Part shown: positions 1 to 64,000 of the stretch, one piece after another
Layout of the letters: the number at the start of each line of letters is the position of its first letter
Numbering within the stretch: position 1 is the first letter of the stretch
Source: Nitrospirota bacterium
Lineage (GTDB): Bacteria > Nitrospirota > UBA9217
Assembly (NCBI GenBank): GCA_963663225.1
Contig: OY760142.1
Location: 1,760,001 to 1,824,000, forward strand
DNA length: 64,000 nucleotides
Direction of reading: 5' to 3'
Position numbers and translations under genes: made by a program
The notes under the pieces: model-generated
Database searches by the model: none
What the model saw: the letters and a program-made list of their open reading frames with translations, nothing else
What the model was told of the DNA's origin: nothing

Positions 1-47
1 AAATTGTTTTACCGGTATAGAGCTGAAATTACTTATGTTCGAGTTAA

Positions 48-731
48 TTACCATATAAGCACTATTTGCAATATGAGCTGCTGTAATTTTTCTAACACAT
101 TTTTATTCATTTCTCGTTGTTGGGCATAAGTTAAGTAATTGGGCATAACGTTTTCAGAGTCATCATAGACGAGAGTCTTGCTTTTCACAAGCCTTATGAC
201 TACGGATCTTTCTGCTTTTTCAAACAAAACATAATGAAGCGGTTTGCTTTTCTGAAAAAAACTGGGACTGATTTCGACAGCCGGCGGCACAATCTGATAA
301 CTCTTTATAAGTTCGATAGCATCATCGACATTTTTAGACTGGCGATCTAAAAAAGTGAGAATGTCAAAGGTACTCAGTATGCAACGCTTATCAGCAGGAC
401 TGCAGGCAGCATATCGTGTGCGTCTATTGCCGTATAACCCAGAAATAGACAATCTCTCGATATCCATCACGGTGTTAACTTTTGATGTATAGGATGCGTA
501 CTGGCCGTAGAACCCATATCTATTTGTCAATTTACCAGTATCAATAATTATATCTACGAGATTCTTTTGTCCAATAAATGAAGGAGCGTCACACTTTGCG
601 ATGTTTATGCGGGAGTCTACGGAGCAAGCTTCAAGATGTGTATTTAGGTGAGTGAAGAATGCATCGCCATAAGCTGTGCCAGCCTGAAACGAGCCTACAA
701 AAAAATATATGAATGCCAACAGTTTTCTCAT
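48..731 (-). CDS. Divergent, possibly truncated linear amide C-N hydrolase (choloylglycine hydrolase/penicillin V acylase-like), secreted
   Basis: Signal-peptide-like N-terminus. Segments RYGFYG, LSISGLY, NVDDAIELIK, PLHYVLFEK..RSVVI, LVYDD..NVMPN resemble Ntn C-N hydrolases. At 227 aa it is shorter than typical family members. Confidence 0.45.
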   Translation of the reverse strand: MRKLLAFIYFFVGSFQAGTAYGDAFFTHLNTHLEACSVDSRINIAKCDAPSFIGQKNLVDIIIDTGKLTNRYGFYGQYASYTSKVNTVMDIERLSISGLYGNRRTRYAACSPADKRCILSTFDILTFLDRQSKNVDDAIELIKSYQIVPPAVEISPSFFQKSKPLHYVLFEKAERSVVIRLVKSKTLVYDDSENVMPNYLTYAQQREMNKNVLEKLQQLILQIVLIW

Positions 732-1237
732 GATATTTCCAGCTGTTTAAATATTTGCAGACACCAGAAGCAACTTTCCAGTCATAAGCACTTCATAACG
801 ATGATTGCAATAATGCCGTGGTTTCTGCACGCTCTGCATCGTTATTGATATCTAATGAATGAATCTCCCAATACAAAAGCATGGGTATATTTTGGAGCAC
901 GCGGTTGTGCCGTTTTGTTATTGTTTATGTCTATTCTTTTGCATCGTTGAAATTTATATCTCCATAAAACAACTCTCAATCCATTATGGTTCTGTAAAGT
1001 TTCTTATACTCTTCTCGGTTATGTCTATCCATTCTTAAAATCTATAAAAATATTTTCTTATTTCATATAAGTTATGTATTGCCCTGCTCAAGGGCTGAAG
1101 TTTGTTTCATACTAAGACTAATATTGTTATATATTGGGCTTCTCGTGAGCGGTTATTTTGCTTGTATTCATTGTTAGTTCGATGTGCGGTAACTAGTGTT
1201 GAAAATTTTTTTAAATAATTTTATAAAAATTCACAAT

Positions 1238-1260
1238 ATTTCCACAATTCTTTCAAAATT
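1238..1260 (+). promoter_or_regulatory. Putative BaeR/OmpR-type direct-repeat box
   Basis: atttccacaattctttcaaaatt matches the reverse complement of 23489-23511 (next to baeSR) at 21/23 positions. Confidence 0.5.
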
Positions 1261-1312
1261 AAATCAAACTTAATTCGTAATATAATTACGGAAAAAACTT
1301 TACTGGAACACT

Positions 1313-1906
1313 TTGGGTAGAATTTATAGTTACACATTCATGTTGATAAGGAGTGAATTGTTGAGAGTAGCATTAATAGCTATAATTGTGCTTTTACTAA
1401 TCAGTTGCTCTCATGGAAATGGTGACACTGCGGAAGAATCAAATAAAAATATTGATCAGAAAGAAAAAATAGTAAGAGGACAAGAAGCCGAATCGCAGCG
1501 CCGATTAGCACAGTTGCGGGAAGAAACTCAAACAGAAATACAAGAAGAAATCAATTTTCTTCAAAATATAGTCGGCCAGAAAATACTCAAAATTTGCAGT
1601 GGGACTATTTATCCCATGCAGCGTTTGCTTTCCATGAAACTATCTGAAGCAAATGGTAAATGTTTTTTTATGGAAACTTTTCCAGCCAAGAGCATTAAAG
1701 TCTTTAACCGTACGACAGCCTTGCTGGCATACCGAGATCAAGTAATTTTCGCAGATTTTGTTACAAAATCTGCACCGTTATTCCGTCAGCTGAGAACATA
1801 CGTTGTGAAAGGAGAAGCAAAGCCATACGAGTACAAATCGGACGCAGGGGGAAAGGTACGTGTCGTGAAAGTAAAAATACTAAAAGAAATTACGGACGAA
1901 GATTAA
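1313..1906 (+). CDS. Hypothetical lipoprotein (real start may be ~1340-1361)
   Basis: Hydrophobic stretch ending in lipobox LISC, followed by a charged coiled-coil. AT-rich gene. Confidence 0.7.
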   Translation: MGRIYSYTFMLIRSELLRVALIAIIVLLLISCSHGNGDTAEESNKNIDQKEKIVRGQEAESQRRLAQLREETQTEIQEEINFLQNIVGQKILKICSGTIYPMQRLLSMKLSEANGKCFFMETFPAKSIKVFNRTTALLAYRDQVIFADFVTKSAPLFRQLRTYVVKGEAKPYEYKSDAGGKVRVVKVKILKEITDED

Positions 1907-2174
1907 ATTAATTTTGGTTGCAAATTTTGCTAGAGTATTCTTTAGCCGCATCAATCTTAACATCGTAAGAAACATATTGTTGGTTGAGATTGATGTTGTT
2001 GAGATGCGTTTGCATCGGGATTAATATTCCACTGATGTATGCAATAGAAAACAGTGTTTGATAACTAAGGAATCCTCCGCTGTCCAGTGCTCCCGATACC
2101 TATCATTGCTAATTTGTCAGCTGCAATGAACACTCAGCGTAGATTACCATTTTACATCAGAGAGGGTACTATTT

Positions 2175-2834
2175 ATGGTCATATATTGCGTGGATAAGTT
2201 TGCGGTTATTGTATTATTCCTAACACTTATGTGTTTCCCCTATGGGCAGAGGGTCGCTGCTGACGAGTCGAAAAGTAACACTAATGCTGCCAGGCTAACG
2301 AACGACGCAGGAGCGGACAACGCTAACAATAGCAATGCTAAAAAGACGAACCATCCAGGATTAATTCCGGGAGTACTGCCAGATTCAGCTAATGAGCGCG
2401 GCATTGCTTTTGCTGAAAAAGAACAATATGACCTCGCTATCAAGGAATTTACTAAGGCAATAGAAATACATCCTTTTGATGCTGAAGCTTTCAACAACCG
2501 CGGTATTATATATTCAAAAAAAGGACGCTATGACCTCGCACTGGCCGATTTTAGTAGAGCGATAAATTTAAATCGATCAGATTCTCCCATTTATTATTAT
2601 AATCGAGGGCTTGCATATGTAAAAGCCGATAAGTTCAATCTCGCCCTTGAAGATTTCAGCAAGAGCATAGAAATTAATCCTATCAATGCCTCAGCGCTTA
2701 AGGCTAGAGGCGACACGGCAGTGAAACTGGCATGCTATGATTGGTTGCAGGCATGTAAAATAGGAGATTGTCTGCAAATGAAGGAAGCTAAAAAAATGGG
2801 ATTATGTACTGAACTCATCAAGCTAAATTATTAG
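2175..2834 (+). CDS. Secreted tetratricopeptide-repeat protein
   Basis: Signal peptide. About 3 TPR units (YDLAIKEFTKAIEIHP, AFNNRG, YYYNRG). C-terminal ACYDW..ACKIG cap. Confidence 0.85.
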   Translation: MVIYCVDKFAVIVLFLTLMCFPYGQRVAADESKSNTNAARLTNDAGADNANNSNAKKTNHPGLIPGVLPDSANERGIAFAEKEQYDLAIKEFTKAIEIHPFDAEAFNNRGIIYSKKGRYDLALADFSRAINLNRSDSPIYYYNRGLAYVKADKFNLALEDFSKSIEINPINASALKARGDTAVKLACYDWLQACKIGDCLQMKEAKKMGLCTELIKLNY

Positions 2835-3139
2835 TATAGAAAAACGACTGATCAATGGGAAAGGGGGATGCAAAAAAATCTAGAATAAATCACGATTCAT
2901 ATTCCATTTGATACATATAAAATTTAGAAGAGTTTTGACTGTAATATAGGAGTATGGCGGGATAGCAATAGCCGTAGATAACAGAATAAAAGTTTATTGA
3001 CAGCTTGTAAGGTGTTGTGATATATATTCCCCAGTTCGAGTAGTGTGTGTTTCTCAGATGTTTTTCCCTTCGGAGTTTTTAGTAGATACCTTACTACACG
3101 AACACTCTGGTTTCCATCTCGCAGTCCTGACTTCACTGC

Positions 3140-4744
3140 ATGAAAAATAAACTTCTCATACTTCTTTTCTGCTGTCTTGCCGGTTTTTCCCCGCTTCACG
3201 TCTTTGCCCAGGAAGCCAAAAATGACACCCGTGGCATTATTTCCACACCGCTTGCCAATGTCCGCAGTGACACCAAAGCAAAATCGCCGATCATAACGCA
3301 ACTGCTGATGGGCGACGAAGTGCGTATACTCGGAAAGCAGGACAACCGGTATCGCATTGCGATTTTGACCCAGGACCGTCGCGAGGGCTGGGTGCAGCAG
3401 GAGGCGGTGCTGGTGCCAAAAGGGAAAAACCGCGACTACCTGAATGCAAAGCGGCAGTGGATCGTCATCACAAAACCCAAATCCGACGCGCTTATTCTCG
3501 ACAAAACCGGCAACCACAAGGTTGCACTTTACGCTGGCACCCGTCTGCCGGTGCTCAAAAAGGGCGCGGATCGGTATGAGGTCCAGTTTCCCGACCGGTC
3601 GGTTGCGGTCATCAAGGCATCAGACGCAATGCCGGAAAAACCGCTCGACCCGCTGGCAAATGACACAAAAGCGGACGAAATCGTCAACACGGCAAAGCAG
3701 TTCCTGCATGTGCAATACTTTGCCGGAGGGGTGACGGCCCAGGGCATTGATATGCAGGGTCTGATTTATGTCGCCTATCGCATACACGGATTTTTCCTGG
3801 GGATGGACGGGGATGCGCTTCTCGCCAAAACAAGAAAGATCCAGAAAAAAGATCTCGAGCCTGGCGACATTCTCCTGTTCCACGGCAACGGCATGGGACT
3901 GTACCTGGGAAGCGGCCGGTTCCTCCAGACAACGCGAAAAGGCTCGGTAGGGATCGCAGGGATCCATGACCGAAGGGCAAGCCATGCACTGCTGTATGGA
4001 CTCAGAATCATCGGCGCGAAGTCTGAAGAGAAAAAGAAATTGGCGGACATGACGGCCGACGAGATATTGATCGCGCAAACGCGCGTCGCGCCGCTCGCCG
4101 TGGGGCAGCGTATCGCGTATTGGGCCGGCAGGTTCATCGGGACGCCGTACGACACCGATCCCCTCGGGCTCTACGTCCGTACCAGCCGGATTATCGCTGA
4201 TGAAAAAGCGGATTGCATGTACCATGTCTTTCGCTCCGTGGAGCTTGCCCAGAGCAATACTCCCGCGGAAGCGGTGGACAAAGCGCTCACGCTCCGGTTT
4301 ATCATGAAAGGCGCACTGGCGGACGGTCTTGTCGTCAATTATAATGACCGGTTCCAGTACGGCGAAGACATGGTGGTGAGCGGCAAATGGGGCCGGGACA
4401 TCACGGCCGTCCTCGGCCCGACGCAGACAATCACCGGATCGAGAGGCCGCGACCAGGTCGATATTCTTCCCAAAAACGTTCTTGCGACGCGCGCGCTGCA
4501 GAAAAACCTGCAGGATGGCGATATCATCTACTGGGTAAAGGACCCCCGGAAACGCGCTGTTGACGAAATCGTCGGCCATCTTTCCATCGTCCGGATAAAA
4601 TCCGGCAAGGTCTCCGTTATCCATGCGTCCGGCGACAAAGACCGCCCGTCAAAACGCGGCGGCGGCATGGTAAAAGAGGTCCTGTTCAGCGACTACCTCA
4701 AGTCCATGCGTTTTATCGGGGCCTTTGTTACACGGTTTGAATGA
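3140..4744 (+). CDS. Peptidoglycan hydrolase: SH3b + degenerate NlpC/P60 + DUF1460 (AmiA-like NlpC/P60-fold amidase)
   Basis: Signal peptide and SH3b (ANVRSD..TQLLMGDEV..EGWV). First NlpC-like domain GGVTAQGIDMQGL..DLEPGDILLF. Second domain FIGTPY..DCMYHV..LQDGDIIYW..VGHLSIV..IHAS. Confidence 0.8.
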   Translation: MKNKLLILLFCCLAGFSPLHVFAQEAKNDTRGIISTPLANVRSDTKAKSPIITQLLMGDEVRILGKQDNRYRIAILTQDRREGWVQQEAVLVPKGKNRDYLNAKRQWIVITKPKSDALILDKTGNHKVALYAGTRLPVLKKGADRYEVQFPDRSVAVIKASDAMPEKPLDPLANDTKADEIVNTAKQFLHVQYFAGGVTAQGIDMQGLIYVAYRIHGFFLGMDGDALLAKTRKIQKKDLEPGDILLFHGNGMGLYLGSGRFLQTTRKGSVGIAGIHDRRASHALLYGLRIIGAKSEEKKKLADMTADEILIAQTRVAPLAVGQRIAYWAGRFIGTPYDTDPLGLYVRTSRIIADEKADCMYHVFRSVELAQSNTPAEAVDKALTLRFIMKGALADGLVVNYNDRFQYGEDMVVSGKWGRDITAVLGPTQTITGSRGRDQVDILPKNVLATRALQKNLQDGDIIYWVKDPRKRAVDEIVGHLSIVRIKSGKVSVIHASGDKDRPSKRGGGMVKEVLFSDYLKSMRFIGAFVTRFE

Positions 4745-4766
4745 CTATTCTTATTGTAATTTCCAT

Positions 4767-4796
4767 TTGACAATCCTTCCGCTCCTCTGCTATTCT
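4767..4796 (+). promoter_or_regulatory. Putative sigma70 promoter for comM
   Basis: TTGACA-18 nt-TATTCT with an extended -10 TG. Confidence 0.5.
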
Positions 4797-4915
4797 CTGT
4801 CCTGATAATTTTAAGAATACAGTTTTGAATCGACGATGCCGATGCGGCTGTTTTTGGTCCGCGCTGTTCCCGGCGTTGTCAGGCATTTTCATCCCCACGC
4901 CGCCAAGGAGTCTTC

Positions 4916-6448
4916 ATGCTTGCCAAAGTGATCAGTTCCGCAGTGCTCGGCATCGATGCGTATCCCGTTGAAGTTGAAGTCGACATCGCAAGCAGAGGGC
5001 TGCCCTTTTTTTCAACCGTCGGCCTGCCCGATGCAGCCGTAAAAGAGAGCAAGGAACGCGTGCGTGCCGCTCTCAAAAACACCGGCTTCGATTTTCCCCT
5101 GAAACAGGTCCTCGTCAATCTCGCGCCGGCCGACATAAAAAAAGAGGGGTCTGCCTTCGATCTGCCGATCGCAATCGGAATGCTTATCGCCGAGGGTGTC
5201 CTTGATCAGGACCAGGTAAACGGCTACCTTCTTGTGGGGGAACTGTCGCTCGACGGACGGGTCAAGACAGTGCGGGGCGCGCTTTCCATGGCGGTATTGG
5301 CGAAAAAAGCGGGCTACCGCGGCATGATTCTTCCTGCCGACAACGCCCAGGAAGCCGCGGTGGTGGATTCAGTCAAAATTTTTGGCATGCAGACCCTGCC
5401 TCAGGTCGTTGAATTTCTCGGCGGAAAATCTTCCGTTGTATCTGAAACAGTCAATATCAGGAACGCCATGGACGCATATTCAGCGTACCAGGAGGATTTT
5501 TCCGAAGTGAGGGGACAGGAACACGCCAAACGCGCCGTTGAAGTCGCCGCGGCTGGAGGGCACAACATCATCATGATCGGTCCTCCGGGTTCCGGCAAGA
5601 CCATGCTTGCCCGGAGGCTGCCTTCGGTCCTGCCCAAAATGAGTTTTGAAGAATCCATCGAAACCACGAAAATCCACAGTATCATGGGCCTGCTCAAGCA
5701 GGGGCAGCCGCTCATTGCCGCGCGGCCATACCGGTCGCCGCATCATACGATTTCCGACGCGGGGCTCATCGGAGGAGGGCAGATCCCGAAACCGGGCGAG
5801 GTGAGTCTTTCCCACAACGGAGTGCTTTTTCTCGACGAACTGCCGGAATTCAAACGAAACGTGCTGGAAGCGCTTCGGCAGCCGCTTGAAGACGGCCAGG
5901 TGACGATTTCACGCGCCGTGACGTCGCTGACCTATCCCGCGTCGTTAATGCTTGTCGCTGCCATGAACCCGTGCAAATGCGGGTTCCATGGAGATCCGTT
6001 TCACCAATGCTTCTGCACGCCGCATCAGATTCAAACATACCGCTCGAAAGTGTCCGGGCCTCTCTTGGACCGGATCGATATTCATGTGGAAGTTCCCGCC
6101 ATTAAGTTCAATGAAATTTCATCAGACACGCCGGGTGAATCGTCCGAGGCCATTCGCGCCCGCGTGACCGGCGCGCGCGCGATCCAGCAGGAACGCTTTA
6201 AGAGTGACGGAATCTACGCGAACGCACAAATGAGGCCGAGGCATCTCAGAAAATACTGCAAGATCGATCAGAGCTGTCAATCCCTGATGGAGACCGCCAT
6301 GAACCGGCTCGGACTTTCCGCCCGCGCGTACAACCGCATTCTGAAAGTCGCCCGGACGATCGCGGATTTGGAAAACTCAGAGAACATTGCCTCGGAACAC
6401 CTCGCCGAAGCCATACAGTACAGAAGTCTCGACAGAAAAGTGAGTTAG
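4916..6448 (+). CDS. comM: YifB/ComM family Mg-chelatase-like AAA+ ATPase
   Basis: [32 protein letters not shown], Walker [39 protein letters not shown]. Confidence 0.95.
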
Positions 6449-6545
6449 GCAAGAACACTCGTGCACTGCACCATGGACTGCTGACGAATATCTTCAAATG
6501 TAGCGAAAGGCTTAATTCTGAGCAATGCAAATAGTGAGGTGCAAC

Positions 6546-7388
6546 ATGAAAAAAATAATAATTTTGATAGCGCTAATATTTGCGACATCTAGTATTGCTC
6601 AGGAAAGGGGAAGCTATTTAATACAAAGCGACATCGGAGAATTCAAATATAGGCCAAAGCGAACAAATCAAGTCTATGGTAATAGTGGAATACTAATACC
6701 TGTAGATCATTTTGATATAGACCATAATGACACTACTTATAAGACGCGCTATGTGCATCCTGTGACTATTTTAGGCGTTGAAGTCCAAGTCACCCAACAC
6801 ACTGGAGGGGATTCCGATAAGTGGCTGTTGCATGAGGTGGATAAGGAATTCCGAACTTATTATGGAATCCCAGATCCAAGTTACATGATCAGAACGATTA
6901 ACGGCAATACAGTTTATACTTTTGGATCAGCGGGTTGGGATTATCGCTGGGTCAGCGGAAATAAAATAATTGATCTTGAATATCGCGATCCGATGATGAG
7001 TAAGGCAGAACCCTTGGAAATAATAAATGCTTATTTGGCAAAACACCCGTCATTTTTACCTGCTACAACATCGGCTGGCATTCGTAATGCTGAAAGCAAA
7101 ACCACTTGGATCAAAGACGAAATGGACCGCAGGCTATGGCTGTGTGACAAGTGGTTTATGCAGCTGCAGTTGGAAAAGGTGACGCAAAGCGACACATTGC
7201 AGGCAGCGGTCAAGAGCATGAATGTATTTCTTGATTATCGTCAGAAATACTACGGTATCGATGCCGCCGGCGATAAGAACCTGCTGTCAGGATATCTCAG
7301 CGCCAACGACGGAACGAACATTAAAGCAAAGCTCACGGAGTATAAGAATTGGTGGAGCATGAATAGAAACAAATCGATCAGACTGTGA
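6546..7388 (+). CDS. Hypothetical secreted protein
   Basis: MKKIIILIALIFATSSIAQ signal peptide. AT-richer than comM. No recognised domain. Confidence 0.75.
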   Translation: MKKIIILIALIFATSSIAQERGSYLIQSDIGEFKYRPKRTNQVYGNSGILIPVDHFDIDHNDTTYKTRYVHPVTILGVEVQVTQHTGGDSDKWLLHEVDKEFRTYYGIPDPSYMIRTINGNTVYTFGSAGWDYRWVSGNKIIDLEYRDPMMSKAEPLEIINAYLAKHPSFLPATTSAGIRNAESKTTWIKDEMDRRLWLCDKWFMQLQLEKVTQSDTLQAAVKSMNVFLDYRQKYYGIDAAGDKNLLSGYLSANDGTNIKAKLTEYKNWWSMNRNKSIRL

Positions 7389-7395
7389 TAGATTA

Positions 7396-7761
7396 ACCGC
7401 CGAGAGCGCCGAGGAAAGAAGGTAGGTTGGGCTGAACGTTCTTTGCGAAGCCCAACGAATAAATGATGCTGTAAACTCTTATGCATCACCGTTGGAATGG
7501 AAATTTTCAAGTTTTTACCGGTATGTGAAAACAGGAGTGTACCATCCGGATTGGGGCGCGGTTGAACCGATGACTTTTGATGACAGTATAGTGAATGAAT
7601 GAAAATCTGTTGGGCTTCACAATGTTCAGCCCAACCTACGCTACTATCAGGTTGCAACGTAGGTTTATTGATCAACTTTAATGTCAAGATATTGAAAGAC
7701 GGTGTCAGATGCATCGTAAATAATTTTTCGGATTCTCTGCGTACTCAGCGTGCTCCGCGGT
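7396..7761. repeat. Outer imperfect inverted repeat (ACCGCnGAG-type) enclosing the REP doublet
   Basis: accgccgagagcgccgag (7396-7413) matches the reverse complement of 7744-7761 (accgcggagcacgctgag) at 14/18 positions. Confidence 0.5.
7422..7639. repeat. Inverted doublet of GTAG-type REP-like palindromes
   Basis: gtaggttgggctgaac-gttctttgc-gaagcccaac (7422-7456) and the inverted copy gttgggcttc-acaat-gttcagcccaacctac (7609-7639). Each forms a GTTGGGCT/AGCCCAAC hairpin. Confidence 0.8.
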
Positions 7762-8236
7762 GAGAAAGAATGAGAAGTTTTGTTTTTATCATAGCGATTC
7801 TGATTTATTAAGATTACGAAGAACGTTGTTATAAACGTTGCGTTGCGGATTTATGAGGGATGACCTCTTCTCGGAAAACAACACCACTCAATGAATCGGA
7901 CCTAAGGGAGTGTGAATAAGTGGAAGAAGATAAGGTCGTAAAGGTTTGCATATGCAAAATTAATAGCGAGTATCTGTTGCACAAAACACATACAATGAAG
8001 CGAAGACATTACCCATCCCTGAGCACCCAACATCCTTCGGAATTTCGTAAATTATTACTGAATTTTTGAAAAACCCTGAAAATACCCAATACTGGGTATT
8101 GACAATAACAGCCTCCTCCTGCATAGTGACGACGATTTCTTGCCTGAATATTGGTTTTCTCCAGGTCAAAATCATTATTGAATGACATGCTTCTGTGCGG
8201 ATATTGAACGGATATTGACTACAGGAGGATTTCATC

Positions 8237-8674
8237 ATGCCGACTGATAGCATTCTTTCTTCTCTTTTATCAATTCATAAACTTTTGCAGCGACATGAAC
8301 GGGCGGGAAGCGATTTAACTGATCAGGCAAGAAAACGCATATCAGATGCCTATAATCGTATTTACAGCCTTGCGGTACGAGCGGTACGGGCAGAAACGAC
8401 TGATTTTAATTTGGAAAGGACTCTTTTGGGTCGCGAAATTGGTTCTTCACTGGCAGATATAGAAGAATACTTAAAAAGAAATTTTCAGGCTTCCATAGAT
8501 CATGACGCTGTTATATCTGTTGTAGATGTTGTTTTGGAGATGCTGGAGGGTTCCTTTTCTCCCGAATTCGTGCAGGGGAATGAAGTGGAGGCAGGCAGTA
8601 TTCCGAAATTGCAGGATATTCTCAGAAAAAATGAAAACGGTTATTCCGTACGCGATTGCCGGTTTAAAGGTTGA
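8237..8674 (+). CDS. Hypothetical helical protein
   Basis: 145-aa ORF with an AGGAGG RBS upstream. No motif recognised. Confidence 0.65.
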   Translation: MPTDSILSSLLSIHKLLQRHERAGSDLTDQARKRISDAYNRIYSLAVRAVRAETTDFNLERTLLGREIGSSLADIEEYLKRNFQASIDHDAVISVVDVVLEMLEGSFSPEFVQGNEVEAGSIPKLQDILRKNENGYSVRDCRFKG

Positions 8675-8737
8675 AAAGTCGTTGTAGCATGCGAGAAAAG
8701 CTTTCCGGCGGCAGTGTGGTGGAAAAACCGTCAGGAT

Positions 8738-9130
8738 TCAGGCAGTAATCCAACGGTCGATAAGCAATTTAATGTCCTTGCCGAATTGATCCATGTTAAA
8801 AGCTTTCTGGAGAAAGGCATCCGCACCGGCATCATACGCCGCCTGTTTGTCCGATTCGAGTGAGGAGTTTGTCACAATGACCACGGGGATGTCTTTCAGG
8901 CACGCGTCTGCACGCAGCTGCCGCACTGTTTCGATTCCGCCCATTCCGGGCATTTTCAAATCGAGCAGTATCAGAGACGGCGCAACTTTGCGGGTCCGGA
9001 GAAGTTCAAGCGCGGCTTCACCTTCCTGTGCGGTGGTAATATTTTTTACCCGGCCTGCTTTTTTCAAAACTCTTCTCAGGAGCTCTATTTCATCCTGGTC
9101 GTCATCCACAATCATCACTGTCTGCATCAT
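8738..9130 (-). CDS. Single-domain response regulator (Rcp1-like)
   Basis: MIVDDD, LILLDLKMPGMGG, IPVVIVTNS, GADAFLQK. Confidence 0.9.
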   Translation of the reverse strand: MMQTVMIVDDDQDEIELLRRVLKKAGRVKNITTAQEGEAALELLRTRKVAPSLILLDLKMPGMGGIETVRQLRADACLKDIPVVIVTNSSLESDKQAAYDAGADAFLQKAFNMDQFGKDIKLLIDRWITA

Positions 9131-9172
9131 GATACCCGGCCTCTCTCCGAAAACTGTTCTTACGGCTTTGTG

Positions 9173-12100
9173 TTAGTTCAGCGTAAAATAAATAGTTGCT
9201 CCTTTTCCCGGTTCTCCTTCCGCCCACACGGATCCTCCATGGCGTCTGACGACCCGCTCCACGATGGCCAGGCCGATGCCTGTTCCTTCGAATTCCTGTT
9301 CTGTGTGGAGCCGATGGAAAGGAAGAAATATTTTATCAATAAAACGGGGATCAAATCCTGCGCCGTTGTCTTTTACAAAAAAGACGGTTTCTCCATCCTG
9401 ATCGAATGCATTAAATTCAATCCTGGCGCCCTGTGTTTTTGAAGTGAATTTCCAGGCATTTTGAAGAAGATTGGTAAGCGCCAGTTTTGTCAGCCGCCCG
9501 TCCGCGACGGCGCGCAAATTTTCGGCGATGTGGGTCTCGGTTCTCCGTTCCGGACAGGCTTCCTGCAATTCAGAGAATATGGTTTTTGCCATGGCTGTCA
9601 AGTCAATAGCAGTCCTGACCACTTGCTGCCGTGATATCCTGGAGAGATGCAGGAGATCTTCAATCAACCTGCTCATTTTTTCAGATCCTCTGAATATCCG
9701 GTTCAGATGGCCGACGCCCTGCGGGTCGAATTTGTCTTTATAATCCTCGAGCAAAATTTCCACGAATCCGGATATGGTGCGAAGGGGGGCGCGCAGATCA
9801 TGGGACACGGAATAAATGAAGGCCTCGAGTTCGTTATTCACCGCCAGCAATTCATCGCTTTGCAGCCTGAGAGCTTGCGCGTCTTTTACGCGTGTTATTG
9901 CCACCGCCACCTGGTCGGCCACCGCCTTCATGAGAGACAGATCGTCTTTGGTAAAGGTCTCTTTCGTTCGGGAGCCGAAGGAAAGCGTTCCGATTGTTTT
10001 ACCACCTGCACCAATCAGGGGGTGGCAGGCATAGGCCGTGATACCGTATGAGCGGACCAATGTCACGCGGCTGTCTGTGGAGTCGGTAATGTGTTCCGAC
10101 ACGACAGGAGAGCTTTTTTGAGCGACGAAGCCGCATATTGCGGTGCCGGAATCGAGCCATGTTGCCCGGCGGGCTTCCTCTGCCGGTATTCCTGCGTAGG
10201 CATTCAGGTAGAGACGGTCTGTGTGCTCGTCCACTAGGTAATTGAAGAAAACATGACACTCCAGATGGTCCATTACCTTCCGGCAGAGAGACTCTACGAT
10301 TTTCTGCGGTTCAAGGGCCACCAGCAGTTCACCAGCTGTGCTGGACATCAACTCAAAGCGCTGCAGACTATGCTGGATGGCGGCCTCGGCATGTTTGCGC
10401 TCGCTGATGTCGTGAATGATTGAAAAAAGAAGGGTCCTGTTCCGGGTTTTAAAGGGAGTAGAGTATACTTCCACCCAACGGGCATTTCCATCAGCGAGGC
10501 GATGCTGAAATATGAAGTGATTTTTTTGCTCCTGTGCGGCTTTGTTCCGCTCCGTGGACACTTCATCAGCGGGCAGCAGGTTAATGTCCTGAATATGCAT
10601 CGTGCAGAGCTTTTCGCGGGGATATCCGTAATACTCGACCGCGGACGAGTTTGCTTCCACGACGGAGCCGGTTTCGGGGTCAACCAGCAGCATAACGGCC
10701 CGATGCCTCTCGAACATGTTCCGGAACCGTTCTTCGCTTTCCCTCAGGCCTTCTTCAGCGCGTCTGCGCTCGGTGACATCAAGGACCTGGGACATGACCG
10801 AGGACATTTTTCCTTCCGCGTTCAGGAGAACCGAATTGTACCACTCGCAGTAGATGATCTGGCCGTTTTTGGTATAGTTTCGGTTGGTGGAAACGACCCT
10901 GCGCGACACCCCATCGGTGAGCTTTCCCATTGTCTGTTTGACTATCGGAACATCCTCTTCATAGACTATATTCAGATTCATGATCGGTTTTCCGATTGTC
11001 TCGGCTGCGCTCCATCCAAAGATACTTTCCGCGTCGCCGGCCCAGCGCGTAACGACGAAGTTCTCATCCCACTCGACAATGGCCAGAGGCGAGTTTTCCG
11101 TATGCAGGCGCAGGCGTTCCTCGCTTGATTTCAATGAAGACATCAAGGCGTCCCGTTCTGCGAGAGATCGGGCAAGTTTGATGTTGCTGTAACTCAACTG
11201 GGAGACAATATCCGCGAGTTTCAGCAAGAAGGCCATCCCCGTATCCACGGTTTGCCTGCTGAGGCGCGGGACTGCGTCCAATGCAGTAATATATTCTGTT
11301 TCATCGAAACCGTGCTGTCGTGCCTGGATCCGGAAAAAATCGTAATCCGGCAGCGGTTCGTCTGCAAAGAAAAATTGTCCTGTGAAGAGATGGCCAAGAC
11401 GCTTGCCGCCGACGGCAATAGGGGTCGCTATGTTCCACATATTGTTTCTGCACTTGTAAAGCCTGAATTTACCCGAAGGGATGTCCGCGGTAAGGAGCGT
11501 GTCGCTCTCCATGCACTGCCTGCCTGTCTCAGGGTGGATGCGATGGAACCGCGCGCAGATGTCCTGCCATCCCACATTGACCAGGACATTCCCGTTCAGG
11601 TCGGTTATCGTCATGGGAATGCCTACCAGTTTATAAAAATCATCCATGAGGGACTGAATCTCGCGCGTATTGATGATATCGGCGAGGTCCAGTTTGCCGA
11701 CGTCCCCTTCCGGAGCAAGAATGCTGTTCAGCTTCTGGCTGATGCGCTGCTCGCTTTCGCGGAGCGCTTCTTCGGCCCGCTTGCGTTTTGTGATGTCATA
11801 GGCATAAATGCGGAAGGCGTTGAACCGGGGAACCAGCTGGATTGTAGCCCCAAACATCATGTTCTGTATGGTAAGCTCACGGTAAAGAGCCGTTTCCTTG
11901 TTGTTTTTGAGCTCCGCCAGGATATCCTGCACATCGGGCGGCAGAAAAAGAGCGGCCGCATCCGCGTCCAGGCCGAGGCTGCGAAGGACCGTTTGAACAG
12001 CGGGATTAGAGAAAATTATTTTGCCGGAGAAATCTACTTCAATTATGGGATTGGGGTTCAACTGCGGAAACGAAGCCAGATGCCGTGTGCGGCTCACTGC

Positions 12101-12709
12101 TTTATTGCGTTCGGTAATGTCATGCGCCAGATGCACCGAGCCGGTCAATCGGCCCTGTTCGTCGAATAACGGCGCTGTGCTGACCAGAAGATCGCTGTTG
12201 ATGCGGCTCTCATGCACTTCCTGAACATGCGGCAGGTTGTCTTGCACGGTGTGGGAATGTGGACAGAAAAAGGGCGGTGTCTTGGTGCCATGCACAACCT
12301 CATAGCAGTGCAGGCCAACGCACTGCTCGGGGGCAAGGCCGAGTCGCTCTGCCATGGCCCTATTTATTCTCCGGATACGATGCTGAGTGTCGATGATTGC
12401 GAGCATGTCCGGAATGCTGTCAAATGTCCGTTCCCAGTCCTTCTGCGCGTGAAGCAGTTTGTCCTGGGCGATCTTGAGTTCTGCAACGAGCTTCTTATTT
12501 CGAGACAGAAGCTTTTTGTGGGATGCTTCCCGCTCGTTGGTATCGGATCTTCTCGGCTTCCTGTGACGGTCTTCGGGACGCTCCTCCGGCCTCGCCGTAT
12601 CAGTTTTGGTTTGATGCGCTGTGGCCGATGACTGTTTCTGCGTGCAAGCGACGTCTGAATTCACGGACTTGTGCCGTGCTTTTGCTTTTGGTTCTGTTTT
12701 CGAGGTCAT
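9173..12709 (-). CDS. Cytoplasmic multi-sensor histidine kinase (PAS, PAS-like, PocR, PAS, PAS, GAF, HisKA, HATPase)
   Basis: PAS ends at HDITER/DITKRK/DVTERR/DISERK. PocR GWQDICARFHR..YKCRNNMW. SVSHDLRAPL, NLLQNAWKF, DNGAGF, GTGIGLA. No TM helix seen. Confidence 0.9.
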   Translation of the reverse strand: MTSKTEPKAKARHKSVNSDVACTQKQSSATAHQTKTDTARPEERPEDRHRKPRRSDTNEREASHKKLLSRNKKLVAELKIAQDKLLHAQKDWERTFDSIPDMLAIIDTQHRIRRINRAMAERLGLAPEQCVGLHCYEVVHGTKTPPFFCPHSHTVQDNLPHVQEVHESRINSDLLVSTAPLFDEQGRLTGSVHLAHDITERNKAVSRTRHLASFPQLNPNPIIEVDFSGKIIFSNPAVQTVLRSLGLDADAAALFLPPDVQDILAELKNNKETALYRELTIQNMMFGATIQLVPRFNAFRIYAYDITKRKRAEEALRESEQRISQKLNSILAPEGDVGKLDLADIINTREIQSLMDDFYKLVGIPMTITDLNGNVLVNVGWQDICARFHRIHPETGRQCMESDTLLTADIPSGKFRLYKCRNNMWNIATPIAVGGKRLGHLFTGQFFFADEPLPDYDFFRIQARQHGFDETEYITALDAVPRLSRQTVDTGMAFLLKLADIVSQLSYSNIKLARSLAERDALMSSLKSSEERLRLHTENSPLAIVEWDENFVVTRWAGDAESIFGWSAAETIGKPIMNLNIVYEEDVPIVKQTMGKLTDGVSRRVVSTNRNYTKNGQIIYCEWYNSVLLNAEGKMSSVMSQVLDVTERRRAEEGLRESEERFRNMFERHRAVMLLVDPETGSVVEANSSAVEYYGYPREKLCTMHIQDINLLPADEVSTERNKAAQEQKNHFIFQHRLADGNARWVEVYSTPFKTRNRTLLFSIIHDISERKHAEAAIQHSLQRFELMSSTAGELLVALEPQKIVESLCRKVMDHLECHVFFNYLVDEHTDRLYLNAYAGIPAEEARRATWLDSGTAICGFVAQKSSPVVSEHITDSTDSRVTLVRSYGITAYACHPLIGAGGKTIGTLSFGSRTKETFTKDDLSLMKAVADQVAVAITRVKDAQALRLQSDELLAVNNELEAFIYSVSHDLRAPLRTISGFVEILLEDYKDKFDPQGVGHLNRIFRGSEKMSRLIEDLLHLSRISRQQVVRTAIDLTAMAKTIFSELQEACPERRTETHIAENLRAVADGRLTKLALTNLLQNAWKFTSKTQGARIEFNAFDQDGETVFFVKDNGAGFDPRFIDKIFLPFHRLHTEQEFEGTGIGLAIVERVVRRHGGSVWAEGEPGKGATIYFTLN

Positions 12710-12949
12710 ACATCCCTGGGCCGTGAAAATAAAGCGTCTGACGCATACGTCAACAACGTCGGGTGCCCGGCCGACTAGTTACGGTAACTGCAGGACCAAG
12801 TATAGCATCAATATGCCTCTTCGGGGAAGATTTCTTGCAGCTTTTTATGCTTTTTTCTGGTAAGAAAAGGCTTGCGCAGCGAAAAAATTTTCACCACGCA
12901 AGCCTCATATCATACGCACTACCCGCCGTGCAGTTTAAAACGGACGCAT

Positions 12950-13957
12950 CTAAGCGGTTATACTGAATGATGATGCGCCTGAAAATTGTATTTTCAGAAA
13001 ATCAAACATATCAGACAGTTGCTCAGTGTTGGTGTTCACCGCATATGCAGACATGGCGCTTTGCATTTGAGGCGGTGGTGGCGGAGAATTTTCCTGCATC
13101 AATTTTTCGAAATCAGTTTCGCTCATCGTGCCGTCGCTATTGGAAGCATACTGCGCAAACAGGCTGCTTACAGCGGAAGAGGTGCTGGTGTCCGACGAAG
13201 ATGTGCCTGCATCAGTTGAAGTGGTGTCGTTGCTCGTCAGCAGACTTTTTAAATAAGCAGTCATCTCAGAAGAGCTGACTTCACCATCGCCATTGGTATC
13301 GATACTGTTGAACAGATCATCCATCACCTGGGTTGTTACCTGGTTCGTATCGCCGGATCCGTTCGAAGGCGGCGGGGGTGGCGGCGGAGAATTTTCCTGT
13401 ATCAATTTTTCGAAATCAGCTTCGTTCATCGTGCCGTCGCTATTGGAAGCATACTGCGCAAACAGGCTGCTTATAGCGGAAGAGGCGCTGGTGTCTGACG
13501 AAGATGTGCCTGCATCAGTTGAAGTGGTGTCGTTGCTCGTTGACAGACTTTTTAAGTAGGCAGTCATCTCAGAAGAGCTGACTTCACCATCGCCATTGCT
13601 GTCAATACTGTTAAACATGCTGTCCACGGCTTGCTGCATACCCATCTGGCTCATGGCTCCTGCGGATGTATCTGCAGGCGGCGATGCATTTTCTTTCATA
13701 AACTTGTCGAGTTCATCCTTGCTGAGGGTGCCGTCATTATTGGCATCGTAGGTGGTGAACACAGAGTCTGCATCAATAGAAGAGCTTGAGTCTGTAGACA
13801 ATTTTTTCGCGAGTGCGGAAAATTCCGTTTTGTCGATTGTACCGCTGCTGTCGTTGTCCACTTTGCTGAACAATTCATCTTTCCGTTGCTGTTGTTGAGT
13901 CGTCTGCAATAACATTTGGAGCAGATAACTGCTCGTACTGCTTACGCTGCTTACCAT
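12950..13957 (-). CDS. Multi-EF-hand calcium-binding protein, Ser/Thr/Pro-rich, no Sec signal
   Basis: EF loops DNDSSGTIDKTE, DANNDGTLSKDE, DSNGDGEVSSSE, DTNGDGEVSSSE. ATG at 13957 preceded by AAGGAGGT. Confidence 0.85.
   Translation of the reverse strand: MVSSVSSTSSYLLQMLLQTTQQQQRKDELFSKVDNDSSGTIDKTEFSALAKKLSTDSSSSIDADSVFTTYDANNDGTLSKDELDKFMKENASPPADTSAGAMSQMGMQQAVDSMFNSIDSNGDGEVSSSEMTAYLKSLSTSNDTTSTDAGTSSSDTSASSAISSLFAQYASNSDGTMNEADFEKLIQENSPPPPPPPSNGSGDTNQVTTQVMDDLFNSIDTNGDGEVSSSEMTAYLKSLLTSNDTTSTDAGTSSSDTSTSSAVSSLFAQYASNSDGTMSETDFEKLMQENSPPPPPQMQSAMSAYAVNTNTEQLSDMFDFLKIQFSGASSFSITA
13070..13618. repeat. Intragenic tandem duplication, period 303 bp (101 aa)
   Basis: About 13070-13315 and 13373-13618 are near-identical. 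gcggagaatt occurs at 13081 and 13384. Confidence 0.9.
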
Positions 13958-14060
13958 AATTACCTCCTTGGTAATAGAGTGACTTTCATTGCATGCCTGA
14001 AGGTAAAACTTTTCAGTGCCTAGAACATCATCACTCACCTCCTTCCTGCATCTCGTATCG

Positions 14061-14116
14061 GCAGGATTCCGCAGGAATATGTAGGATTTTTGTAGTGAAA
14101 ATGTGATTATTTGTAG
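14061..14116 (-). promoter_or_regulatory. TACA direct-repeat array (RstA-box-like) upstream of the EF-hand gene
   Basis: Minus strand reads TACA-aataat-CACA-ttttcac-TACA-aaaatcc-TACA, with a 10-11 bp period. Confidence 0.55.
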
Positions 14117-14148
14117 CATCCTTTCCGGCCTGGCAGGTACTCTTCGAA

Positions 14149-14865
14149 TTATTCATCTTTTTGGGCCCCCATAAACAAATAACCGGCACCTCGAACGGTT
14201 TTTAGATACCGTGGTTCCTCGAGATTGTCGTCTATTTTTTGCCGAATTCTGGAAATATATATATCAATGGAGCGGTCGTAGCCATTGTGTTCAGAATTGT
14301 AGAGGGTCAGATGGACATCGTTGCGACTGACGACTCTCCCCGCGTTTTTTGCCAAATAGCTGAATATGTCAAATTCGATGGAAGTCAACAATATTCTTTT
14401 TCCTTTGATGATTACGTCTCGCCTACTCAGATCTACGGTGAGACCATCAAACAGAAGCTGGTTTTTTTTATCTCTGTTTTCCCGATCAAAGCGTGCTAGG
14501 AGGGTGCTCAGCCTGGCTAGGAGTAGAATAGGGTTAAAAGGTTTCGCAATGAAGTCATCGGCTCCGTTAAAAAGGCTCTGAATATGATGCATATCGGTGT
14601 GGTTATTGGAGAGGATTACAATCGGACCGGGAAAATTTGAACGAATATCTTTACTTTTTTCGAGCGCCCATGTGTCTGATAAAGTTTCATCCAGGATCAC
14701 CAGATCAGGTGCGTCATTTTCAAATAGTAATTGCAGGTTTTGGCTGCCGGTTCCAAAGGTGATACGAAAACCTTGCTTGTTAAGAACTTTGATTAAAGCA
14801 GAGGATGAACTGCTGTTATCCGCGACAAGAAGTATTTTTTTTTGAAACGTGAGTGAACCGCTCAT
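14149..14865 (-). CDS. OmpR-family response regulator, RstA-like, with an atypical receiver and no adjacent kinase
   Basis: Winged helix LTSIEFDI..DRSIDIYISRIRQKIDDNLEEPRYLKTVRGAGYLF. Receiver LLVADN..LVILDETLSDTWAL..GADDFIAKPF. Confidence 0.85.
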   Translation of the reverse strand: MSGSLTFQKKILLVADNSSSSSALIKVLNKQGFRITFGTGSQNLQLLFENDAPDLVILDETLSDTWALEKSKDIRSNFPGPIVILSNNHTDMHHIQSLFNGADDFIAKPFNPILLLARLSTLLARFDRENRDKKNQLLFDGLTVDLSRRDVIIKGKRILLTSIEFDIFSYLAKNAGRVVSRNDVHLTLYNSEHNGYDRSIDIYISRIRQKIDDNLEEPRYLKTVRGAGYLFMGAQKDE

Positions 14866-14975
14866 GATAGTATCCTGCTCTTATCAGATGCGCTTTTAGT
14901 AATGATTATTTCACAGAACCTGCATTACTGCGTTTGATCTTTCTTTGCACGTATCTGTGGGCTGCTATCTGATAA

Positions 14976-14991
14976 AGCAAGAGAAATGCCA
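14976..14991 (-). promoter_or_regulatory. Sigma54 (-24/-12) promoter
   Basis: Minus strand TGGCAT-TTCTC-TTGCT matches TGGCAC-N5-TTGCW, ~110 bp upstream of the response regulator start. Confidence 0.75.
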
Positions 14992-15038
14992 CCAATTCGC
15001 GATTGGAAACAAATTATGCTGATTTATTGTTTAATAAG

Positions 15039-15251
15039 TTACATTCTATAATCTGAAACTTGCTTCCTTTTTTTTCTTTTATCCTCAAATATGTCCACTG
15101 CCTGTTTCAGCAGCTGTGATTTCCAGTTTTTAATCTGATTTGGATGCAGTTCATATTGTGTCGCCAGCTCAACCAAGTTTTTCTTGCCACGAAGCAATTC
15201 CACAACTACTTTAGCTTTGAATTCTCCGAGATATGTTTTGCGTGTTTTCAT
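15039..15251 (-). mobile_element. Solo IS3-family OrfA-like helix-turn-helix ORF (70 aa), with no OrfB
   Basis: MKTRKTYLGEFKAKVVVELLRGKKNLVELATQYELHPNQIKNWKSQLL is a typical HTH_Tnp_1 pattern. GGAGG RBS. No DDE ORF follows. Confidence 0.7.
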
Positions 15252-15765
15252 GAATTTTGTTACCTCCGTATTTTTTTTCGCGGGATGCCGCAGCTGACTA
15301 AACAGGGTTTTGGCTGCTCGAACAGGACCCGGGTTTCTATTCCTCGCAGGCGTAACGTATCGGCTCTGCAAAGGAAACCATTTTTTTAGCTGGCGCTCAT
15401 TCACCAATGTATTTTTTTACTTAGAGCAATGGGAAAAAAATTCCTAGTGTGCATATTTTTCTTTCTGGCATAAATTTAGAAACTGGCAAGCTAAAGAAAG
15501 ATATTTACATTTCAGTCCGTAACTAGCTGGTAATGTACATTTCCGTATGTACCCGATACTCTTTGCAGTCGTGTATTTGTCGGTCTCGTCATAGGTACGC
15601 GCCCTTTGAGTTTCTGCCTATTTTTATCAGCGGATTTTTTGTATCTCGAAATTTGCTCTTACGGAAACTCTTATCAAAACTATGACCCGCATTTCAGAAA
15701 TCGCCTGTCCTGCTGTGATGCTGTAGATCAACAACGTGCTATCCTGCCGAGGTCGTTTATCGCGT

Positions 15766-15984
15766 CTAAACTGATAAACCGTCCTCGGACGACAGTAAAT
15801 GAACGGCGATCGTGGAACCACACCGACAGTTTCTAAGCTCCAGGTCATCGCAAATACGTTTTCCTGTATTGTCTCTTCCCGGCAAAACAGCAGCAACAGA
15901 CAATGACTGCCATTCGATTGCCGACTGATACAGAGCGCCACAATGACATGTCTTGGGGAAACTGTTTGCGTGATAATAGTTCAT
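15766..15984 (-). CDS. Small Cys-rich (zinc-ribbon-like) hypothetical protein
   Basis: FPKTCHCG...LELRNCRCGSTI. ATG at 15984 with AAGGAGGT RBS. Confidence 0.65.
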   Translation of the reverse strand: MNYYHANSFPKTCHCGALYQSAIEWQSLSVAAVLPGRDNTGKRICDDLELRNCRCGSTIAVHLLSSEDGLSV

Positions 15985-16045
15985 GATTAAGACCTCCTTT
16001 CTGTGGCCTTTCCACAGTCTGCACGATATGGGTTTTTGGGGATTT

Positions 16046-16861
16046 TCAGCGTTCATCACTCATAATCTGTATCTTGAAATTATAGGGGGTAATAGCCCTA
16101 TTGATTTCAATTGGAATAAAGAGATTAAATGTTTTTCCCCGTAATCCGGACGTGCTGACCTCTTCTTGGCCAAACAGGGGTTTCACTTCATACTTCCCTG
16201 TTTTGGAAGATACAAATACGTGCTCAATCGGGGTTATAGTTTCCTGAATAGATTCTCCCGGCAGAACTATCTGGTCAGGAATAGGGTTGTTCCTGTCTTG
16301 ATATCGGACGCCGGAATTCATAAGGCGAAAGCGTTGTGTGTGAATGTCCGAGTATCCACCCCGCTCCCAAAGAATTTTCAGGGGATGCTCAGAAAGATTT
16401 TTAAGTCCTACCTGGAACGAAGTTTCGCCTATAGCAACGGAAATTGAAATTGCTTTGTCTCGGAATATCAGATTGCGAGAAGGAATGGGCTTCCGGGAGT
16501 CCAACTCGCTGGAAATTGCGGGTGCGAGAAGACGATATGTTAATTGATGCAAAAAAGCTTTCTCCAGTTTGACCCTGATTGTATCGCCTTCATTAATATG
16601 GCGGAGGACTATGGTTACGGGCTTGTACCTGTCTTTGCTTACTTCCAGGATTTCTTTGCTTGCCCGCGCGGATTCTGTCGCCACATCCGCGGCAATCACG
16701 GCAGGCGAACTGAATTTCTGCTCTTTGTGATCAGGGCCTGAAATAACCCTAATGATCGAGTCCGGCGGATCCGCAATGACTGTAAACGTTTTTGCATACA
16801 TGCTTGCCGGGCACGCTGTTACAAAAAGACTTGCCAGAATAATGAATAGATATTGCTGCAT
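16046..16861 (-). CDS. Hypothetical exported protein
   Basis: Signal peptide. PEGA-like start (VIADPPDSII) and a beta-rich C-terminal domain. Confidence 0.7.
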   Translation of the reverse strand: MQQYLFIILASLFVTACPASMYAKTFTVIADPPDSIIRVISGPDHKEQKFSSPAVIAADVATESARASKEILEVSKDRYKPVTIVLRHINEGDTIRVKLEKAFLHQLTYRLLAPAISSELDSRKPIPSRNLIFRDKAISISVAIGETSFQVGLKNLSEHPLKILWERGGYSDIHTQRFRLMNSGVRYQDRNNPIPDQIVLPGESIQETITPIEHVFVSSKTGKYEVKPLFGQEEVSTSGLRGKTFNLFIPIEINRAITPYNFKIQIMSDER

Positions 16862-16908
16862 GCCAATCTGGCTCCTTAATATATGGGATGCGATGTTTCT
16901 GACAGCTT

Positions 16909-17481
16909 TTATATTGTCGTTACAACAGCGGTGGAAATGACGATCTTTCGAATACTGTTGTTGCCTGCATCCGTAATATAGAGATATGTTCCGTCACTCG
17001 TAACAGCGGAAGGGCTCCGGAATAGCGTATTGGTAGTTCCTGTTCCATCAGTAAATCCGGACGCCCCGGAGGTACTTCCTGCAAAGGTTGAAACCACGCC
17101 TGTGGAAATGATTATTTTCCGGATAACGTTATTGCCCTTGTCGGCGACGTACAGGTTGGTTCCGTCGGAAGCTATGCCGGACGGTGCATTAAAAAGCGCT
17201 GCAGTGCCCGTACCATTGGTGAATCCGGCTGTACCGCTCGTGCTTCCTGCGAAGACCGTGGCAACACCGGTTGAAATTACAACTTTTCGTATGGTGTTGC
17301 TGCCTGTATCTGCAACATAGAGATATGTTCCGTCGGAAATAACGCCGGAGGGATTGTTGAACGTTCCAGCCGAACTGGTACTTGTAGAGTCAGTAGAATC
17401 TGACTCCGTCGATCCTCCACATGACATGAGTGACAAAGCGATTGATAAAACCAGCAGGCAAAATGTAAAAGTTTTTTTCAA
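16909..17481 (-). CDS. NHL-repeat lipoprotein (3 repeats)
   Basis: Lipobox LMSC and Ser/Thr linker. Three F(N/R)xPS..SDGTxLY(V/I)xDxGxNxIRK(V/I) repeats. Confidence 0.85.
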   Translation of the reverse strand: MKKTFTFCLLVLSIALSLMSCGGSTESDSTDSTSTSSAGTFNNPSGVISDGTYLYVADTGSNTIRKVVISTGVATVFAGSTSGTAGFTNGTGTAALFNAPSGIASDGTNLYVADKGNNVIRKIIISTGVVSTFAGSTSGASGFTDGTGTTNTLFRSPSAVTSDGTYLYITDAGNNSIRKIVISTAVVTTI

Positions 17482-17538
17482 GCGGTTTCTCCTTCGGTTA
17501 AAATTTGCATGACCTAAGCAGATATATTCTGATTTGTG

Positions 17539-18744
17539 CTATTCATACCTCAGCGCATCAATAGGGTTAAGCCGCGCTGCCTTGCGAGCCGGAAAATAAC
17601 CGAATAGAATGCCCACAACGGCTGAAAAAAGAAAGGCAACAATGATAATAATTCCGTTGAACTTGAACGGAACCTGCAGCATGGCCGTCAACACAATTGA
17701 AGCTATAACAGCCAGTAAAATCCCGAGAAGGCCGCCCAACGAGGACAGCACGACAGCTTCCACCAGAAACTGGGTTAGCACGTCCCGTTCCAGAGCGCCG
17801 ATGGCAAGCCGAGTGCCTATTTCCCGCGTTCGTTCGGTGACAGAAACCAGCATAATATTCATGATGCCGATGCCGCCGACCAGCAGACTGACCGCTGCCA
17901 CCGCGCTGAGCAAAGCCGTGAGGAGTTGGGTTGTTCCTGTAAGCATTTTGGTTATTTCTTTCAGATCCATGACCGTGAAGTTGTCATCGTCGCTCGGCGC
18001 GAGGTGACGGCGCGCCCGCATCAATGATTCGATGTCTTGCTGTGCTTTTTCTGTCGATGCACCCTGCTGGACCGAAACCTGGATCATTCCAACGTCCTGA
18101 TTTCCCGCAATCCTGCGCTGTAGTGCGCGTAGCGGAATGACGACGATGTCATCCTGATCCATGCCCATGGTATTCTGACCTTTGCTTTCCAGGGTGCCTA
18201 TTACGTCGCATGACAAGGCCTGCAGTCTCATTTTTTCTCCGAGAGGCTGCTGCCCGCCGAAGAGCTTTTGGCGCACTGTTTCACCCATAATGCAAACAGC
18301 GGCTCCACTGCGCAGCTCGCTTTCTGTGAAATATCGGCCCGATTTGACAGCCCTGTTTGTTACGGTAAAATACTGGTTGTTGCTTCCGGTCACCTGGGTT
18401 GTCCAGTTTTGATTGCCGAATATGGCTTTTACTGACTGTGACGCGACCGGTGCTACAGCGGCAATGGAATTAATGTCTCTCGCAATGGCCTCGGCGTCCG
18501 TTTCTTTAAAAGCGATCGTACTGGTTCCGAGTCCGGGACCGAGCCTCTTTCCCGGACTGACCATCAGAACGTTGCTGCCCATGCTGGCAAGCTGCTGCTG
18601 GATCTGGGCAGTGGCACTTTCACCGGTGGTTACCATGGTAATAACGGCTGCAACGCCGATGATAATCCCCAGCATGGTAAGGACGGACCTCATGACGTTC
18701 CGGCGGATTTCTCGAAGGGCAAGTAACAGGGCATTGGTGATCAT
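17539..18744 (-). CDS. MacB/FtsX-type ABC transporter permease
   Basis: RSVLTMLGIIIGVAAVI, SLLVGGIGIMNIMLVSVTERTREIG, PARKAARLNPIDALRYE. Confidence 0.95.
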   Translation of the reverse strand: MITNALLLALREIRRNVMRSVLTMLGIIIGVAAVITMVTTGESATAQIQQQLASMGSNVLMVSPGKRLGPGLGTSTIAFKETDAEAIARDINSIAAVAPVASQSVKAIFGNQNWTTQVTGSNNQYFTVTNRAVKSGRYFTESELRSGAAVCIMGETVRQKLFGGQQPLGEKMRLQALSCDVIGTLESKGQNTMGMDQDDIVVIPLRALQRRIAGNQDVGMIQVSVQQGASTEKAQQDIESLMRARRHLAPSDDDNFTVMDLKEITKMLTGTTQLLTALLSAVAAVSLLVGGIGIMNIMLVSVTERTREIGTRLAIGALERDVLTQFLVEAVVLSSLGGLLGILLAVIASIVLTAMLQVPFKFNGIIIIVAFLFSAVVGILFGYFPARKAARLNPIDALRYE

Positions 18745-19481
18745 ATCGGTTTCATTCCGTTTCGTTCATCTCTGTCGATCTGGCCATCGCGAAAATGAAT
18801 GACCCGGTCTGCATATAATGCCATTTCCGGCTCATGTGTAACCATGACAATGGTAATCCCCTGTTCTTTGTTGAATGCTGTCAGCAGTTCCATGACTTCC
18901 CGGCTGCGCACGGAATCAAGATTTCCCGTGGGCTCATCAGCCAGAAGCAGAACAGGATCGCTCACGATGGCTCGTGCGATAGCGACCCGCTGCTGCTGCC
19001 CTCCGGACAGTTCTCCTGGAGAATGAGCTTCCCACCCCTGCAATCCGACTGCGTTCAGAGATTTTTTTGCGCGTGTATGACGCTCTTCTGCGGAAAGACC
19101 CCGATATATCAGCGGCAGCTCTATGTTTTCCAGTGCTGATGTCCTGTTTAGAAGGTTGAATCCCTGGAAAATAAAGCCCAGATAATGGCGACGTAGCCGT
19201 GCACGCTGGTCCCGGGAAAGCTTACCGACATCCACACCTTCGAACAGATACGCACCCGAAGTAGGAACATCAAGACAACCGACTATGTTCATGCACGTGG
19301 ATTTTCCCGATCCGCTTGGGCCCATTACTGCTACGAACTCACCTGCCGTGATCCGGATATTGATGCCGACTAGAGCATGCATCGCCGCCTGGCCGGAACC
19401 GTAAATTTTGCTTACATCCCGCAACTCAATGAGCGGATTGCCGTTTCGAATGTGTGGTGGATTTAACTCGTCGGTATTCAT
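18741..19481 (-). CDS. MacB/LolD-type ABC ATPase
   Basis: GPSGSGKST, LSGGQQQRVAIARA, LLADEPTGNLD, MVTHE. Confidence 0.95.
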   Translation of the reverse strand: MNTDELNPPHIRNGNPLIELRDVSKIYGSGQAAMHALVGINIRITAGEFVAVMGPSGSGKSTCMNIVGCLDVPTSGAYLFEGVDVGKLSRDQRARLRRHYLGFIFQGFNLLNRTSALENIELPLIYRGLSAEERHTRAKKSLNAVGLQGWEAHSPGELSGGQQQRVAIARAIVSDPVLLLADEPTGNLDSVRSREVMELLTAFNKEQGITIVMVTHEPEMALYADRVIHFRDGQIDRDERNGMKPI

Positions 19482-20773
19482 TTGCCGGTATTTTCCCGAT
19501 CTACAAGCAGTTTTGTGCCCTCCAGAAGATTTCCTCCCGTTATTTCAGTCAGAAGTCCATCGGTAGAACCAGTCGTGACCGCAACGGCCGCAGGTTCGCC
19601 ATTTTGCAGGGTCCAGACAAGCTGTTGTTTTTTATTGCGATCCAGTCCGTTTTGCTGGTTGGAAGTCGAATGAGGCGGGTGCGGCAGCAGCTGGGCCAGA
19701 AGGCCATTTTTCCCTTCTGAATTTTCTTTCGATGCCGGTGGAGTGAATCGTAACGCTGCCGAGGGAACCAGAAGCGCATTTTCTATTTTTTGAACAACGA
19801 TATCGGCGGTAGCCGTCATTCCCGGCCGAAGTGCCAAATCAGGATTATTAACATGTAACACGGTTTCGTAGGTCACGACGCCGGATGTTGTCGAAGAACC
19901 ATAACGTACTTGGACAATCTGCGCCTCAAATATCCGGTTTGGATAGGCTGCGACACTGAATGTTGCTTTCTGGCCCTTTTGCACCTTTCCTACGTCCGCT
20001 TCATCAACATTCACGTGCAATTCCATTTGCGTCAGGTCCTCAGCCAGGGTGAACAGTACCGGTGTCTCCAGGGAAGAAGCCACCGTTTGGCCGGGTTCTA
20101 TTTTGCGGGTCAGTACGATACCGTTGATAGGGGATCGGATGACTGCCTTGGAGATATCTGTCTCGTTTGCTTGGTGAGAGCCCTGGGCCTGAGCAACCGC
20201 CGCGACAGCACCGGCGGCATCCGCATTCGCCCGAGCGAAATTCGCTTCGGCCGCATCCATGTCAGACTGGGAAGGGACCCTGTTGTTGCTTAACTCACGG
20301 ACTTTTTTGTATTGCGCAAGTTTGGCTCTGGTTTCATCAACTGTTGCCTGTGTCTGAACCACTTTTGCCTTTGCGGATTCCAGGGCGGCTTTCGATTGAA
20401 TTGTCTGCGCTTCCAGCTTTGAGATGTCCAGCCTGGCCAGTACCTGACCGATCTTCACACGGTCGTTGTGGTCCACCGCGACGCTTTTGATGGTGCCGGA
20501 CAGCTCACATCCGACGCTGACGGTATGACGGCTGTATAATGTCCCCGTGGCGGTCACCGTTACCGTCAGATTTCCCCGTTTTGCCTCCTGAAATTTAAAC
20601 TGAGCCGGTGTACTTTTTGCCAGGGAGAACCAGGCGACTGTGAGCAGAAGCATAGCAACTATCGCGATACCCGTCACAACGAGCAATTTTTTTCTTTTTT
20701 GAACCGGGCCGGAGGGATCTGATACCCCGAGCAGGTGCTCAATATCAAACTTTTGCTCTGTGTTTGTTTGCAT
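19478..20773 (-). CDS. MacA-like periplasmic adaptor (membrane fusion protein)
   Basis: N-terminal TM, VTATGTL..SGTI..VKIGQVLA, IRSPINGIV, VDEADVGKV, LRPGMTA. Confidence 0.9.
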   Translation of the reverse strand: MQTNTEQKFDIEHLLGVSDPSGPVQKRKKLLVVTGIAIVAMLLLTVAWFSLAKSTPAQFKFQEAKRGNLTVTVTATGTLYSRHTVSVGCELSGTIKSVAVDHNDRVKIGQVLARLDISKLEAQTIQSKAALESAKAKVVQTQATVDETRAKLAQYKKVRELSNNRVPSQSDMDAAEANFARANADAAGAVAAVAQAQGSHQANETDISKAVIRSPINGIVLTRKIEPGQTVASSLETPVLFTLAEDLTQMELHVNVDEADVGKVQKGQKATFSVAAYPNRIFEAQIVQVRYGSSTTSGVVTYETVLHVNNPDLALRPGMTATADIVVQKIENALLVPSAALRFTPPASKENSEGKNGLLAQLLPHPPHSTSNQQNGLDRNKKQQLVWTLQNGEPAAVAVTTGSTDGLLTEITGGNLLEGTKLLVDRENTGK

Positions 20774-20788
20774 AGGTGTTCCCTTCCG

Positions 20789-22267
20789 TTATGTTCTCCG
20801 TGCTTTTTCAGTTGCCCCGGTCGCAGACCCCATCGGTGTCCATCCGCCGCCAAGGGCTTTGTACAACCTGATCAGATCGGCCGTGACTTCTGCTTCACTC
20901 GTGGCGAGCGAATCCTGAAAGGTCAATAAAGAGCGCTGTGTTTCCAGAACGGTCTGAAAGTCAATCAACCCCGATTCATACCGGCTTTTGGCAAGTTCCG
21001 CAGCCCGCTGCGCTGCCTGAGTCGCATCAGAAAGCGACTGCCGATGAAGTTGCTCCTGTATAAAGGCCATAAGGGCATTATTAACACCTTGCAGGGCAGA
21101 GAGAACGGCAGCCTCATACTGGACGAGATATTGTTCCTGCACTGCGTTTTGCACTTCGATATTTTTTCGTATTTTCCCGGCGTCAAATATATTCCAGGTT
21201 ATCGATGGGCCGAATCCATACACTCTGTTGCCGTATGTGAAAAGACTTCCCGCGGAGAGAGCCTCGAAGCCTATGGAGCCACTCAGCGTGATTTTAGGAT
21301 AAAAGTCCGCCGTTGCGACACCGATTTGGGCTGTTTGTGCAGCAAGTTTTCGTTCAGCACGTCTGACGTCCGGCCTGTTTCTCAGCACGTCGGCAGGAAT
21401 GCCTATGGCAACCTCAGCCGGCGCAACGGGGATGGCTTTTCGCTCCGATAACTCTGCATCCAGATATCCCGGATGCTTGCCGAGCAGCAAGCACAATGCA
21501 TTTTTGGATTTTTCGAGGCTGGTTCTGAGGGGAGGGATTGTGGCACGGGTCTGTTCAAGATTGTACCGGGCTTGCTCAACATCGAGCGCAGTTGACAGCC
21601 CGGCTTCGTACTTCCACGATGTTATTTGATGCGTTTCCTGCTGAGAATCGCGGTTTGATTCGGCGATGTTGAGCCTGGTCTGATACGTGCGAACATCAAC
21701 ATAATTCAGGGCCACCTCAGCGGTCAATGTCACTAGTACGTCACGCAGGTCTTCTTCTGTCGCCTCCAGAGTCCCTTGGGCAGCTTCAACGCTTCGTCGT
21801 TTGCCGCCGAATATATCTAGCTCCCAACTGGCGTCAAACCCGGTGGAATAAAGTTCTTCTGTACCGCTCGTGCTGTGGTTTTTCGAAGCAGTTGCAGTCG
21901 CGTCGACTGAAGGAAACTGATCTGCAGCGCTGACACCTCGCTGCGCTCTCGCTTCACGCACGCGGGCCTTGGCTTCCCGCAGGTCGAGATTGTTTTGCAC
22001 TGCGCGGTCTATCAGGCTTGACAGCACAGGATCATTGAGTTTTGTCCACCAGTTTGCCAGTGATTTTCCATCGAGAGACATTGTTGTGGAGGATACGAGT
22101 GTGTGGTTCCACTGGTCAGGAAGCGTCAGCTCCGGCCTCCGGTAATCCGGTCCGACTGAAGCGCATCCGGTAAATGAGAAAAAAATAAAGAGGAATATGA
22201 AGGTTTTTTCCTTTATGAATTCGAATAAATGACTTCGATATTTATTGTTTTTATGGTATTGGTTCAT
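20789..22267 (-). CDS. NodT/OprM-family outer-membrane efflux lipoprotein
   Basis: FTGCASVGPDY lipobox, WW..LNDPVL, ASWELDIFG, RPDVRRAE, LYKALGGGW. Confidence 0.95.
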   Translation of the reverse strand: MNQYHKNNKYRSHLFEFIKEKTFIFLFIFFSFTGCASVGPDYRRPELTLPDQWNHTLVSSTTMSLDGKSLANWWTKLNDPVLSSLIDRAVQNNLDLREAKARVREARAQRGVSAADQFPSVDATATASKNHSTSGTEELYSTGFDASWELDIFGGKRRSVEAAQGTLEATEEDLRDVLVTLTAEVALNYVDVRTYQTRLNIAESNRDSQQETHQITSWKYEAGLSTALDVEQARYNLEQTRATIPPLRTSLEKSKNALCLLLGKHPGYLDAELSERKAIPVAPAEVAIGIPADVLRNRPDVRRAERKLAAQTAQIGVATADFYPKITLSGSIGFEALSAGSLFTYGNRVYGFGPSITWNIFDAGKIRKNIEVQNAVQEQYLVQYEAAVLSALQGVNNALMAFIQEQLHRQSLSDATQAAQRAAELAKSRYESGLIDFQTVLETQRSLLTFQDSLATSEAEVTADLIRLYKALGGGWTPMGSATGATEKARRT

Positions 22268-22325
22268 TTTTAGATCTTTTTTAACTATTGTTGATTTTCT
22301 TGGTTACTTATATGCCGCAAACATT

Positions 22326-22361
22326 AAAAAGGGGCAGTCAGCCGGGGGGCGGCTGACTGCC
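22326..22361 (-). terminator. Rho-independent terminator between the spy-like gene and the efflux genes
   Basis: 12-bp stem ggcagtcagccg/cggctgactgcc, followed on the minus strand by CC-TTTTT. Confidence 0.75.
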
Positions 22362-22434
22362 AAAAGAGACACAGTTGCACTTGAAGCAGTTCCTTACGCT
22401 CGCAAAGCACACTAACTTCTTAATGGGCCGCAGA

Positions 22435-22968
22435 CTAGCTGGTTTGCTGTTTTTTGGAAGAAACATCTTCCTTTTCGGGCGGAGTTTTGAATTTTTTCCT
22501 TTGCTCGGGCGTTAATTTTGATTTGATCTCTTCCATTGCTTTTATATGCATGAGATGGATTTCCGCCATGAGCGTTTCTGTTTTCTTTACTGCCGCTTCG
22601 GCAGCGCTCAAATCCACGGTTTCTCGGTCGAGGATGTCTTTCAGTTCTATTCTGGTTATTTCAATATCCGCCCGCTTCCTGATGGTGCTTTTCATCACTT
22701 TGCTGTTTATTTCCTTGATCGCTTCTTTCTGCTTTTCATCAAGACCGAGCCCCATAAGACGTTTGTTGATAAAAGACTCCGGGCCCGGCATTCCGCCTCT
22801 CTGGTCGAATCCTCGATGCATCAGGGGATGCCCCGCAGGGTTATCCTGCCCAGGGATATCTTTCCCGACCATGATCCCTGCTGCGCATCCTGGCTCAGCG
22901 TATAAAGAGTATGACGCGAAAAAAAGAAACAAAAAACCTGCACACAGTCCTGATAATATCTTCTTCAT
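22435..22968 (-). CDS. Spy/CpxP-family periplasmic chaperone
   Basis: Signal peptide, LGLDEKQKEAI and LTPEQRKKF (LTxxQ motifs). Confidence 0.85.
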   Translation of the reverse strand: MKKILSGLCAGFLFLFFASYSLYAEPGCAAGIMVGKDIPGQDNPAGHPLMHRGFDQRGGMPGPESFINKRLMGLGLDEKQKEAIKEINSKVMKSTIRKRADIEITRIELKDILDRETVDLSAAEAAVKKTETLMAEIHLMHIKAMEEIKSKLTPEQRKKFKTPPEKEDVSSKKQQTS

Positions 22969-23084
22969 AATAATCACAATCCTTTCTTCCGGCCGCACCG
23001 AGGGAACCGTCGTAGACAGCGGCGGCCAAAACCGTTGTTAATTTTTTATTTTCTCTCCTTATTTATGCCGAAACAATATGCTTA

Positions 23085-23405
23085 CTATTTGCTGCTGGTA
23101 TTACCGGCATTATCTGGCGGCTTTCCCTGCGGTCCGCGCATACCGCCTTCCGGCACGGCTGCCAGCGTACTGTTGATCAGTTTGCAGACTCCCGTGAGCG
23201 TGTCGCCCCGTGGAGTAGTAAATTGGACGCTTGTCCCTTCGCTTTTGCCTTTGCATGCGGCAATTGCTTCCGGCGGAGGTCCCATGGGAGGACGTCCTTG
23301 CGGTCTGTTGCTGTCTGTGCTGCTTGCGGTGTCTGCGGCGGCGGGCAGGCTTCCCATAACAAGGAGAAGCAAGCATGCCGTTATTCCGACCACATATTTT
23401 TCCAT
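23085..23405 (-). CDS. Small periplasmic Pro/Gly-rich protein with two Cys
   Basis: Signal peptide, GPPPEAIAACKGKSEG..FTTPRGDTLTGVC. AAGGTG RBS. Confidence 0.75.
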   Translation of the reverse strand: MEKYVVGITACLLLLVMGSLPAAADTASSTDSNRPQGRPPMGPPPEAIAACKGKSEGTSVQFTTPRGDTLTGVCKLINSTLAAVPEGGMRGPQGKPPDNAGNTSSK

Positions 23406-23478
23406 AGCATCACCTTCTTTCCTGCATCCAAATCTGCATCGGCATTAAGTGGCTGTGTTGATGACAAGATACCGGACG

Positions 23479-23512
23479 AATGTGGCGCAATTATGGAAGA
23501 ATTGTGGAAATT
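23479..23512 (-). promoter_or_regulatory. BaeR-type binding site (three 11-bp direct repeats)
   Basis: Minus strand ttCCACAattcttCCATAattgcgCCACAtt resembles the E. coli BaeR box (TTCTCCATDATTGGC). It lies in the divergent gap between baeS and the spy/efflux genes. Confidence 0.7.
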
Positions 23513-23583
23513 TGAGCATGCAGTTTTTTTGTCTTGACGCTTATTGAGGATAGCAATAAACTGAAATCAGGAGCTTCGACGGA

Positions 23584-25023
23584 ATGATGAAAAAAGGGAT
23601 TACCTACCGACTATTTCTTTCCATGCTTGCGGCCACCGGCTTGGCAATTCTGAGCCTGTTTTTGATCATGCAATGGAGCATAGACCGTGGTTTTTATCAA
23701 TATCTCAGCACGGTGGACCAAGCGCGCCTGGAGCAGATTGCGTCCGATCTGGAACAGGGATATGAGCAGCACGGGAACTGGGACTATTTAAGGGATGCCC
23801 CCCCGCGGTGGAGCCCCGCGGAAAGGACTCCGCTTTTTGGACCGGGTACTGCTCCTCCTCGTCCGCCGGAGCGAGCCGACGACAGATTTGGCCATCGTCC
23901 GCCGATGCCGCCGCCGTTCGATGAACGACTCCCCGGGGGGCCGCTTGTCATTTTGAATGCTGAAAAGAAAACAATTTTTGGATTCTATCCGGAAGGTGAG
24001 AAGCCGAACTTCCGTCCGCTTACCGTCCGGGGAAAAACGGTGGGCTATGTCGGGCTGCAGTCGCCGAAACACTTTCTCCTTCCCATGCAGGTGCAGTTTC
24101 TCAGCAAACAGAAACACGCCCTGGCCATGGCGGCCGGAGGCATGGTGCTGGTCGTCATGATTATCGCGTTTCCTCTTGCGAGAAGACTGGTCAGGCCGGT
24201 CCGTGCGATGGCCGCGGCCACGCATGACATCTCCTCCGGAAAATACGCAACGCGCATACCGGTCACCTCATCAGATGAACTCGGCCTGCTTGCCCGCGAT
24301 TTTAACAATATGGCGTTGACCCTGGAAAAACACGAGAAAGAACGCCGCCAGTGGGTCGCCGATATCTCGCATGAGTTAAGAACGCCGGTTGCCGTGCTGC
24401 GCGGTGAGATCGAGGCGCTTCTGGACGGAATACGCACCATCACTCCGGAAACGATCCGCTCGCTTCACGTGGAAGTGCTCCGCCTGAACCGTCTTGTAGA
24501 GGATCTGTATCAGTTGTCTCTGTCGGACATCGGAGCGCTGAGCTATCGGAAGGAAAATCTCGACCTGCTCCCGGTGCTGCAGAATTCTCTGGAAGCGTTC
24601 CGTGCGAAATTTGCGCGCAAGGGAATTACGCTTTCACCTCCGCGTGTACATGATGCGGAAGCCCGGATTTTTGGCGACCGGGAACGTTTGAACCAGCTTT
24701 TTGCGAATCTGCTCGAGAATGCATTGCGATATACAGATGCCGGCGGAACGCTGAATGTGAGTTTTTCTATCAGCAGCAATACAGTTACCATAGAACTGCT
24801 GGATTCCGCACCCGGTGTTCCGGAGCAGGACTTGGTGCGGTTGTTTGACCGCCTCTATCGCGTGGAAGGGTCCCGGAGCCGGATATCAGGCGGCGCCGGA
24901 CTCGGTCTGGCAATCTGCAAGAATATCGTCGAAGCCCACGAAGGAACCATCTCGGCGCACCCGTCTCCGCTGGGAGGGCTGATGATCAGAATCAGCCTGC
25001 CTGTTGCCGGGAGTCATTTATGA
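23584..25023 (+). CDS. baeS: BaeS-like sensor histidine kinase
   Basis: Two TMs, HAMP (SSDELGLLARDFN), ADISHELRTP, QLFANLLENALRYTDAGG, DSAPGV, GGAGLGLAIC. Confidence 0.9.
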   Translation: MMKKGITYRLFLSMLAATGLAILSLFLIMQWSIDRGFYQYLSTVDQARLEQIASDLEQGYEQHGNWDYLRDAPPRWSPAERTPLFGPGTAPPRPPERADDRFGHRPPMPPPFDERLPGGPLVILNAEKKTIFGFYPEGEKPNFRPLTVRGKTVGYVGLQSPKHFLLPMQVQFLSKQKHALAMAAGGMVLVVMIIAFPLARRLVRPVRAMAAATHDISSGKYATRIPVTSSDELGLLARDFNNMALTLEKHEKERRQWVADISHELRTPVAVLRGEIEALLDGIRTITPETIRSLHVEVLRLNRLVEDLYQLSLSDIGALSYRKENLDLLPVLQNSLEAFRAKFARKGITLSPPRVHDAEARIFGDRERLNQLFANLLENALRYTDAGGTLNVSFSISSNTVTIELLDSAPGVPEQDLVRLFDRLYRVEGSRSRISGGAGLGLAICKNIVEAHEGTISAHPSPLGGLMIRISLPVAGSHL

Positions 25024-25691
25024 ACGGGGAAATTTTTATTATTGAAGACGAACCAAAGCTGTCATCCTTGCTTGTAGACTATCTGAAAGCGGCGGGGTTC
25101 GCCACGTTTCCACTATTGGATGGAACGGAGGCTGTAGACAGAATCAGGGAGCGCAAACCGGAGTTGGTCCTTTTGGACTTGATGTTGCCTGGACGCGACG
25201 GGATGGATATCTGCAAGGAAGTGCGGACTTTCTCACGGATTCCTATCATTATAGTGACGGCCAGGATCGAGGAAATCGACCGTCTGCTCGGCCTCGAACT
25301 CGGAGCAGACGACTATATCTGCAAACCGTTCAGTCCGCGTGAAGTGGTAGCCCGCGTCAAGGCCGTTCTCCGGCGTACGCGTGACGGGGGCGCCATACAG
25401 GCCAAAGGGCTTGTTCTGGACGAATACGCATATCGTGCCATGCTGCACGGCCAGGATTTGAAGCTCACGGCCGTCGAATTCAAACTTCTGCAGCTTCTTG
25501 TGGAGCATCCCGGCAGAATATATGGCCGCCAGCAGATCATGGAAAAGATTTATTATGATGACCGTTTTGTAAGCGACCGCACGGTTGACAGCCATATTAA
25601 AAAGCTTCGCAGAAAAATTGAAGCGGTCCTCCCCGAGCCGGTGCTGATCCATTCTGTATACGGAGTCGGGTATAAGTTTGAACAGGAATAA
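25020..25691 (+). CDS. baeR: BaeR-like response regulator
   Basis: EDEPKL, LDLMLPGRDG, EEIDRLLGLELGADDYICKPFSPREVVARV, DRTVDSHIKKLRRK, SVYGVGY. Confidence 0.9.
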   Translation: MNGEIFIIEDEPKLSSLLVDYLKAAGFATFPLLDGTEAVDRIRERKPELVLLDLMLPGRDGMDICKEVRTFSRIPIIIVTARIEEIDRLLGLELGADDYICKPFSPREVVARVKAVLRRTRDGGAIQAKGLVLDEYAYRAMLHGQDLKLTAVEFKLLQLLVEHPGRIYGRQQIMEKIYYDDRFVSDRTVDSHIKKLRRKIEAVLPEPVLIHSVYGVGYKFEQE

Positions 25692-25998
25692 CGAGAGTAT
25701 CGAGAGCCCGTCCGGGCATATCTGAATTAAACTATGGCGTGCCGGACCCCTTTGCCGTATTTTTTCTCCTTCTCAAAAAAATTCTGTTTTCTTCCTTAAA
25801 TAACTCCGTTGAGCAATGCTTCTCGATGCAACCATGCGCCTGATTTGAGTTGACGGGATATTTTTGCAGATATATACTCAAAGCTGACGGAGCGTTGCTG
25901 AAAAAGCCGGAAAATTGCCGAAACTGTCCCGGCAGAGCCGGGCAGCGTATGGCCAGATATTGACGGCAATCAATTTTCAGAGAGGTTACGGTAAAGCA

Positions 25999-27741
25999 AT
26001 GAAGCATGATGAAACTGATGATAAAGCTGCGGGACAACCGGAAGAGGGGTTGTGCGCTCTGCAGCCGAACACGTCCACGCTGTCCATCATTCCCCTGGGA
26101 GGAGTGGGTGAAATCGGCCTGAACATGACCGTGCTTGAATACGATGGGGATATTCTTGTGATCGACGCCGGCCTGATGTTTCCCGACGCGGAGATGCTGG
26201 GCGTTGATATCGTGATACCTGATTTTTCCTATCTTATCGAAAACAGGGAAAAAGTCCGCGCAGTGGTGCTCACCCATGCTCATGAAGACCACATCGGCGC
26301 ACTCCCCTTCCTGCTGCGTGAAGTCAAGGTCCCTGTCTACGGAACCCGCCTTACGCTCGGTTTTGTCAAAGACAAACTGGAAGAACACGATCTTGACAAG
26401 GAAATCGACCTGATTGTTGTCAAACCGAGAGACACGGTGGACATCGGCTGCTTTAAAGTCGAGTTTATCCGCGTGACGCACAGCATTGTTGACGGAGTGG
26501 GGCTCGGCATTACCACCCCGGTGGGGCGGGTCGTGCATACCGGAGATTTCAAGATCGATCCGACCCCCGTGGACGGCGAGGTTATGGACCTGCGAACCTT
26601 CAGCGAATACGGCGATAAGGGGACCCTGGTGTTTCTTTCGGACAGCACGAATGCCGCACAGGGAGGCTATACCTTTTCGGAGAAGGAAGTTCGACGGGGT
26701 CTTGAAGATATTTTCAGCCGAGCCAGAGGAAGGATTGTGGTGGCGACCTTTGCCTCAAACATTCACCGCGTACAGCAGATTGTGGATGTGGCGGTCATGT
26801 ATGGACGCAAGGTGATCCTGAACGGAAAAAGCATGATCACCAACACGCAGATAGCCCTTGAACTGGGGTATCTCAAAATGCCTCCTGAAACATGGCTCAA
26901 GATAGATTCGCTCAAGGTCCTGCCGGACGATCGGGTTGTGGTCATCACGACCGGAAGCCAGGGGGAACCCATGAGCGCTCTTTCGCGCATGGCGGCAAAC
27001 GAGCACAAACATATCCAGATTAAAAAAGGCGATACGGTCGTCCTTTCGTCCAAGATGATTCCCGGCAACGAGCGGGCCATCGCAAACATCATCAATCATC
27101 TGTTTAAACGCGGCGCGGAAGTATTTTACGAAAAAGTGTCGGAAATCCATGTTTCCGGCCACGCATCCAAAGAAGAGCTTAAGCTGATGCTGAATATCGT
27201 CAAACCGAAGTTTTTCATTCCGGTCCACGGCGAATACCGGCATCTCGTGTATCATGCCCAGCTTGCAAAAAAAGTGAACATCCCCGAGGAAAACATCTTC
27301 GTTCTCGAGGACGGCGAGGTGATGGAATTTACCGTCGACTCGGCGCGGCGCGCCGGCGTGGTAAATATCGGACGGGTGTACATCGACGGGAAAATAGCCG
27401 GCTCCACCGTGGACACGGGCGTGGACACCGTGGTGCTCAGGGACCGGAGAAAGCTCGCGCATGACGGCATCGTGATTGTGATCCTCACCATCGAAAAGGG
27501 CACCGGTGCGGTCGTATCCGGACCGGACATTGTGTCGCGCGGGTTTGTGTTCGAGGACGCCTCGCAGGATTTGCTCGCCGAGGTAAAAACGGTGGTCATG
27601 GACGCGCTGGCGATTATGATCCCGGAAGCAAAAGGAGACTGGGCGCTCGTGACCGCCCAGGTCAGGACTGCCCTCAAGAAGTTCATCAACAAACGCCTTG
27701 AGCGTAGGCCCATGATTCTGCCGATTATCATGGAAATATAA
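25999..27741 (+). CDS. rnj: Ribonuclease J
   Basis: IPLGGVGEIGLNM, LTHAHEDHIG, HTGDFKID, SDSTNA, FASNIHR, TGSQGEP, HVSGHA, PVHGEYRH. Confidence 0.97.
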   Translation: MKHDETDDKAAGQPEEGLCALQPNTSTLSIIPLGGVGEIGLNMTVLEYDGDILVIDAGLMFPDAEMLGVDIVIPDFSYLIENREKVRAVVLTHAHEDHIGALPFLLREVKVPVYGTRLTLGFVKDKLEEHDLDKEIDLIVVKPRDTVDIGCFKVEFIRVTHSIVDGVGLGITTPVGRVVHTGDFKIDPTPVDGEVMDLRTFSEYGDKGTLVFLSDSTNAAQGGYTFSEKEVRRGLEDIFSRARGRIVVATFASNIHRVQQIVDVAVMYGRKVILNGKSMITNTQIALELGYLKMPPETWLKIDSLKVLPDDRVVVITTGSQGEPMSALSRMAANEHKHIQIKKGDTVVLSSKMIPGNERAIANIINHLFKRGAEVFYEKVSEIHVSGHASKEELKLMLNIVKPKFFIPVHGEYRHLVYHAQLAKKVNIPEENIFVLEDGEVMEFTVDSARRAGVVNIGRVYIDGKIAGSTVDTGVDTVVLRDRRKLAHDGIVIVILTIEKGTGAVVSGPDIVSRGFVFEDASQDLLAEVKTVVMDALAIMIPEAKGDWALVTAQVRTALKKFINKRLERRPMILPIIMEI

Positions 27742-27976
27742 CCCTCCGTCCGGTTTTTTTGATAAGATTGCATTAATAGGCAATCATAAAAAGAAACGGA
27801 TAGCTCCACATTTAAAGCAGCTTTCATGTATTTTTGCATCTCCGCATTAATCTTTTCCTGCATTTTGTCGAATAGTTATTCTGTGGTTGTTGAATCACCA
27901 GCGTTTTTTGAAACAGCAATGCAGTTTCACACGGCGAAGGTTTTTTGAAAGGATGTTTTCCCGGGGAGGAAACTCT

Positions 27977-30487
27977 ATGAGCAAAGCCAGAGAAAGCAAA
28001 TTCGAATACGACAAACGGGGGCAGGACCGGGATTCTCTCCGGCATTCTCTTTGTAACCGGCTGATATATTCTCTCGGCAAGGACCCAATAACGGCGACGC
28101 ACCGCGACTGGTTTCTCACCACCGCGGATGCGGTGAGGGAACGGCTGATTGAGCGCTGGATGGAGACCATGCGCAGTTATTACGAATCTGATGTCAAACG
28201 CGTTTATTATTTGTCCATGGAATTTCTGATCGGCAGGCTGCTTTCAAACAGCCTGATGAACATGGGTTTTTATGAAGAATGCCGGGAAGCGCTTGAGGAC
28301 CTCGATCTGGATATTAACCGCATCAAGGAACTGGAAGGGGATGCCGGACTCGGGAACGGCGGACTCGGCAGGCTTGCTGCCTGTTTTCTTGACTCCATGG
28401 CAACGCTGAGTCTGCCGGGGTACGGGTACGGCATCCGGTACGAGTACGGAATGTTCTACCAGAAGATCGAGAACGGCGCCCAGGTGGAGCATCCCGACAA
28501 CTGGCTGCGTTATGGGAATCCCTGGGAGTTTGCTCGGCCGGAAGTGATTTTCCCGGTCAAGTTCGGGGGCCGCGTTGTTCAGTTCAAGGATGATCAGGGG
28601 CGCTGCCATTTCCACTGGGTCGACACGGAAGATGTGATGGCCATGGCCTACGATACACCGGTCCCGGGATATGATACGAACACCGTCAACAACATGCGCT
28701 TGTGGTCGGCAAAGGCGTCGCGCGATTTCAACCTCAAGTACTTCAACGAGGGAAATTATATCAAGGCGGTGGAAGACAAGAACGAATCCGAGAACCTCTC
28801 CAAAGTGCTGTATCCGGACGATACCACGCAGATGGGGCGGGAACTGCGGCTGAAACAGCAGTATTTTTTCGTCTGCGCATCGCTTGAAGACATCCTCCGC
28901 CGCTTCACAAAATTTCATCACTCGTTCGATGAACTGCCGGACCGGGTGGCGATCCAGTTGAACGACACGCATCCCTCCATCGCGATTCCCGAATTAATGC
29001 GTATTTTGCTGGATGTCCATCACCTTGACTGGGACCGTGCCTGGGACATTACCCAACGCACATTTTCCTACACCAACCACACGCTCATGCCGGAGGCCCT
29101 GGAAACCTGGCCTGTCAAGCTTTTTGAGTCTGTTTTGCCAAGACATCTTCAGATCATCTACGAAATCAACCGCCGGTTTCTTGATGTGGTGCACCACCAG
29201 TATCCCGGCGATACTGATCTGCTGCGCCGTCTGTCCCTCGTGGACGAGGAGGGAGGGAAACGGCTGCGCATGGCGCATCTTGCCATTGTGGGCAGCCACG
29301 CGGTGAACGGAGTGGCGCGTATTCATACCGACCTTATGAAGAAAACCATCTTCTCGGATTTCGACCGGTTTTTCCCGGGGAAGATCATCAACATCACGAA
29401 CGGCATTACCCCGCGGCGATGGTTGTGCCAGGCCAACCCGGATCTTTCCGCGCTTATTGCCTCACGGATCGGTGCGGGATGGCGCAATAATCTTGCCGAG
29501 CTCAAAAAACTGGTTCCCCTGGCGGAGGACGCCGAATTCCGCAAACAGTTCCGAGCCGTAAAATACAAAAACAAAGAGCGGCTGGCGGAAGTCATTAAAA
29601 CACGTCTTAAGCTGTCGGTGAATGCGGAATCGCTGTTCGACGTCCAGATCAAGCGCATCCATGAATATAAGAGGCAGCTTCTGAACGTGCTGCACATCGT
29701 GACCCGGTACAACCGCATCCGGGAAGGGCGTTCAGCAGAGATGGTTCCGCGCACGTTTATTTTCGCCGGCAAGGCCGCGCCGGGATATGCCATGGCAAAG
29801 CTTATTATCAGACTCATCCACAGCGTCGGCAGCATTGTGAACAACGATCCGGTCGTCGGCGGCATGATCAAAGTGGCTTTTCTTGCCGACTATAACGTGT
29901 CGAATGCGGAAAAAATCATTCCTGCGTGCGACCTGTCCGAACAGATATCCACGGCCGGAACCGAGGCCTCCGGCACCGGAAACATGAAGCTTGCTCTGAA
30001 CGGGGCGCTTACCATCGGAACCCTGGACGGTGCAAATATCGAAATCAGGGAAGAGGTGGGAGACGACAATATTTTCATTTTCGGATTGAACGCCGATGAA
30101 GTGTCCGCACTGCAGGCAGACGGATATGATCCATGGGATTTTTATAACAGCAACGCCGAGCTGAAGCAGACGCTTGATATGATCGCAAACGGTTATTTTT
30201 CCCCGGATGACCCGAACCGGTTCCGGCCTGTCTTTAACGCGCTTACATCCTTCGGCGACCATTTTCTCCTGCTGGCGGACTATGCTTCCTACATTGCCTG
30301 CCAGGAACGGGTGGATGCGCTGTACCGCAATCCCGATGAATGGACCAAGCGCGGAATACTGAACGTTGCCAATATGGGCTGCTTTTCGAGCGATCGGACG
30401 ATCAGAGAGTATACGGAGAAAATCTGGAATGTGAGGCCGATGTGTGCTGTCGTAACGGATACTTCCGGTCAGGAGTGCCGCCGCTGA
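27977..30487 (+). CDS. glgP: Glycogen/alpha-glucan phosphorylase
   Basis: LGNGGLGRLAACF, QLNDTHP, YTNHT, QIKRIHEYKRQ, PLP motif EASGTGNMK. ATG at 27977 after GGAGG. Confidence 0.97.
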   Translation: MSKARESKFEYDKRGQDRDSLRHSLCNRLIYSLGKDPITATHRDWFLTTADAVRERLIERWMETMRSYYESDVKRVYYLSMEFLIGRLLSNSLMNMGFYEECREALEDLDLDINRIKELEGDAGLGNGGLGRLAACFLDSMATLSLPGYGYGIRYEYGMFYQKIENGAQVEHPDNWLRYGNPWEFARPEVIFPVKFGGRVVQFKDDQGRCHFHWVDTEDVMAMAYDTPVPGYDTNTVNNMRLWSAKASRDFNLKYFNEGNYIKAVEDKNESENLSKVLYPDDTTQMGRELRLKQQYFFVCASLEDILRRFTKFHHSFDELPDRVAIQLNDTHPSIAIPELMRILLDVHHLDWDRAWDITQRTFSYTNHTLMPEALETWPVKLFESVLPRHLQIIYEINRRFLDVVHHQYPGDTDLLRRLSLVDEEGGKRLRMAHLAIVGSHAVNGVARIHTDLMKKTIFSDFDRFFPGKIINITNGITPRRWLCQANPDLSALIASRIGAGWRNNLAELKKLVPLAEDAEFRKQFRAVKYKNKERLAEVIKTRLKLSVNAESLFDVQIKRIHEYKRQLLNVLHIVTRYNRIREGRSAEMVPRTFIFAGKAAPGYAMAKLIIRLIHSVGSIVNNDPVVGGMIKVAFLADYNVSNAEKIIPACDLSEQISTAGTEASGTGNMKLALNGALTIGTLDGANIEIREEVGDDNIFIFGLNADEVSALQADGYDPWDFYNSNAELKQTLDMIANGYFSPDDPNRFRPVFNALTSFGDHFLLLADYASYIACQERVDALYRNPDEWTKRGILNVANMGCFSSDRTIREYTEKIWNVRPMCAVVTDTSGQECRR

Positions 30488-30560
30488 TTATGCGGACCGG
30501 CGTAGTCATTTCATTCTAAATAATCATACACGACGAGTACACGCAAAATGGAGGCGGTGA

Positions 30561-31316
30561 ATGGATTCCTTCGCCGAACGGATTGCGGAAGCAGTACGGA
30601 TGATACAAGAAGCCGCGAAGATCACGGTGTTCACCGGGGCCGGCATCTCGACGGAGTCCGGAATATCCGACTTTCGGAGCCCCAACGGCGTGTGGGAACG
30701 GTTTCGCATCATTACCCACCAGGAATTTATGGCAAGTTATGAGGCGCGCGTAGACTACTGGAAGATGAAAAAAGAGCTGTTGCGGGAAATGAAAAACGCA
30801 CGGCCGAACAGCGCGCATCAGGCACTTGCGGCGCTTGAAAAAACCGGCAAGCTTGTCTGTCTTATTACCCAGAATATTGACGGTTTGCACCAGGCGGCCG
30901 GAAGCAAACGGGTCATCGAACTGCACGGCACAAATCTGAAAGCGGTCTGCCTTGATTGTGAAAAAACGTGGCCGATTGAGGAGATTGAAGCACGGCTTAA
31001 TGCAGGAGAACCGGCGCCGGTCTGCGCGTGCGGCGGATTCATCAAACCGGCAACGATCTCTTTCGGACAGGCAATGCCGGAGGATGAAATGATTCAGGCG
31101 CTCAGTTGTGCCGCATCCTGCGATCTTTTTCTCATGATCGGTTCCTCTCTGCAGGTTCAGCCCGCGGCCTCGGTTCCGCGTGAAGCGCATGAGCATGGAG
31201 CAAAACTTATTTTCATCAACAGGACGGAAACCCCCTATGACGGCATCGCCACGCTGCTGTTCAGGGAAAACGCAGGAGACGTGCTGTCCGAAATCATGAA
31301 AAACGTGCTGGCATAA
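30561..31316 (+). CDS. cobB: NAD-dependent protein deacylase (sirtuin)
   Basis: TGAGISTESGI.DFRS, ITQNIDGLH, ELHG, CLDC..CACGG, GSSLQVQPAA, FINR. Confidence 0.93.
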   Translation: MDSFAERIAEAVRMIQEAAKITVFTGAGISTESGISDFRSPNGVWERFRIITHQEFMASYEARVDYWKMKKELLREMKNARPNSAHQALAALEKTGKLVCLITQNIDGLHQAAGSKRVIELHGTNLKAVCLDCEKTWPIEEIEARLNAGEPAPVCACGGFIKPATISFGQAMPEDEMIQALSCAASCDLFLMIGSSLQVQPAASVPREAHEHGAKLIFINRTETPYDGIATLLFRENAGDVLSEIMKNVLA

Positions 31317-31463
31317 GCGGGGCGGCGCTCATCCGCTCGTAAAAACGCTGACATTTTCGAGAAAGGAGGGGGCAATTCCAGGAGGAGGTTTTTTGAAGCC
31401 GGAAAGAACAAGATGTCCATGAATGTTTTCGGATGTTTCATTCTAAAAACCAGGAGGCACAGT

Positions 31464-32531
31464 ATGTCCGTGAGTGTTTTCAGAAAGATTCGCTTTACTA
31501 TTGTAATACTGATGTGTGCGCTGGTATTAGGTGTGAACCTCGGAGCCGAAGCAGCGCCTTCGTCAGGGCTGGTTTCAGAAGATTTATTTGTTCCGGCCAG
31601 CGACCCGGGCATCAACATTTTTGTCCGGAACAAACATTTAAAAAAAATGACCAGGTTTTCCTCCGAACGAATTGTTCTCTACGTTCACGGTGCAACCTAT
31701 CCTGCAGAACCGGCCTTTGACCTGCAGCTGGATGGATTGTCCTGGATGGATTTCATCGCCAAACGCGGCTGGGACGTGTATCTGATGGACGTTCGAGGCT
31801 ATGGCAAGTCAACCCGCCCGCCGCAAATGGATCGTCCCGCGGCTGAAAGCAAGCCCTTCGCCACCACGGATGAAGCAATCAAGGATGTCAGCGCGGTCGT
31901 TGACTTTATCCTCAAGCGGCGGAGTGTTGATAAGGTTAATTTAATCGGCTGGTCCTGGGGCACGGTAATGATGGGCGGATATACCGCCAAAAATAACAAC
32001 AAGGTGGCCAAATTGGTATTATATGGACCGCTCTGGAGCTATACGACGACGCCTCCCTTCACCGTCCCGGAGAATTTGTCCGCATACCGGATGGTGTCGA
32101 TGGATTCGGCAAAACAGCGATGGCTCAGAGGTGTTCCGGAAGACAAACAAGGTACTTTGATTCCTGCCGGGTGGTATGAAGCCTGGGCCAAGGCAACGCT
32201 GGCTTCCGACCCCGGCGGCAGCGCAATGAGTCCTCCGGTGTTGCGGGCCCCGAACGGGGTTTTGCAGGATTTCCGTGACTATTTCCTCGTTGCAAAACCC
32301 TATTATGATCCCTCGGAAATCCGCGTCCCTGCTCTGCTCATTGTGGGCGACTTGGATATGGACACACCTCCGTATATGTCAGAAGCGGTTTTTTCCAAAT
32401 TATCGAACGCGCCGTACAAACGCAGGATAATCATCGGCGACGGGACGCATACCGTGATGATGGAGCGCAATCGCATGCAGTTGTTTAATGAAGTGCAGCA
32501 GTTCCTGGAGGAAAAAGCAGGCACCAAATAA
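31464..32531 (+). CDS. Secreted alpha/beta hydrolase
   Basis: Signal peptide, VHGAT, DVRGYGKS, nucleophile GWSWG, GDLD, GTH. Confidence 0.9.
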   Translation: MSVSVFRKIRFTIVILMCALVLGVNLGAEAAPSSGLVSEDLFVPASDPGINIFVRNKHLKKMTRFSSERIVLYVHGATYPAEPAFDLQLDGLSWMDFIAKRGWDVYLMDVRGYGKSTRPPQMDRPAAESKPFATTDEAIKDVSAVVDFILKRRSVDKVNLIGWSWGTVMMGGYTAKNNNKVAKLVLYGPLWSYTTTPPFTVPENLSAYRMVSMDSAKQRWLRGVPEDKQGTLIPAGWYEAWAKATLASDPGGSAMSPPVLRAPNGVLQDFRDYFLVAKPYYDPSEIRVPALLIVGDLDMDTPPYMSEAVFSKLSNAPYKRRIIIGDGTHTVMMERNRMQLFNEVQQFLEEKAGTK

Positions 32532-32544
32532 AGATTAAGCGTAC

Positions 32545-32581
32545 GAGAGGGCCGTGGTGTGAACCATGGCCCTCTCTCTTA
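32545..32581 (+). terminator. Hairpin/terminator after the hydrolase gene
   Basis: gagagggccgtggt / accatggccctctc stem, followed by a pyrimidine run. Confidence 0.55.
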
Positions 32582-32831
32582 TACCGGACAATCAAATAAT
32601 CTGACGGCTCTGATGCGGTAATCATTCCGATGTCGTTTTTTGCAGTGCCATTTCTCCAGCAATAACGAACATGTTCGCTTCCCTTCCTCTCCTTATTACA
32701 GCCGGCTGCACAATTCTTCCAAATACCCGGCACCTCCAATACATCTCGATTCGCGCTATAATGTGAATAATCGCGTTGCTAATAAGTGTCCGGCCGCTGA
32801 TTTCATTTCCGAAGTTCAAGGAGCCGCTGCC

Positions 32832-33857
32832 ATGAAAGCCCTTTATTATGACGAGTTGAAAGGATACAAGAGCATTAAGGCCGGCGATTTGCCGGTGCCT
32901 GAGATCAACGAGTCTGAAGCTCTTGTCCGCGTGAAAGCCTTTTCCCTGAACCATCTCGATGTGTGGGTGATGAACGGTACATATCCGGTCCGGATTCCGT
33001 TGCCGCATATTTTCGCCTCCGATGCGGCGGGTATCGTGGAAGAGGTGGGGAAAAACGTCCAGCATGTCAGGCCGGGCGACGAAGTGATTATTTTCCCCGG
33101 AATGTCGTGCGGGCATTGCGAACGGTGTATAAGCGGGCGTGACAATGAATGCAGCAGTTTCTCCAATCTCGGCGTTGTCAATAGCGGCGTATCTGCAGAA
33201 TACACAGCCGTTTCCGCCGCAAATCTTTTCAAAAAGCCGGAAGGACTTTCTTTCGAGGAGGCAGCGGGGATCTGCATCACGTACGCAACGGCCTGGAACT
33301 CGCTGGTTGCGCGCGCGGGCATTTGCCAGGGAGACACGGTTCTGATTCATGCAGCCGGCAGCGGGACGGGTACGGCCCTCATCCAGGTCGCTAAACTGTA
33401 TCATGCCACCGTCATCACCACCGTAGGCGACGAATGGAAAGAACCAAAGGCAAAAGCGTTGGGTGCCGACTTTGTCATTAATTACACAAAAGAGGATTTC
33501 GAAACAGCTGTGAAGCGGATAACCGGAGGAAATCTTGTGGACATCGTGGTTGATCATGTCGGGGCTTCGATTTTCAACAAATCTCTTTCCTGTCTGAAGC
33601 GGGGAGGGAAGGCGGTCACCTTTGGCGCTACTGCCGGAAACGACGTCTCTGTCAGCCTGAGGCATTTGTTCGGAAAAAACATCACGATTCATGGGATCTA
33701 TGTCGGGCCGAGGGCCGCAGTCCCTGAGTATCTTAAGCTGTTCCCGCATAATCTCAGAACGGTTGTCGATTCCGTATTCGAGTTCGGGGATGTGCAGAAA
33801 GCGTATGAAAAACTGCTGAGCAGGCAATTTTTCGGTAAAATCATTGTGAACGTTTGA
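32832..33857 (+). CDS. Zinc-binding MDR alcohol dehydrogenase/quinone oxidoreductase-like protein
   Basis: SLNHLD, structural Zn site CGHCERC..NEC, HAAGSGTG, VVDHVG, FFGKII. Confidence 0.9.
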   Translation: MKALYYDELKGYKSIKAGDLPVPEINESEALVRVKAFSLNHLDVWVMNGTYPVRIPLPHIFASDAAGIVEEVGKNVQHVRPGDEVIIFPGMSCGHCERCISGRDNECSSFSNLGVVNSGVSAEYTAVSAANLFKKPEGLSFEEAAGICITYATAWNSLVARAGICQGDTVLIHAAGSGTGTALIQVAKLYHATVITTVGDEWKEPKAKALGADFVINYTKEDFETAVKRITGGNLVDIVVDHVGASIFNKSLSCLKRGGKAVTFGATAGNDVSVSLRHLFGKNITIHGIYVGPRAAVPEYLKLFPHNLRTVVDSVFEFGDVQKAYEKLLSRQFFGKIIVNV

Positions 33858-34069
33858 GGTATGAAACGCAAAAGTCATCTTCCCTGCACACAGCGGTTGC
33901 GAGGAGCACAGCTGTGGTTTTCACGATCCCGGCTTTAAAAACTTTTTTCCCTGTTCATCAACCTGCAGAATTTTCCTGTCCTGAAACAACTTGAAATCCA
34001 GATCGCTTTATGAAATAATAACAAAATTGCAAAAACTGAAAAGGTATTTTTACCGGAGGCCAATACAAG

Positions 34070-34879
34070 ATGATGCTTCTCGAAGCGATACTACTGGGGA
34101 TTGTGCAGGGGGTTACTGAATTCCTGCCGATCAGTTCTTCAGCCCACTTGATTCTTCTCCCCTGGATGTTTGGATGGCATGGCACGTTGATAGACAGCCT
34201 GACCTTTGATGTGGCGCTGCACGCCGGGACGCTTGTTTCAATCCTGGCCTATTTCTGGAAGGACTGGCTGGAGTTGTTCCGCAAGTTTTTCTCCGGACTG
34301 GGCGACGGCACCTGGAAAACCGGGGAAGGCAGGTTCGTATGGTTCATCGTTCTGGCGACGATTCCCGCCGGGATTCTGGGCCTCAAATTCGAGCACATGG
34401 TCGAAGAATATTTCAGAAGCCCCATGCTGATCGTGGTCACCCTCATTGTCGTCAGTGCCTTGATGTGGGTGGTTGACCGTTTTTCATCAAAGCTCGCGAA
34501 TCTTGAGCGGATGACGCTCGGCCATGCCCTGTTTATCGGATGTGCGCAGGCGCTTGCACTGGTGCCGGGAGTGTCCCGCTCCGGCATTACCATTGTCGCA
34601 GGCCTGATGACCGGGTACACGCGTGCGAGCGCTGCGCGGTTTTCTTTCCTTCTGTCCACGCCGGTGATTGCCGGGGCCGCAGTTCTGAAACTGGCGAAAG
34701 TGCATCTTGCCCCCGGAGAACTGGCCCCGTTTTTATTAGGGACTGCTTTTTCCGCACTGGTCGGCTACCTGTGCATAAAATTTTTGCTCCATTATCTGAA
34801 CAGGCATTCTTTAAACCTTTTCATCGGGTATCGTCTGGTTTTGGCTGCTGCCGTCATTCTTTTGCTGGTTGTGCGGTAA
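34070..34879 (+). CDS. uppP: Undecaprenyl-diphosphate phosphatase
   Basis: GIVQGVTEFLPISSSAH, FDVALHAGT, PGVSRSGIT, ARFSFLLS. Confidence 0.97.
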   Translation: MMLLEAILLGIVQGVTEFLPISSSAHLILLPWMFGWHGTLIDSLTFDVALHAGTLVSILAYFWKDWLELFRKFFSGLGDGTWKTGEGRFVWFIVLATIPAGILGLKFEHMVEEYFRSPMLIVVTLIVVSALMWVVDRFSSKLANLERMTLGHALFIGCAQALALVPGVSRSGITIVAGLMTGYTRASAARFSFLLSTPVIAGAAVLKLAKVHLAPGELAPFLLGTAFSALVGYLCIKFLLHYLNRHSLNLFIGYRLVLAAAVILLLVVR

Positions 34880-34953
34880 TTGCCGTAGAAAATCTCCGCA
34901 CGGCCCGGAGCAGCGTGGACGCAGTATGAAAATATCCTGAAGCAAAGGACGTT

Positions 34954-37164
34954 ATGGCAGTCTCTCTTGTCAAACATAAGCACTGGAATGAAATGGCCGG
35001 TCTGCTGCTGCTCGCCCTGGGCCTTCTGATAATGCTTAGCCTCATTTCCTACAGCGCAGCGGACCCCTGTTTCAGCGTTGCGAGCACCGGCGCGGAGCTC
35101 AAAAACTCCATCGGATTGGTCGGCGCCTATTTCTCGGACATTCTCCTCCGGCTTTTCGGAGCTTCCGCCTACCTTATTCCCCTGTTCTTTTTTGGATATG
35201 CCGTGTTTCTGATGCTCGCCAAAGAGGCAGTCCACCCGCATCTCAAAAAAATCGGCGGCGTTGTGCTGTTCATTTCTCTGTCTGCATTTTTCGGGCTTGA
35301 GAGCGAAACCGTCAAATTATTCGGTGAAGAAATCCCGTCGGGAGGCATGCTCGGCGGTATTCTCGCCCGCCTGCTTGTAGGTGGGGTTTCCGCTGTCGGG
35401 GCGCACATTATTACCATTACCGCCGTTATTATTTCCCTTATGCTGCTCACGCCGTTCTCGCCTCTGAAGGCCCTTGCCTGGCTTCGCGCGCAGTATGTCC
35501 GGTTGTCTGAGCATCTGGAGCTCCTTCTCGCCGTTCATCAGGGGCGCAAGGAAAAAGCACGAGAGGCGCGGGAACAGGCAGCCCCTCCTCCCGAACCGCC
35601 AAAAATCGTCGAAGCGCAGAAGCCGCAGCAGGCTGCCGTACAGCCGCGCGTGGTCAGGCCGGAAAAACCGCAAAAACCTGTTCAGGAAGCATTCGGATTC
35701 ATGGAGACAAAGGATGCAAATACCGCCGGAGAAGCGTATCAGCTTCCGGTCCCCGAACTGCTTGACCCGCTGCCGCCTGCGGCAAAAAAAATCTCCAAGG
35801 AGGACATGCTCGCCCAATCGGAGCTGCTTGCCCGCAAGCTGCAGGATTTCGACATCGAGGGCCGGGTGACGCAGGTGTATCCGGGGCCGGTCGTCACCAT
35901 GTTCGAGTACGAACCCGCTCCCGGTGTAAAAGTGAGCAAGATCGTCAATCTTTCCGATGACCTAGCGCTTGCCATGAAGGCCGCGAGCGTGCGCATCGTT
36001 GCGCCGTTGCCGGGCAAGGCCGCCGTGGGGATCGAGGTGCCGAACAACACCCGGGAAACGGTCTATTTCCGGCAGATCATCGAATCGTCCGAGTACCGCG
36101 CGCATAAATCAAAACTCAAGGTGCCGCTGGGAAAGGATATCTTCGGAGCGTCGGTCCTGAGCTCCATCGATAAAATGCCCCACCTCTTGGTTGCGGGTGC
36201 GACGGGTTCGGGCAAGAGCGTGGCCATCAATTCCATCATTCTCGCACTGCTGTACAATGCGCAGCCGAACGAGGTCAAGCTGGTACTGGTCGACCCGAAA
36301 ATGCTGGAGCTTTCTCTCTACAACGATATTCCGCATCTTCTGACACCCGTGGTCACGCAGCCCAAGCGGGCCGCAGAAACATTGCGCGCCCTGGTGGCCG
36401 AAATGGAACGGCGCTACCGCCAGCTGGCTGACAAGGGCTCGAAGAACATCGATTCCTATAACAAGGCGGTGCCCGAGGCCGAGCGCTTGCCGTACATCGT
36501 GGTGATTATCGATGAACTGGCGGACCTGATGATGACCGTGCAGCGCGAGGTGGAAGACTCCATCATGCGCCTGGCGCAGATGGCGCGCGCCGCCGGAATT
36601 CACCTGATTGTGGCAACGCAGCGCCCGAGCGTGGACGTCATCACCGGCCTGATCAAAGCCAATCTGCCGGCGCGCGTTTCCTTCCAGGTTTCGTCCAAAA
36701 CAGACTCGCGCACCATCCTCGACGCCAATGGAGCGGAAAATCTGCTGGGCATGGGCGACATGCTGTTTCAGCCGCCGGGAACCGCCCATCTTATCCGCGT
36801 GCACGGCTGCTTTGTCTCCGAGGCGGAAATCAAACGGGTGGTGGAATTTGTAAAAAAACAGGCAAAACCGAATTATGAACTGCTGGCCCGCCGCGCCAAA
36901 GAGGTTGTGGAAGCGGAGGCCGCGTCCGCGGAAGACAGCGAACGCGACGAACTGTACAACCGCGCCGTGGAGCTTGTGCAGATGAACGGACAGGCATCCA
37001 CGTCTTTTATTCAGCGGAGACTCCGGGTGGGTTACAACCGCGCGGCGCGCATGATCGAAATGATGGAAGAAGACGGCATTGTCGGGCCCGCGGACGGCGC
37101 AAAGCCGCGCCCGGTGCTGGTGCGTAAGAACATGGACGGAACTGTACGGGATTTTGATGAGTAA
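34954..37164 (+). CDS. ftsK: DNA translocase FtsK
   Basis: 4TM N-terminus, GPVVTMFEYEPAPGVKVS, MPHLLVAGATGSGKS, IDELADLMM, ATQRPSVDVITG, gamma domain IQRRLRVGYNRAAR. Confidence 0.97.
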   Translation: MAVSLVKHKHWNEMAGLLLLALGLLIMLSLISYSAADPCFSVASTGAELKNSIGLVGAYFSDILLRLFGASAYLIPLFFFGYAVFLMLAKEAVHPHLKKIGGVVLFISLSAFFGLESETVKLFGEEIPSGGMLGGILARLLVGGVSAVGAHIITITAVIISLMLLTPFSPLKALAWLRAQYVRLSEHLELLLAVHQGRKEKAREAREQAAPPPEPPKIVEAQKPQQAAVQPRVVRPEKPQKPVQEAFGFMETKDANTAGEAYQLPVPELLDPLPPAAKKISKEDMLAQSELLARKLQDFDIEGRVTQVYPGPVVTMFEYEPAPGVKVSKIVNLSDDLALAMKAASVRIVAPLPGKAAVGIEVPNNTRETVYFRQIIESSEYRAHKSKLKVPLGKDIFGASVLSSIDKMPHLLVAGATGSGKSVAINSIILALLYNAQPNEVKLVLVDPKMLELSLYNDIPHLLTPVVTQPKRAAETLRALVAEMERRYRQLADKGSKNIDSYNKAVPEAERLPYIVVIIDELADLMMTVQREVEDSIMRLAQMARAAGIHLIVATQRPSVDVITGLIKANLPARVSFQVSSKTDSRTILDANGAENLLGMGDMLFQPPGTAHLIRVHGCFVSEAEIKRVVEFVKKQAKPNYELLARRAKEVVEAEAASAEDSERDELYNRAVELVQMNGQASTSFIQRRLRVGYNRAARMIEMMEEDGIVGPADGAKPRPVLVRKNMDGTVRDFDE

Positions 37165-37261
37165 AGCATAGAACCTTTTCGGATTGAACGCGGTGCTGCC
37201 AATTTCCCGTTAGAGAACGCGAACAGAAATGCTGCAAATCATTGCCTGAAAGGAAGAAACA

Positions 37262-37567
37262 ATGCCGGAATTTTCCAATCCGTTTACTGTTCTGAAAAAT
37301 GACCGAAAGCTGACCCCCGAAGAGCTGGTGCGTTCTATTCGATTTATGATCGCCGCAGAATATGAAGCCATACAACTCTATCAGCAGACTGCGGAGAGCA
37401 CCGACAACGCACTTGCGAAAGCGGTTCTCTTAGACGTCGCGAACGAGGAAAAAGAGCATGCAGGAGAATTTCTTCGCTTGCTGCGCGAGTTGGACCCGGA
37501 GGAGGAAAATTTTTACAAGGAAGGCTCCGGGGAAGTCGAGGAGATGATCAAGAAGCTGAAAAAATAG
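37262..37567 (+). CDS. Short ferritin-like (rubrerythrin/EncFtn-like half-ferritin) protein
   Basis: AAEYEAIQLY...DVANEEKEHAGEF di-iron motif, 101 aa. Confidence 0.85.
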   Translation: MPEFSNPFTVLKNDRKLTPEELVRSIRFMIAAEYEAIQLYQQTAESTDNALAKAVLLDVANEEKEHAGEFLRLLRELDPEEENFYKEGSGEVEEMIKKLKK

Positions 37568-37619
37568 TCGCTCCCGCTCGAACATCTGTTTTACTTCATC
37601 ATGATGAAGGATTCTACTC

Positions 37620-38315
37620 ATGGACTTTAATTTCCGTACGCAGCGCCGTTCAGCTTCCTTTTTTCTTTTCGTTATCCTTTCCGTGTTCCTCCTGTCGGTC
37701 GTGCCTGCGGCGGAATCAAGAGACATGCTGCTGCACATTGTTACGGACTGTCTTGACGTCAATGCGCGGGATTACTGCGGAACGTGTCTGGCACCCCGCA
37801 CCGGCAGTTCTTGTGCTGCTGACCGCGAATGCAAAGCAACAACGGAGGTTTGGGCGGAAAGCGCCGAATATGTCGTTATCCGCGACAGAAAAATGTGCGG
37901 CTGCCCGTCTGACTTCGTGCATGGCCTTGCAATACCGATCAGCAGAGTGCGCGGCATCGAAGACCCGCAAAAACCGGACGGCATCTGGGATTTTGCATGG
38001 TCAGAGGCGAAAAAGCGGATTCCGGACGAATCCTCGATCGGATTGGCTGTCAACCCATCAGGAAAGCGGAGCCAGGACCAGCTCCACATCCACATCGTCC
38101 GCTTGCAAAATGATACGCGGCAGCGTCTCGCAGGAACAAAACCGCTCTCTGTGCCGACGCTCGACGCCGTCTGGAAAGCCGCAGCGAAAAAGGCGGCGGA
38201 AGAGCATCTGGACGACTACGGTGTTCTGGTGGCAAAAAACCCGAAAAACGGCTTTCTTGTATTGGTCGAAGAACAAAGTCCTGAAAAAGCATATACTCTC
38301 TGGAAATGCCGGTAG
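37620..38315 (+). CDS. cdh: CDP-diacylglycerol pyrophosphatase (HIT-like)
   Basis: Signal/anchor, SRDMLLHIVTDC, LAIP..RVRGIEDP, LAVN..RSQDQLHIHI. Confidence 0.8.
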   Translation: MDFNFRTQRRSASFFLFVILSVFLLSVVPAAESRDMLLHIVTDCLDVNARDYCGTCLAPRTGSSCAADRECKATTEVWAESAEYVVIRDRKMCGCPSDFVHGLAIPISRVRGIEDPQKPDGIWDFAWSEAKKRIPDESSIGLAVNPSGKRSQDQLHIHIVRLQNDTRQRLAGTKPLSVPTLDAVWKAAAKKAAEEHLDDYGVLVAKNPKNGFLVLVEEQSPEKAYTLWKCR

Positions 38316-38368
38316 CAAAGGCCGAAACAAGGTCATTTTCCATCTTTTCAGCCCGCAGTATTTATGAT

Positions 38369-39049
38369 ATGATGCACCGCATGCGAATCTCCCCTTTGAC
38401 CGTTCTTGCCAGTTCTTTTTTTTGTGCGGCCTGTTTTTTTATCCTGTCCCCGGCGGCCGCTTCGGAAGCGGGAACATCTGCAGTCGGGGCAAAAGATGAG
38501 GTCATCCAAACGGTGGAGAACCACTACCGCAATACGAATGATCTGACTGCCGGCGTGGTGCAGAAGACCGCTCTGAAGACTCTTGGCAAAACGCAAAAAT
38601 TCGACGGAACCCTGAAGATCAAAAAACCGGGAAAACTCCGGCTTGAGTATTCGAACGGGCAGCTGGTTGTAATCGACGGGAAGACGGCATTGTTTTATTC
38701 CAAAAAAAGCGAACAGGTGATCAAAAAAGCATTTACGGATTTTGCACACATGAACATTCCTGTTTCCTTTTTGCTGGGCGCCGCACATATTCGTGATGAT
38801 TTCAGCGTGCACCTGCCTGATGCCAAGACCCCCCGCATGCTGGAACTTGTTCCCTTGAAACAGGGTGCGGCCATGAAGAAGCTGACCATGCAGACCGATG
38901 AAACGGGCCGCATTCTGCAGATGACCATATTCGACAAATCCGGAAACGTGACGGAAATTCAATTTACCGACGTACGGGAGAATATCGGCATTGACGATCA
39001 GGCTTTTGTGTTCAAGGCGCCCAGGGGAACGGAGATTATCGAACAGTAG
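38369..39049 (+). CDS. lolA: Outer-membrane lipoprotein carrier LolA
   Basis: Signal peptide, GTLKIKKPGKLRLEY, VIDGK, FVFKAPRGTEII. Lies downstream of ftsK. Confidence 0.85.
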   Translation: MMHRMRISPLTVLASSFFCAACFFILSPAAASEAGTSAVGAKDEVIQTVENHYRNTNDLTAGVVQKTALKTLGKTQKFDGTLKIKKPGKLRLEYSNGQLVVIDGKTALFYSKKSEQVIKKAFTDFAHMNIPVSFLLGAAHIRDDFSVHLPDAKTPRMLELVPLKQGAAMKKLTMQTDETGRILQMTIFDKSGNVTEIQFTDVRENIGIDDQAFVFKAPRGTEIIEQ

Positions 39050-39095
39050 TCCGATACCGAGTGCAGAGTACTGACTTCAGAAACCGGAGGTTGTT

Positions 39096-39593
39096 ATGGC
39101 TGCGGAGAACTCATTTGACATCGTTTCGAAGATAGACATGGCCGAGGTTACGAACGCGGTGAGCCAAGCAATGAAGGAAATCAGCCAGCGCTTTGATTTT
39201 AAAGGAAGCAAATCGAACATCACGCAGGAAAAAGACGCTTTAGTGATTATTTCCGACGATGAATACAAGCTCAAGAGCGTGGTCGACATTCTGCAGACCA
39301 AGCTTGTCAAGCGGGGCGTGCCCATCAAAAACCTGTCATACGGGAAAGTGGAAGCGGCCCTTGCGGGAACCGTGCGCCAGCGTCTGACGCTGCAGCAGGG
39401 GATACCGACGGACAAGGCCAAAGAAATCGTGAAAGCGATCAAGGACGCTAAGATGAAAGTGCAGGCCTCGATCCAGTCGGACCAGGTCCGCGTTTCGGGC
39501 AAGAACAGGGACGACCTCCAGGCCGTGATTCAACTCCTGAAAGGAAAGGAGTTCAACCTCGAACTTCAGTTTACAAATTACCGAAGCACCTAG
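39096..39593 (+). CDS. yajQ: YajQ-family nucleotide/c-di-GMP-binding protein
   Basis: [45 protein letters not shown]. Confidence 0.95.
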
Positions 39594-39608
39594 TTCGCAA
39601 CAGCGGTC

Positions 39609-39647
39609 CATGCTGCAGGATTGCTGCCGGGTAAATCCTGCAGCATG
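39609..39647. repeat. Perfect 14-bp inverted repeat after yajQ
   Basis: catgctgcaggatt-11 nt-aatcctgcagcatg. Confidence 0.7.
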
Positions 39648-39664
39648 CGTCCGATCTTGTGATG

Positions 39665-39701
39665 ACGGCCAGCCATTCGTTCAGAATGCTGGCCGTTTTT
39701 T
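39665..39701 (+). terminator. Rho-independent terminator after yajQ
   Basis: acggccagc...gctggccgt followed by a T run. Confidence 0.75.
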
Positions 39702-39816
39702 ATTGTGCAGGTTCCGGTTCGTTTGCCGCCGGTTAAGCCGCCGGAAGGAAGCATTAAACTTGCTTTTTTTGTCTAAACTGATATAATTTTTTGATACCGT
39801 TTGCCGGAGAAAACGC

Positions 39817-40977
39817 ATGAGTCTTGTGGGCAGACTGGAAGATCTCGCGCTGCCTGACATCTTCCAGATCATCAGTTTGAGCAAAAAAACCGGAACACTG
39901 ATCGCTCGAAGCCGCAGAGGGACGGGGATGGTTGTGTTCAAGGACGGCCAGGTGATCCAGGCCGCATCCGACAGCATCCGGGATTCCCTGGGCAATATTC
40001 TGGTATCGCAAGGCATGGTGACTGAGTCTGTCCTGGCAAAGGCGTTGGCGCTTCAGAAAACAGACGTCGACAAGCCGCTCGGCATGATCCTGGTTGAGAT
40101 GGGGGCGGTGTCGGCGCAGACGCTGGAGACGCTCATCCGCAAGCAAATCGAGGAAATTGTCTACGACCTGCTCGGCTGGGAAGAAGGTTTTTTTAATTTC
40201 GAGCTGGGCGAGATTGCTCCCAAGGACAAAATCGCGGTTGATACGCAGCAGTTTTTACTTCGGGCAGGAATCAGCGCTGAATATCTTCTTATGGAAGGGA
40301 CCCGGCTCATCGATGAACGGAGGAAGGATACGCCGGCTCCGGCGCCTGTTGCCCCTTCCGCTTCCAGACCTGCCTCTCCTCCGCCTCCGCAGCAAACCAA
40401 TTACGAACCGGCACGCGAGGAATTCCGGACCCGGATCGAACAGGAACAACCGTCGCAGGAAATCACCGCACTGAAATCCATGTTTGATGAACTGCGGTTT
40501 CCCACTGCCACGGCAGAAGTGACCCTGCTCATACTGCGGTACGCCAGTGAAGTGGTAAACCGCGCAATTCTTTTCATGGTCAAGAAGGACGAAGTGCGCG
40601 GTCTTGGCCAGTTCGGCATGGAGCTTGCGGGGCGTTCAGCTGACCAGGTCGTGCGCAGCATCAGGATTCCTCTGAACAAGCCTTCTCTCTTTTTAAAGGT
40701 CATAGAAAACCGCACCAGCTATGTCGGCCCTTTTGAAGCAAATGAAACGGGCAACTATCTCATGAATGAACTTGGCGGAGTAATGGCAGAGCAGGTGCTG
40801 GCCATACCCCTTATCGTGGACGGGAAGGTCGCACTGATCGTATACGGCGATAACGTGCCGGAGCGAAAGCCGATCAGGGGCGCGGATACACTCGAAATTT
40901 TCATGAACCAGGCGGGGATGGCCCTGGAAAAAGCGCTGCTGGCAAAAAGACTGGCCGAACTTCAGAAGGAGAAGTGA
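39817..40977 (+). CDS. DUF4388 (PATAN-like) + degenerate MshEN-like motifs + GAF-like domain protein
   Basis: SLVGRLEDLALPDIFQII..KKTGTL. SLGNILVSQG..LAKALALQ and PLGMILVEMG..LIRKQ. C-terminal IPLIVDGKVALIVYGD..LEIFMNQAGMALE. Confidence 0.8.
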   Translation: MSLVGRLEDLALPDIFQIISLSKKTGTLIARSRRGTGMVVFKDGQVIQAASDSIRDSLGNILVSQGMVTESVLAKALALQKTDVDKPLGMILVEMGAVSAQTLETLIRKQIEEIVYDLLGWEEGFFNFELGEIAPKDKIAVDTQQFLLRAGISAEYLLMEGTRLIDERRKDTPAPAPVAPSASRPASPPPPQQTNYEPAREEFRTRIEQEQPSQEITALKSMFDELRFPTATAEVTLLILRYASEVVNRAILFMVKKDEVRGLGQFGMELAGRSADQVVRSIRIPLNKPSLFLKVIENRTSYVGPFEANETGNYLMNELGGVMAEQVLAIPLIVDGKVALIVYGDNVPERKPIRGADTLEIFMNQAGMALEKALLAKRLAELQKEK

Positions 40978-41354
40978 TGAAAAACGTCCTGCTTGTGGAG
41001 GATTCAAAGTCTATTCGGTCCATGATGCGGGTATCACTGGAAGAAGCAGGCAACTATTTTTTTGTGGAGGCCGGGAGCGGCTTCGAGGCCCTGAAAGCCC
41101 TCCCTTCGCGCCGCTTCGATCTTATCATCACCGATATCAATATGCCCGACATCAACGGTCTGGAGCTGATCGGGTACGTAAAATCCAATCCGACCTATCG
41201 TGACATTCCTCTTATCATCGTTAGCACTGAAAAAAGCGCGGAAGACAAAAAACGGGGCCTGGCACTCGGGGCCGCCGGTTATGTGGTAAAACCATTTACC
41301 AAGGAAGAGCTCAGACACATGGTGACGGCCGTCCTGAAAGAGACGCTCGCGTAA
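40974..41354 (+). CDS. cheY: CheY-like response regulator
   Basis: LLVEDS, ITDINMPDING, IIVST, YVVKPF. Located immediately before cheA. Confidence 0.88.
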   Translation: MMKNVLLVEDSKSIRSMMRVSLEEAGNYFFVEAGSGFEALKALPSRRFDLIITDINMPDINGLELIGYVKSNPTYRDIPLIIVSTEKSAEDKKRGLALGAAGYVVKPFTKEELRHMVTAVLKETLA

Positions 41355-41425
41355 GGCGCGTCTCGCCCGGGATGCACAAACAGTTTGTATCTTCTTGTAT
41401 CCCGCACTCGTAAAGGGGTGATCCC

Positions 41426-43435
41426 TTGAAACCAGACAAAAACCTGGAAGACTTTTTCGCCGAAGCGGAAGATATTCTGGCGTCAGCAAACCAGACACTG
41501 CTTTCAATCGAGACTGCCATGGATGAGGGCAGAACCGATCCCGATCTTGTCAATGCGCTGTTCCGTTCCGTCCATTCCTTTAAAGGGCTCGCGGGAATGT
41601 TCGAGCTGAAAGAACCGTCAACGCTTTCCCATAAACTGGAATTTTTTTTGGATGAGCTTCGTCTGGGCAAGACGAGACTGAACCGGGAAACATTCGACAC
41701 TCTTTCTGATACGCTCGCTCTGCTGAGGCGGCTGGTTCACCAGGCAGGCGCGGGGAAGGAGTCCGAGGATATTGCAGGGTTCCTCGGTCGCATTGATGGC
41801 GCCCTTGCGGTGAAAGTTTTTCCGGAGGCAGACCGGCCGCTGCAAGAAAAAATCAGCCTGGACGAGGGGATATTCCAGGTTTTGACCGAGTACGAAGAAC
41901 ACCGGTTGAAGGAGTGCGTCCGGGAACGCAAAAATCTGTTCGAGATCAAAGCGGCATTCCAGCTCAATGATTTTGAAGCGGGGATAAAGCAGCTTGCTGC
42001 AACGCTGAAAAAACATGGGGAAACCATCTGCACCCTGCCGACGGCGGGCGGGGACGGAGGGACCGGAATCGGCTTCACCATTGTTCTTGCCGCGACGGAA
42101 GACCGTGAATCGCTCGCAGCGGCACTTCCGCTGCCGAATGTAACGATCCAACAGATTGCCTATCGGGACGGACAAAAGATGGATGAGCAAAAGTCGGAAA
42201 CTGCCGCCCTGAAATCCATCAGCAATACGGTGCGGGTGGATATTTACAAACTCGACAATCTTATGAACATCGTGGGCGAGCTGCATCAAATCAAGAACAT
42301 TATGGGCAGGATTGCCAGGGAACTTCGGACCAAGGAAGGATTCATCAGCCACTCCGTGGATCTTCAGAAGGCGGAGCGCAGTCTGATACGGAAGCTGAAC
42401 GACCTTCAGTCCGGGATTCTTGAGGCCCGCATGGTCCCTATCGGCCAGATATTTACGCGCTTTTCCCAGGTGGTCAGGAAATACGCGAGAGATGCCGGCA
42501 AGGAAATCGACCTCCAGTTTTTCGGCGAGGAAACGCAGCTCGACAAACTCATGATTGAAGACCTTGCGGACCCGCTTATGCACCTCATCAGAAACGCCAT
42601 TGACCACGGCATTGAACCTCCGGATGTGCGGAGGAAGCGCGGAAAGCCGGAACAGGGAGTTGTAAAACTGACGGCGTTTCCCCGGGGAAACCAGGTTGTC
42701 ATCACGGTCGAGGACGACGGAGCGGGGATGGATCCGGAACGGATGCTGCGCACTGCCGTTGAAAAGGGGATGCTGAAACCGGATCATGGCCTTGTTCCCG
42801 AGCGAAACCACAAGGAAATTCTTGATCTGATTTTTCTTCCCGGTTTCACCACCCGCGAAACAGTAACGGAAATATCGGGGCGCGGTGTGGGCATGGATGT
42901 GGTAAAACGGAACGTTGCAAAACTTTCAGGGATCGTGGACATCTACAGTGAGTTGGAAAATGGAACGATTTTCACCCTGTTCCTCCCGATAACGCTTGCC
43001 ATCATTAAAGCACTTATCGTTGAATCGGGAGGCCAGATATTTGCCGTTCCCCTCACGTCCGTGGTCGAAATACTGCAGGTGGCGGCCCCCCAGATCGAAA
43101 CTGTGGAAGGGCAGGAAGTCATGGCTGTCAGGGAAAACACCGTGTCGCTCCTGCGGCTCGCCCGCACGTTCAATCTGCCTGAGGACCGGGAGCGCAGCGC
43201 ATTCTATGTGATTCTGGTGGGGCTGGCAGAACGGCGTCTCGGTATTATCGTTGAGGGCCTTCGGGACCAGCATGAAATCGTAATCAAGGCGCTCGGAAAG
43301 CGGTTCGCAGAAATGCAGGGGATCGCGGGGGCCACCGAACTGGGAGATCAGCGGGGCATGGTGCTTGTTCTCGATGTGGAATCACTGATAGAAGGATCGC
43401 TGAGAAAAACGGCGTCCGCCGGGCAGAAATTGTAA
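41426..43435 (+). CDS. cheA: Chemotaxis histidine kinase CheA
   Basis: HPt FRSVHSFKG, TVRVDIYKLDNLMNIVGEL, HLIRNAIDHGIE, DDGAG, FLPGFTT..ISGRGVGMDVV, LPITLAI, CheW domain. Confidence 0.97.
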   Translation: MKPDKNLEDFFAEAEDILASANQTLLSIETAMDEGRTDPDLVNALFRSVHSFKGLAGMFELKEPSTLSHKLEFFLDELRLGKTRLNRETFDTLSDTLALLRRLVHQAGAGKESEDIAGFLGRIDGALAVKVFPEADRPLQEKISLDEGIFQVLTEYEEHRLKECVRERKNLFEIKAAFQLNDFEAGIKQLAATLKKHGETICTLPTAGGDGGTGIGFTIVLAATEDRESLAAALPLPNVTIQQIAYRDGQKMDEQKSETAALKSISNTVRVDIYKLDNLMNIVGELHQIKNIMGRIARELRTKEGFISHSVDLQKAERSLIRKLNDLQSGILEARMVPIGQIFTRFSQVVRKYARDAGKEIDLQFFGEETQLDKLMIEDLADPLMHLIRNAIDHGIEPPDVRRKRGKPEQGVVKLTAFPRGNQVVITVEDDGAGMDPERMLRTAVEKGMLKPDHGLVPERNHKEILDLIFLPGFTTRETVTEISGRGVGMDVVKRNVAKLSGIVDIYSELENGTIFTLFLPITLAIIKALIVESGGQIFAVPLTSVVEILQVAAPQIETVEGQEVMAVRENTVSLLRLARTFNLPEDRERSAFYVILVGLAERRLGIIVEGLRDQHEIVIKALGKRFAEMQGIAGATELGDQRGMVLVLDVESLIEGSLRKTASAGQKL

Positions 43436-43501
43436 AAACGAAAAACGTGTCGTCTGTGAATTCCGACAGCTTGCCGCAGAATGCCGTTTACCGGGGCTTT
43501 C

Positions 43502-44293
43502 ATGTATAAAGAGTTTTACGGATTGGCTGAAAAACCATTTAACAAAACGCCGGATCCGCGTTTTCTGTACCAGAGCAGAAAACATGCAGAGGCGCTGGCG
43601 CGGCTGCAGCATGCGGTTGAAGAGCAGGACATTGTGCTGCTCACCGGCGAAATCGGATCGGGCAAAACCACGCTTTCCCGCGCCCTGATCGATTCGCTGG
43701 ATGATTCCTGCCAGCCCGTGCTGATTGTGAACCCCTGCCTGTCGCCGCTGCAACTTCTGCAGACGGTCGCCCTCCGGCTCGGCATACAGGGTGCGGGACG
43801 GTACCGGAACGACATCCTTGAGGGAATCAATGCGAAGCTCTATGAACTGTACGAAACAGGCAGGCAGCCCGTAATCATTATTGACGAATCGCAGCTTATC
43901 CCGGGCAAGGCAACCTTCGAGGAACTCAGGTTGCTGACGAACTTTCAGCTTGACGATCGGAATCTTACGGCACTCATCCTGATCGGACAGACTGAATTGC
44001 GAAAACGCCTGGAGCGCAGCCCATACCGGGCGCTTCGGCAGAGAATCAGCATGCAGTATCATCTCGGACCGCTTGATCAGGAAGAAACAGCCGCATATGT
44101 TCGCCACCGGCTGAAAATCGCGGGCAGGGAACAGCCGCTGTTCAGCGAGGAGGCGCTTGCGCTTCTGTGCAGACATTCGGAGGGCATTCCCCGTCTGATC
44201 AACATTATTGCCGGGAACGCACTCATTGAGGGTTTCGGCAGAGGGTCTGAACACATCGGACCCGAGATCATAGAAAGCGTTGTGATGGAATAA
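43502..44293 (+). CDS. ExeA/GspA/MshM-like AAA ATPase (ATPase domain only)
   Basis: MYKEFYGL.EKPF..TPDPRFLY, GEIGSGKTT, IIDESQ, LIGQTEL, ALRQRI, GIPRLIN. Confidence 0.92.
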   Translation: MYKEFYGLAEKPFNKTPDPRFLYQSRKHAEALARLQHAVEEQDIVLLTGEIGSGKTTLSRALIDSLDDSCQPVLIVNPCLSPLQLLQTVALRLGIQGAGRYRNDILEGINAKLYELYETGRQPVIIIDESQLIPGKATFEELRLLTNFQLDDRNLTALILIGQTELRKRLERSPYRALRQRISMQYHLGPLDQEETAAYVRHRLKIAGREQPLFSEEALALLCRHSEGIPRLINIIAGNALIEGFGRGSEHIGPEIIESVVME

Positions 44294-44347
44294 AGGAAAA
44301 GCGAGGAGCGCCGGACCGGGACATCAGCGGCGCCGGAGCTGAGCTGT

Positions 44348-45007
44348 ATGGACATATTGAAAGCAAGAAAAAAAGCCGCCGAACAAAAGCGAAGCCGGAA
44401 AAAAACGGAACCGGAGCCTGCCGCCGAACCTCAGCGGCCGCAGGAAGAAACAGCCTATCCCGCTGAGCCGCGGGCAGACTCTCACCCGGTTGCCGACAAA
44501 AACGCGGGTCTTCCCGGCATGTCAGAACCGGCTGCAGAAGCTCCCGTGGAAGAACCAGCCTCGTCCGACTCCAAGGGAGAAGAGGCACAGGAAGAGATCG
44601 ATCTCCTTTCATTCCGTTTGGGCGGGGAGTCATACGCGCTGCTGGTAAAAGACGTTCGGGAAGTGCTGAAAGTCCGTTCTCTGACGCCGGTGCCGAATGC
44701 GCCTTCGTATATTATTGGCGTGACCGGGCTCAGAGGCGCAGTGTTGCCGGTGATCGACCTCTGCGCGCGGTTCGGTCTTGTTCCCGGTGTGCGGGATGAA
44801 AAATCCAGAATCATCGTCGTGGGCTCCTCTGAGGAAGACGTGGGACTTGTCGTGGATCGGGTAACGGGGGTTCTGAGAATCATGCCCGACGAAATCAGGC
44901 CAACGCCTGAACACGTCGAGCAGGGAGCGGCATTCCTGCGCGGGATCGTCCGAAAAGACGAAAAATTGTACATTCTTCTGGACCTCGAAAAGGCGGTTGC
45001 AGCATGA
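44348..45007 (+). CDS. cheW: CheW with acidic/Pro-rich N-terminal extension
   Basis: SFRLGGESYAL..VREV..TPVPNAP..GLRGAVLPVIDL..GLVVDRV. Confidence 0.92.
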   Translation: MDILKARKKAAEQKRSRKKTEPEPAAEPQRPQEETAYPAEPRADSHPVADKNAGLPGMSEPAAEAPVEEPASSDSKGEEAQEEIDLLSFRLGGESYALLVKDVREVLKVRSLTPVPNAPSYIIGVTGLRGAVLPVIDLCARFGLVPGVRDEKSRIIVVGSSEEDVGLVVDRVTGVLRIMPDEIRPTPEHVEQGAAFLRGIVRKDEKLYILLDLEKAVAA

Positions 45008-45135
45008 CCTGCGGAGAAGTCCGGACAACTGAATACCAGCGGCTGCATGATTGCAGCGGAAAACAACACAGGGAAGAAAAAGCGGCCTGTCAATCTTAAT
45101 TCACAAGGAGCGAACGCGGGAGCGAAGGTGAGCCT

Positions 45136-47226
45136 ATGAAAACATTAATTGACATGAATTTAAAGACACGCGCGGTGCTGCTGACGGCGGGAATCCTCCT
45201 GCTCGTTCTGGTGTTTAACACCCTGGTCAATATTACTGCGGCTACGAACAAGTACCGGGAGGCCCTGATCGCGCGGGCCACCGCGCTTGCAGAAGAGATT
45301 CGAAAAGATGTGTCAAAGGCGACGGCAGACGGCACTTCGTTGAGTGAGTTGGAAGAGATGGGAGCGCGGTTGCGACTGCTGATTGCCGAGGACCATGACC
45401 TCGCGGGTGCCAGGGTGTTGGATGCGAACGGAAGAGTGCTGTATGCCAGCGACCAGACGCCTGAAAACACGGTGCCGGGAGACGCAGCGAACAAGAAAGC
45501 GCTCGCGGCAAACGCTCCTCAATTGGAATATTACACAGACAACGCCGGAGGACGGTATGAAAAAATCATTCCTTTGAACGGTCCTGACGGGAAAAAAATC
45601 GGAGTGTTTGTGATAGCGATCAAGGAGGATGCGGTAAAGCGCCCGGCAGAAAGCATGCTTCTGCGGTCGCTGCTTGTCGGATTCATCAGTTTTGTGATTG
45701 CCATGGCCCTGATGTATTATTTTGCCAACCGGGGGATGCTGCCCATCGTCGAGATGGCAAAAAGCGCCAGCAAGATGGCGGCCGGCGACCTTTCGAGCAC
45801 CATTGAGGTCAAGGGCAAAACAGAGGTGACCAACCTGGTCAACGCAATCAATACGATGTCGGCGAACCTCAAAGAGATGCTCAGAAAGATCAGAGTGACC
45901 TGCGTTGGTTTGAACGATGCCATGAACCTGGTGAGCGGCGCCGCGCGCAAAATGAGCAAAGGCGCGCAGACCCAGCAGGAGGCGACCGATCAGGCAGCAA
46001 AGGTCGTGAATGAAATGGTCGCGTCCATCCGCGAGGTTGCCGGGGGAACTGATGAAATGTCCCACGCGGCCATGAACGCCTCGTCGTCCGCATCGGAAAT
46101 GGCGTCGTCCATAGAAGAAGTCGCACGGAACACCGGAACGCTAGCCGCGGCGGTTGAAGAGACGGCCTCCTCCGTCGGGCAGATGATCGCCTCCATCAAA
46201 CAAGTGTCGGAAAATACAGACGCAGTCGCCGCGTCCGCCGAACAGACATCATCCGCCATTACCCAGATGAGCGTTTCGGTGAGAGAGATCGAGCAGCGTG
46301 CGCGGGATTCCGCGCGACTGGCGGCAAAGGTGTCGCAGGATGCCTCGGAGCGGGGCATGGTCGCCGCCGCGGAGGCAATCAAAGGCATGCAGCATATCAA
46401 GGAAGCCGTGGAAGCCACTGCTTCCGTGCTGAACCGTCTCGGAACGCGTTCGCAGGAAATCGGCCAGATTCTGAAGGTCATTGACGACGTGACCGACCAG
46501 ACGAGCCTGCTGGCCCTGAATGCCGCCATTCTGGCCGCGCAGGCAGGAGACCGCGGCAGGGGATTTGCCGTCGTGGCTGATGAAATCAAAGACCTGGCGG
46601 AGCGCACCGCGTCATCCACTCAGGAGATCGCCGGACTTATTGCCTCGGTGCAGGAGGAAGCCGCCGAGAGCGTCCATGCCATGGACAAAGGGCTCAAGGC
46701 CGTGGAGGCGGGTTTTTCCCTGGTGAATGTGACCAGTGAAGTTCTGCAGCAGGTCGCGGACAGTTCGCGGCAGTCAACGGAGACCGCCCGAGCAATTGAA
46801 AAAACCACCGCAGAGCAGGCAAAGAGCGTATCGCAGATTACGGAATCCTCGGTGGGGATTGCGGGGCAGCTCGACCAGATTGCCCGCGCGTTGCAGGAAC
46901 AGCGCGCAGGAAGCGAACGGATAGCGCAGGCCGCGGAGCGCATGCGTGAAGTCACCCGCCAGGTGAAAATAGCCACGCAGGAACAGACTACGGGCGGCAG
47001 GCAGATCGCCGACGCGGTGGAATCAGTGACGGCCCAGGCCGGGCAGATTGCCCGCACGACGGCGGAGCAGAACACGGGGACCCAGCAGATAAACGAAACC
47101 ATCAACCGCATCCAGGGTATAACCCGGGACAGCATGGATGTGTCCATTGAGATGGAAATGGCCGTGCAGGTGATCAAGGAAAAGGTGGTTGCGCTTCAAG
47201 CCGAGTTGGATGGTTTTAAATATTAA
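45136..47226 (+). CDS. Methyl-accepting chemotaxis protein, long (~64-heptad) class
   Basis: Two TMs, HAMP, ~228 residues from HAMP end to hairpin tip. Tip [31 protein letters not shown]. Confidence 0.93.
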
Positions 47227-47365
47227 TCAGAGAACAGCGGATGCGGGACGGCCTGGCTGCGCGCAGGCGGGCCGGATACAGTCAATCTGACGCGGTGTTT
47301 CCTGCGACCATGGTTTTTTACCGCTCCGGCACCAGACCGCAGAAGGGTATTTCAAGGGAGGCCCT

Positions 47366-50161
47366 GTGAATATCGGCTTACGACAGAGACTGATTGTTTT
47401 AATTTTCTCCGGGCTTGTAGTGGCCATGGCAGCGATCGGAGTGTACCGGTACTTCATGGAGAAACAGGTCATTCTGAACATGACCCGCGCGGAGGGAGAG
47501 CGCTCCTGCAAACTCATGGCAGATATTGCCGTGCCGTATCTGCAGACATCGGATATTCATGGCCTGCTTGCTGTTACGCAAAAATTTTTGCGCACACCCG
47601 ATATTCTGGAAATTACCGTTCGGGACAAGGAAGGACGGCGTCTCGCGTATGTCACCAAGCAGGCCGTTCCGAACAACGCCATTACTGTCGGACCGGTTCC
47701 GGTTCTGTTCGATACAACGAAGCTCGGCGAGGTCAGCATGTCGGTTTACCCGGAGAAGATGGGAGACAGGCTCAAAGTATATGCTCTCAGCGCGTTGGTC
47801 GAAAACTTTTTCATCTTTGTGGTCCTGGCGGGCATTCTGGCGGTATTCATAACCCGCTCTATCACGAAACCGGTGAAGGAGCTTCGCAATGCCGTAAAAG
47901 AGCTGATCGACCAGAAAGATTTCACCCGGCGAGTAAAGGCGCACGGCCGTGACGAAATCGGGGAGCTTGCAACCGGAATAAATTACCTTATCGAGCGACT
48001 GGAGCAATTCATCGTCGAGATGAGCGATATCTCCGCGCGGATCAGCACGGTGAGCCCGGAACTGGTCCGGGAGGCGGGCGAAGCGAAAAAAAACGCGGAA
48101 GGCGCGGCCGAAGCCATCGCAGATGTTTCTTCTTCGGTTGAGGCGATGTCCGCGTCCCTGCAGTCCTTCTCGGAGACCGCGGAGAGTCTTTCCGCTTCGG
48201 CGGAAGAATCGTCATCCGCCATTCTGGAAATGAATGCGTCGAACCAGGAAGTTGCCGGCCACACGAACGAGCTTACCGCGTCCGTGGAAGACGTGACCGC
48301 GTCGGTGGCGGAAATGATTGCATCCATCCGTGAGGTCGGCGGCCACGTGGAGAGCCTCACCGCGGCGGCGGAACAGACGTCCGCCTCGGCAGTCGAAATC
48401 GAAGCCACGGTCCGTGAGGTCGAAGGGGCGGCGAAAGAGTCGTCATCGCTGTCCCAGCTTGTTTCCCGTGAAGCACAGGAAATCGGCGTCAAATCCATCC
48501 GGGAAACGGGAAAAGCCATCGACACGATCAAGGACGCCGTCAACCGCTATTCCGGTCTGGTGGCAAAGCTTGGACAGCGTTCAGTCGAAATCGGAAAAAT
48601 ACTGAACGTCATCGTGGAAGTGACGGAAAAAACAAACCTGCTTGCGTTGAATGCTTCCATTCTCGCGGCACAGGCGGGCGAACACGGCAGAGGGTTCAGC
48701 GTGGTGGCCGAAGAAATTAAGGCTCTTGCCGACCGCACGGCGGTTTCCGCGCAGGACATTGCAAAGCTCATTGCCGCGGTACAGAAGGAAGCCAAAGAGG
48801 CCGTGGCGGCAATGGCGGACAGCCTTGCGGCGGTAGAAGAAGGGGTGCAGCGATCCCGGGCGGCCGGTGCGGCATTGGACAAAATCCTGGCGACGTCCAC
48901 GCAATCCTCCGAAATGACAGCCATGATTGAGCGCGCAATGAACGAACAGGCGCGGGGAATCAAGCAGGTAAGTGAAGCCATCGCGAATGTAAAGCAGATG
49001 TCGGCGCAGATCATGGCCGCGACGCAGGCCCAGAGCAAGGGCACGGAGATGATACTCCAGAGCGCGGAGAGCATGCGGGACATCGCGCGTCATGTACGGA
49101 GCGCCATGGCCGAACAGACGCGCGGCGGAAAGCAGATCGCCGCCGCAGCTGAAAGCGTGACGGCGCATGCCGGGTCCATTGCGGCAGGCACCTGGGAACA
49201 GCGCCAGTCAGTGGCCAAAATCCAGGAATCCGTCAAAAAGATTCAGGACCTTCCCCGCCAGAGCGCTCGCCGTGTGGAAAGCATGGCAGCCTCCGTTGAG
49301 ACCCTGGGAGAGCAGGCAGCTCTGCTGAACCGGGAAATCGTCACCATGACGGTCCGGCGCGGGCGCCGATACATCGAAGGCGGCGCCTTGAAGATGGGCA
49401 TTGTTCCTCTCGACAACCCCGCAGAGATGCTTCGCCGTTTTACGCCGGTTGCGGAATATCTCTCCCGTACTCTCGCCAGAAAAGTGGAACTCTCCGTTGC
49501 CATGGACTTTGCACAAATGCTGACCGACCTTGAAGAGGATAAGATCGATTTGGCGTTTCTTACGCCTTCCCTGTATATCGAAGCGCAGAAAAAGGCAGGA
49601 GTGTCCCTGCTCGTCAAGGCGCTGCAAAACGGGGTCCCTTACACCCACGCGGCCATTGTTGCCCATGCCGACCGTCCCCTTGCCCGACTGGAGGACATCA
49701 AGGGAAAACGGTTCGCGTTCGGCAGCAGAAAGTCGACATTGACCCATCTGGTTCCCCGCGCCATGCTCGCTGAAGCGGGCGTCGGCCTCAGCGATATGCG
49801 AGAATTCGCCTTCCTCGGCCAGCAGGAAGCCATAGCAAAAGCCATCATTGCCGGAGAATACGATGCCGGCGGCATGTCCGAATCCACGGCAAAAATGTTT
49901 GAGGACCGGGGGCTGATAATTCTGAAGACCTCCATTGATGTCCCGGAAAAAAACATCTGCATTTCCAGACATCTGGATAAAAATACCAGCGATCTAATTA
50001 AGCAGGCGCTGCTGGCCCTGAACCGTGGACAAGAGGCGCACGCGACGATTCTGGGCAGCATAAATCCGAATTACTCCGGGTTTGAACCGGCGAGCGATGA
50101 AGAATATGACGGTGTCAGAAGGCTGCTTGCTAAGATACAGGAAACGGACACACAAGACTAA
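47366..50161 (+). CDS. Long-class MCP fused to a C-terminal PhnD/phosphonate-binding-type domain
   Basis: Two TMs, HAMP (GRDEIGEL), tip [29 protein letters not shown]. From ~49388: [61 protein letters not shown]. Confidence 0.9.
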
Positions 50162-50241
50162 CGACTGCTGCAGCCCCCCGCACGGCACGGTGGTACCGGA
50201 TCCGGGGAACAGAATTTTTTGCAGCATCAGAGGCAAGGACC

Positions 50242-50775
50242 GTGAGACGTACTTTGGCCAGAGATAAAAAACCAGTGGTTACGGACGACGCCATGCAGGT
50301 TGTGACCTTTCAGATAGGCGTCGAGGAGTATGGACTCGATATCCAGTTCATAACCGAGATCATCCGTCCGCTCAAGATCACGCCGCTTCCCCATATGCCG
50401 GAATTCGTCGAAGGGGTGATCAATCTCCGGGGGACCGTCATTCCCATCATTGATTTGCGGAAACGTTTTTTGCCGGGCGCGGCTGTCCCGAACCCAAAGA
50501 CCATGCGCATGGTCATTCTCCGGGGTGCCGTCCCCGCCTTGTCGGGGACAGCCAGAGACCTGGTCGGATTTATTGTGGATGCGGCGAAGGAAGTCCTCAG
50601 CATACCGCGCAAGGACATCGATTCAGCGCCACCGCGCGCGGTTGGTCGTGATGTCGAATTCATTGCCGGGATGGGCAAGGTAGGCGGCCGTCTCATTGTA
50701 CTTCTCGACAGCAGCAAGATTCTGAGCCAGCAGGAAGGGTCAGCCCTGGCGGAGGTCGGAAATGCCGGATATTGA
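50242..50775 (+). CDS. cheW: CheW
   Basis: QVVTFQIG.EEYGLDI..EII..ITPLP..PEFVEGVINLRGTVIPIIDLRKRF. Confidence 0.93.
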   Translation: MRRTLARDKKPVVTDDAMQVVTFQIGVEEYGLDIQFITEIIRPLKITPLPHMPEFVEGVINLRGTVIPIIDLRKRFLPGAAVPNPKTMRMVILRGAVPALSGTARDLVGFIVDAAKEVLSIPRKDIDSAPPRAVGRDVEFIAGMGKVGGRLIVLLDSSKILSQQEGSALAEVGNAGY

Positions 50776-52753
50776 ACGGCTTGGTGAAAAACTCGCGAGC
50801 AGGAACGTTGAAGAGCGGCGTGAGGCAACCGTGGAGCTTGGCCGAGGGGGACAGTCTGCGGTTTCCCTGCTCTTTCGCGCCATGGCGGACGTTGACTGGC
50901 GGGTGAGGAAGACCGCGGTCGAAGCCATCGTATCGATCGGCGGTGAAAACGTTGTAAACAGGCTGCTCCGGTCCCTGAGTGCTCAGGACAATGCGGGAAC
51001 GCGGAATTCCGCCATTGAGGCCCTTGTCCAGATCGGAAAACCGGCGGTCCCCGCACTGTTCCCCATGCTGGAAACCCCCGATGCCGACGTCCGCAAGTTT
51101 GTCGTTGACATCCTCGGCGATATCGCCGATCCTCGCTCGCTGCAGGCCCTGGTGGAAAAACTTGACGATGCGGATGAAAATATCCGGGTGGCTGCCGCGG
51201 AAGCTCTCGGCAAGCTGCGCGACCCGCGGGCTGTAGACGCACTGCTTGCCTGTCTTGGCCGTTCAGATCAGGGCTGGCTGGACTATGCCGCGGCGGAGGC
51301 GCTGGGGTCGATCGGCGATGAACGCGCGCTCGAACCGCTGCTGGCTGCCCTGAACCGGCCGGGTCTCCGGGAGCCGGTCATCGGGTCGCTCGGCAGGGTC
51401 GGCAATGTGCATACCCTTGCCCCCCTGATCGCCGGCCTTGCCGATTCCCTCCGGATTGTTCGCGAGGCGTCGTGCATGGCGCTTGCCGCAATTGCAGAAA
51501 AGAGCAGCGAGCAGGAGCAACAGACCGTACGGGAAACCGTGCGCAGCGCCATGAGCGGACAGGCAGCGGACTTTCTGGAGGAGATGCTCGCCACAAGCAC
51601 GGGCGGTCTTCAGAAAGCGGTGATCTCCCTTCTTGGCTGGGGCGGGAAGGAGAGTTCGATTCGCAGGCTGCTGTCGCTGCTGACGGAGGAGGAATTTGAA
51701 GAACCGGTGGCACAGTCGCTCCGGTTCCTTGAGAGAAACCAGGCGCCTTTGTTGTTCGATCATCTCGCCAGTGCGAATGCGCTGGTACGGCGTACTGTTG
51801 CGCGTGTTTTGGGAGATATCCGCAGTCTCGAAGCTGAGATGCCGCTGCTCAACCTGCTGCAGGATGAAAACGGCCATGTGCGAAGCGCCGCGGCGCTTGC
51901 GCTCGGACGGATTCAAAGCAGGCGTGCGGTCAAACCGCTGCTCGAACTGCTGATGGATGAATACGAAAGCGTGCAGGAGTCGGCGATCCACGCGCTGGCC
52001 GCCGTCGGCGATGAGTCCCTGCTGGACGAACTGACTCGGGACTTTTCAACACGGGACACTCTTTTACGCAGAAACATCGTCCTTCTTCTCGGCAGGTTTA
52101 CCGCGGACAAGGCCGTGACGGCCCTGTCTTTTGCACTGAAGGATGAAAATCCGGAGGTAAGAAAAGCGGCAGTCCATGCGCTCGGCAGCGTATCCACCGG
52201 GCAGGCTTTCAAGTCGCTCCTGTTTGCGGCCACGGACGATGATCCTGAGGTAAGGATGCTGGCGGCAGAGGCTCTTGCAGGACTGAACGCGCATGGGGCT
52301 TTTCCCGCGCTTGTTTCCCTTCTTGAAGATACCGATCTTTGGGTCCGGGCTGCTGCGGCCCGCGGACTGTGCCGGATCGGCAACGAACTGGCGGGCGAAA
52401 TCCTTCTTGCGCATTTAAAAAACGCGACAGATGTTTTTCTGTTTGCCATTGTGGAGTCGCTGGGAAAACTGAAGGTGCCCGCGGCCCGGGAACCGCTTCT
52501 TGCTCTTATCGGTCACCCGGACCCGGAGGTGCGAAGGACCGCGCTGGCGGCCCTTTCCGGCTACCGGGGGCCCGCCGTGCGGGAGGCAGTTCAGTCCTGT
52601 CTGACGGATGCTCACTGGATCGTCAGAAAGGCGGCCGTCGAAGCACTGAAGCAGGAGCAGGATTCGGTCCTTGAATCCGTCTTTGAGAAAATCGCCCTCA
52701 ACGATCCGGATGCGACCGTCCGCCAGGCGGCGAAAGAGGCATTGAAACGATAA
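50762..52753 (+). CDS. HEAT/PBS-lyase repeat protein
   Basis: Many D.D..VR..A..ALG repeats over 663 aa. Translationally coupled to cheW and cheR. Confidence 0.92.
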   Translation: MPDIERLGEKLASRNVEERREATVELGRGGQSAVSLLFRAMADVDWRVRKTAVEAIVSIGGENVVNRLLRSLSAQDNAGTRNSAIEALVQIGKPAVPALFPMLETPDADVRKFVVDILGDIADPRSLQALVEKLDDADENIRVAAAEALGKLRDPRAVDALLACLGRSDQGWLDYAAAEALGSIGDERALEPLLAALNRPGLREPVIGSLGRVGNVHTLAPLIAGLADSLRIVREASCMALAAIAEKSSEQEQQTVRETVRSAMSGQAADFLEEMLATSTGGLQKAVISLLGWGGKESSIRRLLSLLTEEEFEEPVAQSLRFLERNQAPLLFDHLASANALVRRTVARVLGDIRSLEAEMPLLNLLQDENGHVRSAAALALGRIQSRRAVKPLLELLMDEYESVQESAIHALAAVGDESLLDELTRDFSTRDTLLRRNIVLLLGRFTADKAVTALSFALKDENPEVRKAAVHALGSVSTGQAFKSLLFAATDDDPEVRMLAAEALAGLNAHGAFPALVSLLEDTDLWVRAAAARGLCRIGNELAGEILLAHLKNATDVFLFAIVESLGKLKVPAAREPLLALIGHPDPEVRRTALAALSGYRGPAVREAVQSCLTDAHWIVRKAAVEALKQEQDSVLESVFEKIALNDPDATVRQAAKEALKR

Positions 52754-53614
52754 ATGTTTGAAGAGCAGAACATTCCGCTGCCGGATGATGTGTTCAGGCT
52801 TCTCCGGGATTTCGTCCATGCCTATTGCGGGATTTTTTTCGATGACAGCTCCAAGTTTCTGCTGCAGCGCCGTCTCGTGCGACGCCTTGAGCAGCATCGG
52901 CTCAAGAGCTTTGAAGAATACTACCATTTCCTCCGTTACGACCGGAAACGGGAGGAGGAACTTTCCGTCCTTATTGACAGCCTCACCACCAACGAAACCT
53001 ATTTTTTCCGGGAGAGTGCGCAGTTGCGGGCGTTTTCCGAAGAAATTCTGCCGGAATTGCGGCAAACGTTCGCTGATCGAAAGACCCTTCGGATATGGAG
53101 CGCCGGCTGTTCCACGGGAGAAGAGCCGTATACCATCGCCATCCTTCTGCTGGAATCAGGCGACTGGTGGCGCGACTGGCAGGTTGAAATTCTCGGTAGC
53201 GACATCAATCAGCGGGTGTTGCACGCGGCGCGCAGAGGCGTCTATAAAAAGAGCGCGCACCGGGTGACGAGCCCGGAAATGCTTGCGAAATATTTTACGG
53301 AGGAGAACGGCGACTACCGTATCATCGACGCCGTCAGGGACCTGGTGTCCTTCAGCTCGGTGAACCTGCTGGATCCGGGCAAAATCAGCCTGATCGGCAC
53401 GATGGATGTCATTTTCTGCCGGAATGTGATCATCTATTTTGACAAGGAAGCGAAAAAAAAAGTGATCGAAACGTTTTCCCGAAAGCTCAGAGAAGGAGGA
53501 TATCTCCTGCTGGGACATTCAGAATCGCTCATTAATATTTCGAACGCCTTCGAGCTCAGGACGCTCAAGCACGACATGGTCTACCGGAAACCGCTGCGTG
53601 CGAAAATGGGATGA
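52754..53614 (+). CDS. cheR: Chemotaxis methyltransferase CheR
   Basis: LTTNETYFFRE, IWSAGCSTGEEPYTIA, GSDI, DVIFCRNVIIYFD, GYLLLGHSESL. Confidence 0.97.
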   Translation: MFEEQNIPLPDDVFRLLRDFVHAYCGIFFDDSSKFLLQRRLVRRLEQHRLKSFEEYYHFLRYDRKREEELSVLIDSLTTNETYFFRESAQLRAFSEEILPELRQTFADRKTLRIWSAGCSTGEEPYTIAILLLESGDWWRDWQVEILGSDINQRVLHAARRGVYKKSAHRVTSPEMLAKYFTEENGDYRIIDAVRDLVSFSSVNLLDPGKISLIGTMDVIFCRNVIIYFDKEAKKKVIETFSRKLREGGYLLLGHSESLINISNAFELRTLKHDMVYRKPLRAKMG

Positions 53615-53680
53615 GCAACAACAGCGACAGCGGCCTCCGGGAAGTTTTGCGGACTCAGTCGCGGCGCGCGTGACAGGATT

Positions 53681-54763
53681 ATGAAGAAGATAACAGTATT
53701 GGTTGTTGATGATTCGGCCTACAACAGAACCGTCATTGCCCAGATGCTCGAGCAGGACCCCGGGATCACCGTCGTCGGGAGCGCCGTGGACGGTGTTGAT
53801 GCCATCGCGAAGACGCTCCGCCTCAGGCCCGATGTCATCACGCTTGATCTTGAAATGCCGGATATGGACGGCTTTTCATTTCTGCGATGGCTTATGAAAG
53901 AGCGGCCGACGCCCGTGCTCGTGCTTTCAGCGCGCTCCGACAGCCGAAGCGTGTTCCGCGCCCTGGAACTCGGCGCAGTCGACTTTCTGGCAAAACCGGA
54001 AGCGCGCATTTCCCGAAGCATAGAAAAAATCAAGGACGACCTTGTGGCCAGGGTGCATGCGGTGCTGAATCTTGAAATGACCAAAGTGAAGTCCGCGATC
54101 AGCCTTCTGTCCCGGGAGCAGGCGCCCCCGTCAGTCAGAAAAGAAGACGAGAAGAGGCGGGAACCGGGGCCGATTGAAGTTGTTGCCATCGCTGCATCCA
54201 CCGGAGGTCCGCCGGCGCTTCAGGCGATTCTCACCGCGCTTCCTTCAGATTTCAATGCCGGCATTGTGATCACCCAGCATATGCCCGCAGGTTTTACGAA
54301 AAGTTTCGCAGAGCGCCTGAACAAAATATCCTCTCTTGTCGTGAGCGAGGCCACGGACGGCGACCGGGTTGATCCGGGCACGGCGCTGATTGCGCCGGGC
54401 GGGCACCATCTCCTGCTGAAAAGAGACCAGGACGGACTGCGGGCGGAGATTGTTCCTCCCGACCCTTCAGACAAACACGTGCCTTCTGCGGACCGCATGA
54501 TGGCGTCTGTTGCCGATGTTTGCGGGACCGCAACGCTCGGGGTCGTTTTGACCGGCATGGGCCGGGACGGTGCGGAAGGGGTGATTGCCATCAAGAACCG
54601 GCAGGGACAATGCCTGGCCGAAAGCGAGGAAAGCGCCGTTATTTTCGGCATGCCTCAGGAAGCCATCCATACCGGAGCGGTTGACAAGGTGCTGCCGCTT
54701 GACAGAATTGCGGACGAGATCCAGAGACGGTGCAAATCAGGGAAAAACCAGATGCTGGAATGA
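53681..54763 (+). CDS. cheB: Chemotaxis methylesterase CheB (receiver + catalytic domain)
   Basis: VVDDSA, TLDLEMP, AASTGGP, QHMP, PSAD, LTGMGRDG, FGMP. Confidence 0.97.
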   Translation: MKKITVLVVDDSAYNRTVIAQMLEQDPGITVVGSAVDGVDAIAKTLRLRPDVITLDLEMPDMDGFSFLRWLMKERPTPVLVLSARSDSRSVFRALELGAVDFLAKPEARISRSIEKIKDDLVARVHAVLNLEMTKVKSAISLLSREQAPPSVRKEDEKRREPGPIEVVAIAASTGGPPALQAILTALPSDFNAGIVITQHMPAGFTKSFAERLNKISSLVVSEATDGDRVDPGTALIAPGGHHLLLKRDQDGLRAEIVPPDPSDKHVPSADRMMASVADVCGTATLGVVLTGMGRDGAEGVIAIKNRQGQCLAESEESAVIFGMPQEAIHTGAVDKVLPLDRIADEIQRRCKSGKNQMLE

Positions 54764-54997
54764 AACAATGATCCCTGTGGGGCTTGGCCGCGTATATATA
54801 TGATAATGTTCAGAAGTCCGCAGCAGTGTTTATCCGTTTTTTGTTGCTCTTTATTGAAAATTCAACTATTATCAATACTTGAAATATTTATTCTGTACGA
54901 CTAAAGAAACAAACTGTTCTGCCGATAATAACTTGGTATAGGTTTTTTCGGATACCATGACAGACGCAGGATCCTGAGACAGCGTCTTCAGGAGGGC

Positions 54998-55825
54998 TTG
55001 ATGGAGAAGGAACCCGCATCAATTTCCAAAAAAGTTGAAGAGTTTCTCCAGGTTTTCAAAAAAGGTGAAGAGTTCACCCATGAACTGCTTAAGGAGAATG
55101 AGAAGCTCCGGTACCGGGTCGCCCAGCTTGAGGAGGTGACCAAGTTTTCCGGCAGGGAAGGCGACCTCAGGCTGAACACGCTGGAGGAGAAGATACGGTT
55201 CCTGGAAGAGGAAAACAAAAGCCTTCTTACCCGTTACCGCGTTGTGGAAGAGGAAAACAAGGATTTCGCGAACCGCTATATAGAGGTTGAAGCCGAGAAC
55301 AACAATCTTGCCAACCTGTATGTGGCAAGCTATCAGCTCCACTCCACGCTCGATTTCGGCGAATCGCTTAAGATCATTCTTGAAATCGTCATGAACCTGA
55401 TCGGCGCCGAAGAGTTTTCGATCATGATGCTGGACGAAAAAACAAATGAACTGACGATCGTGGCCCAGGAAGGCATGAGCTCCGAGGCGCGTCCGGCCAT
55501 CAAGCTGGGCGAGGGAATCATCGGCTCGTCCGCGAAAGCCGGCGAGTCATTCTACCGTGAAGGAGATCCCACGAACGTGACGGGTGTGGACTATTTGCAT
55601 CCGCTTGTTTGCATCCCTCTCAAGATCAAAGAGCATGTCATCGGCGTGATTGTAGTTTACAAGCTCCTGGTGCAGAAGCAGGCATTTACTGGCGTGGATT
55701 ACGAGCTTTTCACCATGCTTGCCGGCCATGCCGCCACGGCCCTATTTTCTTCCAAACTGTATTCGCAGTCCGAACGGAAGCTCACGACGATCCAGAGCTT
55801 TCTCGATCTGCTGAAAGAAAAATAA
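54998..55825 (+). CDS. Coiled-coil + GAF domain protein with no output domain
   Basis: Heptad N-terminus (LLKENEKLRYRVAQLEE). NLANLYVASYQLHSTLD..CIPLKIKEHVIGVI..DYELF..LAGHAATAL. Confidence 0.85.
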   Translation: MMEKEPASISKKVEEFLQVFKKGEEFTHELLKENEKLRYRVAQLEEVTKFSGREGDLRLNTLEEKIRFLEEENKSLLTRYRVVEEENKDFANRYIEVEAENNNLANLYVASYQLHSTLDFGESLKIILEIVMNLIGAEEFSIMMLDEKTNELTIVAQEGMSSEARPAIKLGEGIIGSSAKAGESFYREGDPTNVTGVDYLHPLVCIPLKIKEHVIGVIVVYKLLVQKQAFTGVDYELFTMLAGHAATALFSSKLYSQSERKLTTIQSFLDLLKEK

Positions 55826-55837
55826 CGGAGGTTTGAA

Positions 55838-56218
55838 ATGCCCGAGCACAATTTCCTGGTGGTGGAAGATTCCCCTACAATGCGGCAGCTGATCTCCTTT
55901 GCGCTGAAGCGCATTCCCGGCAGCAAGATCGTCGAAGCGAATGACGGCATCGACGCATTGAAAAAGCTCTCAACCCAGAAATTCGACGTCATTCTGACGG
56001 ACATCAATATGCCGATCATGGACGGGCTGAAGCTCGTTTCCATGGTGCGGAACGATCCGGCGCACAAAACAATCCCCATCATTATTATCACGACGGAAGG
56101 CGCGGACGAGGACCGCAAGCGCGGTCTTGCACTGGGCGCAAACGCCTACATTGCCAAGCCGATCCAGACTGCGGACCTTCTGAACACGGTCAGCCAGATT
56201 TTGGGCGGCAAAGGATAA
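55838..56218 (+). CDS. cheY: CheY-like response regulator
   Basis: VVEDS, LTDINMPIMDG, IITTEG, YIAKPI. Confidence 0.9.
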   Translation: MPEHNFLVVEDSPTMRQLISFALKRIPGSKIVEANDGIDALKKLSTQKFDVILTDINMPIMDGLKLVSMVRNDPAHKTIPIIIITTEGADEDRKRGLALGANAYIAKPIQTADLLNTVSQILGGKG

Positions 56219-56253
56219 GCGGACCGAGGATACAACCAGCCGAAGCATGTCTT

Positions 56254-56289
56254 AAGGGACGGGAAACGCAACATTGCCCGTCCTTTTTT
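56254..56289. terminator. Terminator hairpin after cheY (repeated at ~57909-57944)
   Basis: aagggacggg...cccgtcctttttt. Confidence 0.75.
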
Positions 56290-56347
56290 ATGCCCGGACC
56301 CGGCAGGAGTTTTCGAGGCTTAAAACGGGAGCGAAAAACAAAACCTG

Positions 56348-56520
56348 CTAGATTCGCAGCCACCCGCGCCTGTCGGCAAAGGATGCAATTATCCCTACGA
56401 GAAAAGCAAGGCCCACGTTCCAGATGGCTAACGCGGCAGTGGCAAGAGTGATAAAACGTTCTGCGGTGTTATTGCCGAAACCGCCTGTTCCCAGGGCAAG
56501 TTGTGCTCCCGTAAAAAATA
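56348..56520 (-). pseudogene. Duplicated 3' fragment of the molybdate/sulfate transporter gene
   Basis: LFFTGAQLALG...RRGWLRI is near-identical to the C-terminus of 58002..59225. Confidence 0.85.
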
Positions 56521-56537
56521 GAATTTTTACAGATTGC

Positions 56538-56566
56538 TTGACAAGCCAGATCGTTTTAGACATACT
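56538..56566 (+). promoter_or_regulatory. Sigma70 promoter of the inserted lipoprotein gene
   Basis: TTGACA-17 nt-CATACT, 45 bp upstream of the ATG at 56612. Confidence 0.65.
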
Positions 56567-56611
56567 CAAAAGCATTCTGCGGCATGCATGAAGCAATCCT
56601 GAGGAGAACTT

Positions 56612-57526
56612 ATGAACTATTTCCGCTATCTGCTGTTCGGCATATTTATCCTTGTGGCCGCCTGCACCACAAGTAGCCACAAGTATCCCCTAGAGCAAGA
56701 CCGTCATGTTATTTCGAAGAATCTAGACTTGCAGATGGATGTGCTTGCCGGACAGCTCGCAAGCAGCCTTGAAATTCTAAAAGTTCGAAAAATCGCGGTT
56801 GTTGAATTTCCTGACCTTGACGGCAATGTCACCGTTTTGGGAAGATTTATTGCCGAAGAATTGACCACTCGGTTGGTGAAGACGAATAAAATCGATGTTG
56901 TCGAACGTCCGTTGCTCAAAAGAATCATGGAAGAACAGAAGCTCAATGCGACGGGACTGATTGATGATAAAAGTGCCATCAGATTCGGACGCGTTATGGG
57001 AGCGGTTGCTCTCGTGACGGGTACTATCGCCGATCTGAACACGGGTGTTAAGGTCAACGCGCGAATAATTGCTTCGGAAACTGGCATGGTGTACGCGGGT
57101 GCTGCGATCAAAATCCCGATGAGCACTGAAGTCGAAAGATTGCTGGGAAAACATGCGGAAAAAACAGTACAATCCGATTCCCGCCGCTTTGACGGTTTCT
57201 GGGACGTCAGCATTGCCTGTACGCCTCAGCAGGGTGCCATGGGTTATGTACTCCATATCAATGCGGCTGTGCAGGATGGCGTCCTTCACGGTCAGCATGG
57301 CACGGACGGCGTCGCGCCTTGCCTGACCCTCGAGGGGAAAATTAACCCTGATGGAAGCGCCATTATCAACGCAAAGGGACTCACGGGGGATCCCCGGCTT
57401 ACTATCAATAACAATAAAAAGGGGACACCATATTCATATCATATTGAATCTAGTTTTTCTGATTACCGGGGTACTGGGAATCGGATCGAGCATCGCGTTT
57501 GTAATGTGGTGTTTATTAAACGATAG
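56612..57526 (+). CDS. FlgO/CsgG-like outer-membrane lipoprotein with an extra C-terminal beta domain
   Basis: Lipobox VAAC, KIAVVEFPDLDG..LGRFIAEELTTRL, VVER..L..IMEEQKL, VKVNARII..ETG. C-terminal RFDGFWDVSIAC domain. Confidence 0.8.
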   Translation: MNYFRYLLFGIFILVAACTTSSHKYPLEQDRHVISKNLDLQMDVLAGQLASSLEILKVRKIAVVEFPDLDGNVTVLGRFIAEELTTRLVKTNKIDVVERPLLKRIMEEQKLNATGLIDDKSAIRFGRVMGAVALVTGTIADLNTGVKVNARIIASETGMVYAGAAIKIPMSTEVERLLGKHAEKTVQSDSRRFDGFWDVSIACTPQQGAMGYVLHINAAVQDGVLHGQHGTDGVAPCLTLEGKINPDGSAIINAKGLTGDPRLTINNNKKGTPYSYHIESSFSDYRGTGNRIEHRVCNVVFIKR

Positions 57527-57623
57527 ATAAGCATATTCAGTCCGGTCCCTGTGGCGAGCGTGACCGATGTATTACCATGCCGGTCGTAGCAGGCATCGGA
57601 ACAGGCGCCTGTTTGTCTCTTCA

Positions 57624-57744
57624 GTCAGGTCGGGTAGAGCAGAGCAAAACCCGACAGAATTGATTATGACATCGACACTTTGAATATGAGTTCCGCCAAG
57701 ACGTAAAAAAGACGTTGGGTTTCACTTCTTTCTACCCAACCTAC
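57624..57744. repeat. Second inverted REP-like doublet (GTAG family)
   Basis: gtcaggtcgggtagagcagagcaaaacccgac (57624-57655) and gttgggtttcacttctttctacccaacctac (57714-57744; reverse complement gtaggttgggtagaaagaagtgaaacccaac). Confidence 0.7.
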
Positions 57745-57785
57745 AAACTACAAACTTTTTATCGAAAATAGACGCGCGTTCAACA

Positions 57786-58174
57786 ACTGGGCGCAAACGC
57801 CTACATTGCCAAGCCGATCCAGACTGCGGACCTTCTGAACACGGTCAGCCAGATTTTGGGCGGCAAAGGATAAGCGGACCGAGGATACAACCAGCCGAAG
57901 CATGTCTTAAAGGACGGGAGACGCAACATTGCCCGTCCTTTTTTATGCCCGGACCCGGCAGGAGTTTCGAGGCTTAAAACGGGAGCGAAAAACAAAACCT
58001 GCTAGATTCGCAGCCATCCGCGCCTGTCGGCAAAGGATGCAATTATCCCTACGAGAAAAGCAAGGCCCACGTTCCAAATGGCGAACGCGGCAGTGGCAAG
58101 AGTGATAAAACGTTCTCCGGTGTTTTTGCCGAAGTCGCCTGCTCCCAGGGCAAGCTGTGCTCCCGTAAGAAACA
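57786..58174. repeat. Direct repeat copy 2; includes an orphan cheY 3' fragment (57786-57873)
   Basis: actgggcgcaaacgcctacattgcc...aaaggataa is identical to 56131-56218. Confidence 0.95.
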
Positions 58175-59225
58175 ACACGACACCGAGAACAGACTGCGGC
58201 AGCAACCGAAACAGGATTTCTACCGAGCCGCTAAAAAACAGGGCCATTACAAGCAGAATACCTCCCAGAATGATCGGAGCGCCTCCCGTTTTTGCGCCAA
58301 AGGCAACGTGACCGGCCATGCCGCCTGCGCCATGGCACATCGGAACGCCTCCGATCGATGAACCGAACACATTCAAAAGACCGGTTGAAACCGCAATGCC
58401 TTTTTCAGTGACCGGCCTGTCCGGGAAAAGCCTGTTGTTCTCTTCCCGGATCGCGATGATGGCGTTCCCCAACGTGAGCGGCAACTGGGGGATGGCAAGA
58501 AATACCGAACCGGCAAGAAAGTCCTTCCAGGTGATCTGGTGCAACGCAAAGACGGGAAGCTTGAACGACATGGAAACACCGGCAAGAGCCGTTACGAATT
58601 CCGGATTTTGAACGAGACTGCATACCGCACCGAATGCCAGCAACAGCACCATTGCCGGTATGGTGCTGTTTTTCAAAAAGAACACAGTTCCCGTCAATCC
58701 GATGAACGCTATAAGCCAGCCGCTCGCCATCATTTTCACACCCTCAAGCATGAAACTCATGCCAAGTCCCAGAATGATGCCGGTCAGAACCGGCCGGGAA
58801 ATGAGCTTTGCAATCTTCGTTGTTGCGCCGGTCAGCGCAAGCAGCAGCCAGGCAAGACCGGTCACGAGACCCGCGGCATAAATTGCGGCGGGAGTAATGG
58901 CCGTTTGTGCCGCCTGCGTCGCGGCCGCGGCGCCTATCGCCTTCATGGGTTGCACGGGAAATGGTGTGCGGTAGTAAAAGCCGCAGAAAATAAGGGCAAC
59001 GCCGAACGCGAACAGCACTCCGAGGGGGTCGATTTTTACCATCCCGATATAGGCGACAACAAAAGGAACGAGGGTCCCGAGATCACCAAACGCTCCTGCC
59101 CATTCCATGCGGTCGAAACGGTTTTTAGTCCTGGAAGATGGCAATGCTGTTTCTTGCTTATCCGGTTCGCGCTGATCAGGAGCATCAGGGGATGCTTCCG
59201 GTTTCAGAGGGTTCTCAGCCAACAA
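58002..59225 (-). CDS. MOT1-family putative molybdate/sulfate transporter
   Basis: EWAGAFGDLGT, PVQPMKAI, PQLPLTLGNA, PMCHGAGG.AGH..FGAKTG. Confidence 0.9.
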   Translation of the reverse strand: MLAENPLKPEASPDAPDQREPDKQETALPSSRTKNRFDRMEWAGAFGDLGTLVPFVVAYIGMVKIDPLGVLFAFGVALIFCGFYYRTPFPVQPMKAIGAAAATQAAQTAITPAAIYAAGLVTGLAWLLLALTGATTKIAKLISRPVLTGIILGLGMSFMLEGVKMMASGWLIAFIGLTGTVFFLKNSTIPAMVLLLAFGAVCSLVQNPEFVTALAGVSMSFKLPVFALHQITWKDFLAGSVFLAIPQLPLTLGNAIIAIREENNRLFPDRPVTEKGIAVSTGLLNVFGSSIGGVPMCHGAGGMAGHVAFGAKTGGAPIILGGILLVMALFFSGSVEILFRLLPQSVLGVVLFLTGAQLALGAGDFGKNTGERFITLATAAFAIWNVGLAFLVGIIASFADRRGWLRI

Positions 59226-59465
59226 AAACTCCTGGAGGGTTGCGGAATTTTATGATGTGAACAAATTATAGCAAAAATTGAATTATCAGTAGTTATAATG
59301 TTTAGTTCACCTTGAATCATACCGAAATGGAGAAGCTCCTTCAGGTGTTCAGACCCTTCAATGTCAATTTCTGACAGTCATAACAGTCTTTGCACTTTGA
59401 TTGCAAACTCAAAAAAAATTCTTTTTGATACCCTGTAAACAGAATTAGGCATCCTCTCAATTGTA

Positions 59466-59711
59466 TCAACTTTTTTCAGCTTGAATGAGTTCCTTCACTC
59501 TCTCTAGATTCGGTAAGGGCTTGCCGGAGTGTTTGAGTTTTCCATTAATGATGAGCCCAGGTGTAGATAAAATGCCGTGCCGGGCAATCTCGGCGATGTC
59601 TGTAACTTTCACAATATTTGCATCGATGCCGAGTTCTTTTACTGCTTTTCTAGCCATTTCTTCCATATTGTGGCAATTTGCGCAACCAGGACCCAGAACT
59701 TTGATCTCCAT
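59466..59711 (-). CDS. Small redox-active disulfide (thioredoxin_3 family) protein
   Basis: MEIKVLGPGCANC..KVTDI..GILSTPGLIING. Confidence 0.92.
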   Translation of the reverse strand: MEIKVLGPGCANCHNMEEMARKAVKELGIDANIVKVTDIAEIARHGILSTPGLIINGKLKHSGKPLPNLERVKELIQAEKS

Positions 59712-59740
59712 CGTTTCATCCTCCTCGTAGATTGCCTTCG

Positions 59741-60187
59741 TTATTTCCTTGATGCGATTTTTATAACAGGTTGTCTTTGTGCCGCCTGCGGTAGCTTCAA
59801 GGAGAAAACAATCGATGCAGCAACAAGACCCGCCCGGACAATCAGATCAGCAGGGATTGCCTCATGGGTTTGATCCTCATACTCGACAGTCCTGCACTCC
59901 GCGTCACCACATGTCTCACAGCATCTGCTCTGTCCGGTGGTCGCACCAAGCCATTCTTCTACAGCCTTTCCAGCAATAGTGATCTTATTGGATTGCAATA
60001 CATCCTTCGTAAAGCTCTCCCGATCGATTGCTTTTTTTCTCAGAATAACATCGATGCCATGAGGAGCAAGAGTTCGTTTCAGGTTGTTTGCAGCTTTTTC
60101 GACTTCTTGTTCCGTGGAACCACACCGAGGGCATGTTTTTTCCTGCTCATCCAGCAGCCTTTGCCATTCAATAGTGAGCACCTTCAT
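59741..60187 (-). CDS. DUF2703-family Cys-rich thioredoxin-like protein
   Basis: IEWQRL..TCPRCGST, SNKI.I.G..EEWLG, CCETCGDAECRTV, EAIP. Confidence 0.8.
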   Translation of the reverse strand: MKVLTIEWQRLLDEQEKTCPRCGSTEQEVEKAANNLKRTLAPHGIDVILRKKAIDRESFTKDVLQSNKITIAGKAVEEWLGATTGQSRCCETCGDAECRTVEYEDQTHEAIPADLIVRAGLVAASIVFSLKLPQAAQRQPVIKIASRK

Positions 60188-60199
60188 GTCCGATACCTC

Positions 60200-61147
60200 C
60201 TACAAAATAGCATTAAACAGATAGCCAACTATGATAACTCCGATTGTGACAATGCCAAAAAACGTGTAAATAAGACGCATCTTCAGCACATTCTTTAATA
60301 TGACAGCTTCCGGCAGAGAAATAGCAGTTACCGACATCATAAAGGCCAGGACCGTCCCCATCGCCATTCCTTTGCCAACAAGAGCCTGAACAACAGGGAT
60401 CATGCCGGCCGCATTGCTATAAAGCGGTATCCCAATCAAGACCGCAACCAGCACGGCAAATGGATTGCCAGGTCCGGCGTATTTAGCTACAAAATCAGTG
60501 GGAACATACCCATGGACGATAGCCCCAAGTCCGATCCCGACGACCACATATGGCCAGATTTTTTTTAAAAGTTGAATCGTATAATCGCGGGCAAAAATAA
60601 GCTTATCCCGAAAAGTTGTTTGCATTATTTCTGTTTCAGCTGCCTTTATCGTCCAAACGTAATCCTGAACGTACTTCTCCATCTTAAGTCTGCCTATTAT
60701 AATTCCGGACACAATGGCAATGAGGACCCCTGTTCCAGTGTAGATAACAGCGATCTTCCATCCAAAAAGTCCCCAGAGCATGATCAAGGCGACTTCATTG
60801 ACCATGGGAGAAGAGATGAGAAAGGAAAAGGTCACTCCGATCGGAATTCCTGCCTCGACAAAACCGATAAAAAGCGGAACCGCGGAGCAGGAGCAAAACG
60901 GCGTGACAATCCCGAGCAATGCCGCCATGATATTGCCCACGAATTCCTTCTCATGGGACAGTATTTGCCTTGTTTTTTCCGGAGTAAAATACGCCCTGAT
61001 GACCGCCACGACGAAGACAATGGTGATAAGAAGAAAAAATATTTTGAGGGTGTCGTAAATAAAAAAAATGAGGGCATCGCCCAGATGGCTGGTATTATCC
61101 AGTTTGAGCAATGTATAGGTGAGATAATCGGCGAATTCCTTGAGCAC
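60200..61147 (-). CDS. ArsP/DUF318-family permease
   Basis: FFIYDTLKIF, GIVTPFCSCSAVP, FLISSPMVNE, GIPLYSNAAG, LAFMMSV..SLPE. Probable GTG start at 61147 after GGAGG. Confidence 0.9.
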   Translation of the reverse strand: MLKEFADYLTYTLLKLDNTSHLGDALIFFIYDTLKIFFLLITIVFVVAVIRAYFTPEKTRQILSHEKEFVGNIMAALLGIVTPFCSCSAVPLFIGFVEAGIPIGVTFSFLISSPMVNEVALIMLWGLFGWKIAVIYTGTGVLIAIVSGIIIGRLKMEKYVQDYVWTIKAAETEIMQTTFRDKLIFARDYTIQLLKKIWPYVVVGIGLGAIVHGYVPTDFVAKYAGPGNPFAVLVAVLIGIPLYSNAAGMIPVVQALVGKGMAMGTVLAFMMSVTAISLPEAVILKNVLKMRLIYTFFGIVTIGVIIVGYLFNAIL

Positions 61148-61157
61148 TGCACCCTCC

Positions 61158-61206
61158 ATATATAAAAAATATTTTATATATTATCAAGGAAAATGCTATA
61201 TGTCAA
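61158..61206 (-). promoter_or_regulatory. Sigma70 promoter with an overlapping AT-rich palindromic operator
   Basis: Minus strand TTGACA-17 nt-TAATAT with extended TG. 10-4-10 inverted repeat atatataaaa-aata-ttttatatat at 61158-61181. Confidence 0.65.
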
Positions 61207-61348
61207 TGAATATTAAATATTTTTCATGCAGGCATGTATATAAGTTTATATAAAATATAGATGCTGGAGCTTTCACTAACCAACCGAATGGTCGTTCTGG
61301 ATATTACTTGAAATTGGCGCAGCCATCGATTCTCCCGGATAAAGTAAG

Positions 61349-61375
61349 ATGCCCTGCCTTTTCGAGGTAGGGCAT
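61349..61375. terminator. Hairpin downstream of the CMD-family gene
   Basis: atgccctgcct-tttcg-aggtagggcat. Confidence 0.5.
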
Positions 61376-61421
61376 GAATCATATTAATATTCTATTCAAT
61401 CGTCCAAGAAAGCCGATCATT

Positions 61422-61679
61422 TCATTGGCAACAGCGACCCATCCAAGAATTACATGACATGGTGGTTTCCGTTTTGCTTATGTTATCCACGAACTTATCC
61501 ATCTGTGAAGCTGCACCCATTCTCACGGCCTTTCCAACTTCAATGGCCTCTGAAATTTCCTTCTCGTCCGCTCCGTTCTCCTTTGCCTTGCCGATATGAT
61601 GTTTTATACAGGGCTGGCAATTTGCTGTAAGCGAGGCCCCTACGGCAATCAAGCTCCTGGTTTTATTGTCAAGTCCCAT
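61422..61679 (-). CDS. Carboxymuconolactone decarboxylase/AhpD-like protein
   Basis: LDNKTRSLIAVGASLTANCQPCIKHH..A..GA..EISEAI, C-terminal CC. Confidence 0.85.
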   Translation of the reverse strand: MGLDNKTRSLIAVGASLTANCQPCIKHHIGKAKENGADEKEISEAIEVGKAVRMGAASQMDKFVDNISKTETTMSCNSWMGRCCQ

Positions 61680-61726
61680 GTGATCTCCTTCTTTCATCTT
61701 CTTTGTCGCTCGGTTTAATACATCAA

Positions 61727-62230
61727 CTACAACATCTCGGCTACCTTTTGCGCAACGGTGCGCGCGTGAGCCTGTATCTGATCTGGCGGCATTTCTTCTA
61801 TCCCAAACATTGACCGATCGAACTTATAAAACCGATCAGCAATGATGACTTCCGGTTGAAGACCATTAATGACACCTTTCATCATGCGCGATGAACACTC
61901 GATTAGGCATCCTTCAAGAGCAATCAGCCGTCCAGCATTTTTTACCACATTACGCTGGCCGGTGTCTTTAGTGAACGCACCGCCCAGACATATTCTGATG
62001 GTTTTTTCCGGGGCAAGGGAATAGCTGAGGATATTCGCCGCCTGCCGTGCCACCTCACCTCGCAAACACGCACCTTCACAGCACATAACCGCGACGGGCT
62101 TGTTCTTTTGTCGCTCCGCATAATCCTCGCATAATGAGCAGCTGTTTTTTGTTTTCTCGATGCGCGCGATTTCATAACTGTTTATAGTGTTACCTTCAGT
62201 ACCAACTCCACAATAACCCTTTTCATTCAT
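61727..62230 (-). CDS. DGC-domain putative zinc-binding protein
   Basis: CSLCED, MCCEGACLRGEVARQAAN, RICLG, IALEGCLIECS. ATG at 62230. Confidence 0.8.
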   Translation of the reverse strand: MNEKGYCGVGTEGNTINSYEIARIEKTKNSCSLCEDYAERQKNKPVAVMCCEGACLRGEVARQAANILSYSLAPEKTIRICLGGAFTKDTGQRNVVKNAGRLIALEGCLIECSSRMMKGVINGLQPEVIIADRFYKFDRSMFGIEEMPPDQIQAHARTVAQKVAEML

Positions 62231-62285
62231 TACTTTCTCCTCTTTAATCTGTTTAATTATAATTCTCGTCACACTTATTACTGAT

Positions 62286-62537
62286 TCAGCTTCTCGTCTT
62301 GGAAATATTCCTGAGCATCTCCTCATATTGACTGTGGTCTATTTCACCGAGGGCGTATCTCTTTTTCAGGATTTCTTCTGCTGAGTCCTCTAAAGATCTG
62401 TTTCTTTCGGTCGGGAACATCCACTTCCCCATGCAATGAGACCTATGCATCATGAAAATACAACCAATGATCATGATGAGCATAAAAAGTGGAAAGAACC
62501 ACCAGAAGCCTCCGCACCAATATTCCCAGCCAAACAT
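62286..62537 (-). CDS. Membrane-anchored SHOCT-domain protein
   Basis: One TM helix, then SAEEILKKRYALGEIDHSQYEEM. Confidence 0.85.
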   Translation of the reverse strand: MFGWEYWCGGFWWFFPLFMLIMIIGCIFMMHRSHCMGKWMFPTERNRSLEDSAEEILKKRYALGEIDHSQYEEMLRNISKTRS

Positions 62538-62568
62538 TGATTTCACCTCCTTCGGTTCCGTTTGATCC

Positions 62569-62597
62569 TATAGACGGAATCGAGCACGAAAGGATAC
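62569..62597 (-). promoter_or_regulatory. ECF-type promoter, copy A
   Basis: Minus strand GTATCC-15 nt-CGTCTA(TA), upstream of the SHOCT gene. Confidence 0.75.
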
Positions 62598-62655
62598 ATT
62601 GAAAGAAATTAATTGTGAGGATATTCAGGAGAGAACAGGTTGAGGGTAGATAAAA

Positions 62656-63222
62656 TTATTTTTCGGACTTCTTGTCACACATGAGTTCGTTGCGGTCATC
62701 ACGATAAAAGTCGCACTGGCATTCCATGGCTTTCCGTAAGCGGGTTCGTGCGCGATGAAGCCTGATTTTTACAGTTTCAAGGCTTAATCCCAACATATCC
62801 GCGATCTCTCGGTTTGTGAATCCTTCAAACTCACTTAGGAGAAGGACAGAACGATAATTTTCAGGCAGTTGGTCGATAATGCCGCGAATACAAGCATTCA
62901 TTTCCTTCAGGATATGTTTCTCATCTGTCCCCGATAGCGACGCATCAGAAATTTCATCTGCCAGATCCATATCATCGATAAGCAATGATTTTTTTCTTTG
63001 TTTTGCTTGTGCAGAAAGCATATGATCATATGCTGTATTTGTCGCTATACGGTAAATCCAGGTTGCCAACGATGATTCTCCTCGAAAATCATCAAGCGAT
63101 TGGCTAACCTTAAGAAATACTGTCTGTGCCAAGTCTTGAGCATCTGCTTCGCCACAAAGACGGCTTAAATATCGTTCTATTTTTGGTTGAAATTCCAGGT
63201 AGACATTGTCAAAATCTTGCAT
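62656..63222 (-). CDS. ECF sigma factor with a Cys-containing C-terminal extension
   Basis: DAQDLAQTVFLKV, FRGESSLATWIYRIATN, LPENYRSVLLL.EFEG..EIA..LETVKIRLHRAR. Tail CQCDFYRDDRNELMCD. Confidence 0.92.
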   Translation of the reverse strand: MQDFDNVYLEFQPKIERYLSRLCGEADAQDLAQTVFLKVSQSLDDFRGESSLATWIYRIATNTAYDHMLSAQAKQRKKSLLIDDMDLADEISDASLSGTDEKHILKEMNACIRGIIDQLPENYRSVLLLSEFEGFTNREIADMLGLSLETVKIRLHRARTRLRKAMECQCDFYRDDRNELMCDKKSEK

Positions 63223-63241
63223 ATTCTGCACCTCTTAATAT

Positions 63242-63271
63242 TATAGACGGGAAAATGAAGAAAAAGGATAC
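63242..63271 (-). promoter_or_regulatory. ECF-type promoter, copy B (putatively autoregulatory)
   Basis: Minus strand GTATCC-16 nt-CGTCTA(TA), upstream of the sigma gene. Confidence 0.75.
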
Positions 63272-63413
63272 GGTGGGGGCAATTTTTTTTAATTCTCATT
63301 CCGGAGCCCTTTCGGTGGGGTTAACTAATACACCTACAATTCTGCACTGAGCAAATTGTCAACAGCATGCAAGACTTCTAGTCAAATCATGCATTTTTTT
63401 ATAAAACCTTGGG

Positions 63414-63638
63414 CTACTTTTTTTTGCTTCTTTCCTTAAAAAATACTTTTTCAAATAACATAGTAATGAATACTGCGATAGGAATGATCAATATAAGTTC
63501 AAAAATATTTTTTAATGAAAATATATCATTATTGCTAGAGACCGATATCTGATGTAACTTAACGATAATAACGAGTGCCAAGCAGAGAACTACTCTAACA
63601 ATTATTTTGGACTTATTTTTCTTCATAAAGTGGTTCAT
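63414..63638 (-). CDS. Small two-TM hypothetical membrane protein
   Basis: 74-aa AT-rich ORF with two hydrophobic segments. Confidence 0.45.
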   Translation of the reverse strand: MNHFMKKNKSKIIVRVVLCLALVIIVKLHQISVSSNNDIFSLKNIFELILIIPIAVFITMLFEKVFFKERSKKK

Positions 63639-63714
63639 TTAATTTAATCTGTCCTAAAGTTTGAGAGGTTTAAATAACCAGGAAGTAGCAAGTAACCCTA
63701 CATAATTGCAGGCT

Positions 63715-63999
63715 TTAAGTTCGCTGCCTCTCGTTTGAACGTAACGAAATAACTTTTCCAGCCATAGCACCAAGTACAATACACCCTAGGATGTCGAGAA
63801 AAGATGAAACTGTTGATCTCAAGAAGCTGATTTCAAATAGGAAGCTCCCATCCGGCATTTTTATCTGTTCATATGGGATGAGTAGTTCAAAAACTGTGGA
63901 CACAGGGCTGATTAAATAACTCATCCCTTTTAAAAATAGAAATAAAATATAATTAGTTGCAAATGATGTCTGTGCAGCTGTGTAAAGAATAAGAGTCAC
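63715..63999 (-). CDS. Hypothetical membrane protein, 5' end probably outside the window
   Basis: Hydrophobic ORF running to the window edge. Confidence 0.45.
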   Translation of the reverse strand: MTLILYTAAQTSFATNYILFLFLKGMSYLISPVSTVFELLIPYEQIKMPDGSFLFEISFLRSTVSSFLDILGCIVLGAMAGKVISLRSNERQRT

Positions 64000-64000
64000 A

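What the first reader, a model, noticed from the sequence alone, without database searches (positions are those of the whole stretch)
47366..50161. Chemoreceptor with a solute-binding-protein (PhnD-type) domain fused on the cytoplasmic side
Seen: the order is TM-periplasmic sensor-TM-HAMP-long signalling hairpin, followed in frame by a complete ~255-aa PhnD/PtxB-like domain (~49388-50150) with no further TM helix. That places the domain in the cytoplasm, at the membrane-proximal end of the return helix. Known: PhnD-fold domains are normally periplasmic ABC-transporter subunits, and MCP C-termini usually carry at most a short CheR-tethering peptide. Seen: the usual anion-binding motifs are altered (S-T-S-G reads S-T-L-T; G-S-H reads G-Q-Q). 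Inference: this may be a dual-input receptor that integrates an external cue with an internal ligand, perhaps no longer phosph(on)ate, or it may use the fold as a protein-docking module.
Basis: partly seen in the sequence, partly recalled or inferred. Interest (0 to 1): 0.8.

Follow-up and report, generated by a model that had tools for sequence, protein, structure and literature searches.

The report
Chemoreceptor with cytoplasmic phosphite-binder-like domain
This is a real membrane chemoreceptor that carries, on its inner end, a domain normally found as a periplasmic nutrient-binding protein, probably giving the cell a second, internal sensing input; the design is conserved across sulfur-metabolising Nitrospirota but seems undescribed.

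Summary
ORF 47366-50161 (+) encodes 931 aa: TM1, a ~115-aa periplasmic PAS/Cache-like domain, TM2, HAMP, a complete 64-heptad signalling hairpin, a ~15-aa linker, then a full-length Phosphonate-bd (PF12974) domain. No further hydrophobic segment follows, so that domain is cytoplasmic. It models confidently (pLDDT 91) as a type II binding-protein fold nearest the phosphite binder PtxB.

It is not a frameshift artefact. The same single ORF occurs in at least 97 of 401 sampled genomes of the phylum and in 32 named Nitrospirota/Thermodesulfovibrionales records. It is the constant receptor of a conserved cluster: DUF4388-CheY-CheA-ATPase-CheW-MCP-CheW-HEAT-CheR-CheB-GAF.

Across the family the pocket (S-T-S-S, G-H-H-D, a Phe cap) is strongly conserved, which points to an intracellular small oxyanion ligand. 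The window's protein and two close relatives share a remodelled pocket (S-T-L-T, G-Q-Q-E, a Lys cap). Their domain is still under purifying selection (dN/dS 0.07-0.09), so this is a re-tuned or re-purposed domain, not a decaying one.

The ligand is unknown. C-terminal cytoplasmic sensor domains on chemoreceptors have precedents (DcrH hemerythrin, PilZ), so this is a new variant of a known kind.

The parts
47355..47361 (+). Shine-Dalgarno AGGGAGG, 4 nt before the GTG start
   Evidence: Read directly. It supports the 931-aa start over the 911-aa start seen in some database members.
47366..50161 (+). Whole gene: 931-aa chemoreceptor with a C-terminal PtxB/PhnD-like domain
   Evidence: ORF; Pfam; homologues.
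47390..47446 (+). TM1 (about residues 9-27)
   Evidence: Hydropathy peak of 2.57; lies inside helix 5-60 of the model.
47447..47791 (+). Periplasmic sensor region (about residues 28-142): a long helix, a short helix and four beta strands, PAS/Cache-like
   Evidence: Secondary structure and pLDDT of 82-87. No Pfam hit of its own. Weak tblastn matches to the N-termini of YfiN-like diguanylate cyclases. NCBIfam hits to DgcN/YfiN and to the YfiR-associated kinase, well under their cut-offs.
47792..47860 (+). TM2 (about residues 143-165)
   Evidence: Hydropathy peak of 2.58; lies inside helix 132-183.
47846..48007 (+). HAMP domain (residues 161-214)
   Evidence: Pfam PF00672, E 3.3e-12.
48008..49342 (+). 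Signalling hairpin, 64-heptad class: N-arm to about residue 436, tip 437-442 (AGEHGRGF), C-arm 443-659 with a break at the invariant Pro630
   Evidence: MCPsignal E 1.2e-40. HAMP end to tip is 225 residues, or 32.1 heptads, so a symmetrical C-arm would end at residue 664. Helices. P630 is invariant in 81 sequences.
49343..49387 (+). Short linker (residues 660-674, [10 protein letters not shown]...)
   Evidence: Residues 665-669 fall below pLDDT 50. This is among the least conserved segments (majority fraction 0.49), and its length varies by only a few residues among the 12 aligned sequences displayed.
49388..50155 (+). Cytoplasmic PtxB/PhnD-like type II binding-protein domain (residues 675-930)
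   Evidence: PF12974, profile positions 1-242 of 242, E 4.7e-56. Domain model pLDDT 91.3. Top Foldseek matches are PtxB 5o37/5o2j/5jvb, TM 0.78-0.84, probability 1.00. Profile against PDB sequences gives PtxB at E 2.1e-52.
49733..49744 (+). Pocket motif S790-T791-L792-T793 (family majority S-T-S-S; PtxB S124-T125-S126)
   Evidence: Column counts; mapping from the HMMER alignment onto residues named in PMC5700983.
49817..49828 (+). Pocket motif G818-Q819-Q820-E821 (family majority G-H-H-D; PtxB H155 aligns with position 820)
49949..49951 (+). K862, at the position of the PtxB capping Tyr203 (family majority Phe, 67 of 81)
39817..40977 (+). DUF4388 protein with an MshE-type c-di-GMP-binding motif; first gene of the cluster
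   Evidence: Pfam PF14332. NCBIfam NF053729, 46.8 bits against a cut-off of 38. Syntenic in relatives.
40974..41354 (+). CheY-like single-domain response regulator
   Evidence: ORF; Pfam Response_reg, E 6.2e-27.
41426..43435 (+). CheA histidine kinase
   Evidence: Hpt, H-kinase_dim, HATPase_c and CheW domains.
43481..44293 (+). AAA_22 ATPase, similar to the XrtA/PEP-CTERM-associated ATPase (below that model's cut-off)
   Evidence: 240.7 bits against a cut-off of 324.5.
44348..45007 (+). CheW (first copy)
45136..47226 (+). Second 64-heptad chemoreceptor (696 aa), which ends where the hairpin ends and has no extra domain
   Evidence: N-arm of 225 residues, and 36% identity to the fused receptor over residues 92-658.
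50242..50775 (+). CheW (second copy)
50762..52753 (+). HEAT-repeat protein (NblB/CpcE-like repeats)
52754..53614 (+). CheR methyltransferase
53681..54763 (+). CheB methylesterase with receiver domain
54998..55825 (+). GAF-domain protein; last conserved gene of the cluster
   Evidence: synteny at 58-65% identity in 12 of 20 loci.

Best explanation
The gene encodes a genuine transmembrane, 64-heptad-class methyl-accepting chemoreceptor. A complete PtxB/PhnD-like (PF12974) type II binding-protein domain follows the signalling hairpin, tethered by a ~15-residue linker. The domain therefore sits in the cytoplasm beside the HAMP/membrane-proximal end of the bundle.

My reading is that it is a second, intracellular sensory module. 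Binding of a small cytoplasmic ligand closes the two lobes. Through the short tether this alters packing of the C-terminal helix near HAMP, and so biases CheA control together with the periplasmic input.

In the family at large the ligand is most likely a small oxyanion. The PtxB oxyanion-binding residues S-T-S and His are kept, while the polar cap (Asp/Tyr) and one phosphite-contacting Tyr (PtxB Y49) are replaced by Leu/Phe and Phe. In the window's own lineage six pocket positions have been replaced as a set that is held constant under purifying selection. This protein has therefore probably switched ligand, or less likely kept the fold for a ligand-independent role.

The receptor is the constant receptor of a conserved, probably non-flagellar chemosensory cluster in Dsr-bearing Nitrospirota.

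What is shown: architecture, topology, fold, conservation, synteny and selection. What is inferred: ligand binding, ligand class and the coupling mechanism.
For: **Architecture and topology.** Established.

**Fold.** The domain model has pLDDT 91.3. Foldseek finds PtxB at TM 0.78-0.84. The A2 profile against PDB sequences gives PtxB at E 2.1e-52.

**Not an artefact.**
- All 87 database relatives carry PF00015 plus PF12974, and 81 of the 87 are 881-970 aa long.
- By my hand count, at least 97 of 401 sampled genomes of the phylum hold the domain in an open frame of 800 aa or more. The count covers the 150 listed matches of 415.
- 32 of 80 genome-contig loci have 640 or more in-frame residues upstream of the domain. 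All 32 come from Nitrospirota/Thermodesulfovibrionales-type records.
- 51 of 51 full-length homologues have the same two hydrophobic segments.

**Pocket constraint.**
- The signature L-[ED]-F-[YF]-H / S-T-S-S / H-H-D / F-N persists in members only 32-42% identical in the receptor part.
- Eight positions were fixed in advance from the PtxB structure paper. Their mean conservation is 0.853, against a domain mean of 0.706. Only 550 of 20,000 random sets of eight reach that value, or 245 of 20,000 without the window's nearest relatives.

**The periplasmic domain varies while the C-terminal domain stays.** TM2 lies at about residue 136-140 in the window's clade and at about 158-186 in other clades.

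**The same C-terminal domain sits on other receptor types.** These include 646-655-aa HAMP-MCP forms, an 828-aa form and a 543-aa MCP without HAMP in a gammaproteobacterial MAG.

**The window's lineage.** An identical derived signature occurs in the window, G050 and G221. dN/dS for the domain is 0.074 and 0.092, against 0.059 and 0.108 for the C-arm.

**Short tether.** The linker is short and varies by only a few residues in the 12 sequences displayed.

**Precedent.** DcrH and Tlp1/Aer carry sensory domains after the hairpin (passages of PMC13401364).
Against: - No ligand was identified and no binding was tested.
- The window's own protein lacks three of the eight PtxB-defined contacts: S792L, H820Q and F862K. 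It also differs from the family majority at S793T, H819Q and D821E. It may therefore bind nothing.
- About a dozen of its nearest relatives each deviate differently. This could mean relaxed constraint on the pocket in that clade rather than re-tuning.
- In that clade the domain is less conserved than the receptor part (60-68% against 75-81% identity).
- The pocket-conservation test is only moderately strong (about 1-3% of random sets reach the observed value). Related sequences are not independent.
- Even the family consensus lacks the Asp/Tyr cap and one phosphite-contacting Tyr (PtxB Y49, Phe in the family) that PtxB needs for tight phosphite binding. A Tyr-to-Phe change of the cap weakened binding about 1000-fold in Te_PtxB (PMC5700983). 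A PtxB-like ligand cannot be assumed.
Confidence: 0.6

Rival explanations
1. The domain is a protein-docking or scaffolding module. It would recruit a cluster component (CheR/CheB, as a bulky analogue of the C-terminal pentapeptide tether, or the HEAT-repeat, ATPase or DUF4388 proteins), or it would organise receptor arrays. Small-molecule binding would be absent or secondary.
For: - It occupies the position where other receptors carry a CheR/CheB tether. Neither receptor in the cluster ends in an xWxxF-type pentapeptide.
- The window's protein has lost key anion-binding residues, yet the domain stays under purifying selection.
- The cluster always carries extra, uncharacterised partners.
Against: - The positions most conserved across the whole family are those that line the PtxB ligand pocket. 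That is what ligand binding predicts, not surface docking.
- The same domain is attached to receptors of other lengths and in another phylum, and the one such locus whose neighbourhood I checked (L051) shows none of these cluster genes.
- No partner was tested.
Confidence: 0.2
2. In the window's lineage the domain is a ligand-blind remnant kept only for folding, stability or array geometry. The family's ancestral function was ligand sensing, but it has been lost here.
For: - Six substitutions fall at positions otherwise 77-98% conserved.
- Neighbouring lineages of the same genus show other, different disruptions.
Against: - dN/dS of 0.07-0.09 over 246 codons, as low as in the signalling helix.
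- The derived signature is identical in three genomes and in one database relative that is 88% identical in the domain.
- The cap Phe is replaced by Lys or Arg in 9 of 81 sequences, 8 of them among the pocket-divergent relatives. This looks like a substitution with a new role rather than random decay.
Confidence: 0.15
3. Artefact: two adjacent genes (a receptor and a periplasmic binding protein) wrongly joined by a sequencing or assembly error. Alternatively, the domain is in fact exported.
For: None found. Some database members are annotated 20 residues shorter (911 aa), but that concerns the start codon only.
Against: - The window lies in a one-contig, 3.26-Mb genome.
- The single ORF recurs in independent assemblies.
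- There is no hydrophobic segment and no signal-peptide-like stretch between the hairpin and the domain.
- Standalone relatives at 30-38% identity do carry signal-peptide-like N-termini and have different pocket signatures.
Confidence: 0.02

Closest known systems
PtxB phosphite-binding proteins (P. stutzeri 5o2j/5o37, Trichodesmium 5jvb, Prochlorococcus 5lv1) and the wider PhnD/HtxB/AioX/ArrX group (Pfam PF12974)
   Same: - Same fold: Foldseek TM 0.78-0.84.
- Full-length Pfam match.
- The family consensus keeps S-T-S-S, the pocket His and the D-A-G-G-x-x-E segment.
   Different: - It is an internal C-terminal domain of a receptor with no signal peptide, so it is cytoplasmic.
- There are no ABC-transporter genes among the cluster neighbours annotated, about 39.8-55.8 kb.
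- It is the only hit over the PF12974 cut-off in the genome.
- PtxB's Asp16, Tyr49 and cap Tyr203 are Leu, Phe and Phe in the family.
- The window additionally has S792L, H820Q and F862K.
- It scores 117 bits against the PhnD equivalog cut-off of 261.
DcrH of Desulfovibrio vulgaris (C-terminal hemerythrin) and Azospirillum Tlp1/Aer (C-terminal PilZ); also the CZB domain of TlpD (recalled)
   Same: Same design principle: periplasmic domain, HAMP, signalling hairpin, then an extra cytoplasmic sensory domain at the C-terminus (passages of PMC13401364).
   Different: The added domain is of an unrelated fold. It belongs to a family otherwise known as periplasmic, and its ligand is unknown. The receptor is of the 64-heptad class and sits in a cluster with HEAT, GAF, DUF4388 and ATPase genes.
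Binding-protein-dependent sensors such as AioX-AioS, and receptors stimulated by periplasmic binding proteins (review PMC8050422)
   Same: A PF12974-type binding protein serves signalling rather than transport (passages seen).
   Different: In those systems the binding protein is a separate periplasmic protein that docks on the sensor's outer domain. Here it is covalently fused on the cytoplasmic side.
Myxococcus xanthus Che7 system with the HEAT-repeat protein Cpc7 (recalled; not retrieved beyond one listing)
   Same: A chemosensory cluster that includes a HEAT-repeat (phycobilin-lyase-like) protein and probably controls something other than flagella.
   Different: I did not compare sequences. 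The resemblance is recalled and covers gene content only.

Membership tests
Methyl-accepting chemotaxis proteins (MCP) | MCPsignal domain with the conserved hairpin tip | tested here: met
   PF00015, E 1.2e-40, 139.7 bits against a cut-off of 34.6. Tip motif AGEHGRGF at residue 437. The tip region is the most conserved part of the protein (majority fraction 0.89).
Methyl-accepting chemotaxis proteins (MCP) | Two transmembrane helices flanking an outer domain, followed by HAMP | tested here: met
   Hydropathy, HAMP at E 3.3e-12 and model helices 5-60 and 132-183. No dedicated topology predictor was available.
Methyl-accepting chemotaxis proteins (MCP) | Heptad class 64H (32 heptads per arm) | tested here: met
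   225 residues from the HAMP end to the tip, or 32.1 heptads. The neighbouring 696-aa receptor has the same count and ends at the predicted arm end. The count rests on my own choice of HAMP end and tip residue.
Methyl-accepting chemotaxis proteins (MCP) | Methylation sites served by CheR/CheB | tested here: inconclusive
   Six motif-like [ASTG]xx[EQ][EQ]xx[ASTG] sites lie in the two arms. CheR and CheB are in the cluster. Real sites cannot be told from sequence.
Phosphonate-bd / PhnD-PtxB binding proteins (PF12974) | Full-length profile match and type II binding-protein fold | tested here: met
   TIGR01098 subfamily: 113.5 bits against a cut-off of 112.05.
Phosphonate-bd / PhnD-PtxB binding proteins (PF12974) | Exported (signal peptide or lipoprotein) partner of an ABC transporter | tested here: not met
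   It is an internal domain after a cytoplasmic hairpin, with no hydrophobic segment before it. The neighbours are che genes. I did not search the genome for PhnC/PhnE.
Phosphonate-bd / PhnD-PtxB binding proteins (PF12974) | S-T-S ... H oxyanion motif | tested here: not met
   The window has S-T-L and Gln at the His position. The family majority does meet it: S790 in 79 of 81, T791 in 76 of 81, S792 in 62 of 81 and H820 in 72 of 81.
PtxB (phosphite-specific) | Capping Tyr held by an Asp on lobe 1 (the P-H...pi contact) | tested here: not met
   By alignment the cap is Lys in the window and Phe in 67 of 81 homologues. The Asp position is Leu in 75 of 81.
PhnD (equivalog TIGR03431) | Score over the curated cut-off | tested here: not met
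   117.4 bits against a cut-off of 261.1.
Chemoreceptors with a C-terminal cytoplasmic sensor domain (DcrH, Tlp1 type) | A folded extra domain after the signalling hairpin | tested here: met
Chemoreceptors with a C-terminal cytoplasmic sensor domain (DcrH, Tlp1 type) | The extra domain binds a signal and modulates kinase control | not testable with these tools
   This needs binding and kinase assays.

The most novel reading that the evidence does not exclude
The C-terminal domain is a cytoplasmic sensor for a pyramidal or tetrahedral oxyanion of the cell's own energy metabolism. Sulfite, the central intermediate of Dsr-type sulfur metabolism and a close shape analogue of phosphite, is the most attractive candidate. 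Phosphate, phosphite or arsenite are alternatives.

On this reading a whole class of Nitrospirota would couple their intracellular sulfur or phosphorus state to a non-flagellar chemosensory pathway. That pathway contains c-di-GMP-binding, HEAT and PEP-CTERM-ATPase-like proteins and may control surface or exopolysaccharide behaviour. The window's lineage would be a natural specificity switch: Ser to Leu, His-His to Gln-Gln, and the Phe cap to Lys.

The only support is circumstantial:
- a PtxB-like pocket with a hydrophobic cap;
- the window's genome encodes DsrA (552 bits, over the cut-off);
- in the 401 sampled genomes, the families with the domain are largely the families with DsrA and the families without it lack DsrA. 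Examples: f1 58/63 against 56/63; f9 0/76 against 0/76; f10 0/28 against 0/28; f17 0/40 against 0/40.

This pattern may be no more than shared ancestry. The domain tally also counts all relatives at E <= 1e-20, not only fused ones.
Probability: 0.15. Interest if true: 0.85.

Novelty: new variant of a known kind. Interest (0 to 1): 0.6.

Why it matters
Chemoreceptors are mostly studied as sensors of the outside world, and few classes of cytoplasmic add-on sensor are known (PAS, hemerythrin, PilZ, CZB). This would add a binding-protein fold of the PhnD/PtxB family, otherwise known only from the periplasm, as a conserved intracellular input wired straight onto the end of the signalling bundle.

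It marks a chemosensory pathway that is conserved across Dsr-bearing Nitrospirota and has no known function. These organisms are hard to grow and their signalling is essentially unstudied.

The family also offers a ready-made comparison for working out ligand specificity and the coupling mechanism: a canonical pocket against the window's remodelled pocket, both under selection. A defined ligand could yield a new cytoplasmic biosensor scaffold.

Tried and rejected
- **Self-association.** A job on two copies of the domain with alignment A2 returned 'no answer' (score 0.00, controls not run). It says nothing either way.
- **Promoter and terminator scan of the cluster.** It gave no more sites than shuffles do (8 against 6.0 +/- 2.4, and 27 against 20.2 +/- 4.9). 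I therefore make no operon claim beyond co-direction and short gaps.
- **Literature.**
  - 'chemoreceptor' + 'Phosphonate-bd' gave 1 paper, on AioX.
  - 'chemoreceptor' + 'C-terminal' + 'PhnD' gave 3 papers. I saw the listing only, and none is on this topic by title or abstract.
  - A set of Pfam names gave 13 papers, of which 12 were listed. None of those 12 holds both MCPsignal and Phosphonate-bd.
  - The Geobacter che-gene comparison (PMC2577667) has no occurrence of 40+24H, HEAT or phosphonate.
  - PMC3543383 and PMC8235581 mention the 40+24H/64H class only as counts.
  - A search for Cpc7 was swamped by unrelated 'heat' papers.
  - The library lacks most subscription journals, so 'not described' means 'not found in these searches'.
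- **Frameshift or gene-join artefact, and a periplasmic location of the domain.** Both were considered and rejected (see the rivals).
- **Model coordinates.** They were not available in the script box, so I made no pocket-geometry or docking analysis.
- I did not use them. The conserved single ORF in many assemblies made them unnecessary.
Full report
**1. What is in the sequence**

The window holds an uninterrupted ORF at 47366-50161 on the + strand, 931 aa, starting with GTG. A strong Shine-Dalgarno, AGGGAGG, lies at 47355-47361, four bases before the start. Some database members of the same 90% cluster are annotated 20 residues shorter (911 aa). That start would fall inside the first hydrophobic segment, so I keep the GTG.

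Pfam finds three domains:
- HAMP at residues 161-214
- MCPsignal at 401-545
- a complete Phosphonate-bd domain (PF12974) at 677-914, covering profile positions 1-242 of 242, E 4.7e-56

NCBIfam places the last domain just over the phosphate/phosphite/phosphonate binding-protein subfamily cut-off (113.5 against 112.05 bits). It falls far under the PhnD equivalog cut-off (117 against 261).

**2. Topology**

Kyte-Doolittle windows of 19 residues give two hydrophobic segments only, about residues 9-27 and 143-165. Nothing after residue 200 exceeds 1.07.

The full-length AlphaFold model was built on 81 sequences (mean pLDDT 77). It shows, in order:
- helix 5-60
- a short helix and four strands (80-127)
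- helix 132-183
- one long hairpin: 197-436, tip 437-442, then 443-626 and 629-659
- a floppy linker (665-669 below pLDDT 50)
- an alpha/beta domain at 675-930

From the end of HAMP to the tip there are 225 residues, or 32.1 heptads. A symmetrical return arm would end at residue 664. The extra domain thus starts about a dozen residues after a complete 64-heptad bundle.

The neighbouring receptor (45136-47226, 696 aa) has the same arm length and simply stops there. With HAMP and the hairpin in the cytoplasm and no further membrane segment, the binding-protein-like domain must be cytoplasmic. It hangs next to the membrane-proximal end of the bundle.

**3. The fold**

I modelled residues 662-931 on a domain-only alignment of 46 sequences (A2). 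The result has pLDDT 91.3 and pTM 0.84. Foldseek against the PDB puts the phosphite-binding proteins PtxB first (5o37, 5o2j, 5jvb, 5lv1; TM 0.78-0.84, probability 1.00). ArrX, PhnD, AioX and HtxB follow. A profile of A2 against PDB sequences agrees, with PtxB at E 2.1e-52.

**4. It is not an assembly artefact**

- The window lies in a one-contig, 3.26-Mb genome.
- A search with residues 640-931 returned 87 cluster representatives. All carry both PF00015 and PF12974, and 81 of the 87 are 881-970 aa long.
- In 401 sampled genomes of the same phylum, 187 have a relative of the domain at E <= 1e-20. By my hand count of the 150 listed matches (of 415), at least 97 genomes hold it in an open frame of 800 aa or more.
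- In the named genome collection, 32 of the 80 best loci have 640 or more in-frame residues upstream of the domain. All 32 are records titled Nitrospirota, Nitrospirae, Nitrospira sp., Nitrospiraceae or Thermodesulfovibrionales/-ia.
- All 51 full-length homologues I could cut out have the same two hydrophobic segments.

Below about 38% identity the relatives are standalone proteins of roughly 280-400 aa in stop-to-stop frame. They have signal-peptide-like N-termini and different pocket signatures, and they occur mostly in sulfur-oxidising Proteobacteria.

**5. Genomic setting**

The receptor sits in a co-directional cluster:
- DUF4388 protein with an MshE-type c-di-GMP-binding motif (39817-40977)
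- CheY (40974-41354)
- CheA (41426-43435)
- AAA_22 ATPase resembling the PEP-CTERM-associated ATPase (43481-44293)
- CheW (44348-45007)
- the plain 64H receptor
- the fused receptor
- CheW (50242-50775)
- HEAT-repeat protein (50762-52753)
- CheR (52754-53614)
- CheB (53681-54763)
- GAF protein (54998-55825)

I examined 20 loci taken from 20 genomes of many families of the phylum. In 14, CheW-HEAT-CheR-CheB lies downstream of the fused receptor. In 17, CheW lies upstream, mostly with CheA and the ATPase. L051 and L053 show none of these genes, and several loci are cut by contig ends.

A second plain receptor is present in some loci and absent in others (L035, L039, L046, L050, L052). The fused receptor is therefore the constant one.

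The genome has 17 MCPsignal matches and four CheA genes. Three of its four flagellin matches lie at 0.27-0.30 Mb, near two other CheA genes at 0.32 and 0.34 Mb; the fourth is at 1.26 Mb, near a third CheA. All are far from this cluster at 1.80 Mb. I therefore think this pathway controls something other than flagella. That is an inference from gene content.

**6. The pocket**

I used the HMMER alignment to P. stutzeri PtxB and the residues named in the structure paper: D16, Y49, Y94, S124-T125-S126, H155 and the cap Y203 (PMC5700983, passages read). The table shows what the 81 aligned homologues and the window carry at the corresponding positions.

| Position | PtxB residue | Family majority (of 81) | Window |
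|---|---|---|---|
| 682 | D16 | Leu, 75 | Leu |
| 715 | Y49 | Phe, 76 | Phe |
| 759 | Y94 (HMMER pairs it with 760; 759 is the neighbouring aromatic) | Tyr 46, Phe 18 | Tyr |
| 790 | S124 | Ser, 79 | Ser |
| 791 | T125 | Thr, 76 | Thr |
| 792 | S126 | Ser 62, Thr 14, Leu 5 | Leu |
| 793 | S127 (not a named contact) | Ser, 73 | Thr |
| 819 | T154 (not a named contact) | His, 68 | Gln |
| 820 | H155 | His, 72 | Gln |
| 821 | D156 (not a named contact) | Asp, 76 | Glu |
| 862 | Y203 (cap) | Phe 67, Lys 7 | Lys |

The family thus keeps the oxyanion-binding S-T-S and His of PtxB/PhnD. It has exchanged two Tyr (Y49 and the cap Y203) and the cap's Asp partner for hydrophobic residues.

This signature persists in members that share only 32-42% identity in the receptor part. 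The eight positions fixed in advance from the paper are more conserved than random sets of eight from the domain. The observed mean is 0.853 against a domain mean of 0.706, and 550 of 20,000 random sets reach it. Without the window and its 11 nearest relatives, 245 of 20,000 reach it. Sequences are related, so this is supportive, not proof.

**7. The window's own pocket**

The full 18-column signature is identical in the window, in the two closest same-genus genomes (G050, G221) and in database relative P0002. Other members of the genus and the next dozen relatives each deviate in a different way. More distant genera are canonical.

Nei-Gojobori dN/dS values:

| Comparison | Domain (246 codons) | C-arm (223 codons) |
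|---|---|---|
| Window vs G050 | 0.074 | 0.059 |
| Window vs G221 | 0.092 | 0.108 |

The domain is thus being kept by selection in this lineage, in its derived state. I read this as a change of ligand, or a change of role, rather than decay. The scatter of different signatures in neighbouring lineages, and the lower identity of the domain than of the receptor part in that clade (60-68% against 75-81%), leave relaxed constraint on the pocket as a live alternative.

**8. Other evidence for a sensory role**

- The periplasmic region differs between clades. TM2 lies at about residue 136-140 in the window's clade and at about 158-186 elsewhere. The N-terminal sequences of the two groups are too divergent for tblastn to match them, while the C-terminal domain is kept.
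- The same kind of domain is also found at the C-terminus of shorter receptors: 646-655-aa HAMP-MCP forms, an 828-aa form in Nitrospirota, and a 543-aa form without HAMP in a gammaproteobacterial MAG.
- In the 50%-identity representative library, the best 150 hits of the domain profile include proteins of 830-1085 aa and 610-670 aa with the domain at the very end. They also include about 555-aa proteins with two stretches, and many standalone forms of about 280 aa. In all, 1,204 proteins score E <= 1e-30.
- The linker is among the least conserved segments of the protein (majority fraction 0.49). In the 12 sequences displayed it varies in length by only a few residues. That fits mechanical coupling.

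**9. Mechanism proposed**

Shown: the architecture, location, fold, pocket conservation, synteny and selection.

Inferred: a small cytoplasmic ligand binds between the two lobes. Lobe closure pulls on or repacks the end of the C-terminal helix next to HAMP and shifts the kinase-control state. The receptor thereby integrates an outer signal (PAS/Cache-like domain) with an inner one.

The ligand class (small oxyanion) is inferred from the retained S-T-S/His. The identity of the ligand is unknown. Sulfite is an attractive guess. It has the shape of phosphite without the P-H hydrogen, the genome encodes DsrA, and the families of the phylum that carry the domain are largely those that carry DsrA. 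That co-distribution may only reflect ancestry.

**10. Comparison with what is known**

The design principle, an extra cytoplasmic sensor after the hairpin, is known from DcrH (hemerythrin) and Azospirillum Tlp1/Aer (PilZ), as described in passages of PMC13401364. It is also known from the CZB domain of TlpD (recalled).

PF12974 proteins that serve signalling are known, but as separate periplasmic proteins, for example AioX with AioS (review PMC8050422, passages).

I found no paper describing a chemoreceptor with a C-terminal PhnD/PtxB-like domain. The library lacks most subscription journals. Public annotation names these proteins either 'methyl-accepting chemotaxis protein' or 'phosphate/phosphite/phosphonate ABC transporter substrate-binding protein'. 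The latter name is misleading.

I file the protein as a member of the MCP family and of Pfam PF12974. I do not file it as PhnD or PtxB, because the location, transporter partnership, cap residues and, in this protein, the S-T-S/His motif are not met.

**11. Verdict**

This is a new variant of a known kind. Interest is 0.6: a chemoreceptor specialist would find it notable and directly testable, but the principle has precedent and the ligand is unknown.

Noticed in passing
window 47366-47875 (N-terminal 170 aa); loci L093, L095, L123, L125, L127: The receptor's TM-sensor-TM module weakly matches (20-23% identity, E 1e-6 to 1e-13) the N-termini of upstream ORFs in five proteobacterial loci. The four scanned are YfiN-like diguanylate cyclases (GGDEF; three with HAMP). 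All five ORFs lie directly upstream of standalone, signal-peptide-bearing PhnD-like proteins. A similar sensor and a PhnD-like protein thus occur as a periplasmic pair there and as one polypeptide, on opposite sides of the membrane, here.
   Followed up: partly
L051:7755-9704, L089:2810-4774, L092:2837-4774, L088:2291-4774, L091:3119-4747: Other receptor types carry the same kind of C-terminal domain: 646-655-aa HAMP-MCP-PF12974 proteins and an 828-aa form in Nitrospirota, and a 543-aa MCP-PF12974 protein without HAMP in a gammaproteobacterial MAG. Their pocket signatures differ from the main family (S-T-G-S, S-H-D).
   Followed up: partly
window 39817-40977: The DUF4388 protein at the head of the cluster scores over the cut-off for an MshE-related c-di-GMP-binding motif (NF053729, 46.8 against 38 bits). 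This hints that the pathway is tied to c-di-GMP.
   Followed up: no
window 43481-44293: An AAA_22 ATPase sits between CheA and CheW and is conserved there in most related loci (50-62% identity). It resembles the XrtA/PEP-CTERM system-associated ATPase but scores below that model's cut-off (240.7 against 324.5 bits). This is an unusual member of a che cluster.
   Followed up: partly
window 50762-52753 and 54998-55825: A 663-aa HEAT-repeat protein (NblB/CpcE-like repeats, below the cut-offs) and a GAF protein are conserved parts of the cluster. The GAF protein is among the best conserved genes in it (58-65% identity in 12 of 20 loci).
   Followed up: partly
L036 (G021:C55), two matches at 5765-6514 and 12789-13541: One genome carries two fused receptors about 7 kb apart in the same cluster (frames of 993 and 968 aa). 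Several other genomes also show two or three long-frame matches.
   Followed up: no
protein representatives P0107, P0113, P0122, P0125 and others; about 550-aa frames: There are proteins of about 540-590 aa with two matched stretches to the domain profile, that is, tandem double PhnD-like proteins. They are common in the same phylum.
   Followed up: no
database cluster of the window's protein: Three of six members of the 90% cluster are annotated as 911 aa rather than 931 aa. That start lies inside the first transmembrane segment. The Shine-Dalgarno before the GTG at 47366 favours the longer form.
   Followed up: yes
own genome G000:C1:2927637-2928800 (outside the window): The DsrA match (552 bits) is reported with one TAA inside the match. 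The same is reported for many relatives. Most likely the match runs past the gene's stop codon. I did not look.
   Followed up: no
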